DNA from: Octopus bimaculoides
Lineage: Eukaryota
NCBI RefSeq assembly: GCF_001194135.2
Contig: NC_069002.1
Span: 9,280,414 to 9,332,244, forward strand
Direction of reading: 5' to 3'
Length of the DNA stretch: 51,831 nucleotides
Part shown: piece after piece, positions 1 to 51,831 of the stretch
Position numbering within the stretch: the first letter of the stretch is position 1
How the letters are laid out: each line of letters begins with the position of its first letter
Notes under the pieces: model-generated
Seen by the model: the letters and a program-made list of their open reading frames with translations, nothing else
Databases searched by the model: none
Told to the model about the DNA's origin: nothing
Program-made: the position numbers and the translations under genes

Positions 1-124
1 GAAACTCTGCCAAATCAGATTGGAGCCTGGTGTAGCCATCTGGTTTCACCAGTCCTCAGTAAAATCGTCCAACCCATGCTAGCATGGAAAGCGGACGTTA
101 AACGACGATGATGATGATGATGAT
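1..124 (+). mobile_element. 3' tail of RTE-type retroelement (family A), ends in (GAT)n
   Basis: 4 mismatches in about 120 nt versus 28473-28593. The same tail recurs at about 2690-2880(-), 6460-6565, 9590-9760, 27330-27415, 29965-30070, 33290-33450, 41315-41505, 45700-45890. Confidence 0.75.
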
Positions 125-262
125 ATATAGGTTATGAGTGGTAGTGGTGTCAATTAGACCCAGAGGTTTCAGGTAATGCTGAGTAAGTGCTATGGGTAGA
201 CCATAGTTAGGCTCCAGGTTCGGTGATTATGCAAATAAGGGGTCCAACGTAGGTCATATAGT

Positions 263-541
263 AGGATTTACTTTTCATAATGAGATAAAAAAACCAAGGC
301 TGTGTATATTTTAGACCATTTATAAATAGGTCTTACAGCTATAAATAGGTCTTACAGCTATAAATAGGTCTTACAGCTATAAATAGGTCTTACAGCTATA
401 AATAGGTCTTACAGCTATAAATAAGTCTTACAGCTATAAATAAGTCTTACAGCTATAAATAGGTCTTAGCTGTAAGACCTATTTATAAATGTTCTAAAAT
501 ATACACAGCCTTGGTTTTTTATCTCATTACGAAAAGTAAAT

Positions 542-544
<3 letters not shown>
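263..544. repeat. Foldback: ~78-bp inverted arms around a 19-bp tandem repeat (ATAAATAGGTCTTACAGCT x ~7.7)
   Basis: 263-340 is the near-perfect reverse complement of 468-544; period 19 read directly. Confidence 0.9.
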
Positions 545-586
<42 letters not shown>

Positions 587-2094
587 CAGGGTTGGCCAAA
601 AGTCACCTGACAGTAAATCAAAACCATTTAATTCTAAGATTTATTTATGTTTAACCATTGAATGAATTTAATAAAAGCTTCTAAACATGAAACATCATGA
701 AAATTGTTTGAACTGAAAACCTTGAGTGACACCATTTTCCCAAATGAATAAATACAATTGAATATTAAGTATTTATGGAATTTTGATTTACTGTCGGGCG
801 ACTTTTGGCCAAACCTGTAGACGGACGGACGGACGGGTATGTGTGAGTGTTTCGTGTGCATTACTGTCTCCTTGCCTCTGACATTGCACTCTGTAAAAAA
901 CATTTCTGGTCTTGGGGAAATATTACCTTACTTGGGAACAAGTGAGGGTTGCCTTCCTGGGCAACAGGTGGGGAAAGGCATCCGGCCATAGAAAATCTGT
1001 TTCGGCAAATTCTGTCTGACCCATGCAGACATGAAAAAGTGGATGTTAAAACAATTATGATGATGACACAGTAATCCATTTGTCTTCCATTTATTTATTG
1101 TGTCTTAAATCTAATAAGTCAATAAAGTAAGAATGAGAATCCCTTGGGAAATTCTCTCCTCCCTACGCTGATATCTGGCCACTTCATTTGACCCTTGAAA
1201 CTATACACCACATCCTATCAACATGCAGACTACAAGCTGATGAGTGAGCCTCTATATGGTTGCCCTACCTGCTAGAAATTGCAGCCAAATTCCCTCAAAC
1301 ATTTCATTTATGCATTTGTGGAAGATTTGGTTGCTATTTCTAGTCGTTACCATCCCGTCTTTATAAGGCTGTATGAATATATGGACAACACTATTTAGTA
1401 TCCTATATTAGATAATATTGCATAGGACAACATTATCTAATTTAAGACAGTATAGTGTGATCTGAGTAAGATTTGGCTGCTATTTCCAGTTGTAACCATC
1501 CTGTATTTATTAGGATATATATGTTTATTTATTAGGATGATGATAGTACAACGTAAGTTAATGTGTCCTTATAAAAAGACAATAGAGTATGATTTGAGGG
1601 AGATTTGGCTGCTATTTCTAGTCATAGGCTAATTACACGGAGTCTTCCTTATTGCTTCGAGTGTTTAGGAGTTTGTTTTTGCTGGAAAACACATAGATGG
1701 TGTTTGTGCCCAGAAAGAGTTAAAATGGTTTTGTGATGATATTTCCAGAGCTTTACAATATTGTTGTATATTTTTTGACAGCTATTAGCAGAGACATACT
1801 TTGATTACAAGTAGCCACTAAACTTTATATTGACAGATAGTAGCATAGAGAAGACATTCAGTCAATCCATGTGTGAATTATATGGCCTGGCATAATGGAT
1901 TATTTGAAATGACAAAGACTTTATTACCTTGGAGACCAACACTATAGTGACAGTCGTTAGTGGTAGCTGTCAAACAATTGAGGTATTTTAGTAACCGATT
2001 AGAAGGAACATTAACAATATGTCTGGCTTTATTGACTATGAAATAATGTTATTTTTTGTAAAATATTTTATGTTATGGAACAGTTAAGTGTCTG

Positions 2095-2500
2095 GGCATG
2101 GCTGTGTGGTAAGAAGTTTGCTTTCCTCTTTCATGGTTCTGGGTTCAGTTCCACTCTGTGGTGTCTTCTATAGCCTCAGGCTGACCAAAGCCTTGTGAGT
2201 GGATTTGGTTGACAGAAACTGAAAGAAGCCCAGCAGAAACGTTAGCACGGTGGGCAAAATGCTTAGCCGTATTTCGTCTGCTGTTACGTTCTGAGTTCAA
2301 ATTCCGCCAAGGTCAACTTTGCCTTTCATCCTTTCGGGGTTGATAAATTAAGTACCAGTTACACACTGGGGTTGATGTAATCGACTTAATCCCTTTGTCT
2401 GTCCTTGTTTGTCCCCTCTATGTTTAGCCCCTTGTGGGCAATAAAGAAATAAGAAGCTGAAAGAAGCCCATCGTGTGTGTGTGTGTGTGTGTGTGTGTTG
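2095..2500 (+). mobile_element. Family B SINE interrupted by a family C (CORE-like) SINE at 2232-2456
   Basis: 13-bp TSD CTGAAAGAAGCCC at 2219-2231 and 2457-2469. Confidence 0.8.
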
Positions 2501-4602
2501 ACAACTGGTGTTGGTTCATTTACATTCCTGTAACTTAGTAGTTCTGCTGAAGAGACTGACAGAATAAGAATGAGGCTTTTAAAGAAAAAACAAGACATGT
2601 TTTTCATAGAAGGCTGGAAATGTGCAACGTTGCTTGTATGAAGGTGATGCTCATTGAAAACTATGTCTAGAAAAGGGTACAGATACACACACCATCATCA
2701 TCATCATCATCATCATTTAACGTCTGCTTTCCATACTGGTATGGGTTAGATAGTTTGACTGGCAAGATGGAGAGCTGCACCAAATTCCAGTCTGGTTTGG
2801 TATGGTTTCTATGTCTGGATGCCCCTCCTAATACCAACCGCTCCAAGAGTGTAATGGGTGCTTTTGTGTGTCAACCCTCATGGGTGCTTTTGTGTACCAC
2901 TGGCATGGATGCTAATTACGTGACACTGGCACCGATGCTAATTACGTGACACTGGCACCAACCACATTATGAAGAACATCCAACCATAAAAACTATGCCA
3001 AAGCACACATGGGAGCTTAACATGGTCTTCTGACTTGCCAGTTCCTGACAAAGCATAAAACCGATGTCAGCATGAAAAATGGATGTTAAATGATGATCAT
3101 GATATATACATACATACAACGATTTTCTTTTAGTTTCCATTTATCAGTTCCTCTCATGGGGATTTGGTCAGCCTAGGGCTATAGAAGACACTTGCCCAAA
3201 GTGCCGCACAGCAGAACTGAACTCAAGACCACATAGTTTTCAGAAGCAAGCTTCTTAACAACACAGCCNNNNNNNNNNNNNNNNNNNNNNNNNNNNNNNN
3301 NNNNNNNNNNNNNNNNNNNNNNNNNNNNNNNNNNNNNNNNNNNNNNNNNNNNNNNNNNNNNNNNNNNNNNNNNNNNNNNNNNNNNNNNNNNNNNNNNNNN
3401 NNNNNNNNNNNNNNNNNNNNNNNNNNNNNNNNNNNNNNNNNNNNNNNNNNNNNNNNNNNNNNNNNNNNNNNNNNNNNNNNNNNNNNNNNNNNNNNNNNNN
3501 NNNNNNNNNNNNNNNNNNNNNNNNNNNNNNNNNNNNNNNNNNNNNNNNNNNNNNNNNNNNNNNNNNNNNNNNNNNNNNNNNNNNNNNNNNNNNNNNNNNN
3601 NNNNNNNNNNNNNNNNNNNNNNNNNNNNNNNNNNNNNNNNNNNNNNNNNNNNNNNNNNNNNNNNNNNNNNNNNNNNNNNNNNNNNNNNNNNNNNNNNNNN
3701 NNNNNNNNNNNNNNNNNNNNNNNNNNNNNNNNNNNNNNNNNNNNNNNNNNNNNNNNNNNNNNNNNNNNNNNNNNNNNNNNNNNNNNNNNNNNNNNNNNNN
3801 NNNNNNNNNNCACACACACTGTCACACACACACACACTGTCACACACACACACACGTTCTCACACTCTCACTCACACCCTCACATACTCACTCTCCCACA
3901 CTCACACTCTCACACACTCACACACACACACACACACACACACATGCACTCACTCACACACAAAAAAAAAATCAGGGTAGTCAGGGTGACCGAATTAACA
4001 GGACAGCAGACAATATCCATAAAGTATTTAGTTTTAATACCTGTGGGTAAAACTTTATTTTTCAATCATATGATGGGGGAAATTGATAAAATAAACTCCA
4101 CCAGCTGTTACCGTTGAGAAAATTCAGCGAGCTGTTCTGAGTTAGCTAAACAAATGAAGCTTTTGGTCAGAATGTCTAAATATGATTAAACTGTCTAAAC
4201 AGGACTTGAAATTTGGCACTGAAAACATGTTGATGTATCAAATAGAATGAATAGCTTTCTAAAAATTCTTCCATTTGCTCTCATAGTTCATAATATTACG
4301 GTTTGATGTTATCAGCTATATTGCTTCTGTTTTTTTTTATATATATAATCGACTTTCTGTAAAAATGCAAACAAAAACTATTGATTTTTAAAAAAAAAAA
4401 ATTTATTTTTTTAAAAACATATTTATTTTTTTTTTATTTTATTTTATTTTATTTTATTTTATATATATATATTTTTTTTATTGTTTTCTCTTTTTTCTGC
4501 TTCTTTCCCTTCAAGTAATTTGCTCTGCTACATTTCTTATAAATCATCATGCTGCTATTCCTATAAGTGACTGGGTTTCAAATGAAAACTGAAAGAAGCC
4601 CA

Positions 4603-4652
<50 letters not shown>

Positions 4653-5092
4653 TTGATATAGTTGCCCCCGTCAATTTCGATGTATGAGTGTTTGAAGGCT
4701 GAGGATTTAAAGAAAAAAAGAAAACAATTTTATAAAACAACAGAACAAAAGAAGCTGCATCTCTTTTGCGATGTATTCATGAATATAATTTGAGTCTGGG
4801 AATGGATTTTTCCATGAAGTCTCAATGGAAATACTGACGATTTTGATTTTGCCTATGACTGGACAAATGTGTCTATTGTTTGCAGGATATAATTCTTTTA
4901 TTGTTCTGTTTCTTCAATGGAAATTGTTTTGATGCGTCGCGACACATTTTATGCCATCGGTCTGGGCAATGACTTTCCCAAGATGTCAAGTTAAGCTGTA
5001 GAAATTTTAGTGACTGCTTCACCTTATCCTTATACCAAAGGATAGGTCTTCCTTTACCACGGAAACTCTCTACTTGTTAGCCTTACAAAAGA

Positions 5093-5440
5093 GACGGTCA
5101 TAGGATCGCGGTTTTGATTCCCAGACCAGGCGTTGTGAGTGTTTATTGAGCAAAAATACCTAAAGCTCCACGAGGCTCCGGCAGGAGATGGTGGCGAACC
5201 CTGCTGTACTCTTCCACCACAACTTTCTCTCACTCTTTCTTCCTGTTTCTGTTGTGCCTGTAATTCAAAGGGTCAGCCTTGTCACACTCTGTGTCACGCT
5301 GAATATCCTCGAGAACTACGTTAAGGGTACACGTGTCTGCGGAGTGCTCAGCCCTTTGCACGTTAATTTCACGAGCAGGCTGTTCCGTTGATCGGATCAA
5401 CTGGAACCCTCGACGTCGTAAGCGACGGAGTGCCAACAAC
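5093..5440 (+). mobile_element. tRNA-derived SINE family D (head slightly truncated), ends GTGCCAACAAC
   Basis: Highly similar to the inverted full copy at 48645-49021. Confidence 0.8.
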
Positions 5441-6066
5441 AGATTCAAAATAAATAATAAAAAAATATATTTTTGCATGGAAATTGAAAAAAAAAGTTAA
5501 GAGGTTAATTGTGTAAATAATTAAATAAATTAATCTAATTAATTCAGATTTCTCTGTCAAATGTAATGCCTATTCATTCACATTGTTTTGTTTTAATCCA
5601 TGCATTATTTTGCAGCTTTGAGATTTCAATGGTGTATTTTTAGAATGACATTGTAGGTGTGAGAGATTGAATCCAGTCAGCTTAACCATAAAAACAAGTA
5701 GAATATTTTGGCCGGATTACATGCTAAAGGGTTATTATGGCAATTTCTGAACTGGTTATTCATAATTTGGTAAAAGATTTGTTTAAAACAAAGTAAACTA
5801 AACTAAAAAATATAATACCAAGTAACTTGCACGACAAGACCCCCTCGACTGAGGGGGGGGTTGTTTTATGACAAGTATTGAGAGGTTAACTCTTCAGCAT
5901 TTAAATCAGCCTTATCCAGCCCCAAATATTCTACCTGTTTTGTTTTCAAACTAGCCACATCTGACCTCTCATGCATACCCTACAATGTCATTCTGAAAAT
6001 ATACAATCACTTCATCAAAATCTCAAAGCTACAAGATAATGCATGAAAAGTAAACAATTAGATATA

Positions 6067-6459
6067 GGCGCAGGAGTGGCTGTGTAGTAAATAGCTTGCT
6101 TACTAACCACATGGTTCCGGGTTCGGTCCCACTGCATGGCATCTTGGGCAAGTGTCTTCTACTGTAGCCTCAGGCCGACCAAAGCCTTGTGAGTGAATTT
6201 GGTAGACGGAAACTGAAAGAAGCCCGTCGTATATATGTATATATATGTATATGTGTGTTTGTGTGTCTATGTTTGTCCCCCTAGCATTGCTTGACAACCG
6301 ATGCTGGTGTGTTTATGTCCCTGTCACTTAGCGGTTCGGCAAAAAGAGACCGATAGAATAAGTACTAGGCTTACAGAGAATGTCTTGGGGTCGATTTGCT
6401 CGACTAAAGGCGGTGCTCCAGCATGGCCGCAGTCAAATGACTGAAACAAGTAAAAGAGT
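6067..6459 (+). mobile_element. Full-length tRNA-derived SINE family B with internal (TA/TG)n
   Basis: A-box-like TGGCTGTGTAGTAA and B-box-like GGTTCGGTCCC. Many partial copies (3115-3268, 15059-15170, 17730-17905, 29180-29420, 35460-35625, 39975-40190, 44835-44990). Confidence 0.8.
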
Positions 6460-6656
6460 AATTGGAGCCAGGTGCAGCCCTCTGGCTTGCCAGCTCATGT
6501 CAAACCATCCAACCCATGCCAGCATGGAAAATAGACATTAAATGATGATGATGATGATGATGATAGCAAAGTTCCTCTGTTGTAATCGTCTGAAGTTCAA
6601 AGAACATAATCAAGACAGTATAAATAGTTAACTGTAATTAATCAGATAAAAATTCT

Positions 6657-6659
<3 letters not shown>

Positions 6660-6735
<76 letters not shown>
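6660..6735. repeat. (ATT)n microsatellite, ~25 units
   Basis: Read directly. Other microsatellites: (TA)n 545-580, (CA)n 3811-3960, (CCAT)n ~12299-12330, (GAT)n-rich 36025-36235. Confidence 0.95.
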
Positions 6736-6736
<1 letters not shown>

Positions 6737-7513
6737 GTTCAGTAGTTTTATTTTTATAACGTGCTTTCACTTCACTACCGAGCGCAGCTCTGTGCGCCTT
6801 GGGTATGTGCTGTGGTTTGCTGTGGTGCTCTTATGTTTACTGTATTGAAAGTGTTTTGCGTAGAATGTGTGCAGTACCCAGTAGTGCAATTTTCTGTATG
6901 TATTATTATTATTATTATTATTATTATCTATTCAGTGGAAAATACAGATTGATGGTTTCACTATTTCTTCTAACCACTTGACATCCTTATTAGTTTATAT
7001 TATATTGTGTATGGTTGAAGATCAAAACAAGTTGTTATTGTACTTGGGGGTCATAAACTGTGTGGACTCAAGTGCCGACCTTGCTGACAAGCTCTTCTAT
7101 TTGCTAGAAACAGCAGTCAAATCTTCCACAACTCACATCGCTATTTTAAACAATTCTTTATAATTTTGGCACAAGGCCAGCAGTTTTGAGGGGAGGGGGT
7201 AAGTTGATTACATCACCCACCCCCCTCCAGTACTTGACTGGTACTTTATTGCATCACCCCCAGTACTTNNNNNNNNNNNNNNNNNNNNNNNNNNNNNNNN
7301 NNNNNNNNNNNNNNNNNNNNNNNNNNNNNNNNNNNNNNNNNNNNNNNNNNNNNNNNNNNNNNNNNNNNNNNNNNNNNNNNNNNNNNNNNNNNNNNNNNNN
7401 NNNNNNNNNNNNNNNNNNNNNNNNNNNNNNNNNNNNNNNNNNNNNNNNNNNNNNNNNNNNNNNNNNNNNNNNNNNNNNNNNNNNNNNNNNNNNNNNNNNN
7501 NNNNNNNNNNNNN

Positions 7514-8643
7514 GCTCGCTTGAAGATTACGACGATGAGGAATACTCCTTACTCACTAGCACTTTTGACAAGCCAGAGGAGAAAAATCGGAGGTCGTCCA
7601 CTCTTGGGTCGAGTTCGATTTTGTCACCATCTAAAGTCACTTCGCCATCGACGTCGTCATTTTCATCATCCTCATCATTATCATCGACACCACCACCACC
7701 TCCTCCACCTCTCCCTAAAGCTGTGATTTCACCTTCAAGAACATTCACTGGAGATACACGGGATGATAAAAAGACACTTTTGGCTAACATCCGTGGAAAA
7801 TTGCACAAGAAATGGGAAGAGCTTTCTGGCGAATCTGGCTCTAGCCCTGAAAATGAGAATGAAAAGTGTCCAAGCCCTCTTCGGAAGCAAAATTCTGACG
7901 AGAGCTGCGAGTCACAAAGTCCAAAAATCAATTCCAAATCTGCAGTCGTTGACTCTATCAATATGTCACAGGAAATTGAGCAAGGTGAGGAACTCACCGA
8001 AGACATTGTGCCAGACAGTTGGGATACAGATGATGATTCTGGTCTCTCAGAAAACTTGTTGGTATGCAAAACCTCTGACGGGACCAGCACAATCCAGCTG
8101 TCTCCACCGGCACGTTCGTCACGAATGTCTATTCGCGAAAGATTCCGTGGGAGTAAAATGATCAAAAACATAGTGGACCCGGTTCCCATAAAAATGTCAA
8201 ACCTCCAATCAAAATCAAACCCTGAGGAATTTGTCGATAACGATGGCAGAATTTATTATGATGTTGAGGATGAGGAAAAAAACCAGAATCCGATGGTAAA
8301 AGATAACGATACAGTGACGGAAGACTCTGCTGTGAAGAATACTGCCAAAAGTGTTTGTAGAGATAGAACTATACCAACCCAGAAACTTCTAATCATATCT
8401 GTATCCCTATTTATCTATCTAATTACTCCCATGCCACCTTACCTTGCCGGTGTTATCACTGGCGCTGCAGTTACCTCAATAATATGGGTTGCCTATTTTT
8501 GCTTCAAGAATGCTTACAACTCTGCAAAACGAGAGGATCTTTCTACTAAGCACAATAATGCTTCCCTCTCTATTAGTCAGTTACCACCCCTCCTGGTACC
8601 AGAAATGAAAGAACCCAAGTTGGAAGATACCATTATTTACAAA
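7514..8643 (+). CDS. TEX2: TEX2 large Ser/acidic-rich exon with hydrophobic hairpin (starts inside N-gap 7269-7513)
   Basis: Open frame SLEDYDDEE...EDTIIYK, ending AAA|gtaagt at 8644. Hydrophobic stretch LLIISVSLFIYLITPMPPYLAGVITGAAVTSIIWVAYFCF. Confidence 0.9.
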
Positions 8644-11600
8644 GTAAGTTGTGTCTTTTGTTTTTGTTTTCTTATTTTTTGTTTTATGAAATGTGTTCTT
8701 TTTCTTCTCACCAAATAATTTGGGTAAAGGAATTATACATGAAAAAGGTCATAATATCGGGTTGTCTGGAAAGTTCGTGCCGATTTATAGTAGCTTACCT
8801 TTCGACTTATTTGCCATGAAACCACCTCAATTCTGGGAAGAGGGTATTTTCAAGTTAAAGGAAAGATGGAGACGCATTGTGCAACAAAATGGTTCATATC
8901 TGGTTGATTAAAAATGTAATGGCAAGTATTTATTGACCTTTTTCTTTCCTTTAAAAATTGGCACAAACTTTCCGGACAACCCAATATTTACAGTCCACTG
9001 AGGAGTCAGTTTATGTGATTGGAATCAATGTTTCCCGTGAGCATCTGTCCTCAACCTTTCTTATGGCACAGATTTCTTCCATGCAAGACAATTTTTCCAT
9101 AGACCAAGGGATCGCACACATAAAAACACACAATAAAGTGCATGATATGGAATTTAATTATTATATCTATATCACACACGCACACACATCAAAACAGTTT
9201 GAGTCAAATTCATTTGTAGTCTTGAGTTTCGAGCACAATGCCAGTCGTCAGCCATTTAACCCTTTAGCATTCAGATTATTCTAGCAAATTTAATACTTCT
9301 TCATCCATATTGTTTTAAGCTAATCATGCATTATTTCGTAGCTTCAAGGTTTCAATGATGTTATCACCTATTTTTAGAATGACATTATAGGTTGGTGTGA
9401 GATGCCAAATCTGGGCAGTTTTAACATAAAACAGGTAGATCATTTGGGCTGGATATGGCCGGTTTAAACACTAAAGGGTTAAAATGGCTGATGACTAGTG
9501 TTGTGCTTGAAACTGAAGCGTACCAACGAAATTAAATCAAACTGTATATATATATATATATATTGGTGTTGTGTGAAGAAGCACCCGGTACACTCAGTTA
9601 AGTTGTTGGCTTTAGGAAAGGCATACAGCTGTAAAAAAAACTCATGTCAAAGTAGACATACAACCTGGTAGAACTCTCTGACCCATGTGCTTTTGTCAAA
9701 CTGTCCACCCCTGCCAGCATGGAAAAATGGATGTTAAATGGTGATACTGATGATGACATACTATTAATGTAACTGGTGCCATGACCTGAAACAATAACTA
9801 TATAACTATAAGTTGTGTGTGCCCTGACTAGGGACCTAGTACCTTGCTGGTTATGGGATAGAAACCATTCTTTTTTTCAGCCTGCTGCAAGCAGGCATTC
9901 TACCTAACAGCTGTTTTTTAATTGTTTGAATGAGATTTTTATTTCTTGCTCCCATCATATGGGACTCCATTGGTTATGACAATGAGCGTTCCAGTTGATC
10001 TGAACAATGGAATAGCTGGCTCATGAAGTGTGTGTGTGTGTAAATGTGTAAGTGGCTGAGTACGCCACAAGCATGTGTACTCTTAATGTTTGTAGCTCTC
10101 AGGGAGATTCAGTGTGAAACAAAGTGCGACATGCCTGGCCCTTTGAATTACAGGTGTGACATGCCTGGCCCTTTGACTTACAGGTACACCTCATTTTTGC
10201 CAGCTGAGTGAACTGGAGCAATGTGAAATAAAAGTGTCTTGCTCAAGGCCATAAACAAACAACCTTGCCCTGACTTGTGCCTTGGAGGGAAACTTTCTCG
10301 GTACACTCTCACGGTCATTGATGACCAAAAGAGGTCTTCACCCCTTATCCCTTTTAAATAAGCATTACATTTGAAAGAATAATCTAGATGCCAAAGGATT
10401 AAATTGATTGATATTTCTTGTTGCCATTCTATGATTTTATTCTGATGTAATTTTGTTTATGTTTTCAAGGGATGGATGAATGAACTGTACTACTATGATC
10501 CGGACAACTATCACATAAATAAAACCAATTCTGTGTATGTTCGCCTTGAAGGAGTTACCTTGCGCCTTTCCACTCCCAAAACTAATGTACCAAAGCGTGC
10601 TATGTTTGATGAAAATCTTTCTAATCCAACCTTCATCAACCAGCGCCATTATGATTTGAACAGCTGTCGTGTGTTTCTTCTTCCTGCAGGACTTGTTAAG
10701 AAACGCCTCTGGAGTAAAAAATACCCAATATGTATTGATTTGACTAGAAACAGTGCTTGCAAATCTGCCCCTTCCTTGCAAAAGAAGCCATTAAAAGACA
10801 ATGCTTCCTCCCCCAGCACTGACATGGGCTTCGAAGTCATTTCTACAGAATTGCTCAATCCTACAATTCTTTATTTATTTGCTCGTACTGGGAGAGAGAA
10901 AGAAGAATGGTACAACAGGTTTCATGCCGCATCTCTGGGCTTGCCTTTGGGGAACCACATCCAAGACATTCATAATGCTTTAAAAGTACCTCCCCATCAT
11001 AAACGCAGTGACTCTGACACTAATATCGGTATAGCTGATGGCTTTCAGAGGCACAGGCGCCACAATTCTATGGATTCAATGAATTCTTCTGCTGCAACTA
11101 CTCCAGTTGATTCAACTGCCAGTTTATCTCCAATGTCTGAGAACTTTCAACACACAAACATGAAGAAGTTCTCCCACTACATGGCCAAGTTAATGCCAGC
11201 TAGTCTTGATGGAGTTAAATCTAACTCAGGCCCACTCCATTCGCAGAGGGAATCTTCTTCAGTGTCAGCTTCGAGCACACCAAGCAGTCCAACCTCTCGA
11301 GAAGTCCCTTCTCCTGATCTTCCTTATACCATATTAGACTTTAGTGAACCACAACTTCTTTGGATAAATGCTTTAATCGGACGTTGTTTATGGGATTTCT
11401 TACAAGATAAATCCTGGACTGACAAAGTTATGGAAAAGTTACAGAAAAAACTCAGCAAAATTCATGTGAGTATGATAGTTTTTTTTTTTTTTTATTGTTA
11501 AGACTTCATTATATTCTTTGATCAGTTCAATCCAACAAAGCAAAAGGGTCCGTGGATCATCCCTCAGAACAACCTCAAATAGTGTACATCAGTGCTAGCT

Positions 11601-14600
11601 CTTGTTCTTGCTAAACTCTTCAGTCTCTCTCTTTCTCTCTCTCGACCACAAAATTATTCCAAACTTTGGAAACACACTACACTAAGTCCAAACAAAAGAA
11701 AGGCTACCTCTTTGATTCTGCCAGCTATTAATCTACTAACAGGCATTGCTCAGAATTAAAAGGTGTTGTGTCGATGCCCCCAGGCGAAGAAGTAGGATCT
11801 CCCACTCCAGCGATCACCAGTAGGGTTTCTCATCTACTGGATCTTTGCCCTATTCTGTCTGTCATGAGTAGAGCTTTACCATCACTTTTAATTAACAGCA
11901 CCACCCTTTCATCCTTCCTTCTCATCTTCATCTCTTCTACATTTGCCTCATTTCTATTGTTTAACCATGTTTCTTTTTTTGGTGGTGGTGGGGTTGTTAA
12001 TGCTTCAGTAAAAATATTTCATCTTGGATTTCTGTTTAATTTCCAGGTACCTTATTTCATTGAAGAACTAAAAATTACAGATATCGATTTAGGTACTTCG
12101 ATTCCGATTCTTCAGAAGTCCTCTAAACCCTATCTGGACGAACGTGGTTTCTGGGTTGACCTGCAGACGATGTATACTGGTGGTTTCAAGATGACTATTT
12201 CTACTAAGGTTAATTTAATGAAACTTAAGAAAAAGTCACTTGAAAAATCTCCAGTTCTTACAAGCAGACGGTTCGTATAATAAAATTTTAATTTTTTTCC
12301 ATCCATCCATCCATCCATCCATCCATCCATCTCCTCTGTTTCTTATTCCTGGGAAGGTGGTCATTGGGGTAGAGTCCTCAAGTACCCCATCCATAGGGTC
12401 CTACCAGAAGCGACCGTCCTTACTCTTTCCTGCTAGACTCTCAAGCGTGGCCAACTGTGACTATGAATATTCTCTCACCATCTCGTTATTGGTCTCCCAC
12501 TGGTTGGCTCAGCTTGAAGAATCTGTTTTGCGATTCTCTCATGCAACATTCTAATCATTTTTATTTATTAATTTATTTTTATTCTAGTTCTGCAGTGACG
12601 GATTCTAATGAAGAAGATAGTGCTGAGTCTTCGACAGATGAAGAGCCTGAGGATAATGGTATAGACGAGAGGTAAGATTTTGTTTGTGTAGATATGTCAT
12701 AAATATATATGATGTATGTTTGAAGTGATGTGTGTCCTCTCTTTGTAGAGGAAAAACCTTGCTATATTGTATATGTCTCTGCATGCATGCTCCAGTCACA
12801 AATACACGTGATACACATCATTTAACCCTTTAACATTTAAACCGGTCATATCCGGCCAAAAGTATTCTGCTTGTTTTATGTTCAAACTGGCCAAATCTGG
12901 TCTCTCACACCAACCCTACAATATCATTTTGAAAATTAACAGCTACCTCATCAAAATCTCATAGCTACAAGATAATGCATGATAAGTTCAAAACAATGTG
13001 GATGAAAAAGCATTAATTTTGGCAGAATAATGCAAACACTAAAGGGTTAATATACTCAAGATTTAAGGTGGTGAGCTGGCAGAATCATTACCATGCTGGA
13101 CGAGATGCTCAGTGGCATTTCATCTGTCTATATGTTCTGAATTCAAATGCCACCAGGGTCAATAAAATAAGTACCACTTGACCACTGGTGTCAGTGTAAT
13201 CTCCTTACGCCTACCTCTGAAATTGCTGGCCTTGTGCCAAAATTTGAAACCAATATACACAGGATTTAAATGCAAGCTGCTGTAAGTTTCATGCTTCTGA
13301 TAATGCAACAGTTTGACAAATTTGTATGCTGTGTATTTTTGGGCAGTCATTCAGGCTGAAAATAAGATATCAGATGTGTGTGTGTGTGTGTGTGTGTAAA
13401 ATAAATACAAATGATGTATTAAATATCATACAACATCCATTCTACTCTGTAAAGTGGTTGTCATTAGGAAGGGCATCCCGCTATAAGAACCATGTCAAAA
13501 CTGACCTCGCCTGTACTGGTGCCACAGTCCTGGTGTTGATTCCTTCAAGGAGGTGCTCCAGTATGGTCGCAGTCAAATGACTGAAACGAGTAAAAGAAAC
13601 AACAGAATGTATAACGCAGGCCACCATTGAAGCGAGATAAATTTACCAAAGTTTTTCTTTGCAGCAGCGGAGTTCCACAGATTGGCAGCAGTGGCAGTGG
13701 AGCTAGCCGCAAGATCCTGCGATACATTGACATGATAACACAGTCCAAGTATTTCCAGCAAGCCACTGAGTACAAGTATATAAAGAAGGCAATGGAAGGT
13801 GTATCCAACACGCCACTGATTCTTACTGTTGAGGTACATTGTCTCAATGGGGTACTCACCATTAATGTGCCACCCCCACCTACAGATAGATTGTGGTAAG
13901 TATTTTTCGTTGTTTATCTCTCAATATTTTTATATGTCTTTCATTCGTTTGTTTGTTTTTACTATGAGTGGCTGAGTGGTTAAGAGGTTTGCTTCCCAGT
14001 CATATGGTTTCAGGTTCTGTCCCTGCTGCATGACACCTTGCTGGGGCATGTTTATTTGTTTGTTTTTACTATGAGTGGCTCTGTGGTTAAGAGGTTTGCT
14101 TCCCAGTCATATGGTTTCAGGTTCTGTCCCTGCTGCATGACACCTTGCTGGGGCATGTTNNNNNNNNNNNNNNNNNNNNNNNNNNNNNNNNNNNNNNNNN
14201 NNNNNNNNNNNNNNNNNNNNNNNNNNNNNNNNNNNNNNNNNNNNNNNNNNNNNNNNNNNNNNNNNNNNNNNNNNNNNNNNNNNNNNNNNNNNNNNNNNNN
14301 NNNNNNNNNNNNNNNNNNNNNNNNNNNNNNNNNNNNNNNNNNNNNNNNNNNNNNNNNNNNNNNNNNNNNNNNNNNNNNNNNNNNNNNNNNNNNNNNNNNN
14401 NNNNNNNNNNNNNNNNNNNNNNNNNNNNNNNNNNNNNNNNNNNNNNNNNNNNNNNNNNNNNNNNNNNNNNNNNNNNNNNNNNNNNNNNNNNNNNNNNNNN
14501 NNNNNNNNNNNNNNNNNNNNNNNNNNNNNNNNNNNNNNNNNNNNNNNNNNNNNNNNNNNNNNNNNNNNNNNNNNNNNNNNNNNNNNNNNNNNNNNNNNNN

Positions 14601-16523
14601 NNNNNNNNNNNNNNNNNNNNNNNNNNNNNNNNNNNNNNNNNNNNNNNNNNNNNNNNNNNNNNNNNNNNNNNNNNNNNNNNNNNNNNNNNNNNNNNNNNNN
14701 NNNNNNNNNNNNNNNNNNNNNNNNNNNNNNNNNNNNNNNNNNNNNNNNNNNNNNNNNNNNNNNNNNNNNNNNNNNNNNNNNNNNNNNNNNNNNNNNNNNN
14801 NNNNNNNNNNNNNNNNNNNNNNNNNNNNNNNNNNNNNNNNNNNNNNNNNNNNNNNNNNNNNNNNNNNNNNNNNNNNNNNNNNNNNNNNNNNNNNNNNNNN
14901 NNNNNNNNNNNNNNNNNNNNNNNNNNNNNNNNNNNNNNNNNNNNNNNNNNNNNNNNNNNNNNNNNNNNNNNNNNNNNNNNNNNNNNNNNNNNNNNNNNNN
15001 NNNNNNNNNNNNNNNNNNNNNNNNNNNNNNNNNNNNNNNNNNNNNNNNNNNNNNNNNNGATTCCGGGTTCAGTCCCACTGTGTGGCACCTTGGGCAAGTA
15101 TCTACTACTATAGCCTTGTGAGTGAATTTGAAAGACAAATTGAAAAAAGCTTGTCATATATACATATATGTGTGTGTGTGTGTCTTTGTTGTGTCTGTTT
15201 GTCCACCCCCCACCCCCATCACCACTTGACAATTGGTGATGAGCAATGTGAAATGAAGTATTTTGCTCAAGAACACAGCATGCCACCACCCTGGGAATTG
15301 AACCTATGATCTAGCAATTGTGAGTGCAACACTCTAACCATAGGCTACATGCCTTCGCACATATGTATGTATGCAGATATATATATGTGTGTGTCATATG
15401 TACGTGTGATGATTATAAATGAGTATCCCCATCATACAAGGGACATTGTCCATTTCCAGTCTTCCATAAAGAGCATGTCTGGCCATGGTGGAAATATTAC
15501 CTTGTTTGGAAACAGGTGAAGGTTGGTGACAGCAAGGGCATCTAACTGCAGAAAATCTGCCTCAACAAACTCTATCTTTTGTAGGTTCTGTTGGAGGCAT
15601 GCTGGCCCCTGAAAAATAATTCCCTTCTTTTCTTCTCACTAGTCTTGCTACCCTTCTTTCTGAGATTTAAAAAAAAATAGAAAAAAAGAAACCGCACCAA
15701 ACAAACAACTGTGCAATGTGTATTGTTTTTTTAATCTAGGTATGGTTTTCGTGATAATCCACAACTGACTCTTGTGGCTAAACCTAAGGTTGGAGAAAGA
15801 GAAGTGACTGTTACCCATATCACTGAATGGATTGAGAAGAAATTAACCATTGAATTCCAGGTAAAAGAAAGCATTTTTTGAAAATCTTTTCTCGAGTTTT
15901 CTATCATTTCTTTGATTATAATATTCCATCCTTTAATCTGTTAAGCATTTAAACTAACCACATCTAGCCCAAATATTCTGGCTGTTTTACATTCAAACCA
16001 GTCAGATCCTAGTCTCTCACACTAACCCTGCAATGTCATTCTAAAATAAACAGTTACATCATTGAAATCTGAAAGCTATGAGATAATGCAAGATTAATTC
16101 AAAATAATCATCCTGAAAGATTGCGTTTCCCCTCCAGAAACAGTTCCACAACCATAGGATGAATTTGATCAGATAAAATGCTTAGTCTTGACTATTAATT
16201 CTGCCATGAAGGGAAACCATTGGGCTGGCAGATTTCCTAGATAGCCCCCCCCCNNNNNNNNNNNNNNNNNNNNNNNNNNNNNNNNNNNNNNNNNNNNNNN
16301 NNNNNNNNNNNNNNNNNNNNNNNNNNNNNNNNNNNNNNNNNNNNNNNNNNNNNNNNNNNNNNNNNNNNNNNNNNNNNNNNNNNNNNNNNNNNNNNNNNNN
16401 NNNNNNNNNNNNNNNNNNCCCCCGATCATCACTGGTCCTCTTCCATGTTTAAACTAGCTTTTGATGGTTTTATAGATATTTCAAAATTATGATGCGAGGT
16501 GTTTCCTTTATTTTGTCCAACCC

Positions 16524-16566
<43 letters not shown>

Positions 16567-19335
16567 CATATATACACCACCTAATTTGGTGGTGTTCCTA
16601 ATTTTATTATATACTATTAAAACCAATTAAAAAATAACTGTATATGTAATGGATAAGATTATTTAGGTACAACAACAATTTTCTGGAACTTTTGATTCCA
16701 AAACCTTTCTTGAAAGTCAGTGTTGTACCTGTATATACATTTATGTTCTATATTTCAGCTGGTAACTTACAAAAAACAAAAGACGGATTCTTTTTTTATT
16801 CTTCATTCATTTGGTTATTTTTCTCTGTATATTCCTTAGCGAATATTTGTGCTGCCCAATATGGATGACTTGGTAATCCCTCTGTTGCTGCCAGGACTTC
16901 CTGAGGATGCTGTTCCTTCAACCATCTGTCCACCTGACGGCACTGAGGTCTGATGCAATTGATGCCAATTAAAACATTTCATTGCTCTTAATCGATCGTC
17001 AATTGTTTATCTGACTCTCTCTGCTTGTCAGGCCAGTTTTCTTGCTGGTCAGCATTATTTTATATACAACTGCACATGTATATTTCTATACATCTATATA
17101 TATATTTGTCAGAATCTTGCAGTGTAATGCACATATATTAAGTAGCTATTCTTTCATAACACAGCTTGTTTTGTGTTGTTTTGCATTTTTGTTGATTTCA
17201 CGGATCAGTAGTCTTGTGTTTAAAGCATGACATGTTTTTGCAGTTTTATTTGATGGTCAGCATTATTTTATATACAACTGCACATGTATATTTCTATACA
17301 TCTATATATATATATTTGTTAGAATCTTGCAGTGTAATGCACAAAAATTTAGTAGCTATTCTTTCGTAACACAGCTTACTTTGTGTTATTTTGTATTGTT
17401 GTTGATTTCACAGATTAGTAGTTTTGTGTTTAAAGCATGTCTTATTTTTGCAGTTTTATTTGATGTCGTTTCCTTGTTTTTCCACAACACTTTACATGAC
17501 AGCAGCTCCTCAAATTTTCTCTGTCTCTTTTAAAAACTTTGCTCTTTGCCAATGAGAATTGTAAGATGTCTGTTTACGTCATAAGCGTTATTTATCTAGA
17601 AACTACAAGGAATATGAAATAAATTGTTTTAACGGTGGAACTTGAAGTAGATAAAGCTATAAATGATAGCATGTCGAATCTTGAGTTCAAAAACTACTTG
17701 GATAGAAAAAGTCAAAGGCTGCAAGCTTTGTGTGCCTCTGTTTGTCCCCCCCACCATTGCTTGACAACCAATGTTGGTGTGTTTACATCCCTAGCGGTTC
17801 AGCAAGAGAGACCGATAGGATAAGTACTAGGCTTACAAAGAATAAGTCTTGGGGTCTATTTGCTCCAGCATGGCTACAGTCAAATGACTGAAACAAGTAA
17901 AAGAATAGCCTTTAAAATTTTTTTTTTTTCCTTTTTTGATGTTGGTGAATCATTGATTAAATCAGTATGACTATACTAATCTAACATGTATCAAGATAAG
18001 CTGCATTATTATCTAGCAGTTCATGATAGATATTTCTCAACAACAGTACATCACTCCTCCCTGCCACGCACACGATTGAGTCACTATTACTGTCGCTTAT
18101 ATCTATAAGACACTCCCTGACAAACACCTGATGTACAAATTAAAAAGTTCATCATCCATTATCTCTCGTACTTTGACCTCCCAACACCTGATTGAACTGC
18201 ATTTGAGCTGAGACTGTTGCTGTTTGAAAGAGAGGTTGGGTTAGGGTTTGCACACTGATCTTGTAAAACCCTCACCAGCAGCAACTATCCTAAGCAGACC
18301 CTTGGGTTGTAGAGTTGTCACCCGAGTGATGCAAAGACGTCATCCATCAGGAGTGGCCCAGTGGTTAGTGTTGCACTCACCATGTAGGTCATGGGTTCAG
18401 TTCCTGGACTGGGCAGCATGTTGTGTCCTTGAGCAAGACGTGTCATATGTTACTTCAGTGGTGCTGTGTGGGGATGCTGGCGATTTGGTATGGCTGACTG
18501 AACATTGAACCTGTTTTGACAACCGTACTTTTTGGCACTGGAAGCAAAACGCACACACAAACATACATGCAGAAATACACACAGAAATATACGTGTAGAA
18601 ATACATTCAAACACACATATAAAAAGTGAAAGAAGTATTACAGTTTATTGATTGAACACGATTGACATAAACACTACTCTCCCTCTCCTCAGATACATAA
18701 ACAGAGAGTGGTGGGGAGAGTGAGAGAAGCATTAAAACATCTGATGTTAAATCAGTGATGCTAGAGAGGTGGCACCAGATTGGCCGTGTGAAACCATCTC
18801 ATGCCAAGTCAATTAAGTGTCTGGCTGGGAGGGAATCGATTAACGAAAGTTCTATTACACACCAGTCATCCTATTTAGTTCATAACCAGTGTCGTTATTC
18901 ATTCCTAATATTTCTATGAAAAGATATCTGGCTGTGAGGAAATATTACTTTGCTTGGAAACAAGTGAAAGTTGGTGACAGGAAGGGCATCCAAATGTAGA
19001 AAACCTACCTCAATAAACTCTGTCAGCCCTAGCATGGATGGAAAAGAGGTCATTAAATGACGATGATAATAAAAGATTCCTAAATCATTATTATTTATGC
19101 ATGATACATATTGTCTGCATCAAAATCAATATCATTTATGCATGATACTCAGTGTCTACTTTAAAATCAACATTATCATTGTTACTGTTTTATCCAAAAC
19201 ATATAAACATGAGTCTGGACTGACCTCATAATGTCTATTGTTGCATACAACTGGTACTTTATACCTATTGTTCGTTATTTTTAATCTGTATGTATTGTTG
19301 TTCATTTATTAAATTTTGCATGTTCTCTTTTCATT

Positions 19336-19376
<41 letters not shown>

Positions 19377-21267
19377 NNNNNNNNNNTTATATATATATAT
19401 ATACATATAAAATTTATTAATAAGGGTAGAAATTGATATTAATCAATTAAAACCAGTGGTCTAGCATTTTAAAAAAATCCGAAGATTAAAATTATATTAC
19501 ATACAAAAATAAGAGGAATGACCAGCAAAAGTGGACTCCTATATGCTAGAAATAGATGCTGAATCACCTAACCACGAAAAGATATGTTCTCAGTAAAATA
19601 CTAAATAAAAAAATCGTTTTTTTTATTTAGTATTTTTTCATTTGTCTTGCCCTTTTACAGTTTGTGTCGCTAAATTTTTACTGAGAACATATTTTTCGTG
19701 GTTAGATGATTCGGCATCTATTTCTAGCATATAGGAGTCCACTTTTGCTGGTCATTCCTCTTATTTTTGTATGTATATATATATATATGTATATGATCAG
19801 TGTCACATACATAATATATATGTGTTGTTAAATGCTTTTAAGTGGTAGTATTTTGTCCAGAGAAAATCCTTTTAAAGATGTAGTGCTAAAAGGCATTCGT
19901 TTGTTATATGTTTGCTGCTATTTCACATTTAGGGCTAGTCATAGCATCCTTGTGTAGCAGCCATCTCACCTGTTTGATAATTTCTTTGTCAGTATCCATG
20001 TTTCACTGCCATATAATTGCACTTTGGAGTTCCAGATGGCAAAGATGGCTAGGCTGTTGCACTCACGATTGCAAGATCGTGGTTTCGATTCCCAGACCAG
20101 GCATTGTATTGTGTTCTTGAGCAAAGCACTTCATTTCACATTGCTCTGTGATCATTTTGTCATCTGACATGTGGCACACGGTGCACCTGTACAGGTAATA
20201 GTAAATTTGATGGTGGGAGTGAGCTTATGCGAACACAAACATTTGATCACTATAACCAAACCATCTGTGTGGTTGTTCGGCAAGAAATTGCCGAATCCTC
20301 ATATGTTGTCTGATGATGAGAGTCTATGATATATATATTAGACAAAATGAGATAACAAAGCCAAGGCCGTGAGGAGTTTTCAGGACATTTATAAGATAAA
20401 AGATATCGATATAGTCTTACAGCTGTTTCTGGGATATTATGGATATCCCTTCATCAGAGAGACGATGTGAGATGATTAAATAGCGGTAATTGAATTTGAA
20501 ATAAGGAATTATTATGGAAAAGGAAGAGATAGGGAATATAGAGGGAAATAAGAGAATGAAAGTAGAAATAAAATATATAACCCTTTAGCATTTAAACTGG
20601 CCATATCCAGTTCAAAACAATGTGGATAAAAAGGCATTAATTATGGCAGAATAATGTGAACACTAAAGGGTTAAAGATATTGTAGTTGCAGTTCCATTAT
20701 TTGAGAAAAGTGGTGTATAGAAGTGGTAAAAAAGTTTCCTGTACATGGTATACCTCAGCTTTACCTCATTTTGTCTATATATATATATATGCATGCTAAT
20801 ACAAGACCTACATTAGACTCTTCACTCGTATCACTATTGAACCAAGAGTTTAACTAGTCTGTCCATAGCACTTACTTAGCGTTACCTGCCTCTCTTTGGG
20901 TCTTCTAGATACCAATACCTCTCATATATATATATATATGTATGTATGTATGTATGTAAATCTGCTTGATTATTGTGTTTCCAGAGCATGAAACTGTTAG
21001 CAGCTCATATTTGAATACTGTTTATATTGAATGATATTTATCTCTCAGTAGACGGAATACTTCTTTTGCTGAACCTACAATAACAGTAAACAATGTGTGT
21101 GTGTGTGTGTGTATGTATATATATAAAGACATGTATAATGATTCAGTTTTTTTCTCTTTCATTTCCAGAGGTTACTTGTTTTACCAAATATGGACGATCT
21201 TTTGATTCCAATCATGATAAATCCTGTGGAGGAATTTTTGTCACTGATTACGACAACAGTGCACTAA
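7514..21267 (+). CDS. TEX2: Testis-expressed protein 2 (TEX2/Nvj2-like; 2 TM + PH-like + SMP domain), 5'-partial. Exons 7514-8643, 10470-11465, 12047-12270, 12588-12671, 13665-13895, 15740-15860, then 16840-16953 OR 21169-21267
   Basis: All introns are GT-AG with matching phases (0,0,2,2,2,0). Joined peptide contains K|GWMNE..YDP..Y, VYVRLEG..LRLS, KKRLWSKKYPICI, LYLFARTGREKEEWY, W.NALIGR..WDFL, PPPPTDRLWYGF, KPKVGEREV, F|RIFVLPNMDD, all recalled hallmarks of metazoan TEX2. At least 965 aa are visible. Confidence 0.95.
8755..8986 (+). mobile_element. Internally deleted mariner (Tc1/mariner) element
   Basis: TA-flanked ~30-bp TIRs (TCGGGTTGTCTGGAAAGTTCGTGCCGATTT / AAATTGGCACAAACTTTCCGGACAACCCAA). 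Retains the transposase C-terminus FAMKPPQFWEEGIFKLKERWRRIVQQNGSYLVD*. Confidence 0.88.
9256..9482 (-). mobile_element. TTAA-flanked MITE (piggyBac-type ends), family F
   Basis: TTAA-CCCTTTAG ... CTAAAGGG-TTAA. Other copies at 5545-5735, 5878-6050, 12822-13050, 15940-16110, 20578-20674, 51277-51500. Confidence 0.8.
10470..11465 (+). CDS. TEX2: TEX2 exon, PH-like domain and start of SMP domain
   Basis: ttttcaag|GGA TGG ATG ... ATT CAT|gtgagt; 996 nt, phase 0/0. Confidence 0.95.
12047..12270 (+). CDS. TEX2: TEX2 SMP exon (VPYFIEELKITDIDLG...LTSR)
   Basis: ttccag|GTA CCT TAT ... AGA CG|gttcgt; phase 0/2. Confidence 0.9.
12588..12671 (+). CDS. TEX2: TEX2 exon (R)SAVTDSNEEDSAESSTDEEPEDNGIDE
   Basis: attctag|T TCT GCA ... 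GAG AG|gtaaga; 84 nt, phase 2/2; contains the DSAESSTDEE motif. Confidence 0.88.
12822..13050 (+). mobile_element. TTAA-flanked MITE family F, full copy
   Basis: TTAA CCCTTTAAC ... CACTAAAGGG TTAA; opposite orientation to 9256-9482. Confidence 0.8.
13665..13895 (+). CDS. TEX2: TEX2 exon (...KILRYIDMITQSKYFQQATEYKYIKKAMEGVSNTPLILTVEV...PPPPTDRL)
   Basis: ttctttgcag|CAGCGG ... TTG TG|gtaagt; phase 2/2; tandem CAGCAG acceptor. Confidence 0.92.
15740..15860 (+). CDS. TEX2: TEX2 exon (W)YGFRDNPQLTLVAKPKVGEREVTVTHITEWIEKKLTIEFQ
   Basis: ttaatctag|G TAT GGT ... TTC CAG|gtaaaa; phase 2/0. Not in the ORF track. Confidence 0.95.
16840..16953 (+). CDS. TEX2: TEX2 terminal exon A: RIFVLPNMDDLVIPLLLPGLPEDAVPSTICPPDGTEV*
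   Basis: attccttag|CGA ATA TTT, phase 0, TGA at 16951-16953; conserved F/VxLPNMDD motif. Confidence 0.92.
   Translation, partial: RIFVLPNMDDLVIPLLLPGLPEDAVPSTICPPDGTEV
17046..17464 (+). repeat. Direct tandem duplication of ~208 bp in the TEX2-A 3' region
   Basis: TGGTCAGCATTATTTTATATACAACTGCAC starts at 17046 and again at 17254; the copies differ by scattered substitutions. Confidence 0.9.
17618..17623 (+). terminator. Candidate poly(A) signal AATAAA for TEX2 isoform A
   Basis: AATAAA about 665 nt downstream of the exon A stop. An ATTAAA also lies at 16968-16973. The sequence is AT-rich, so chance occurrence is possible. Confidence 0.3.
19498..19775. repeat. Inverted repeat, ~100-bp arms with ~77-bp spacer
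   Basis: 19498-19598 is the near-perfect reverse complement of 19676-19775. Confidence 0.9.
20414..20463 (-). ncRNA. Degenerate minimal type-I hammerhead-ribozyme-like motif, probably from a Penelope-like retroelement terminus
   Basis: Minus strand reads GTCTCT-CTGATGA-A-GGGATAT-ccata-ATATCCC-A-GAAAC-AGCT-GTA-AGAC: both catalytic boxes, a 7-bp stem II, a palindromic stem III loop and a GUA triplet. Confidence 0.45.
21169..21267 (+). CDS. TEX2: TEX2 paralogous alternative terminal exon B: RLLVLPNMDDLLIPIMINPVEEFLSLITTTVH*
   Basis: Strong acceptor tttttttctctttcatttccag|AGG TTA CTT, phase 0, TAA at 21265-21267. 11 of the first 15 aa are identical to exon A. Confidence 0.8.
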   Translation, partial: RLLVLPNMDDLLIPIMINPVEEFLSLITTTVH

Positions 21268-24200
21268 CAGACACAAACAAAAAAACNNNNNNNNNNNNNN
21301 NNNNNNNNNNNNNNNNNNNNNNNNNNNNNNNNNNNNNNNNNNNNNNNNNNNNNNNNNNNNNNNNNNNNNNNNNNNNNNNNNNNNNNNNNNNNNNNNNNNN
21401 NNNNNNNNNNNNNNNNNNNNNNNNNNNNNNNNNNNNNNNNNNNNNNNNNNNNNNNNNNNNNNNNNNNNNTTCTTTCTTTTAAACTTTTACCATGGAAACA
21501 TGTTATTGTATACAAAAAAAAAAAAGAAAAGAAAAAGAGAAAACAAAAACAAAACCAACAAATAAATTGTCTTATGTAATAGCAACAACAGAAGAAAGGT
21601 ACATTAGGAAACTAAGTAGAAAATAACAGTTTTGTTTATTTGTTTATTTCCAAAATATTCCCCAAAATTGTCCAACTGCTTTTAATAAGACTTCAAGGAT
21701 GAATTTGAAAATGATAATAACAAAAAAAAAAAAAAAAATCAAGAAGACTTAAGAACATTCCAAAAACCATAAAAAAAAAAAAAATTAATGTTAGTAATTT
21801 TGTTTGGGTTTGTATAGATGGCATCATCCATACACGTTTCTGTGTGTGAAGAAAAGATTGTGAAAATGCAAAGCTCTTTTGTTATATAAATGACCTTAAG
21901 ATTGCAGAAGAAGAACCAATGGTGTAATTATTATTATTTATGTTATTGTTGTTGCTTTGTTTTATGCGAGCTGCTCCGAGTCTCACCCAGAGACTTCAAG
22001 TAACAACAAATGGATGTTTTTTACTATGGGTGTTAGCAGTGACGTATTGTAAGGAAGGAAGAGGAGAAACTGGGAACTAAGATTCTGTTAAGAGTTCTTA
22101 AGAGAATAAGATATTTTCAGGTTGGCTATGTTTTGCTTAGGACTCCTTATTACCATTGTTATTACCATGGTGGAGAGCTGGCAGAACCGTTAGCATGCCG
22201 GGCAAAAATGCTTAGCACCATTTCTTCTGTCTTTATGTTCTGAGCTCAAATTCCACTGAGGTCGACTTTACCTTTCATCCTTTCGAGGTCGATAAAATAA
22301 NNNNNNNNNNNNNNNNNNNNNNNNNNNNNNNNNNNNNNNNNNNNNNNNNNNNNNNNNNNNNNNNNNNNNNNNNNNNNNNNNNNNNNNNNNNNNNNNNNNN
22401 NNNNNNNNNNNNNNNNNNNNNNNNNNNNNNNNNNNNNNNNNNNNNNNNNNNNNNNNNNNNNNNNNNNNNNNNNNNNNNNNNNNNNNNNNNNNNNNNNNNN
22501 NNNNNNNNNNNNNNNNNNNNNNNNNNNNNNNNNNNNNNNNNNNNNNNNNNNNNNNNNNNNNNNNNNNNNNNNNNNNNNNNNNNNNNNNNNNNNNNNNNNN
22601 NNNNNNNNNNNNNNNNNNNNNNNNNNNNNNNNNNNNNNNNNNNNNNNNNNNNNNNNNNNNNNNNNNNNNNNNNNNNNNNNNNNNNNNNNNNNNNNNNNNN
22701 NNNNNNNNNNNNNNNNNNNNNNNNNNNNNNNNNNNNNNNNNNNNNNNNNNNNNNTCGACTTTGCCTTTCATCCTTTTGGGGGTCGATAAAATAAGTACCA
22801 GTTAAATACTGGGGTCGTTGTAATCAACTTAACCCCTCCCACCCCAGAAACTGATGGCCTTGAGCCAAAATTTCAAATTATTATTAAGGCAGAAAATTGA
22901 CAAAATTTTGCCCATTTTTACCTTCAGATTAGAAATTCCACTGGGGTCTACTTTGCCTTTCAACCTTTCGGAGTCGATAAACTAAGTACCACTTGAGCAC
23001 TGTGGTTGATGCAGTTGACTTCCCCTCCCCTCAAATTGGCTGGCCTTGTGCCAAATTAAGAAAGGATTATTATTATTATTATATTTAGGCATGTACTTTT
23101 TCTTTATTGCTACTTCAAATCATGCTTGGGTTAACCTTGTCTTTCATCATGCTGTTTGGAGAATGTGTGTGTGTGGGGGGGGGGAAGGATTAGAAAAGTA
23201 CTAGTAATATAAAATACCATACAACTTGTTTTATTAAAATTATCTCCACCTCTAGAGGATGTGTCACTTTTACCAAATGGTAATGAAAACCAAATCCGCT
23301 TAAATAGGGAGATAATCTCACAAATCAAGAATTCTCCAAAGTTGACATGTTATTAAATATTGTCTGGAGATAAGAGGGCAGTTGTGGATGCATGTTTCTG
23401 GCTCAATAGCCATCATCAGCACACTTTTCTTACCTTGTCTCCAGTAGCCAAGTAGCTTAGACATTTTACAAAAAAATCACTTAGATAATTTGCATAAGTT
23501 AAATAAAAAAAAAAAGATCCAAGAGAAATAACTCAGGCTAGTGACATGTATTTGAAGAACATAGACTAATACAGGTATATCAAACACTATATAACATTAA
23601 TTTTTGATGTATTAAAATTATCTCCACTTTTACAGGATGTGTCATATTTACCAATTGGCAATTAAAGACCAGCTCCTTGAGGAGGGAAGTAATTTCAAGG
23701 ATCAAGAAATAACTCAAAAAGGCTAGTAGTATATGTATTTGAACAATATTGACAAATACAGGTGTATCAAACATTATACAATGTACAAGTAATAATATAG
23801 GATTGACTGTGTACATTCTTTTTCATATAACTTGCTTTGTACCAAGCTGAAAGAACGTGTGATTATATAAGTCAGTTAATGATTGATATCGACATTTTGT
23901 GTCAAATGCCGTTTTTATTTTTGTCAGATGTTTTCTTTCATAATTGTTTTGAAACCAAAAAAATCTTTTTAAACGAAAACAAACATTGGTAAATTCATAA
24001 TCAAAGAATTTAAAACAAAAGTAACAATTTTTTTTCTGAATATGGAAATGGGTATAATGCATTTTTTCCTAAATTATATATATACAAGTGTATATGTATA
24101 CATATATAATATATTTGCAAACAATAATTTGTAAGTTCTATATAAACCGCATATTTATATATATTATGATGACAAAGATAATATTTGCTCAGTAATCAAA

Positions 24201-25957
24201 TAAGTGTTGCTAATGTTATAATTTGTAAGATTAGCAATGGCCAATCAATGAGGCAATGGTAGAATTTGATTCCTATGGAGTTGGAATGATCAAAATAAAT
24301 AAAAAAGAACCCTTCCACTTGTCCTGCTGTTTCAGTTTTTGTGGAAGATTTATTGTTTAACATTATTTTGTGAAAAGAGATTTTTACTAGGAATTCTTTT
24401 TCCAACAAGAAGTTATTGCTTATAATGTAATAAACCCTTTCTGTTTACCATCTGTGTGCATGGTGACTAAGATTAGCAATCCCTTATATTTCTCATCATC
24501 TAGCAGCCACCTAGATACCAAGTCATGTGTGGCTCTTAATTAAAAAACTAGTCATTAATTAGTATAGTAATTTAATCTGTTATAAGCCTACAATGAGGCT
24601 TATATATGCAGAAATAGCTTTACATGCTAAAAATAATAGCCAAATTTCCCCTTAAAAAATTAACTAATCAAAAAATCAATAGCAGGGAAGATACATTGCA
24701 TAATTTAGCTGTTGATAAATGAAATGGGATGGTCATGGCTGGAATGCCTTTGATCTATTGGTCTGGGCTGACCTGGGGGGGAGGGTGTCTAAAATTTAAA
24801 AAAAAAAAAAAAAAAAAAATTAAAAATGTGAAATTATCTTTGTTTGTAATCTTTGTATTGGTACATATGAAGATTGTGTGTCTTGCATTGAGACTTTTTT
24901 TTTAGCAGAGGCAAACTGTTTTGTAATTTTCAGTTATTAAAGAAAAATCTAAAGATAAGTAAACTACAACCCTGACTCTGTTAAATATTAACATTTTTTT
25001 TTTTTTTACTTTGGTTTTGGGTAAAAAGAAAATACAGGAGAATCAGTTATGATTTTGACATATTCCCCTTTCAGATTCACATACTTATTGCAGCAGTTTT
25101 TCTAAGCCCTGTAAAAGAACTCAAAAGGTTAGACCTCCAACCAGAACTTTTGCAATATCCTTAAAGCCAGCAACTTTACAGCACCCCTCATGTATGTGGG
25201 TGTTTGTATGTGAATTTGGGTGTCATTGTCTTGAAACTGCATGATAGTTTTAAATAAGTACCTCTGTCATACATGTAGTCTTCCTTGTTTTTAGTTATCC
25301 ATGGAAAACGCTTGGTCATGGGGAAATATTACCACCATGCTTGGAAACAGATGAGGGTTGGTGACGGAAAGGACATCCAGCTACAGAAAATCTACCTCAA
25401 CACATTCCATCAGACACATCTGAGCTTGGAAATGTGGACGTTGCTCAATATAATCCTGCCATTGATAGAACCCCGTACATGACTGGTACTTTATTTTATA
25501 AAGTACCAGTCATGTACAGGGTTCTGATGTAATTGACTTGTCCCCTCCCCTCAAGATACTGATCTTGACACCCTGCAACAGATGACGTCCTGTTCAGAGG
25601 GAATGTTATGATCTCAATCATTTGTATGCCATGGAAACCAAGTAACCAGCCTTGTAAGTTCTAAGACTTAAAGAATTAAATGAAGAAAAACAATATATTT
25701 TGGTAACAGAATAATCCTTCCTACTAAAGGCACAAGGCCTAAAATTTTGGGGGATAGGGCCAGTTGATTAGATTGACCTTAGTATGCAAATGGTACTTAA
25801 TTTATCAAGGCTGAAAGGCAAAGTCGACCTTGGCGGAATTTGAACTCAGAACGTAGCGATGGGTGAAATGCTGCTAAGCATTTTGTCTAGCATGCTAACG
25901 ATTCTGCCAGCTCACCAACCTTGATAACAGAATAATAAAAACCAATGAATTTCAAAG

Positions 25958-25963
25958 TTTATT
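25958..25963 (-). terminator. Candidate poly(A) signal for ORC3
   Basis: AATAAA on the minus strand about 80 nt after the ORC3 stop. Confidence 0.4.
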
Positions 25964-26040
25964 ACAGCTTATTTTATATAAAATATAAACAAATGAAATA
26001 TCTGAGTTTATATCCAGCATGAAAGAAGAGATGTTTAGAA

Positions 26041-26146
26041 TCAACACCCACCCCATGTTAACCGGGCGACATGATCGGTTTTCTGGCGTGTAGGCTTGAT
26101 GAATCCTAGGAACTGTAATTCTGAAATTGCTTGAATAAAACGAGCT
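26041..26146 (-). CDS. ORC3: ORC3 exon 20 (Q)[34 protein letters not shown]
   Basis: ttcactag|A GCT CGT; TGA at 26043-26041. Confidence 0.96.
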
Positions 26147-29100
26147 CTAGTGAATAAAGTTAAAGAAATCACAAAGTAACCAAGAGATTAAATAAACAAA
26201 AAAGACCATGATGACAAAGATGTCAAAAATTTCGACCACAGCCAAGTTCAATGCCCCACTCATTCTTATCTGTTACATACCTTAAACCTTTATCATTCAG
26301 ATTACTCTGTCAAATGTGGAGGCACAATGGCGCAGCGGACTCGCAGTCATAGGATCTCGCTTTCGATTCCCAAACCGGGCGTTGTAAGTGTTTATTGAGC
26401 GAAAACACTTAAAGCTTCACAAGGCTTCGGCAGGGGATGGTGGCGAACCCTGCTGTACTCTTTCACCACTTCGGGGACTTTGAGTCCCTGGTAGGGTCAC
26501 CCAATGCAGACAGGTCTGACACGGCCACAACCCAGCTAACTGGAGGGTAATGGTGAATTCCAGACAGAATCTGTTCTAGAATCCAGCAGCTTCCTGGTGG
26601 TGTTGGATCATGTCTGCAAGTATCCTGCGACGAGAAGGCACAACACAAGGATGACCTGCCACTGGTCATGTATGGTGGCTTACGAATACAGACAGGGACT
26701 GTTTTCACAGACTCTGATCATTCCTTGAAACTCTCATGAACTCACAACAAAACTACAACTATATATAAAGATGGGATGGTCATGACTGGAAAAGTTTTGA
26801 TCATAAGTCAGCTCAGTCAGAGTCGACCTGGGGTTAAGCAACACATGCACACACACACACTTCAAATAAAGGATACTGTAATACTTTGTGTTGGTCTTTA
26901 CGTTTCGGTTTGTTTTCAGAATCTTCAAGAACAGTAATAAATGACTGTAATATAATCATAAACTTTAATTAAAACAAACACACCACTGACTTAATTAATC
27001 GAAAATGTTTCTGAATTGTTTTTATGTTGCTTGGTAAAACACAAGCAACAAATGGCCAAATTAATAAGATGGTACCAAAAAAATGTATTAGGTTGATGCT
27101 CAGGAAAATTGGAAGATGTCTTTAACATTTTAAGCACATGTTTTTCAATGGAAAGAGAAAAATAAAGAATAGACAGTAAGCGTGTCTCAATTAGACAGTC
27201 ACTGCATGCTGCCCTTTTACTATGGAAATCAGAAATGTCCACTGAAAATTTCCTTACCTGCAGAAAGTAGTTTTATACACTAACCTATCTTTTGTTGAGG
27301 AGTATCATGTTTGAAACTATTACAAGAGGCTGGGCACCTCTTCAGCTGGCCAGCTTCTGTCAAACCATCCAACCCATGCACGTATGGAAAACAGACATTA
27401 AATGATGATGATAATAATTTCTGTTTGGGTAAAACCTTTATTTCTTAACGCTATAAAACCCCACCAACTTACAACTTATGATGATAGCTTTTGATTCCAT
27501 AGTTTACCAAGAAAAAGTAGCCCATTTGTAATCTTTAATCCAATCTATATAAAGAGAGTAGTGGAAAGATGAAATATAAATCTTACTTACTTGTAACCAA
27601 TCATATAAATTGATTAAACGCCCACATTCAAGATGTAGTTTATATGCAACACTAACATCTGGGAAGGTAGACAGAATCACTCCGGGGTCAGCTTCACAGC
27701 AAGAACACTATATAAAAATGAAAAGATGTGGCAAAGTTAAGAAAATGTGATCCTTTCTATTTAAAAATTTTATTTAATATGGACATTTTAATTTAATGCT
27801 ATGAGCCTTTCCACAAAAAAAAAATCATTAAAAACAAAAATAAAAGCAAAAACATCCAATAAAATAAAATCTGTCCAACCCATGCCAGCCTGAAAGATGG
27901 ATATTAACTCCTTTGTTATCATATTTCTGTAAACATATGCTACCTTTATTAAGTTGGGGTCTGGAACAAATTAGCATAAAATTTTGAAGGAAGATTATAA
28001 TTTAGACCACTTTAAGACAGTAAGCTTATGTCATCGAACCTGGGGTGGTCTCAAGCAGGTTGGTATCAAAAGGGTTAAAAGCTGATGATGCTGATGATGA
28101 TCAATGTCATATCTGATAAGTTTGCTGTCATCAATTCACCACAGGGAAGGTTCACCGTCATCAATTCAGTGTCCCCCCCCCCACCAATAAAATAAGTTTT
28201 TAATTATTAATAGTGAGGCGAAAGCAAGATTGTGATGGCACCTGTGCCCAGCATCGCCTTTCTGGCGCTTGTGCCCGCGGCATATGTAAGGACTTTCGAG
28301 TGAGATCGTTGCCAGTGCCCCTGGACTGGCTCTTGTGCGGGTGGCACATAAAATACACCATTTTGAGCGTGGCCGTTGCCAGTACCGCCTGACTGGCCTT
28401 CGTGCGGCTGACACGTAAAAGCACCCTCTACACTCTCTGAGTGGTTGGCGTAAGGAAGGGCATTCAGCTGTAGAAACTCTGCCAAATCAGATTGGAGCCT
28501 GGTGTAGCCATCTGGTTTCACCAGTCCTCAGTCAAATCGCCCAGCCCATGCTAGCATGGAAAGCAGACGTTAAACGACGATGATGATGATGATACTATGG
28601 ATATATTTTCTCGGTAAACTTACAATTGCAGTGAACTTTCTTTGTGGTAAATCGATGGTGGCGAACTTTCCCTGCAGTGAACTTACCTGTAATGAATGAT
28701 GACGATGATGATGTCAACATATAAGAAAGACAGAGGATAACTTCAATACGTACCTTGAGATAGGAATGTGGTTGCGAGAGAGCTTTCTGGATGGCTGCTC
28801 GAGGACACGCAGTAAAATAATCCTGTAATATTGGCAACGAATCATAGTAGAAGATTTCATGAAGAGGAATGCTTGAGGGACATTTCAAGAAGATTCTAGA
28901 AAATAAAAAAAAAAACAGGAAAATAAAAATATTTTCTCAGATCAGCACAAGGCCAGAATTTTATATGTAAGTGATCTAGTCATTTGAACTGGTTGTTAAT
29001 TAATGATTCTTAACTTACTGACCCTGGTTAGTAAGACAGATAAAGTCCATAACAAGATTTGAACTCGGAATGCATAAGAACAGAACTACATAGAACCGAG

Positions 29101-32100
29101 TGCCACACTAGTAATATAAACTACAAATTTTCTGAGGAGATATCCAATATGTGCAGGTATGGTATAGGTGTAGGCATGGCATAGACGCAGGTGTAGCTGG
29201 GTGGTTGAGAAGCTTGCTTCCCAACCACATGGGTTTTGAGTTCAGTCCCACTGTGTGGCACCTTGGGTAAGTGTCTTCTACTAAAGCCCCAGGCCGACCA
29301 AAGTCTTGTGAGTGCATGTGGCAGATGGAAACTGAAAGAAGCCCACTGTGTGTATACACACACCCCCACACATATTTATGTATGTGTGTGTGTGTATGTG
29401 GATGTTTGTTTCTCCTTGTCTTGACACAATGGAAGGCAAAGGTAGTCCTACCTGAAATTGCTGTCCATATAGGAAATGATTTCTTCACGCAATTTCTCAA
29501 ATGGAGACAGTTTCTTCTTTTTCTTATCCATTTCTTGCAAAGTCTGAAACAGATCAAAATACAATCTTTTATCTTTCACAGCATCCAATGAGTTGCAGGA
29601 ACTATCTTACTCCATACCTCTCTTTCGGCATAGTTTCTACAACTGGACGCCCTTCCTTAATGCCAAACACTTCACATATGTATACCGGATTCATTTTTCC
29701 CTGGCACCAACACAGTACAGGTTACCTTGTCCCTGGTAAAACTAAACAGTCCTCTCAACTCTGTGTCATCTCTACTTGATTCACCAACCACTTCACAGAG
29801 TGTACAAGGTCTTTTCTCATGGAACCAACACTAGTAAGGCCCCTTGTTATTTGTAAGACTAAAGAAGTCCCTTGACTGAAGGGAGAACAAGACTGAGTGA
29901 TGACATTAACCCTTAACATTCAAATTACTCTTTCAAATGTAATGCTTATTTATTCACATTATTGGTGTTAAGAAGGGCATCCAGCAGTAGAAACCATGCC
30001 ACAACAGACAGTTGGAGTCTGGACAGCTCCCTGCTAGCCAGCTTCATGTCAAATCATCCAACCCATGCCAGGGAGGAGCGGCTTATTTTATAAAGGAAGA
30101 AGTATTTGAAGCAACACAGCTTATGTAATACTTATGCATTGTGTGTGTGTGTACATTATAAAAGTGAGAGATAGACACAAACTTGCCTTTCGTAGATTAT
30201 GGAGATTTGTTCGTTTAGGTAACTGTGCCAGTTCTTCATCGTCAGAATTGCTTTTGCCCTCTTCTTCATCAAGTTTCATACCTAGTGGGGAGAAAAAAAA
30301 AATTATTTGTTTTAAGGTGACTCTAAAGCAAATGTCTTATGGTGTCATGGTACAGGTGTGGCTGTGTCGTTGAAAAGCTTGCTTTCCCAACCATGTGGTC
30401 TTTGGCTCAATTCCACTTCAAAGCACCCTATAGCCATATATAAATATATATATATATAAATTTAGTAAATGGAGTAAAACGCATATGTTAAATGAATTCA
30501 TTTAAAATATGCGTTTTACTCCATTCACTAAATTTATATATACTCAAGTACCCAAAATAACAAGGAATTTCTACCTCATAAACAGGAGTTATACACCACA
30601 GTCATTTTGTGATCTTTGCTACCCTGGTATCTATTAACCAATTTATTTTGTCCGAGTTAATTATTAACTCAGAGAAAATAAATACATATAATGAAATATA
30701 TATATAAAATAAAATGATAAAATGAATATATATATATATATATATAAACAGATCATATGTTGTCAATTAGTAAAAGACAATAATGATGATGATGATGATG
30801 CAATGGGCTTCTTATTGTGCACCAAATCCACTTACANNNNNNNNNNNNNNNNNNNNNNNNNNNNNNNNNNNNNNNNNNNNNNNNNNNNNNNNNNNNNNNN
30901 NNTCTTTGCACACACCCATTCCTGTGCCTGATATATTTCAAAATATATAAAAAAAAAAAAGCACGCCATATACATTTGCAAACATGGTAATTAACAAAAT
31001 TAAAAGAAGAAAAAAAAAAAACTGACCATCAAGGTCCTCCAGCATTTTCAGAAAGTCACACAATTTAGAACAAACAGGAACACAAGAGTCAGTTAATGTT
31101 TGTTTAAGTAAACTGTCTTGGCAACTTATCAGCATATTTTCCAATTCATCTTTTGACAGAAATCTGGACAAAAAAAAAAACAAACAATAAATAAACATTG
31201 ATCTTAGTCCAAGAGTTTCAAAAATGATAACCAAGCTGGCATTCCAACCATGTGATCTTGGGTTCAATCCCACTGTGTGACACCTTGAGCAAGGCAAGTG
31301 TCTTCTACTATGATTCTGGGCCAACATTATTAATCAAGTATCATTATTCTTTATTCATTCATTAGACACTGAGTTGTGGCTACAACAGGGCATTACCATC
31401 AAGGGCTTTCGCTAATTAATAGTTAAACTAAAAGACTTGGCTTATAGCAAGTTGTTACGCAGTTCTTTAAATATGTAATTTTATTTGCATTTATTTCTAT
31501 TTTTATTGCAATCGGTGTCACCCTGTCAGTGCTGCTGTCATGTAAAATGCACTGGTGCTGGCGTCCCAGAGTGTGCAGGGTGCTTCTTATGTGACACCAG
31601 CAAAGGTGCTTTTTATGTGGCACTGGCAAAGGCACCAACAACATATCTCTCTTGGTACAGTTGGTCATAATGATGGCATTGGTTACATGAAACCAAAGAG
31701 ATTCAACAGAGAGTTTTGTATCATTAAAGAATTTTGGTGCATCTAAAAATTTCATAGCAAGATAATGAGTGTTCTTGCTCTTTCAGTAGCAGATTGTGAG
31801 AAAGGACAGAAGTGGGATGAAGAGAATTAAGAAACTTTTTGGTGGGATAAAGAGAAGTGGGATGAAGAGAATTAAGAGACTTTTTGGTGGGACAAAGAGA
31901 ATTAAGAAACTTTTTGGTGGGACTAAGAGAATTAAGAAACTTTTTGGTGGGACGAAGAGAATTAAGAAACTTTTTGGTGGGACGAAGAGAATTAAGAAAC
32001 TTTTTGGTGGGACGAAGAGAATTAAGAAACTTTTTGGTGGGACTAANNNNNNNNNNNNNNNNNNNNNNNNNNNNNNNNNNNNNNNNNNNNNNNNNNNNNN

Positions 32101-34156
32101 NNNNNNNNNNNNNNNNNNNNNNNNNNNNNNNNNNNNNNNNNNNNNNNNNNNNNNNNNNNNNNNNNNNNNNNNNNNNNNNNNNNNNNNNNNNNNNNNNNNN
32201 NNNNNNNNNNNNNNNNNNNNNNNNNNNNNNNNNNNNNNNNNNNNNNNNNNNNNNNNNNNNNNNNNNNNNNNNNNNNNNNNNNNNNNNNNNNNNNNNNNNA
32301 AGAGAATTAAGAAACTTTTTGGTGGGACGAAGAGAATTAAGAAACTTTTTGATGGGATAAAGAGAATTAAGAAACTTTTTTCCCCTCCAACTCATGACAG
32401 CATCAAAAAAATGAACATTAACAGAACAACATCAACAATGGCGGGGGACAATGACAGAATTGTATTTTGAACAAACCTCAAAAGATTCATAGCTTCTTGG
32501 TACTGTTCCGAATCACAGACAAATTGTTTCAAACATAACAGATATAATTCTCGTCTCTGACAACAGAAAATGAAATTATTTCAATGTTTCTTATTTCTGA
32601 TTGTTTAATTTTAATTCTAAAGAGAAAATCAAAAATCTGGTACAGATACAAAATCGGCTTTCTGGACATGATGGTCCAGAGCCTCTTATAACGTACAGGT
32701 ATTTGTACTTCATTTAATTAATTAAATTTAATAATTTGTTTAATTTAGAAATTGTTGACCAAGATGACCACACCTGGATCAGAAAGATGAATAATTAAAA
32801 AAAGATCTTTAGAATCATAGATTCCTGAGAATCGATGTTTAACATAGATGTGTGTGTGTGTGTGATCCTCATCGCTTCACATCCACTTTCCATGCTGGCA
32901 TGGGTATATAGACATATAGGTAGACAGACTGGCAAAAAAAAAAAAAAAAAAGGTCCAACACAATAATTACTAAACTTCAAGATCATTGGGCTCACAATCA
33001 CAAGGTAGTGAGTTCGATTCCTGGTCAGGGCTGTGTGTTGTGTTCTTGAGCAAGACACTTTATTTCACGTTGCTCTATTTCACTCAGCTGTGGAAATGAG
33101 TTGTGACATCACTGGTGCCAATGTATATCAGTCTTTGCTTTTCCCTTTCCCTGGATAACATCCGTGGTATGGAGAGGGGAGGCTGATATGCATGGGTGAC
33201 TGCTGGTCTTCCATAAACAACCTTGCCTGGACTCATGCCTCAGAGGGGAACTTTCTAGGTGCAATCCATCTCTTCTGTGTGGCGACATGTAAAAGCACCC
33301 AGTACCCTCCGTAAAATGGTTGGCATTAGGAAGGGCATCAGACCATAGAAACCATGCTGAATCAGACTGGAGCCGCTCTCCAGCTGGACAGCTCTGGCCA
33401 AACCATCCAACCCATGCCAGCATGGACAATGGACATTAAATAATGATGATTGTGATGAAATTTAAGGTATTGCCCCAATGACAGAAACAAGGAAAAGTAT
33501 AAAAAATAGAAAAAAAATAAATCTTACTTGCTTTCCAAGTGGATATTTTGGTAATTTGCCAACAAGAATATGAAGACAGTTGAGCATAATGAAGAAGTTC
33601 TTGTGATAGAGGTGGGAATCTTCCAAAAGTTTTGCTAATTCTTTCTGGAAATAACAAAACAGAATACATTAATATATCATCATCACCATTTAATGTCCTC
33701 TTTTCCGTGCTGGTGTGGGTCACATGGAATTTACAGAGGCAGATTTTCTACAGTTGGAGGCCATTCCTGTCACCAACCATCACCTGTTCCGTTTCTTTTT
33801 ATTTATATATACATATAGTGCAATGGCCCAGTGGTTAGGGCAGTGGACTCATGGTCGGAGGATCACAGTTTCGATTCCTAGTTGTGTGTGTTTATTGAGC
33901 AAAAACACCTAAAGCTCCACGAGGCTCCAGCAGGGGGTGGTGGCGACCCCTGTTGTACTCTTACGCCCCAACTTTCTCTCACTCTTTCTTCCTGTTTTTT
34001 GAGTAACGCTGCGATGGACTGGCGTCCCGTCCAGCTGGGGGGAACACATACGCCATAGAAACTGGGAAACCGGGCCTATGAGCCTGGCTAGGCTTTAAAA
34101 GGGCACATAATAAATAATAAAATACATATAGCAGTATACGTACATCTTTTGCTCAG

Positions 34157-34204
<48 letters not shown>

Positions 34205-34337
34205 TGTACAANNNNNNNNNNNNNNNNNNNNNNNNNNNNNNNNNNNNNNNNNNNNNNNNNNNNNNNNNNNNNNNNNNNNNNNNNNNNNNNNNNNNNNNNN
34301 NNNNNNNNNNNNNNNNNNNNNNNNNNNNNNNNNNNNN

Positions 34338-34388
<51 letters not shown>

Positions 34389-37300
34389 TGTACAATAGGC
34401 TACTTTTATCTACCAAATCCAATTCAAAAGGCTTTGGTCAGCCCCGTGCTATTGTGGGAGACACTTGCTCAAGTTGTCCCGCAGTGGGGCTGCCCCTGAG
34501 ACCACATGGTTGGGAAGTAACTCATGCCAGCATAAAAAACAGATGTTATATAATAATAATAATAATAATAATAAGGATGGTGGTGATGATGCTGATGATA
34601 ATGATGATGATGGTAGTAGGGTTTTTTTTTAAACATTGAATGGCTATGAGAGCCCATCTGAGTAAAATAGGAATAAAAGGGATCCATAGGCAAAATAAAA
34701 AATGGATGAGAACCACTGATTAAAGCCACAACTTCCACATCTCTCTCTTATGAACCTGGTGCTCCATGGATATACTAAAAAATTACATCAAAATAATGTA
34801 CTTACTTTTAGTGCTTTATCATTGAGGAGTAAACTCTTCTGTTTACTGTGCGGAGATATCTCGACATATCTGGAAAGGAAGAAAATAGAAAAAACATTGT
34901 CAGTAATTTGACTGTGGTCAAGCTGGAGCACTGTCTTTAGTCGAACAAACTGATCCCAGGACTTATTCTTTTTGAAAACCTAGTGCTTATTCTATTGGGT
35001 CCCTTTTGCCGAACTGCTATGTTATGGGGACGTAAACACACCAACACCAGTTGTCAAGATAAGGATACACACACACACATGCATGTGTGAACATGAGTTT
35101 ATTCTGCGTGAATTAGGAAACGGTGAGGAGTGAAAATTTTGGGACATGATTACAGTTGGAAAAAAAAAGCGTGATTACAAAAATGTTGACTTACTTCATG
35201 AATGATGGAAGATGCCGAACAGCTTCAGGGTCGGTTTGTTTAATGTGTTGTGTCATCATCTCGGAGTTCTTTTCAGGAAGAATTAAATAACTCAAAGGGC
35301 AGCTAAAGAAGTGGTCAAGAATACTGATCTGAAATTTAGAAAAGAGACCATGTCTTCTATTGCATCAAAGATCCAATGGCAAAAAAAAATAAAGAACTAG
35401 ATTAACAATTCACAGGGTTTAGTCCTTTAGCATTCAGGGACACAAGACATACTTACCCATACAAACACACACACACACACAACAGGCTTCCTTCAGTTTC
35501 CATCGACCAAATCTACTCAAGCCTATGGTCGGCCTGAGTTTGCAGTTGAAGACACTTGCCCAAGGTGTCGCACAGTGGGACTGAACCCAGAACCATGTGG
35601 TTGGGAAGCAAGTTTCTTACCAAACAAATGAAATAAATAAATAAAAACAGGAAGAAAAAGAGCAAATATAGAAGATGTGAGGAGAATAAAAACTAAGGAA
35701 ATATTACCTTGATTCCTTTCATGAAATAGGAGATAGAGAAGTTGTGGTAGAGGAACACATCAAGCAAGTACTCAAAGACTTTTGGCCCCAACTTGAAAGG
35801 AACATCAGCATTTAGCAGCGTCTGAAATGGTTTTTCAGAGAATATTAGTTCTACGACAAAGACTAGTTGGAATCGTTAGAAAACACACTCTGTAAAGCGG
35901 TTGGCGTTGAGAAGTGCGTCCAGTCGTAAAAACGAAAAGAAAAACTGAGAGAGATTAGTTTGGACTTCTGGGTTCACCAGTTCTTGCCAAACAATTCAAC
36001 TTATGCCATGAAGACCAAAGTTAAATGATGATGATGATGATGGTGGTGGTAGTGATGATGACAAGGATGATAATTATGGTGATGATGATGATAACAATAA
36101 TGGAGAAGATGACAATGATTATGATAATGGTGACGATGTGATGATGATGATAATGGTGATGATGATGGTAACGATGATGATAATATTGGTGACGATGACA
36201 ATAATGGTGGTGATGATGACGATAATGATGACTACTGTACTACACACTACCACACTATTACACATCACTTCTACTACTACACTACAATGACTACTAATGC
36301 AAAAACCTATTATTAGAACCATTACATTGCTGAAGACTGGGTGTTATGATGTGCATGCACCACAATCCTGGTAATGACATCTTGATTTCAATTTCCACCT
36401 TCATTACCAATCTGATTGAAATCGCCTCTGGCTCTGAGTACAAATGTCTTGTTTTCATAAGTTTTGAATTAAAACCTTCCTCCAAACCTTAGTCACAATT
36501 TATGTTCCNNNNNNNNNNNNNNNNNNNNNNNNNNNNNNNNNNNNNNNNNNNNNNNNNNNNNNNNNNNNNNNNNNNNNNNNNNNNNNNNNNNNNNNNNNNN
36601 NNNNNNNNNNNNNNNNNNNNNNNNNNNNNNNNNNNNNNNNNNNNNNNNNNNNNNNNNNNNNNNNNNNNNNNNNNNNNNNNNNNNNNNNNNNNNNNNNNNN
36701 NNNNNNNNNNNNNNNNNNNNNNNNNNNNNNNNNNNNNNNNNNNNNNNNNNNNNNNNNNNNNNNNNNNNNNNNNNNNNNNNNNNNNNNNNNNNNNNNNNNN
36801 NNNNNNNNNNNNNNNNNNNNNNNNNNNNNNNNNNNNNNNNNNNNNNNNNNNNNNNNNNNNNNNNNNNNNNNNNNNNNNNNNNNNNNNNNNNNNNNNNNNN
36901 NNNNNNNNNNNNNNNNNNNNNNNNNNNNNNNNNNNNNNNNNNNNNNNNNNNNNNNNNNNNNNNNNNNNNNNNNNNNNNNNNNNNNNNNNNNNNNNNNNNN
37001 NNNNNNNNNNNNNNNNNNNNNNNNNNNNNNNNNNNNNNNNNNNNNNNNNNNNNNNNNNNNNNNNNNNNNNNNNNNNNNNNNNNNNNNNNNNNNNNNNNNN
37101 NNNNNNNNNNNNNNNNNNNNNNNNNNNNNNNNNNNNNNNNNNNNNNNNNNNNNNNNNNNCTTCCACCAAACCTTAGTCACAATTTATGTTCCTAACACTA
37201 GCTGAATGATAACTAAGTTATTTTACTAAATTCTTTCTTATATTTAAAATAATTGAAAGAAACACAGAGCATCTCAACAGAAATATGGTAACAAAAGGGT

Positions 37301-40300
37301 TAAAATATATAATAGAGAAACAATTCTTAACCCTTTCGTTACCAACCCGGCTGAAACCAGCTTTGGCTCTGAGTACAAATGTCTTGTTTTCATAAGTTTT
37401 GAATTAAAATCTTCCACCAAACCTTAGTCACAATTTATGTTCCTAACACTAGCTGAATGATAACTAAGTTATTTTACTAAATTCTTTGTTATATTTTAAG
37501 TAATTGAAAGAAACGCAGAACATCTCAAAATAAATACGGTAACAAAAGGGTTAATATAAATATTAAAATCACAAACCTCATCAAGAAGATGAGTCATATA
37601 TTCTGATGGTGGTGGCACTTGAAACTTTTCCATGCACAGTTGAGATGACACCAGCTTGGGGAGGGAGTTGTGGACAGAATTCATGGTTGTAGCTACACCA
37701 AAAATGAAGACCAATGGTAAACGACATTGGTAGGAACTGGAAGAAAAAGTTCTAAATTTTGGCAAAAGAAATACATTTACTCATGTACAAATTTTTTAAC
37801 TGAAAAATTGAATTCATAAACATAAAGACAAGAATCCTCAACAGAAGAAGAAAAAAAATGAAAGAAAAACATGCAATAAGGATGTAAAGATGTTAGTTCT
37901 AACCTGCATATCATAATAAAATCTTGCAATGGTTTCAAAGTGAATGATTCCAGGTCTTCAAATATAATAATTATGTTTGGTAGATTTGGCAAAGAATCTG
38001 CATTTACAGTGTCTTCATTTTCTGACCGTTTCTTTTTTGCAGGTGAAGGAAATTTTCCAACTTTCTATGAAAACAAACACAAGAAACACTAAATTCAATA
38101 AATGGCAGCTTTAAATTTCTTAGATTAATTATTACTAAATCAATCAATTGAAGGTGCATGGCTTAGTGGTTAGGGCATTTGATTCATGATCTTAAAGTTG
38201 TGAGTTCAATTCCCAGTGATATTAAGTCCAATATGCCAGTCTCAGCAACTTTCATCAACTTTTTAATTAGTTTTTAATTAATAGACATTAAACTATTAAT
38301 CTTGTACAAAAAAAGAGTGAATATAAATCACTACTGACCTTGTATTTATCATAATACCAACCAGCCAATGTGTTCAGGGTACATGGAGCAGATTTTGGAT
38401 TCAAATCTTCTTCATCGTCTGAAAAGGACTGAAGAATTCAAAGTTAATCTAGGAAAGAAGTTAATCTAAAATAAAGACAACAGAGAACAGGGGGATAAAA
38501 AAAAACCCAGACATATAAAGAATTTGGAAGTGACAGCATGAAATGAAATCCTAAAAGAGATAAATAGTGATAGAGATGAAAAAAGGACAGTCTATCAATA
38601 CTTGAAAAGGTTGTGGATACCACTTTTTGACCTCCATATAAAAATGGATGCGCGGTTAAGAAGTTTCAGAATCAGTCTCACTGTAGGATACCTCCAGCGA
38701 GTGTCTTCTATTATAGCGTCAGACCAACCAATGCCTTAGGAGTGACTTTGGTAGATGGAAGGCGGCGAGCTGGCAGAAACGTTAGCACGCCGGGCGAAAT
38801 GCTTAGTGGTATTTCGTCTGCTGCTACGTTCTGAGTTCAAATTCCGCCGAGGTCGACTTTGCCTTTCATCTTTCCGGGGGTCGATAAATTAAGTACCAGT
38901 TACGCACTAGAGTCGATGTAATTGACTTAAACCCTTGTTTGTCCCCTCTATGTTTAGCCCCTTGTAGGCAGTAAAGAAATAAAATGGAAACTGTAAGAAA
39001 TCTGTCGTATATGTGTGCATGCATGCACATGTGTGTGTATGCATGTGTGCACACATGTATGTGTGCAGAATGTGTATGCATGGGTGCATGAATGTGTGTG
39101 TCTGCATGTATGTCCATCCTGGTTTTGGCACCACATGATAGTTGTGAATGAGTACCACTGTCATACAATTTCGATGTTCTGTGTAACCATGTCTGACACG
39201 GAGAAATATTTACCTTGCTTGGAAACAGGTGAGGGGGGGTGACAGGAAACATATCAGCCTTAAACTCCATCTGACCCATGCAAGCATGGAAAAGTGAATG
39301 TTAAAACGATGACAATAATCATCATCGTCATCCAGTTTTAAATAGGCACAGAGTCCCTGCATGTAGTTAGAGGTGACTAAGAGTTGGTGACAGGAGGAGC
39401 ACCCAGGTATAAAAAATATCTACCTCAATAAACTCTGTCCAACCCATGCAAGCATGGAAAAGTGGAGCTTATGATGATAACGCTGTTACTAAAACAACAA
39501 AAATACACAAAATAAAAAAAAAAGACTCTGAGACTCCAAAATGTGTAATTACCATTTGAGAAGATTGATGTATAATCTGTCCAAGAACTTGCTGGATAAT
39601 ATTCCTGACTGTGGTACAGTTTTTTGAGGTTAATGATGCAATCAGGGGACTGACCTTCTGTTGAAGAATGGTGCATAGATTGGAGAACATAACTGTATGG
39701 TCAGGAGTATTGACACCTAGAAGAGAGTATAGGAGATGTTGAGAAAGAGAGAGAGAGAGAGAGATAGGAAGAATGATGTTTGTGGTAACATAGGTTATAT
39801 ATCAAAAAGAAGTTTCATACAAAATTCCTCATGCTGAGAGAACAGCAACAGGAATGAAGATAAAATTGAATATATAATCCTCGGGGGAAGCACAATGGCC
39901 CAGTGGTTAGGGCAGCGGACTCGCAGTTTCGATTCCCAGACCGGGCGTTGTGAGTGTTTATTTATATATCTGTGTGTGTGTCTTTGAGTCTGGTTGTCCC
40001 CCACTTCAACGCTTGACAACCGGTGTTGGTGTGTTTATGTCCCCATAGCTCAGTCGTTTGGCAAAAGAGACCGGCAGAATAAATACTAGGCTTTAATAAA
40101 TAATTCCTAGGTTGATTTATTCGGCTAAAACCCTTCAGAGCGATGCTCCAGCATAGCTGCAGTGAAACAACTGAAACGAATAAAAGAATATAAATCCATG
40201 ATGATTCCATCATTTAGCCCACAACTTGCAGGTTAAACGGTGTGAATACTAATGACTTGATTGACAAAGCGTTCAGTTAAGCTCACCTGTAAACAAGACT

Positions 40301-43300
40301 GCAGTCGGTATCTCTTGAGTCCTTGATTGCCTTGATGCTGAACCTGTGTTGTTGCTTAGGCTGAAGTTGATGTTGCATGATCTTATGTACTTCAATAAAC
40401 TACTGAACAAGTTCTCAGTCATGTCAAACTGTAAGTCCTAATGTAAAATAAACAAACATGTAATTGATTGAGTTCACCTTCTTGTACCTTGAGAATTTAC
40501 TCTGACACCCCACCACTACAATTTTTACAATCTTCTTTAGTTACTTACACCCACCCTTATATAAAGCAGGGTAAACTTTTATTTCCTCTACAGCAACACT
40601 TTTGTTCCAGACTCTCTCTGTCATACTTTACCCTTTCAACACCAGGTATAAAACCACCATTACCACCACCCCTATCAAATATTTTCCTCACTTAGTTGAG
40701 GGAGCTTTTTCCTTTTGCCCCCGTTTTTTTTTTTTTTCCTGTCTTGCAAGTTACTTGACGATCTCACTACTGCTAGTGGCATAAAAAAAAAACACTGTAA
40801 AGTAGGTAGGTAGCAGGAAGGGTCCCTAACCATATAATTCAATGCCAAAGCAGACACTGGAGCTTGGCACAGTCCTCTTACTCATTGCTTTCTTTTGAAT
40901 TGTACCACCCATGCCAGCACAGAAAACAGACATTAAACAGCAAAGATGATGGTGACAAATTTGATGACAATGAACAGAGTACAACAGTTTACTAAGAAGA
41001 GCTATGATCTATTCGGAATACTGATCACACGGTCATTTTGCAATGATTACCTAAATGCTATCCCTCTCTCACTCTCTGGGAGAGAGGCACAAGCACATAC
41101 ACAGACATATACACACACGGCAGTAACTTCCGCCTACCAAATTCAATCACAAAGCTTCGGTCTGCTCGGGGCTATAGCAGAAGACACTTGCCCAAGGTCT
41201 GCTTATTCAGAATCAACTTGGGACTAAACAACAGCAAACTAGTTGAATACTAAGGAAAGAGGAAAGATCACATTTAATACAAAGAGGCACACAGACAGAT
41301 AAATGCTGAAGATGACGTTGGTGCCACATAAAAAGCACCCAGTACAATCTGTGATTTGGTTGGCACTAGGAAGAGCATCAGGCAGTAGAAACCAAGTCAA
41401 AACACACTATGGAACCAAGTGTGGCCTCTGGCTGTGCTAACTCCTGCCAAGCCGTCCAACCCATGTCAGCAAGGAAAATGGACGTTAAATGATGATGATG
41501 TGATAATGAGGATAACCAGAGGAAAAAAATCTATTTGACTTAGAAGCACAGATAAGCCATTATGTTTCCAACCAGGATTTTTTGATTCTGGTCACACATT
41601 TTATTTTACAAAGTGAACCCGAATGAGGAATATAGCTTTACTGGGTCTGCCAATCTACTGCCAGACTTAAAGAAATAAGTAACAAGGTTGATTTATTCGA
41701 CTAAGCACTTCAAGGCAATGCACCAGCACGGCCATAGTTCAATGACTGAAATAAGTAAATAAATAAATAAATTAAAATAGATAAAAATATATCTACCTGG
41801 AATTTCTGGTTGATCTGATTCCAAGTATCTCTATGTGATTCAAAGATTAAATTAGCAATGGCATTTCTGTTAGATTTCAAAATTTCATCTAAAACAAAGA
41901 GAAAAAGTTCAATAGCAGGATTATGACAAACATCAAAATATTGGTTTCAAATTCTGGCACAAGACCAGCAATTTCAAGCAAGGGGCTAAATCAATTAAAT
42001 TGAGACCAGTGCNNNNNNNNNNNNNNNNNNNNNNNNNNNNNNNNNNNNNNNNNNNNNNNNNNNNNNNNNNNNNNNNNNNNNNNNNNNNNNNNNNNNNNNN
42101 NTTGATTCTTATTTTTAGATGAATGAAGGGGTAGGTTACACATTTTCAAAATAAAAAAAAACGGATTTACATACTTGTGTTTAGTCTTTTTTTGTTCCCT
42201 TTAAAGGCGAAGCATCCCTAAAAATAAAAATTTTAAAAAAAATATTGAAACAATTAATAATAGACCAAGACATAATTCTGGTATAAGTAACAGACAAAGA
42301 AATGACAGATACAAGAAGAATTATAGGTATCTTCTAGAATTTTTTATTACTATTAATTTCTAGAAAAAAAACTACACCAGAACTACAGTTTTTGAAAATT
42401 ATCTGGTGAAAATTTGATAAACCCGAAGTGGTTGGAAGAAATTGAACAAGATCCGTCTGGTACTTATCTTATCCGTCTCTTTTGCCGTACCGCTAGATTA
42501 TTGGAGCATAAACAAACCAACATACATATATGACAGGCTTCCACACAGTTTCCGTCAACCAAATTTACTAATCCAAGGATAAAAACCGCGGCGAAGGTAA
42601 AGAATACGCACACCTGGTGTTTAGGGTCTTTGTTACGCCGAAAATTGGAGAGGTTTAGGGTTACGTCGAAAATGGGTGGTGTGCGTATTCGTTACCTCCG
42701 CCCAAACCGGACCAAATTTTTCTGTCAGCGGCGGGCTGACAGAATCGTTATCGCACCGAATGAAGTGATTAGCCATATTTCTTCAGGCTCTTTACGTTCG
42801 GACTTCAAATTCCGCCGAGGTCGACTTTGCCTTTCATACTTTTTGAGATCGATAAAATAAGTACCAGTGGAGCACTGCAGTCAATGTAAATCGACTTACG
42901 CCCTGGTTAAAAAATTGCTGACCTTGTGCCAAAATTTGAAACCAATATGAATGTAGCTGTAGCTACACACAAATGATAAATACATAAAATAAAGAAATTC
43001 TATTATGTGTAACCACAACGACGTAATTACCTAATTTTATTAAAAATTCAACGATTATGCTTCAGATGATGTACATTACGACTATATATCGCAGTCCACA
43101 GTCACTCAAAAAAAAAAAAAAGTTCACAACAAATTCCGAAATAACAGAAATCTAAATCATCTAAAAATGTAACTCTGGAAAATTTTGTTAGAAATTACGT
43201 ATTTTTTCAGAAAGCTATAACAAAACAATATCAGTTATACCTTATAGTGTTCATATCAGCATACATAATTTTAATTACACGTAATATCGTTATGGCTTTC

Positions 43301-43394
43301 TTTAAATATATATATATATTATTATTATTTCATAATTTGGCGAGAGAATAAAGATAATAATGTAAGTTACCTTAGAAATAGAGCTTGTGGCCAT
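26041..43394 (-). CDS. ORC3: Origin recognition complex subunit 3, complete, 20 coding exons, 2151 nt / 716 aa
   Basis: Starts MATSSISK|GCFAFK and ends [34 protein letters not shown]. Internal motifs [66 protein letters not shown] match recalled ORC3. All 19 introns are phase-compatible (18 GT-AG, 1 GC-AG). Confidence 0.97.
26470..26740 (+). mobile_element. Degenerate LINE 5'-region fragment (RTE-like), in ORC3 intron 19
   Basis: GC-richer segment with GTCCCTGGTAGGGTCACCCA..CAGACAGGTC, resembling recalled RTE-clade 5' UTRs; no ORF. Confidence 0.35.
26877..26944 (-). CDS. ORC3: ORC3 exon 19 [22 protein letters not shown]
   Basis: tattacag|TCA ... TTA CA|gtatcc; phase 0/2. Confidence 0.88.
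27591..27707 (-). CDS. ORC3: ORC3 exon 18 [39 protein letters not shown]
   Basis: tttatatag|TGT ... CAA|gtaagt; phase 0/0. Confidence 0.95.
27904..28078. mobile_element. TTAA-flanked MITE, separate family
   Basis: TTAA CTCCTTTGTTATC ... GGTATCAAAAGGG TTAA. Confidence 0.6.
28230..28593 (+). mobile_element. Family A RTE-related 3' end, young copy
   Basis: Ends GACGTTAAACGAC(GAT)n; near-identical to 1-124. Confidence 0.75.
28754..28895 (-). CDS. ORC3: ORC3 exon 17 (R)[17 protein letters not shown]...QPHSYLK
   Basis: ttttctag|A ATC ... AAG|gtacgt; phase 2/0. Confidence 0.93.
29452..29543 (-). CDS. ORC3: ORC3 exon 16 [30 protein letters not shown]
   Basis: gtttcag|ACT ... TTC AG|gtagga; phase 0/2. 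Confidence 0.92.
30187..30281 (-). CDS. ORC3: ORC3 exon 15 (G)[31 protein letters not shown], followed by a GC donor
   Basis: ccccactag|GT ATG ... AAG|gcaagt; phase 1/0. Confidence 0.85.
30453..30540. repeat. 88-bp spacerless palindrome centred on GAATTC (ORC3 intron 14)
   Basis: Two mismatches across 44-bp arms. Confidence 0.9.
31027..31163 (-). CDS. ORC3: ORC3 exon 14 (R)[14 protein letters not shown]...FLKMLEDLD
   Basis: tttgtccag|A TTT ... GAT G|gtcagt; phase 2/1. Confidence 0.92.
31808..32380. repeat. 30-bp minisatellite GAAGAGAATTAAGAAACTTTTTGGTGGGAC spanning an N-gap (ORC3 intron 13)
   Basis: About 8 units before and 2-3 after gap 32047-32299. Confidence 0.95.
32477..32556 (-). CDS. 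ORC3: ORC3 exon 13 [26 protein letters not shown]
   Basis: gttgtcag|AGA ... TTG AG|gtttgt; phase 0/2. Confidence 0.9.
32955..33275 (+). mobile_element. tRNA-derived SINE family E
   Basis: Aligns along its length with 50331-50672. Confidence 0.75.
33528..33644 (-). CDS. ORC3: ORC3 exon 12 [18 protein letters not shown]...LPKYPLGKQ
   Basis: atttccag|AAA ... CAA|gtaaga; phase 0/0. Confidence 0.94.
34806..34869 (-). CDS. ORC3: ORC3 exon 11 (K)[21 protein letters not shown]
   Basis: ctttccag|A TAT ... AAA|gtaagt; phase 2/0. Confidence 0.9.
35195..35328 (-). CDS. ORC3: ORC3 exon 10 [15 protein letters not shown]...VRHLPSFM
   Basis: atttcag|ATC ... ATG AA|gtaagt; phase 0/2. Confidence 0.93.
35708..35821 (-). 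CDS. ORC3: ORC3 exon 9 [38 protein letters not shown]
   Basis: catttcag|ACG ... AAG|gtaata; phase 0/0. Confidence 0.94.
37327..37554 (+). mobile_element. TTAA-flanked MITE family G; a second copy ends at 37303 across the gap
   Basis: TTAA CCCTTTCGTTACC ... GGTAACAAAAGGG TTAA. Confidence 0.8.
37577..37736 (-). CDS. ORC3: ORC3 exon 8 (S)[17 protein letters not shown]...MTHLLDE
   Basis: cttccag|T TCC ... GAG|gtttgt; phase 2/0. Confidence 0.93.
37904..38064 (-). CDS. ORC3: ORC3 exon 7 [14 protein letters not shown]...[25 protein letters not shown]
   Basis: ttttcatag|AAA ... TGC AG|gttaga; phase 0/2. Confidence 0.92.
38339..38428 (-). CDS. ORC3: ORC3 exon 6 [30 protein letters not shown]
   Basis: ttcttcag|TCC ... 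AAG|gtcagt; phase 0/0. The acceptor was chosen by phase. Confidence 0.82.
38761..38983 (+). mobile_element. Full-length family C SINE (CORE-like) inserted into a decayed family B SINE
   Basis: GGCGGCGAGCTGGCAGAAACG...AAAGAAATAA; 6-bp TSD ATGGAA at 38755-38760 and 38984-38989. The central GCCTTTCATC..GGGGTCGATAAA..AGTACC resembles the recalled CORE domain; octopus OR2 is a described CORE-SINE. Confidence 0.8.
39553..39716 (-). CDS. ORC3: ORC3 exon 5 (G)[13 protein letters not shown]...HQSSQM
   Basis: cttctag|GT GTC ... ATG|gtaatt; phase 1/0. Confidence 0.92.
40287..40437 (-). CDS. ORC3: ORC3 exon 4 [19 protein letters not shown]...[10 protein letters not shown]
   Basis: acattag|GAC ... ACA G|gtgagc; phase 0/1. 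Confidence 0.92.
41797..41888 (-). CDS. ORC3: ORC3 exon 3 (N)[30 protein letters not shown]
   Basis: ttgttttag|AT ... CAG|gtagat; phase 1/0. Confidence 0.85.
42175..42217 (-). CDS. ORC3: ORC3 exon 2 [14 protein letters not shown]
   Basis: ttttag|GGA TGC ... ACA A|gtatgt; phase 0/1. Confidence 0.9.
42590..42702. mobile_element. Short MITE-like element with 25-bp terminal inverted repeats
   Basis: GGCGAAGGTAAAGAATACGCACACC versus reverse complement GGCGGAGGTAACGAATACGCACACC; left end recurs at ~44760-44800. Confidence 0.65.
43371..43394 (-). CDS. ORC3: ORC3 exon 1 MATSSISK
   Basis: ATG at 43394-43392; AAG|gtaact. Confidence 0.9.
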
Positions 43395-43436
43395 TCTGAA
43401 CCTTGAAATGTCAGTCACAGTGTTGTTTCAGAATTC

Positions 43437-43456
43437 GCGGGAAAATATACCACGTG
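43437..43456 (-). promoter_or_regulatory. E2F consensus (TTTCCCGC, 43444-43437) and E-box (CACGTG, 43451-43456) just upstream of the ORC3 ATG
   Basis: Exact TTTSSCGC match about 45 nt upstream of the ATG, in a locally CpG-containing patch of an otherwise CpG-poor window. Confidence 0.45.
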
Positions 43457-44990
43457 TAAAGATATTGACGTGTGTGTGTGTGTTTGCCCGTTATATATGT
43501 GTGTGTGTGTGTGTGTGAGTCTGTATATATCCGGTTTGATTTGCAAACAGGATATATAAGAACTAAAAACATGAGTTTATATTTTTCATTTATTTTTAAT
43601 CGGCAGAGGTTGTAGAGTTTTTTTTTTATAACCAGCAGAAATTTTAATGATTTTTTTTTTAGTTTTAAGTACATATCTCTGCCGGACTAATCTTTTCTGC
43701 TATAGACACAAGGTTTAATTTTTAGGGGAGGGGACTAATTGATTACATACACCCTCAATACTCAACAGGTACTTGTTTAATCGATCTCGAAAGGATGAAA
43801 GGCAAAGTAGAACGTAAAGAGNNNNNNNNNNNNNNNNNNNNNNNNNNNNNNNNNNNNNNNNNNNNNNNNNNNNNNNNNNNNNNNNNNNNNNNNNNNNNNN
43901 NNNNNNNNNNNNNNNNNNNNNNNNNNNNNNNNNNNNNNNNNNNNNNNNNNNNNNNNNNNNNNNNNNNNNNNNNNNNNNNNNNNNNNNNNNNNNNNNNNNN
44001 NNNNNNNNNNNNNNNNNNNNNNNNNNNNNNNNNNNNNNNNNNNNNNNNNNNNNNNNNNNNNNNNNNNNNNNNNNNNNNNNNNNNNNNNNNNNNNNNNNNN
44101 NNNNNNNNNNNNNNNNNNNNNNNNNNNNNNNNNNNNNNNNNNNNNNNNNNNNNNNNNNNNNNNNNNNNNNNNNNNNNNNNNNNNNNNNNNNNNNNNNNNN
44201 NNNNNNNNNNNNNNNNNNNNNNNNNNNNNNNNNNNNNNNNNNNNNNNNNNNNNNNNNNNNNNNNNNNNNNNNNNNNNNNNNNNNNNNNNNNNNNNNNNNN
44301 NNNNNNNNNNNNNNNNNNNNNNNNNNNNNNNNNNNNNNNNNNNNNNNNNNNNNNNNNNNNNNNNNNNNNNNNNNNNNNNNNNNNNNNNNNNNNNNNNNNN
44401 NNNNNNNNNNNNNNNNNNNNNNNNNNNNNNNNNNNNNNNNNNNNNNNNNNNNNNNNNNNNNNNNNNNNNNNNNNNNNNNNNNNNNNNNNNNNNNNNNNNN
44501 NNNNNNNNNNNNNNNNNNNNNNNNNNNNNNNNNNNNNNNNNNNNNNNNNNNNNNNNNNNNNNNNNNNNNNNNNNNNNNNNNNNNNNNNNNNNNNNNNNNN
44601 NNNATCAATTTGTAACGTGATGCAATATGATAATTATTTTATTTGTAGGCCTTTCCAATTCATGCCGATCGCCCCCTCCCCGCATCTTCTGCTGCTTTAC
44701 CCCCCCTACACACACTTTCTTTTTGCTTTTCTTTCTTTTCCTTTCTAATTTTTTTTTATCGAAGGTAAAGAATACGCACACCCGGTGTTTAGGGTTAGAG
44801 TTTTTGGATTTTTGAGTAATTGTTCAATTTGGTTATTCATTTACTTGTTTCAGTCATTTGATTGCAGCCATGCTGGAGCACCGCCTTAAGTCGAGAAAAT
44901 CGACCCCAGGACTTATTCTTTGTAAGCCTAGTACTTATTCTATCGGTTTCTTTTTGCCGAACCGCTAGTTACGGGGACGTAAACACACCA

Positions 44991-45606
44991 ATGCATATGG
45001 ACGAGGACAGCTGTGTAAAGAAGTGCTCATCTCTAACTGTGGAGGGAGTCTCTGATAGAAGTAGACCCAGGAAGACAGGGGAGGAAGTGGTGAAGTATGC
45101 TTTTTGAACTTTGGGCCTCACTGACAAGTGACTGAGACCTTTGGCGATATGCTGTGCTTGAGAAGACCCATGAAGCCAAGTGAAATCATAGTCGTGGCTG
45201 ATGCTGGTGTCATGTAACTGGCACCTGTGCCAATGGCACATAAAAAGCACCTTTTGAACGTTGGGCCTCATGGAGGCAAAGTGGCTGATGCCGGTGGCAT
45301 GTGAAAGGCTCCTTTCTAGTGTGGGGCCCTCACAGAGACAATGACTGAGACCTTTAGCATTATGCCGTGCTTTAGAAGACCCATCAAGCCAAGTAAAATC
45401 AGTCATGGCAGATACTGGCATCATACAAATGGCACCTGTGTCGGTGGTTCGTAAAAGTACCCATTACATTCTCAGAGAGGTTGGTATTAGCTGTAGAAAC
45501 TATGCCAAATCAGACTGGAATCTGGTGCAGCCTTCCAGCCTTGCCAGCCCAGGTCAAACTGTCCAACCCATGCCAGCATGGACAACGGGTGTTAAATGAT
45601 GATGAT
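44991..45606 (+). mobile_element. 5'-truncated RTE-clade LINE (ORF C-terminus + 3' UTR + (GAT)n tail)
   Basis: Peptide HMDEDSCVKKCSSLTVEGVSDRSRPRKTGEEVVK resembles the RTE ORF end (xMxxxxxVK...EG.R.RGRPRKTW); it is followed by an internally repeated UTR and the family A tail. Confidence 0.7.
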
Positions 45607-45976
45607 GTATGTACACATATACGCATATATTTTAAATCTTGCATACAGGCTCATCCCCTGCAAGCCTCTCTAGCTGAGCATCCCTAATCTTGCAGGCTTG
45701 TAAGTTGCTGGTGCCACATAAAAAGCACCCATGCCGGTGCTGTAAAGTGGTTGATATTAAGGATGGTATCTAGCCGTAGAAACCATGCCAAAACAGACAT
45801 GGAGCCTGAACAACCCTTCAGCTGGTCAGCTCCTGTCAAACTGGCCAACCCATGCCAGCATGAAAAACAGACATTAAATGATGATGATGTAGATACATAT
45901 TTATGTATGTTTATATAAAAGAACAAAGTAGTCAGAAGTTGGTGAAATATTGTTTATTATATATTATTCTTCATAG

Positions 45977-47199
45977 AACTTCTCAAAATGTGTGGGTTAC
46001 TGCATACAGGGATTTCACTGTGTGTGTGGTGAAGAAATGTCAGCTATTTATTGAAGAATGTGAAGAATTCAAATATTCTCAACAAACTTGTTTATTTGAA
46101 TCTAGGGAATTGGTCAAAGAACAAGTTCTGGGACTAATCAATGATGTGGTTTGTTGATCTGAATCTAACGCTCTGTTCTGAAGCATATGCATAGTGAGTC
46201 CTACATCAGGTTATTAGAATCACAATACCTAAATGAAATACACACACACACGCGCACTATAAACTCACGCTCAACTCATTTTTCTTTCATTTATGCCAGT
46301 TATTTCAGATATAAATGCATTCTATACTTTTTTTGTCTATCTTGTTCTTTTAGTGACAAAGCAAAGCAACTACTGTGCTGTTGATGCTTATTGAGGCAGA
46401 AACATGAGTTCACAGTTGTTTTCCTTTCTCCAGACAACGAGACATCATCTTCCTCAAGGGTGAGTCAATTTTGGAGAACTCTGCATTTATGTGATTCTCT
46501 CCTCCACTGCTACCCCTTATCAGGTCACAGTTACCATCAAATCACTGCACTTTCAGTAAATCAATAATTCATCTGAGCATTACAGGAACGAGCAAAAGAA
46601 GAGTCATCAAGTGAAAACACAGAGGCTGTTGAGAAAGCACTGAGATGACTCTGATTGAGAAGAAGAAATCAGTAGGGTCAATATAATACAGCTTGGACAC
46701 AGGTCTAAGTTTGCTTGGCCTTGGTTGGGTCACCTGGATGAAGGTGTACTAAAACATCCACTGACCACATGTGCAAGCATTGCATCTATAGGTGTAGGTT
46801 TAACTTTAACTGTCATGTATACAACTTGAACTGACGCACATATCAGTACATAAACATACATTCACATGTACATACATATGCACACACACACACACACACA
46901 AACACGTCTACACACTTACCCTATTACTCACGTACATCCATAAGTACATACGTGCATACTCACATACATACATATATACATACGTGTATAGGCATGCACA
47001 CATGCATACGCATGTACACAGATGCATACGCGCACACATGTACACGCACATACATACATACATACATACATACACATGTACATATATATCATGAACTAAC
47101 TATTACTTTCTCAGATGCAGCACAGAATTTTGTCAGTGAACAGGTCGCGGTCTCAAAGCGACGAAAATATTTTGACAAATTAAATTTAAATGTTGAAGT
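45977..47199 (+). other. Candidate orphan + strand exons (45977-46148, 46434-46459, 46586-46643, 47115-47197) of an unidentified transcript
   Basis: Non-repetitive segments bounded by plausible splice sites (ttcttcatag|...|gtttgt; ttcctttctccag|26 nt|gtgagt; ctttctcag|). No homology recognised and the frame linkage is ambiguous. Confidence 0.25.
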
Positions 47200-48091
47200 N
47201 NNNNNNNNNNNNNNNNNNNNNNNNNNNNNNNNNNNNNNNNNNNNNNNNNNNNNNNNNNNNNNNNNNNNNNNNNNNNNNNNNNNNNNNNNNNNNNNNNNNN
47301 NNNNNNNNNNNNNNNNNNNNNNNNNNNNNNNNNNNNNNNNNNNNNNNNNNNNNNNNNNNNNNNNNNNNNNNNNNNNNNNNNNNNNNNNNNNNNNNNNNNN
47401 NNNNNNNNNNNNNNNNNNNNNNNNNNNNNNNNNNNNNNNNNNNNNNNNNNNNNNNNNNNNNNNNNNNNNNNNNNNNNNNNNNNNNNNNNNNNNNNNNNNN
47501 NNNNNNNNNNNNNNNNNNNNNNNNNNNNNNNNNNNNNNNNNNNNNNNNNNNNNNNNNNNNNNNNNNNNNNNNNNNNNNNNNNNNNNNNNNNNNNNNNNNN
47601 NNNNNNNNNNNNNNNNNNNNNNNNNNNNNNNNNNNNNNNNNNNNNNNNNNNNNNNNNNNNNNNNNNNNNNNNNNNNNNNNNNNNNNNNNNNNNNNNNNNN
47701 NNNNNNNNNNNNNNNNNNNNNNNNNNNNNNNNNNNNNNNNNNNNNNNNNNNNNNNNNNNNNNNNNNNNNNNNNNNNNNNNNNNNNNNNNNNNNNNNNNNN
47801 NNNNNNNNNNNNNNNNNNNNNNNNNNNNNNNNNNNNNNNNNNNNNNNNNNNNNNNNNNNNNNNNNNNNNNNNNNAAAAAAAAAAAAAAAAAAAAAAATTA
47901 CCATCCAGAATTTGAACTCCTAATCATGGATATGGTCAACAGTCTCTATACACTTAACCTCACAGCCAGTATATCTTTTAATGACAATGAGAAAAATAAA
48001 AAACTAAAAAAATAGATACCATGTGAATGAGAATGGTCAATATTCTTTTTAATAGGAAATGAAAAGTAGAAAAATGTTACAAAAAAAAAAA

Positions 48092-48371
48092 CTAAATAAA
48101 ATAAATCAACCGGAACCAATATTGGGTTGCTAATAACAGACCCTTTATCCATATGACCCAAGCTGGTAGTGCTTGAGATTGTTCCACAAAAGATTTGCTA
48201 TTAGTGTAGCCATGTTCTACACATGCAAGACTTTCAATATCAGGAATCACAATAAAACCAAATGTCTTGGCAGGCAGCCTAACTGTGTTGTTGTGAATAA
48301 TTTGCGGTTCCAATGATGGTAATTCACCGTCTGGTTCCAAGCGAAGGTGTTTACCATTTAGGCTGACAGAA
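48092..48371 (-). CDS. HPSE: Heparanase-like last exon (G)SVSLNGKHLRLEPDGELPSL...ESLACV plus 41-aa extension
   Basis: cttttacag|T TCT GTC; open to TAG at 48094-48092. Confidence 0.88.
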
Positions 48372-51220
48372 CTGTAAAAGACAGGCAGACATCATTGGGT
48401 AAAATACAGAATAGAATTAAAATTTAAAAAAAAAAAGTAATAATAAACTTAGTTATTTAATCAGGTGTAGGTGCAGTTTGAACTCAGAACATAAAGCTGC
48501 TAAACATTTTGTCCAATATGCTTACATTTGTACCAGCTCGCTGCTTTTTTACAAAGTATTACACAGTATTCATTCAATGCTTATTGCTGAAAATTACACA
48601 GAAATTTGTTCTCAGTTAATTTTATAAAAATAGCTGTATAAAATGTTGTTGTTGGCACTCCGTCGCTTACGACGACAAGAGTTCCAGTCGATCCGATCAA
48701 CGGAACAGCCTGCTCGTGAAATTAACGTGCAAGTGGCTGAGCACTCCACAGACACGTGTACCCTTAACGTAGTTCTCGGGGATATTCAGCGTGACACAGT
48801 GTGACCCTTTTGAATTACAGGCACAACAGAAACAAGAAGAAAGAGTGAGAGAAAGTTGTGCTGGAAGAGTACAGCAGGGTTCGCCACCATCTCCTGCCGG
48901 AGCCTTGTGGAGTTTTTAGGTGTTTTCGCTCAATAAACACTCACAACGCCCAGTCTGGGAATCGAAACCGCGATCCTATGACCGCGAGACCGCTGCCCTA
49001 ACCACTGGGCCATTGTGCCTCCTGTATAAAATAATGATGCACATAACAACAGAGGTGGCCTGTTTTTACCTTGATGCTGTTGCTGTGTGTACCTGGTGAT
49101 GAAGGACCAAGGTAAGGGGAGAAATGCAACTCTAACAGCTAATTCAGATGGCTGGATTAGATGTTAGAGTTGCAGGTGCTGGCACAGGAGTGCGACAGTT
49201 GAACTGCTACTTCTCTGCATTGTGAGGTCACAATTCTGGCACTGCAGACATGAGATTAGAATGTTGCAGGAAAAAATTGCAAAACGGATTCTTCAAGCTG
49301 AGACAAATGACAGGAAACCCAGAAGTAGCTCAAGAATAACTATATTCTCAGTTGATTATGCTGGAGAATCCAGGAACAAAGTGTAATGACAATGGTCTCT
49401 GACAGGATCCTATGGAGGAGATGCTTGGGGATTCTACCCCTACAACCCTCCCAGGAATAGCAGGCAGAGAAGATGGCTGGCTTGCTAGTTTTATCAAAAT
49501 TAGTGGGTCTCAAATATTCTAAAGGTACTGCTGTCACAACCACAACACATAAAGCAATAAGAAATGTCAAAGCCTACCCAGAGAGCAGCCCATCAGGTCC
49601 ATAAGGTTCCAGCAGATAGAAGTGGATGGGTTTGGAAGAAGACACTTGGGGAAGAGTGACAACAACATCTACGGAATGAAGGTTCATTGCGTACAATGTC
49701 ACTGATTGATTGATGGATAAACTGTAAAAAAAAAAAAAAAGAAGAGATTAAATTAGTATGTATGAGAATTGATACAAAATAACATAAATGCATAATTACT
49801 GTAACTTACACACACACACACACACAATTGTGTAAATTACTGTAACATTAATTACTGTATTCAGATTATTTTGCTAAAATGTAAAATGAGTAAACTTCTG
49901 TTTCCTGATGCCATTTTCTTGTTTATATCTTAACCACAAGATAATCAAGCTTTGAAATTGAACTTAGTTTTTCGGATTTTTTAGCAAATGAAAATGGCCA
50001 CTCCTGCATTTGAAGCTTTCCTTCAAGAAATCTTGTTTGATTCTGACTCAAATGGACGATTTTGAAGGATATACCCATGCAGATATCAATGGTGAAATTA
50101 TTTGAGGTGATGATGAGGACGTAAACTGTGCTTAGAGTTATATTGAGAACGATGTACTGAGCAGATACTATCATCCAAGACTGGCTAATTTAAGGAAAGT
50201 ACTGACCCCAAGGAGGTACATTTCTGAGGGGCAACTCTTTCGTTTATTCCTTAATGCATTACAGAAAAATATTATTTATCCATTCCTTTATTAGTATACC
50301 AAAAAAAATCGAGTCTGTTGACACAATACAGGAGCATGGCTCAGTGGTTAGAGTGTTAGGCTCATGGTCATGAGGTAGTGAGTTCGATTCCTGGACTGGG
50401 CTGTTGTTGTATTCTTGAGCAAGACACTTTATTTCATATTGCTCCAGTTCACTCAGCTGTAGAAATGAGCTGTGACGTCACTGGTGCTAAGCTGTATCAA
50501 CATTTGCTTTTCCCTTGGATAACATCAGTGACATGGAAACGGGAATCTGGTATGCATGGGCGACTGCTGGTCTTCCGTAAACATCTTTGCCCGGACTTGT
50601 GCTTCAGAGGGGAACTTTCTAGGTGCAATACCATGCTTATTCATGACCGAAGAGGGGTCTTTGTCCTTTTAACTTGACACACAATACAATGAAGGTTATA
50701 ACAATTTTAAAACAGTAGGTGCTCATGTCTTTTTGTTTCCTCAAAAATAATACAGTGACAGGGGAAACTGTTCTAGGGACAAATCAGTGTGCTAAAGGTA
50801 AAGTGTTATCTGCAGTACTCACCTTTGGTCCTTAGAACAATGTGCATAAACACGCAACCTGTGGTCCAAATCTGTGTAGCTCACCTGAAGCACTTTCTTT
50901 CCAACAAGTCTCTTATACAGAAGACTCAGCCAGTAATCCTGAAAGAAAGAAAGTAAAACAAAAAAAGAGGACAGTGGGTTAAAATGGGTTAAACATTTTG
51001 TCCAGCATACTAACGATTCTGTCAGCATGCTGTCTTTATTGCACAGGTAATATAACACTTGTGTTTGCTAAAGAAACTCCCTAAAGAAAAGAATTGCGTA
51101 CTCACTGGTTGAGGATCAAGAGTCCAGAAGTTCAGCAATGCATAACTCCCTTTATAAAATGTCTGCCTCATTACCACTTTAGCCCCTTTGCGAGCTGACA
51201 TTCCTAGCTTGTCCATCCAC
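48092..51220 (-). CDS. HPSE: Heparanase-like glycoside hydrolase family 79, last four exons (51106-51220, 50823-50938, 49578-49721, 48092-48371); 5' part lies beyond the window
   Basis: Joined peptide WMDKLGMSARKGAKVVMRQTF..G.Y.L...DPQP|DYWLSLLYKRLVG.KVL...LRVYAHC|..VTLYAMNLH...YLLEPYGPDGLLS|GSVSLNG..L.L....LP.L......RLPAKTFGFIVI...LAC matches the recalled heparanase C-terminal half. Phases 2/0/2/2 are consistent. Exact orthology to HPSE versus another GH79 paralogue cannot be resolved here. Confidence 0.9.
48645..49021 (-). mobile_element. Full-length family D SINE in the last heparanase intron
   Basis: 11-bp TSD CTGTATAAAAT at 48634-48644 and 49022-49032; A/B-box-like head TGGCCCAGTGGTTAGGG...GGTTTCGATTCCC. 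Confidence 0.88.
49578..49721 (-). CDS. HPSE: Heparanase-like exon (S)LSINQSVTLYAMNLH...FYLLEPYGPDGLLS
   Basis: tttttttacag|T TTA ... TCT GG|gtaggc. This frame is not in the ORF track. Confidence 0.9.
50331..50672 (+). mobile_element. Full-length tRNA-derived SINE family E
   Basis: TGGCTCAGTGGTTAGAG A-box and GAGTTCGATTCC B-box; conserved central TTGAGCAAGACACTTTATTTCA..TTGCTCCAGTTCACTCAGCTG block. Confidence 0.8.
50823..50938 (-). CDS. HPSE: Heparanase-like exon DYWLSLLYKRLVGKKVLQVSYTDLDHRLRVYAHCSKDQ
   Basis: ctttcag|GAT ... CAA AG|gtgagt. Confidence 0.92.
51106..51220 (-). CDS. HPSE: Heparanase-like exon WMDKLGMSARKGAKVVMRQTFYKGSYALLNFWTLDPQP
   Basis: aacttccag|G TGG ... CCA|gtgagt. Confidence 0.92.
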
Positions 51221-51831
51221 CTGGAAGTTTAGATTTAAAAAAAAAATAAAGTAAAATAAAATAAAACAAAAAGACAGTTTAACTCTTTAGCCTTCAGATT
51301 ACTCCGTCAAATGTATTGCTTACTTATTCATATTGTTTTGAACTAGTCATGCGTTATTCCATAGCTTTGAGATTTCAATGATGTGACTATTTCTTTTATG
51401 ACATTGTAGGATAGGTGTGAAAAGCTAGATCTGGCTGGTTTGTACGTAAAACAGGTGGAATATTTTGACCAGATGTGACTGGTTCAAATGCTACAGAGTT
51501 AAAATGACAAAAGCATTATAAGGGGAAAAAAACGACACATATATTAGAAAGAAAAAAGGAAAAAGCCAACTAGCTGTGTGGTTAAAATATATATACTTCA
51601 CAACCACATGGTTCTGGGTTCAATCCCACAATATGGCATCTTGGGTAGATGTTATCCATTAAGGCCTCAGGTTGATATATGCTTATTAGAAAGAAAAAAG
51701 GAAAAAGCTAACTAGGCATGGCTGTGTGGTTAAGATATATATACTTCACAACCACATGGTTCTGGGTTCAATCCCACAATATGGCATCTTGGGTAGATGT
51801 TATCCATTAAGGCCTCAGGTTGATATATGCT

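What the first reader, a model, noticed from the sequence alone, without database searches (positions are those of the whole stretch)
15860..21267. TEX2 has two ancient, paralogous, mutually exclusive last exons
Seen: after the phase-0 donor at 15860 there are two good phase-0 acceptors 4.3 kb apart. They encode RIFVLPNMDDLVIPL-LLPGLPEDAVPSTICPPDGTEV* and RLLVLPNMDDLLIPI-MINPVEEFLSLITTTVH*. Eleven of the first 15 residues are identical, yet 9 of those 11 codons differ synonymously (CGA/AGG, GTG/GTT, CTG/TTA, CCC/CCA, GAT/GAC, GAC/GAT, TTG/CTT, ATC/ATT, CCT/CCA). That is the signature of an old exon duplication with both copies under protein-level selection. Known: this motif closes the SMP lipid-transfer domain of TEX2/Nvj2 proteins at ER contact sites. 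Inference: alternative polyadenylation or last-exon choice swaps the end of the SMP fold, the C-terminal tail and the whole 3' UTR, possibly retargeting the protein between contact sites or tissues. I do not know of this being described for TEX2.
Basis: partly seen in the sequence, partly recalled or inferred. Interest (0 to 1): 0.8.

Follow-up and report, generated by a model that had tools for sequence, protein, structure and literature searches.

The report
Octopus TEX2: two duplicated alternative last exons
The octopus lipid-transfer gene TEX2 has two old, duplicated versions of its final coding exon that give the protein different tails; this is a real but ordinary kind of gene architecture, and both versions already sit unnoticed in separate public gene models.

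Summary
The window is Octopus bimaculoides TEX2. After the phase-0 donor at 15860 there are two phase-0 acceptors, at 16840 (exon A) and 21169 (exon B). Both encode R-x-x-V-L-P-N-M-D-D-L-x-I-P, a different tail and a stop. The match is 11/15 residues; 20 shuffled windows never exceeded 8/15. Synonymous sites are saturated and the flanks are unrelated, so the duplication is old.

Both exons are already used as the terminal exon in public models. RefSeq XP_014777264.1 ends with B. UniProt A0A0L8GX32 and both O. sinensis isoforms end with A. No annotation seen here holds both, and no paper found describes it.

Mytilus californianus and two unnamed lophotrochozoan genomes (one mollusc-like, one annelid-like) also carry a second intact last exon 4-7 kb downstream. 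Lottia, Capitella, a scallop and a cobra show one. Whether the B exons share one origin is unresolved.

What changes is mainly the tail. A is disordered and ends in a mollusc-conserved [S/T]-x-V, which looks like a PDZ ligand. B is hydrophobic and weakly helical.

I saw no RNA reads. The O. sinensis contig ends before the exon B position.

Verdict: a new member of a known class (tandem-duplicated C-terminal exon substitution). Interest is moderate.

The parts
7963..21267 (+). CDS span of the RefSeq TEX2 model XP_014777264.1 (811 aa). It ends at the exon B stop, so exon A lies inside its last intron.
   Evidence: L010 is the same sequence as the window (offset 2038). The gene range 10001-23305 maps to window 7963-21267.
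15740..15860 (+). Shared penultimate coding exon. It encodes the end of the SMP beta-sheet and most of the last SMP helix, and ends in phase 0.
   Evidence: It is 100% identical in protein to P0008, P0157 and O. sinensis. There is only one copy in the window.
15861..15866 (+). 5' splice site GTAAAA (CAG|GTAAAA), used by both last exons.
16254..16418 (.). Assembly gap inside the intron between the penultimate exon and exon A.
   Evidence: Its flanks are collinear with O. sinensis L006 at 18024-18176 and 18847-18945. No TEX2-like coding sequence lies in that interval.
16817..16839 (+). Polypyrimidine tract and AG acceptor of exon A.
   Evidence: 80% pyrimidine at -23..-4, ending tag.
16840..16953 (+). 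Proximal last exon A: RIFVLPNMDDLVIPLLLPGLPEDAVPSTICPPDGTEV plus TGA. The tail is proline-rich and acidic and is predicted disordered. It ends T-E-V-COOH.
   Evidence: It is used by P0008, P0154 and P0155. Against O. sinensis it has 3 synonymous and 0 replacement changes in 114 nt, while the flanks are about 88-90% identical. The tail has pLDDT below 50.
16954..17640 (+). Start of the presumed 3' UTR of exon A, with poly(A)-signal-like hexamers at 16968 (ATTAAA) and 17618 (AATAAA). The true 3' end is unknown.
   Evidence: hexamer list. It is collinear with O. sinensis at about 89%. A direct repeat lies at 17034-17095 and 17222-17303.
19377..19386 (.). 10-N gap inside a (TA)n microsatellite between exons A and B.
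   Evidence: O. sinensis collinearity stops at the microsatellite, so continuity is not independently confirmed.
21146..21168 (+). Polypyrimidine tract and AG acceptor of exon B.
   Evidence: 90% pyrimidine, ending cag.
21169..21267 (+). Distal last exon B: RLLVLPNMDDLLIPIMINPVEEFLSLITTTVH plus TAA. The tail is hydrophobic and is predicted as a low-confidence helix.
   Evidence: It is the terminal exon of RefSeq XP_014777264.1. It keeps the family-invariant V, P, N and D and the near-invariant M, D and P. Tail helix 288-300 has pLDDT about 54-60.
21268..21566 (+). Start of the 3' UTR of exon B. It is interrupted by gap 21287-21469, and the first AATAAA is at 21561.

Best explanation
Octopus bimaculoides TEX2 is an ER-anchored SMP-domain lipid-transfer protein. 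Its gene carries two tandemly duplicated alternative last exons.

How it works:
- The single donor at 15860 is spliced either to the proximal exon A (16840), with cleavage and polyadenylation before exon B, or past A to the distal exon B (21169).
- Each exon carries its own stop, so one mRNA encodes one tail.
- Both exons re-encode the invariant [R/K]-x-x-V-x-P-N-M-D-D-x-x-[I/V]-P segment that follows the last SMP helix, so the lipid-transfer module stays intact.
- What is exchanged is the C-terminal tail and the whole 3' UTR.
- Tail A is a disordered, proline-rich, acidic peptide. Its end, [S/T]-x-V-COOH, is conserved across molluscs and fits the class I PDZ-ligand consensus.
- Tail B lacks that end and is hydrophobic.

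Shown: the paralogy, phase, stops and splice signals; the old age of the duplication; purifying selection on A; use of each exon in a public gene model; and the same layout in other lophotrochozoans.

Inferred: mutually exclusive use in RNA, poly(A) site choice, and any difference in partner binding or localisation.
For: - Sequence and statistics.
- There is only one penultimate exon and there are exactly two last-exon copies in 52 kb.
- Public models: P0157 (RefSeq XP_014777264.1) ends with B and its CDS range ends at 21267. P0008 (UniProt A0A0L8GX32) and O. sinensis X1/X2 end with A.
- Exon A is under purifying selection: dN = 0 and dS = 0.11 against O. sinensis, with flanks about 88-90% identical.
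- Exon B keeps every invariant or near-invariant family position (V273, P275, N276, M277, D278, D279, P283 in alignment A1) even though synonymous sites are saturated.
- The same architecture occurs in gap-free assemblies. Mytilus californianus L012 has A at 28007 and a second exon at 32019, KTFVFPNMDDQVLPTF...SQT*, behind ttgttttgttttatag. L002 has exons at 10930 and 17642. L004 has exons at 11035 and 15441. All are phase 0 with strong acceptors and saturated dS.
- The fold is SMP: Pfam MMM1 at 35.5 bits against a cut-off of 21.9, and Foldseek hits to Mmm1, Mdm12, E-Syt2 and TMEM24.
- AlphaFold places the helix 254-272/273 across the exon junction. Tail A is disordered and tail B is weakly helical.
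- A-type tails end TEV (octopus), SEV (Sinanodonta), TAV (Lottia), SPV (L001-L003, Mytilus) and SSV (M. edulis). B-type tails end TVH, SQT, APW and NDV.
Against: - No RNA-seq junction or 3'-end data could be examined. Gene models are predictions.
- Two protein searches for spliced fragments (penultimate exon joined to B) in transcript assemblies found none, for octopus or Mytilus.
- RefSeq lists only the B form for O. bimaculoides and only the A form for O. sinensis, so co-expression in one species is not shown.
- Exon B could not be checked in a second octopod, because the O. sinensis contig ends before the orthologous position.
- The physical link between A and B crosses a 10-N gap in a microsatellite that is not independently confirmed.
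- B tails are not alike between species, and the 16-residue identity matrix does not group them.
- The PDZ-ligand reading rests on a three-residue pattern only. Two gastropods (Candidula, Nucella) lack it.
Confidence: 0.75

Rival explanations
1. Only one of the two exons is really used. The other is an unused relic, most likely B, that a gene predictor picked up.
For: No transcript evidence was seen directly, and no spliced fragments were found. The B tail has no clear counterpart in other species. Each annotation shows only one form.
Against: B has an intact frame, a 90% pyrimidine acceptor in the correct phase, and all family-invariant residues, although its synonymous sites are saturated. 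A neutral relic of that age would have decayed. RefSeq chose B although A is closer in position and is more like the terminal exons annotated in other molluscs, which suggests transcript support (inference). A is conserved with dN = 0 against O. sinensis and has orthologous tails across molluscs. Intact second exons exist in three other genomes.
Confidence: 0.12
2. Scaffolding artefact. The piece 19387-21286 that carries exon B belongs elsewhere, for example to a fragment of a second TEX2-like locus, and was joined here across the 10-N gap.
For: The gap lies in a (TA)n repeat, and O. sinensis collinearity ends there. The chromosome-scale record is the same sequence as the window, so it is not an independent check.
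Against: No other TEX2-like exon lies near B. The RefSeq model joins the shared exons to B. Gap-free long-read assemblies of Mytilus, L002 and L004 show the same layout at the same 4-7 kb spacing. The divergence between A and B excludes a haplotype duplicate.
Confidence: 0.04
3. The two-exon layout arose several times independently in cephalopods, bivalves and annelids, and not once in an early lophotrochozoan. On this view octopus exon B is a cephalopod-lineage duplicate.
For: Octopus B is as close to octopus A, Lottia and Capitella (11/16) as to anything else, and less close to other B exons (7-10/16). L002 B is closest to L002 A (12/16). Octopus A and B share R1 and L5 against M5 in most A exons. 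Lottia, Capitella and the cobra show one exon, and the scallop shows one within its last intron and 10 kb downstream.
Against: Mytilus B is nearer to L004 B (11/16) and to the scallop exon (10/16) than to Mytilus A (7/16). These share T or V at position 2, an aromatic at position 5, and P-T-[F/M]. All four within-genome pairs are saturated at synonymous sites. Sixteen residues cannot resolve the question.
Confidence: 0.4

Closest known systems
Tandem-duplicated exon substitution events that swap homologous C-termini (Martinez-Gomez et al. 2022, PMC9741552), for example the duplicated 3' exons of tropomyosin TPM1, Tm1 and lev-11
   Same: Homologous neighbouring exons in one gene, used one at a time, give isoforms that are identical except for a homologous region. 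C-terminal events are common (77 of 236 human events) and mostly ancient, and the tails are solvent-exposed or disordered.
   Different: TEX2 is not among the described genes. Here the event is seen in lophotrochozoans and not in the one vertebrate checked. Use in RNA is not yet shown.
Vertebrate TEX2, yeast Nvj2 and C. elegans TEX-2 (ER-anchored PH + SMP lipid-transfer proteins at ER-endolysosome and other contacts; PMC9930140, PMC8523718)
   Same: The protein is an orthologue. It clusters with proteins named 'testis-expressed protein 2', has an SMP fold, and carries the same invariant VxPNMDD C-terminal motif.
   Different: The papers read describe no alternative C-terminus. Naja naja has a single last exon, with another gene 2.4 kb downstream.
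Alternative last exons coupled to alternative polyadenylation (general mechanism; my own knowledge)
   Same: There is a proximal terminal exon with its own stop and poly(A)-like signals, and a distal terminal exon that is reached by skipping it.
   Different: In most alternative last exons the two exons are unrelated in sequence. Here they are paralogues that preserve the same structural motif.

Membership tests
TEX2/Nvj2 family of SMP-domain lipid-transfer proteins | SMP (TULIP) lipid-binding domain | tested here: met
   Pfam MMM1 scores 35.5 bits against a cut-off of 21.9. The AlphaFold model matches Mmm1, Mdm12, E-Syt2 and TMEM24 SMP structures with Foldseek probability 1.00.
TEX2/Nvj2 family of SMP-domain lipid-transfer proteins | Orthology to proteins named TEX2 | tested here: met
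   It falls in the same 90% cluster as XP_014777264.1 and XP_029654114.1, both named 'testis-expressed protein 2'. 394 homologues carry the same C-terminal motif.
TEX2/Nvj2 family of SMP-domain lipid-transfer proteins | PH-like domain upstream of the SMP domain | tested here: inconclusive
   Pfam PH_SMPa scores 21.5-22.1 bits, below its cut-off of 27.
TEX2/Nvj2 family of SMP-domain lipid-transfer proteins | N-terminal hydrophobic ER anchor | tested here: inconclusive
   A hydrophobic stretch, LLIISVSLFIYLITPMPPYLAGVITGAAVTSIIWVAYFCF, lies in ORF 7186-8718. No transmembrane predictor was run.
Tandem-duplicated alternative (mutually exclusive) terminal exons | Significant sequence homology between neighbouring exons on one strand of one gene | tested here: met
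   11/15 identities at E = 1e-5. It is the only such match in the window, and shuffles peak at 8 or fewer.
Tandem-duplicated alternative (mutually exclusive) terminal exons | Same splice phase and competent acceptors behind one shared donor | tested here: met
   Both acceptors are phase 0, with AG preceded by 80% and 90% pyrimidine tracts. The donor is CAG|GTAAAA.
Tandem-duplicated alternative (mutually exclusive) terminal exons | Each exon has its own stop codon and polyadenylation site | tested here: inconclusive
   The stops are confirmed: TGA at 16951 and TAA at 21265. Only consensus hexamers were found downstream, at 16968, 17618 and 21561. There are no 3'-end data.
Tandem-duplicated alternative (mutually exclusive) terminal exons | One and only one of the exons is present in each mature mRNA | not testable with these tools
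   Support is indirect only. Separate public models use A (P0008, P0154, P0155) or B (P0157). No spliced transcript fragments were retrieved.
Tandem-duplicated alternative (mutually exclusive) terminal exons | Purifying selection on both copies | tested here: met
   For A, dN = 0 and dS = 0.11 against O. sinensis. For A against B, dN = 0.20 with saturated dS, and all invariant family residues are kept. An orthologue test for B was not possible.
Class I PDZ-binding C-terminus (X-[S/T]-X-hydrophobic-COOH; my own knowledge of the consensus) | C-terminal [S/T]-x-[V/L/I] | tested here: met
   Octopus A ends TEV, Sinanodonta SEV, Lottia TAV, L001-L003 and Mytilus SPV, and M. edulis SSV. It is absent from all B tails and from Candidula and Nucella.
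Class I PDZ-binding C-terminus (X-[S/T]-X-hydrophobic-COOH; my own knowledge of the consensus) | Actual binding to a PDZ domain | not testable with these tools
   This needs a binding assay.

The most novel reading that the evidence does not exclude
The choice of last exon is an ancient lophotrochozoan switch shared by molluscs and annelids. It turns a conserved PDZ-ligand C-terminus (...G-T-E-V) of TEX2 on or off. That would move this ER lipid-transfer protein between PDZ-scaffolded sites, such as neuronal or epithelial ER-plasma-membrane junctions, and its default ER-endolysosome contacts. Some lineages later kept only one form.
Probability: 0.12. Interest if true: 0.6.

Novelty: new member of a known kind. 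Interest (0 to 1): 0.35.

Why it matters
TEX2 is one of the less understood SMP lipid-transfer proteins at ER contact sites. Published work treats it as having a single C-terminus. A conserved pair of alternative C-termini would give a natural handle on what the C-terminal tail does, and one of them carries a mollusc-wide PDZ-ligand-like end. The finding also explains why public octopus annotations disagree about the end of this protein. It adds an invertebrate example to the class of ancient duplicated terminal-exon substitutions. It does not reveal a new mechanism.

Tried and rejected
- Tandem gene duplicate: rejected. There is only one penultimate exon and no other TEX2-like exon near B.
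- Retrocopy origin of B, suggested by an in-frame 'FQ' upstream of B that mimics the end of the previous exon: rejected. The match is only the 6-nt acceptor TTCCAG, and nothing further upstream is similar.
- Haplotype or assembly duplicate: rejected by the saturated synonymous divergence.
- Search for spliced transcript-derived proteins joining the penultimate exon to B in octopus, or to the second exon in Mytilus. It returned only single-exon read-through ORFs from genomic contigs. This was uninformative.
- Search with 301 aa of the B isoform for other cephalopod TEX2 proteins. No cephalopod C-termini were returned. The results held only proteins of about 520 aa or fewer.
- Test of exon B in O. 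sinensis. The contig VCDQ01004412.1 is collinear only to window position ~19414 and ends about 0.8 kb later, so absence there means nothing.
- L001, L003 and Sinanodonta show one exon within the 10 kb that could be fetched. They have retroelement insertions or large introns, so they are inconclusive.
- Grouping the B exons of different species by a 16-residue identity matrix: inconclusive.
- Resemblance of the octopus B tail (EEFLSLITTTVH) to acariform mite TEX2 tails (IEQYVTTVP, SVSVVH): noted, but too short to call homology.

Full report
**What is in the sequence.** The window is Octopus bimaculoides chromosome record CM046622.1 (GCA_001194135.2). A locus fetched for the RefSeq TEX2 protein is letter-for-letter the same sequence, offset by 2038 bases.
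- The penultimate coding exon is 15740-15860. It ends in phase 0 with CAG|GTAAAA.
- Exon A starts at 16840, behind an 80% pyrimidine tract and TAG. It encodes RIFVLPNMDDLVIPLLLPGLPEDAVPSTICPPDGTEV and then TGA.
- Exon B starts at 21169, behind a 90% pyrimidine tract and CAG. It encodes RLLVLPNMDDLLIPIMINPVEEFLSLITTTVH and then TAA.
- Eleven of the first 15 residues agree, and nine of those eleven codons differ.

**Is it more than chance?** Yes.
- tblastn of A against the window finds B at E = 1e-5 and nothing else.
- A six-frame scan finds no other 15-residue match with 8 or more identities. Twenty shuffled windows peak at 6-8.
- Nei-Gojobori gives dN = 0.20 with synonymous sites saturated.
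- The 150 nt upstream of the two acceptors are no more alike than shuffled sequence.
- There is only one copy of the penultimate exon. So this is an old duplication of one exon. It is not a gene duplicate, a haplotype copy or a retrocopy.

**The assembly gaps.**
- Gap 16254-16418 is in the intron before exon A. Both flanks are collinear with a gap-free O. sinensis contig. The interval there is about 670 bp and has no TEX2-like coding sequence.
- Gap 19377-19386 sits inside a (TA)n microsatellite between A and B. O. sinensis matches up to the microsatellite and not beyond it, and its contig ends about 0.8 kb later. The join that links exon B to the gene is therefore not independently confirmed by DNA.
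- A third gap begins 20 nt after B's stop.
- None of the gaps touches coding sequence. The frame depends on splice phase only.

**Are both exons used?** I could not see reads, but the public gene models are telling.
- The 90% protein cluster of this gene has seven members.
- RefSeq XP_014777264.1 (O. bimaculoides, 811 aa) ends ...EFQRLLVLPNMDDLLIPIMINPVEEFLSLITTTVH, which is exon B. Its CDS range ends at window 21267.
- UniProt A0A0L8GX32 (O. bimaculoides, 981 aa) and both O. sinensis RefSeq isoforms (XP_029654114/5) end with exon A.
- None of the models in that cluster pairs an A form with a B form in one annotation.
- The O. sinensis record that carries the gene stops short of the exon B position. 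This may be why only A forms are modelled there (inference).
- Two searches for spliced protein fragments in transcript assemblies found nothing for octopus or Mytilus.

**Selection.**
- Exon A has 3 synonymous and 0 replacement differences from O. sinensis in 114 nt (dS = 0.11). Its flanks are about 88-90% identical.
- Exon B could not be compared with an orthologue.
- Exon B keeps every invariant or near-invariant position of a 40-sequence family alignment (V, P, N, M, D, D, P), although its synonymous sites against A are saturated. A neutral relic of that age would not keep them.

**Other animals.** I fetched the loci around TEX2 in other genomes.

| Genome | Last exons found | Detail |
|---|---|---|
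| Mytilus californianus (gap-free) | two | Annotated exon at 28007; second intact exon at 32019, KTFVFPNMDDQVLPTFVQYLPKGSHGNEYTEVDQKHSQT*, behind ttgttttgttttatag |
| L002 (unnamed host contig; closest to bivalve and other mollusc TEX2) | two | CVFVLPNMDDVVVPILTAPW* lies 6.7 kb after the canonical exon |
| L004 (unnamed host contig; closest to Capitella, so probably an annelid) | two | KVFVWPNMDDLVIPTMDSGLPMNDV* lies 4.4 kb after the canonical exon |
| Lottia, Capitella, Naja naja | one | One exon within the 10 kb downstream that could be fetched; the Capitella locus holds about 4 kb of Ns |
| Scallop (Ylistrum balloti) | one | One exon in the last intron and 10 kb downstream |
| L001, L003, Sinanodonta | inconclusive | Only 10 kb downstream could be fetched |

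All four within-genome pairs are saturated at synonymous sites. Whether the B exons are orthologous is unresolved.
- Mytilus B is closer to L004 B (11/16) and to the scallop exon (10/16) than to Mytilus A (7/16).
- Octopus B is equally close to octopus A, Lottia and Capitella (11/16).

**What the exon encodes.**
- The region is an SMP domain. Pfam MMM1 scores above its threshold. The AlphaFold model matches Mmm1, Mdm12, E-Syt2 and TMEM24.
- In both isoform models the last long helix (residues 254-272/273, pLDDT 84-90) begins in the penultimate exon and ends 3-4 residues into the last exon.
- The conserved PNMDD segment follows as a short strand at lower confidence.
- Tail A is disordered (pLDDT below 50). 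Tail B is a low-confidence helix.
- So the structural motif is preserved in both forms, and what is exchanged is the tail and the 3' UTR.
- The A-type tails of octopus, bivalves and Lottia all end [S/T]-x-V (TEV, SEV, TAV, SPV, SSV). This fits the class I PDZ-ligand consensus (my own knowledge). No B tail does. This is a lead and not a result.

**Comparison with what is known.**
- Duplicated terminal exons that swap homologous C-termini are a described class. They make up 77 of 236 human tandem-duplicated exon substitutions, most of them ancient. The tropomyosin 3' exons are the classic example. TEX2 is not mentioned there.
- The TEX2 papers read describe no alternative C-terminus.
- Searches combining TEX2 with isoform, splicing or octopus found nothing relevant.

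**Verdict.** This is a new member of a known kind. It is already implicit in public annotation and lacks direct RNA evidence here. Interest is moderate.

Noticed in passing
window 26041-31267 and beyond, minus strand: An ORC3 gene (Pfam ORC3_N, ORC3_ins, WHD_ORC) converges on TEX2. Its CDS ends about 4.8 kb after the exon B stop, which limits the length of exon B's 3' UTR.
   Followed up: partly
window 7269-7513 (gap) and 7963: The RefSeq O. bimaculoides model starts at 7963 (811 aa). The O. sinensis protein has about 190 more N-terminal residues, and some of these are encoded in the window just after the gap (SLEDYDDEEYSLL...). The octopus RefSeq model is probably N-terminally truncated by the gap.
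   Followed up: partly
window 17034-17095 and 17222-17303: There is a direct repeat of about 60-80 nt (ggtcagcattattttatatacaactgcacatgtatatttctatac) in the presumed 3' UTR of exon A. It is also present in O. sinensis.
   Followed up: no
window 22147-22300, 22755-23080, 25710-25920: These segments match many places on both strands of the O. sinensis TEX2 contig at 70-87% identity. This points to an interspersed repeat family in introns and downstream of TEX2.
   Followed up: no
L007 (Lottia) 1-5273 and L011 (scallop) 1-8302, minus strand: An IRE1-like gene (beta-propeller, protein kinase, Ribonuc_2-5A) lies head-to-head upstream of TEX2 in both Lottia and the scallop. This is conserved microsynteny. 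It was not checked in the octopus window.
   Followed up: no
L001 12833-14533 and L003 13067-13447, minus strand: Reverse-transcriptase ORFs (RVT_1) are inserted downstream of, or within the last intron of, TEX2 in two unnamed mollusc-like genomes. They push any second last exon out of the fetched range.
   Followed up: no
P0044, P0085, P0052, P0212, P0227 (acariform mites and unnamed relatives): These TEX2 tails, such as ...NIEQYVTTVP, ...SVSVVH and ...YVTTTK, resemble the octopus exon B tail ...EEFLSLITTTVH. The match is too short to decide between homology and convergence.
   Followed up: partly
protein cluster of P0008: A 37-aa JGI/IMG protein named 'molecular chaperone DnaK' (P0156) sits in the octopus TEX2 90% cluster. 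It is most likely a clustering or naming artefact.
   Followed up: no
L002 17690-17705: The stop of the second last exon of L002 lies inside CCATG|GTAACT, which could also serve as a 5' splice site. That exon might therefore not always be terminal.
   Followed up: no
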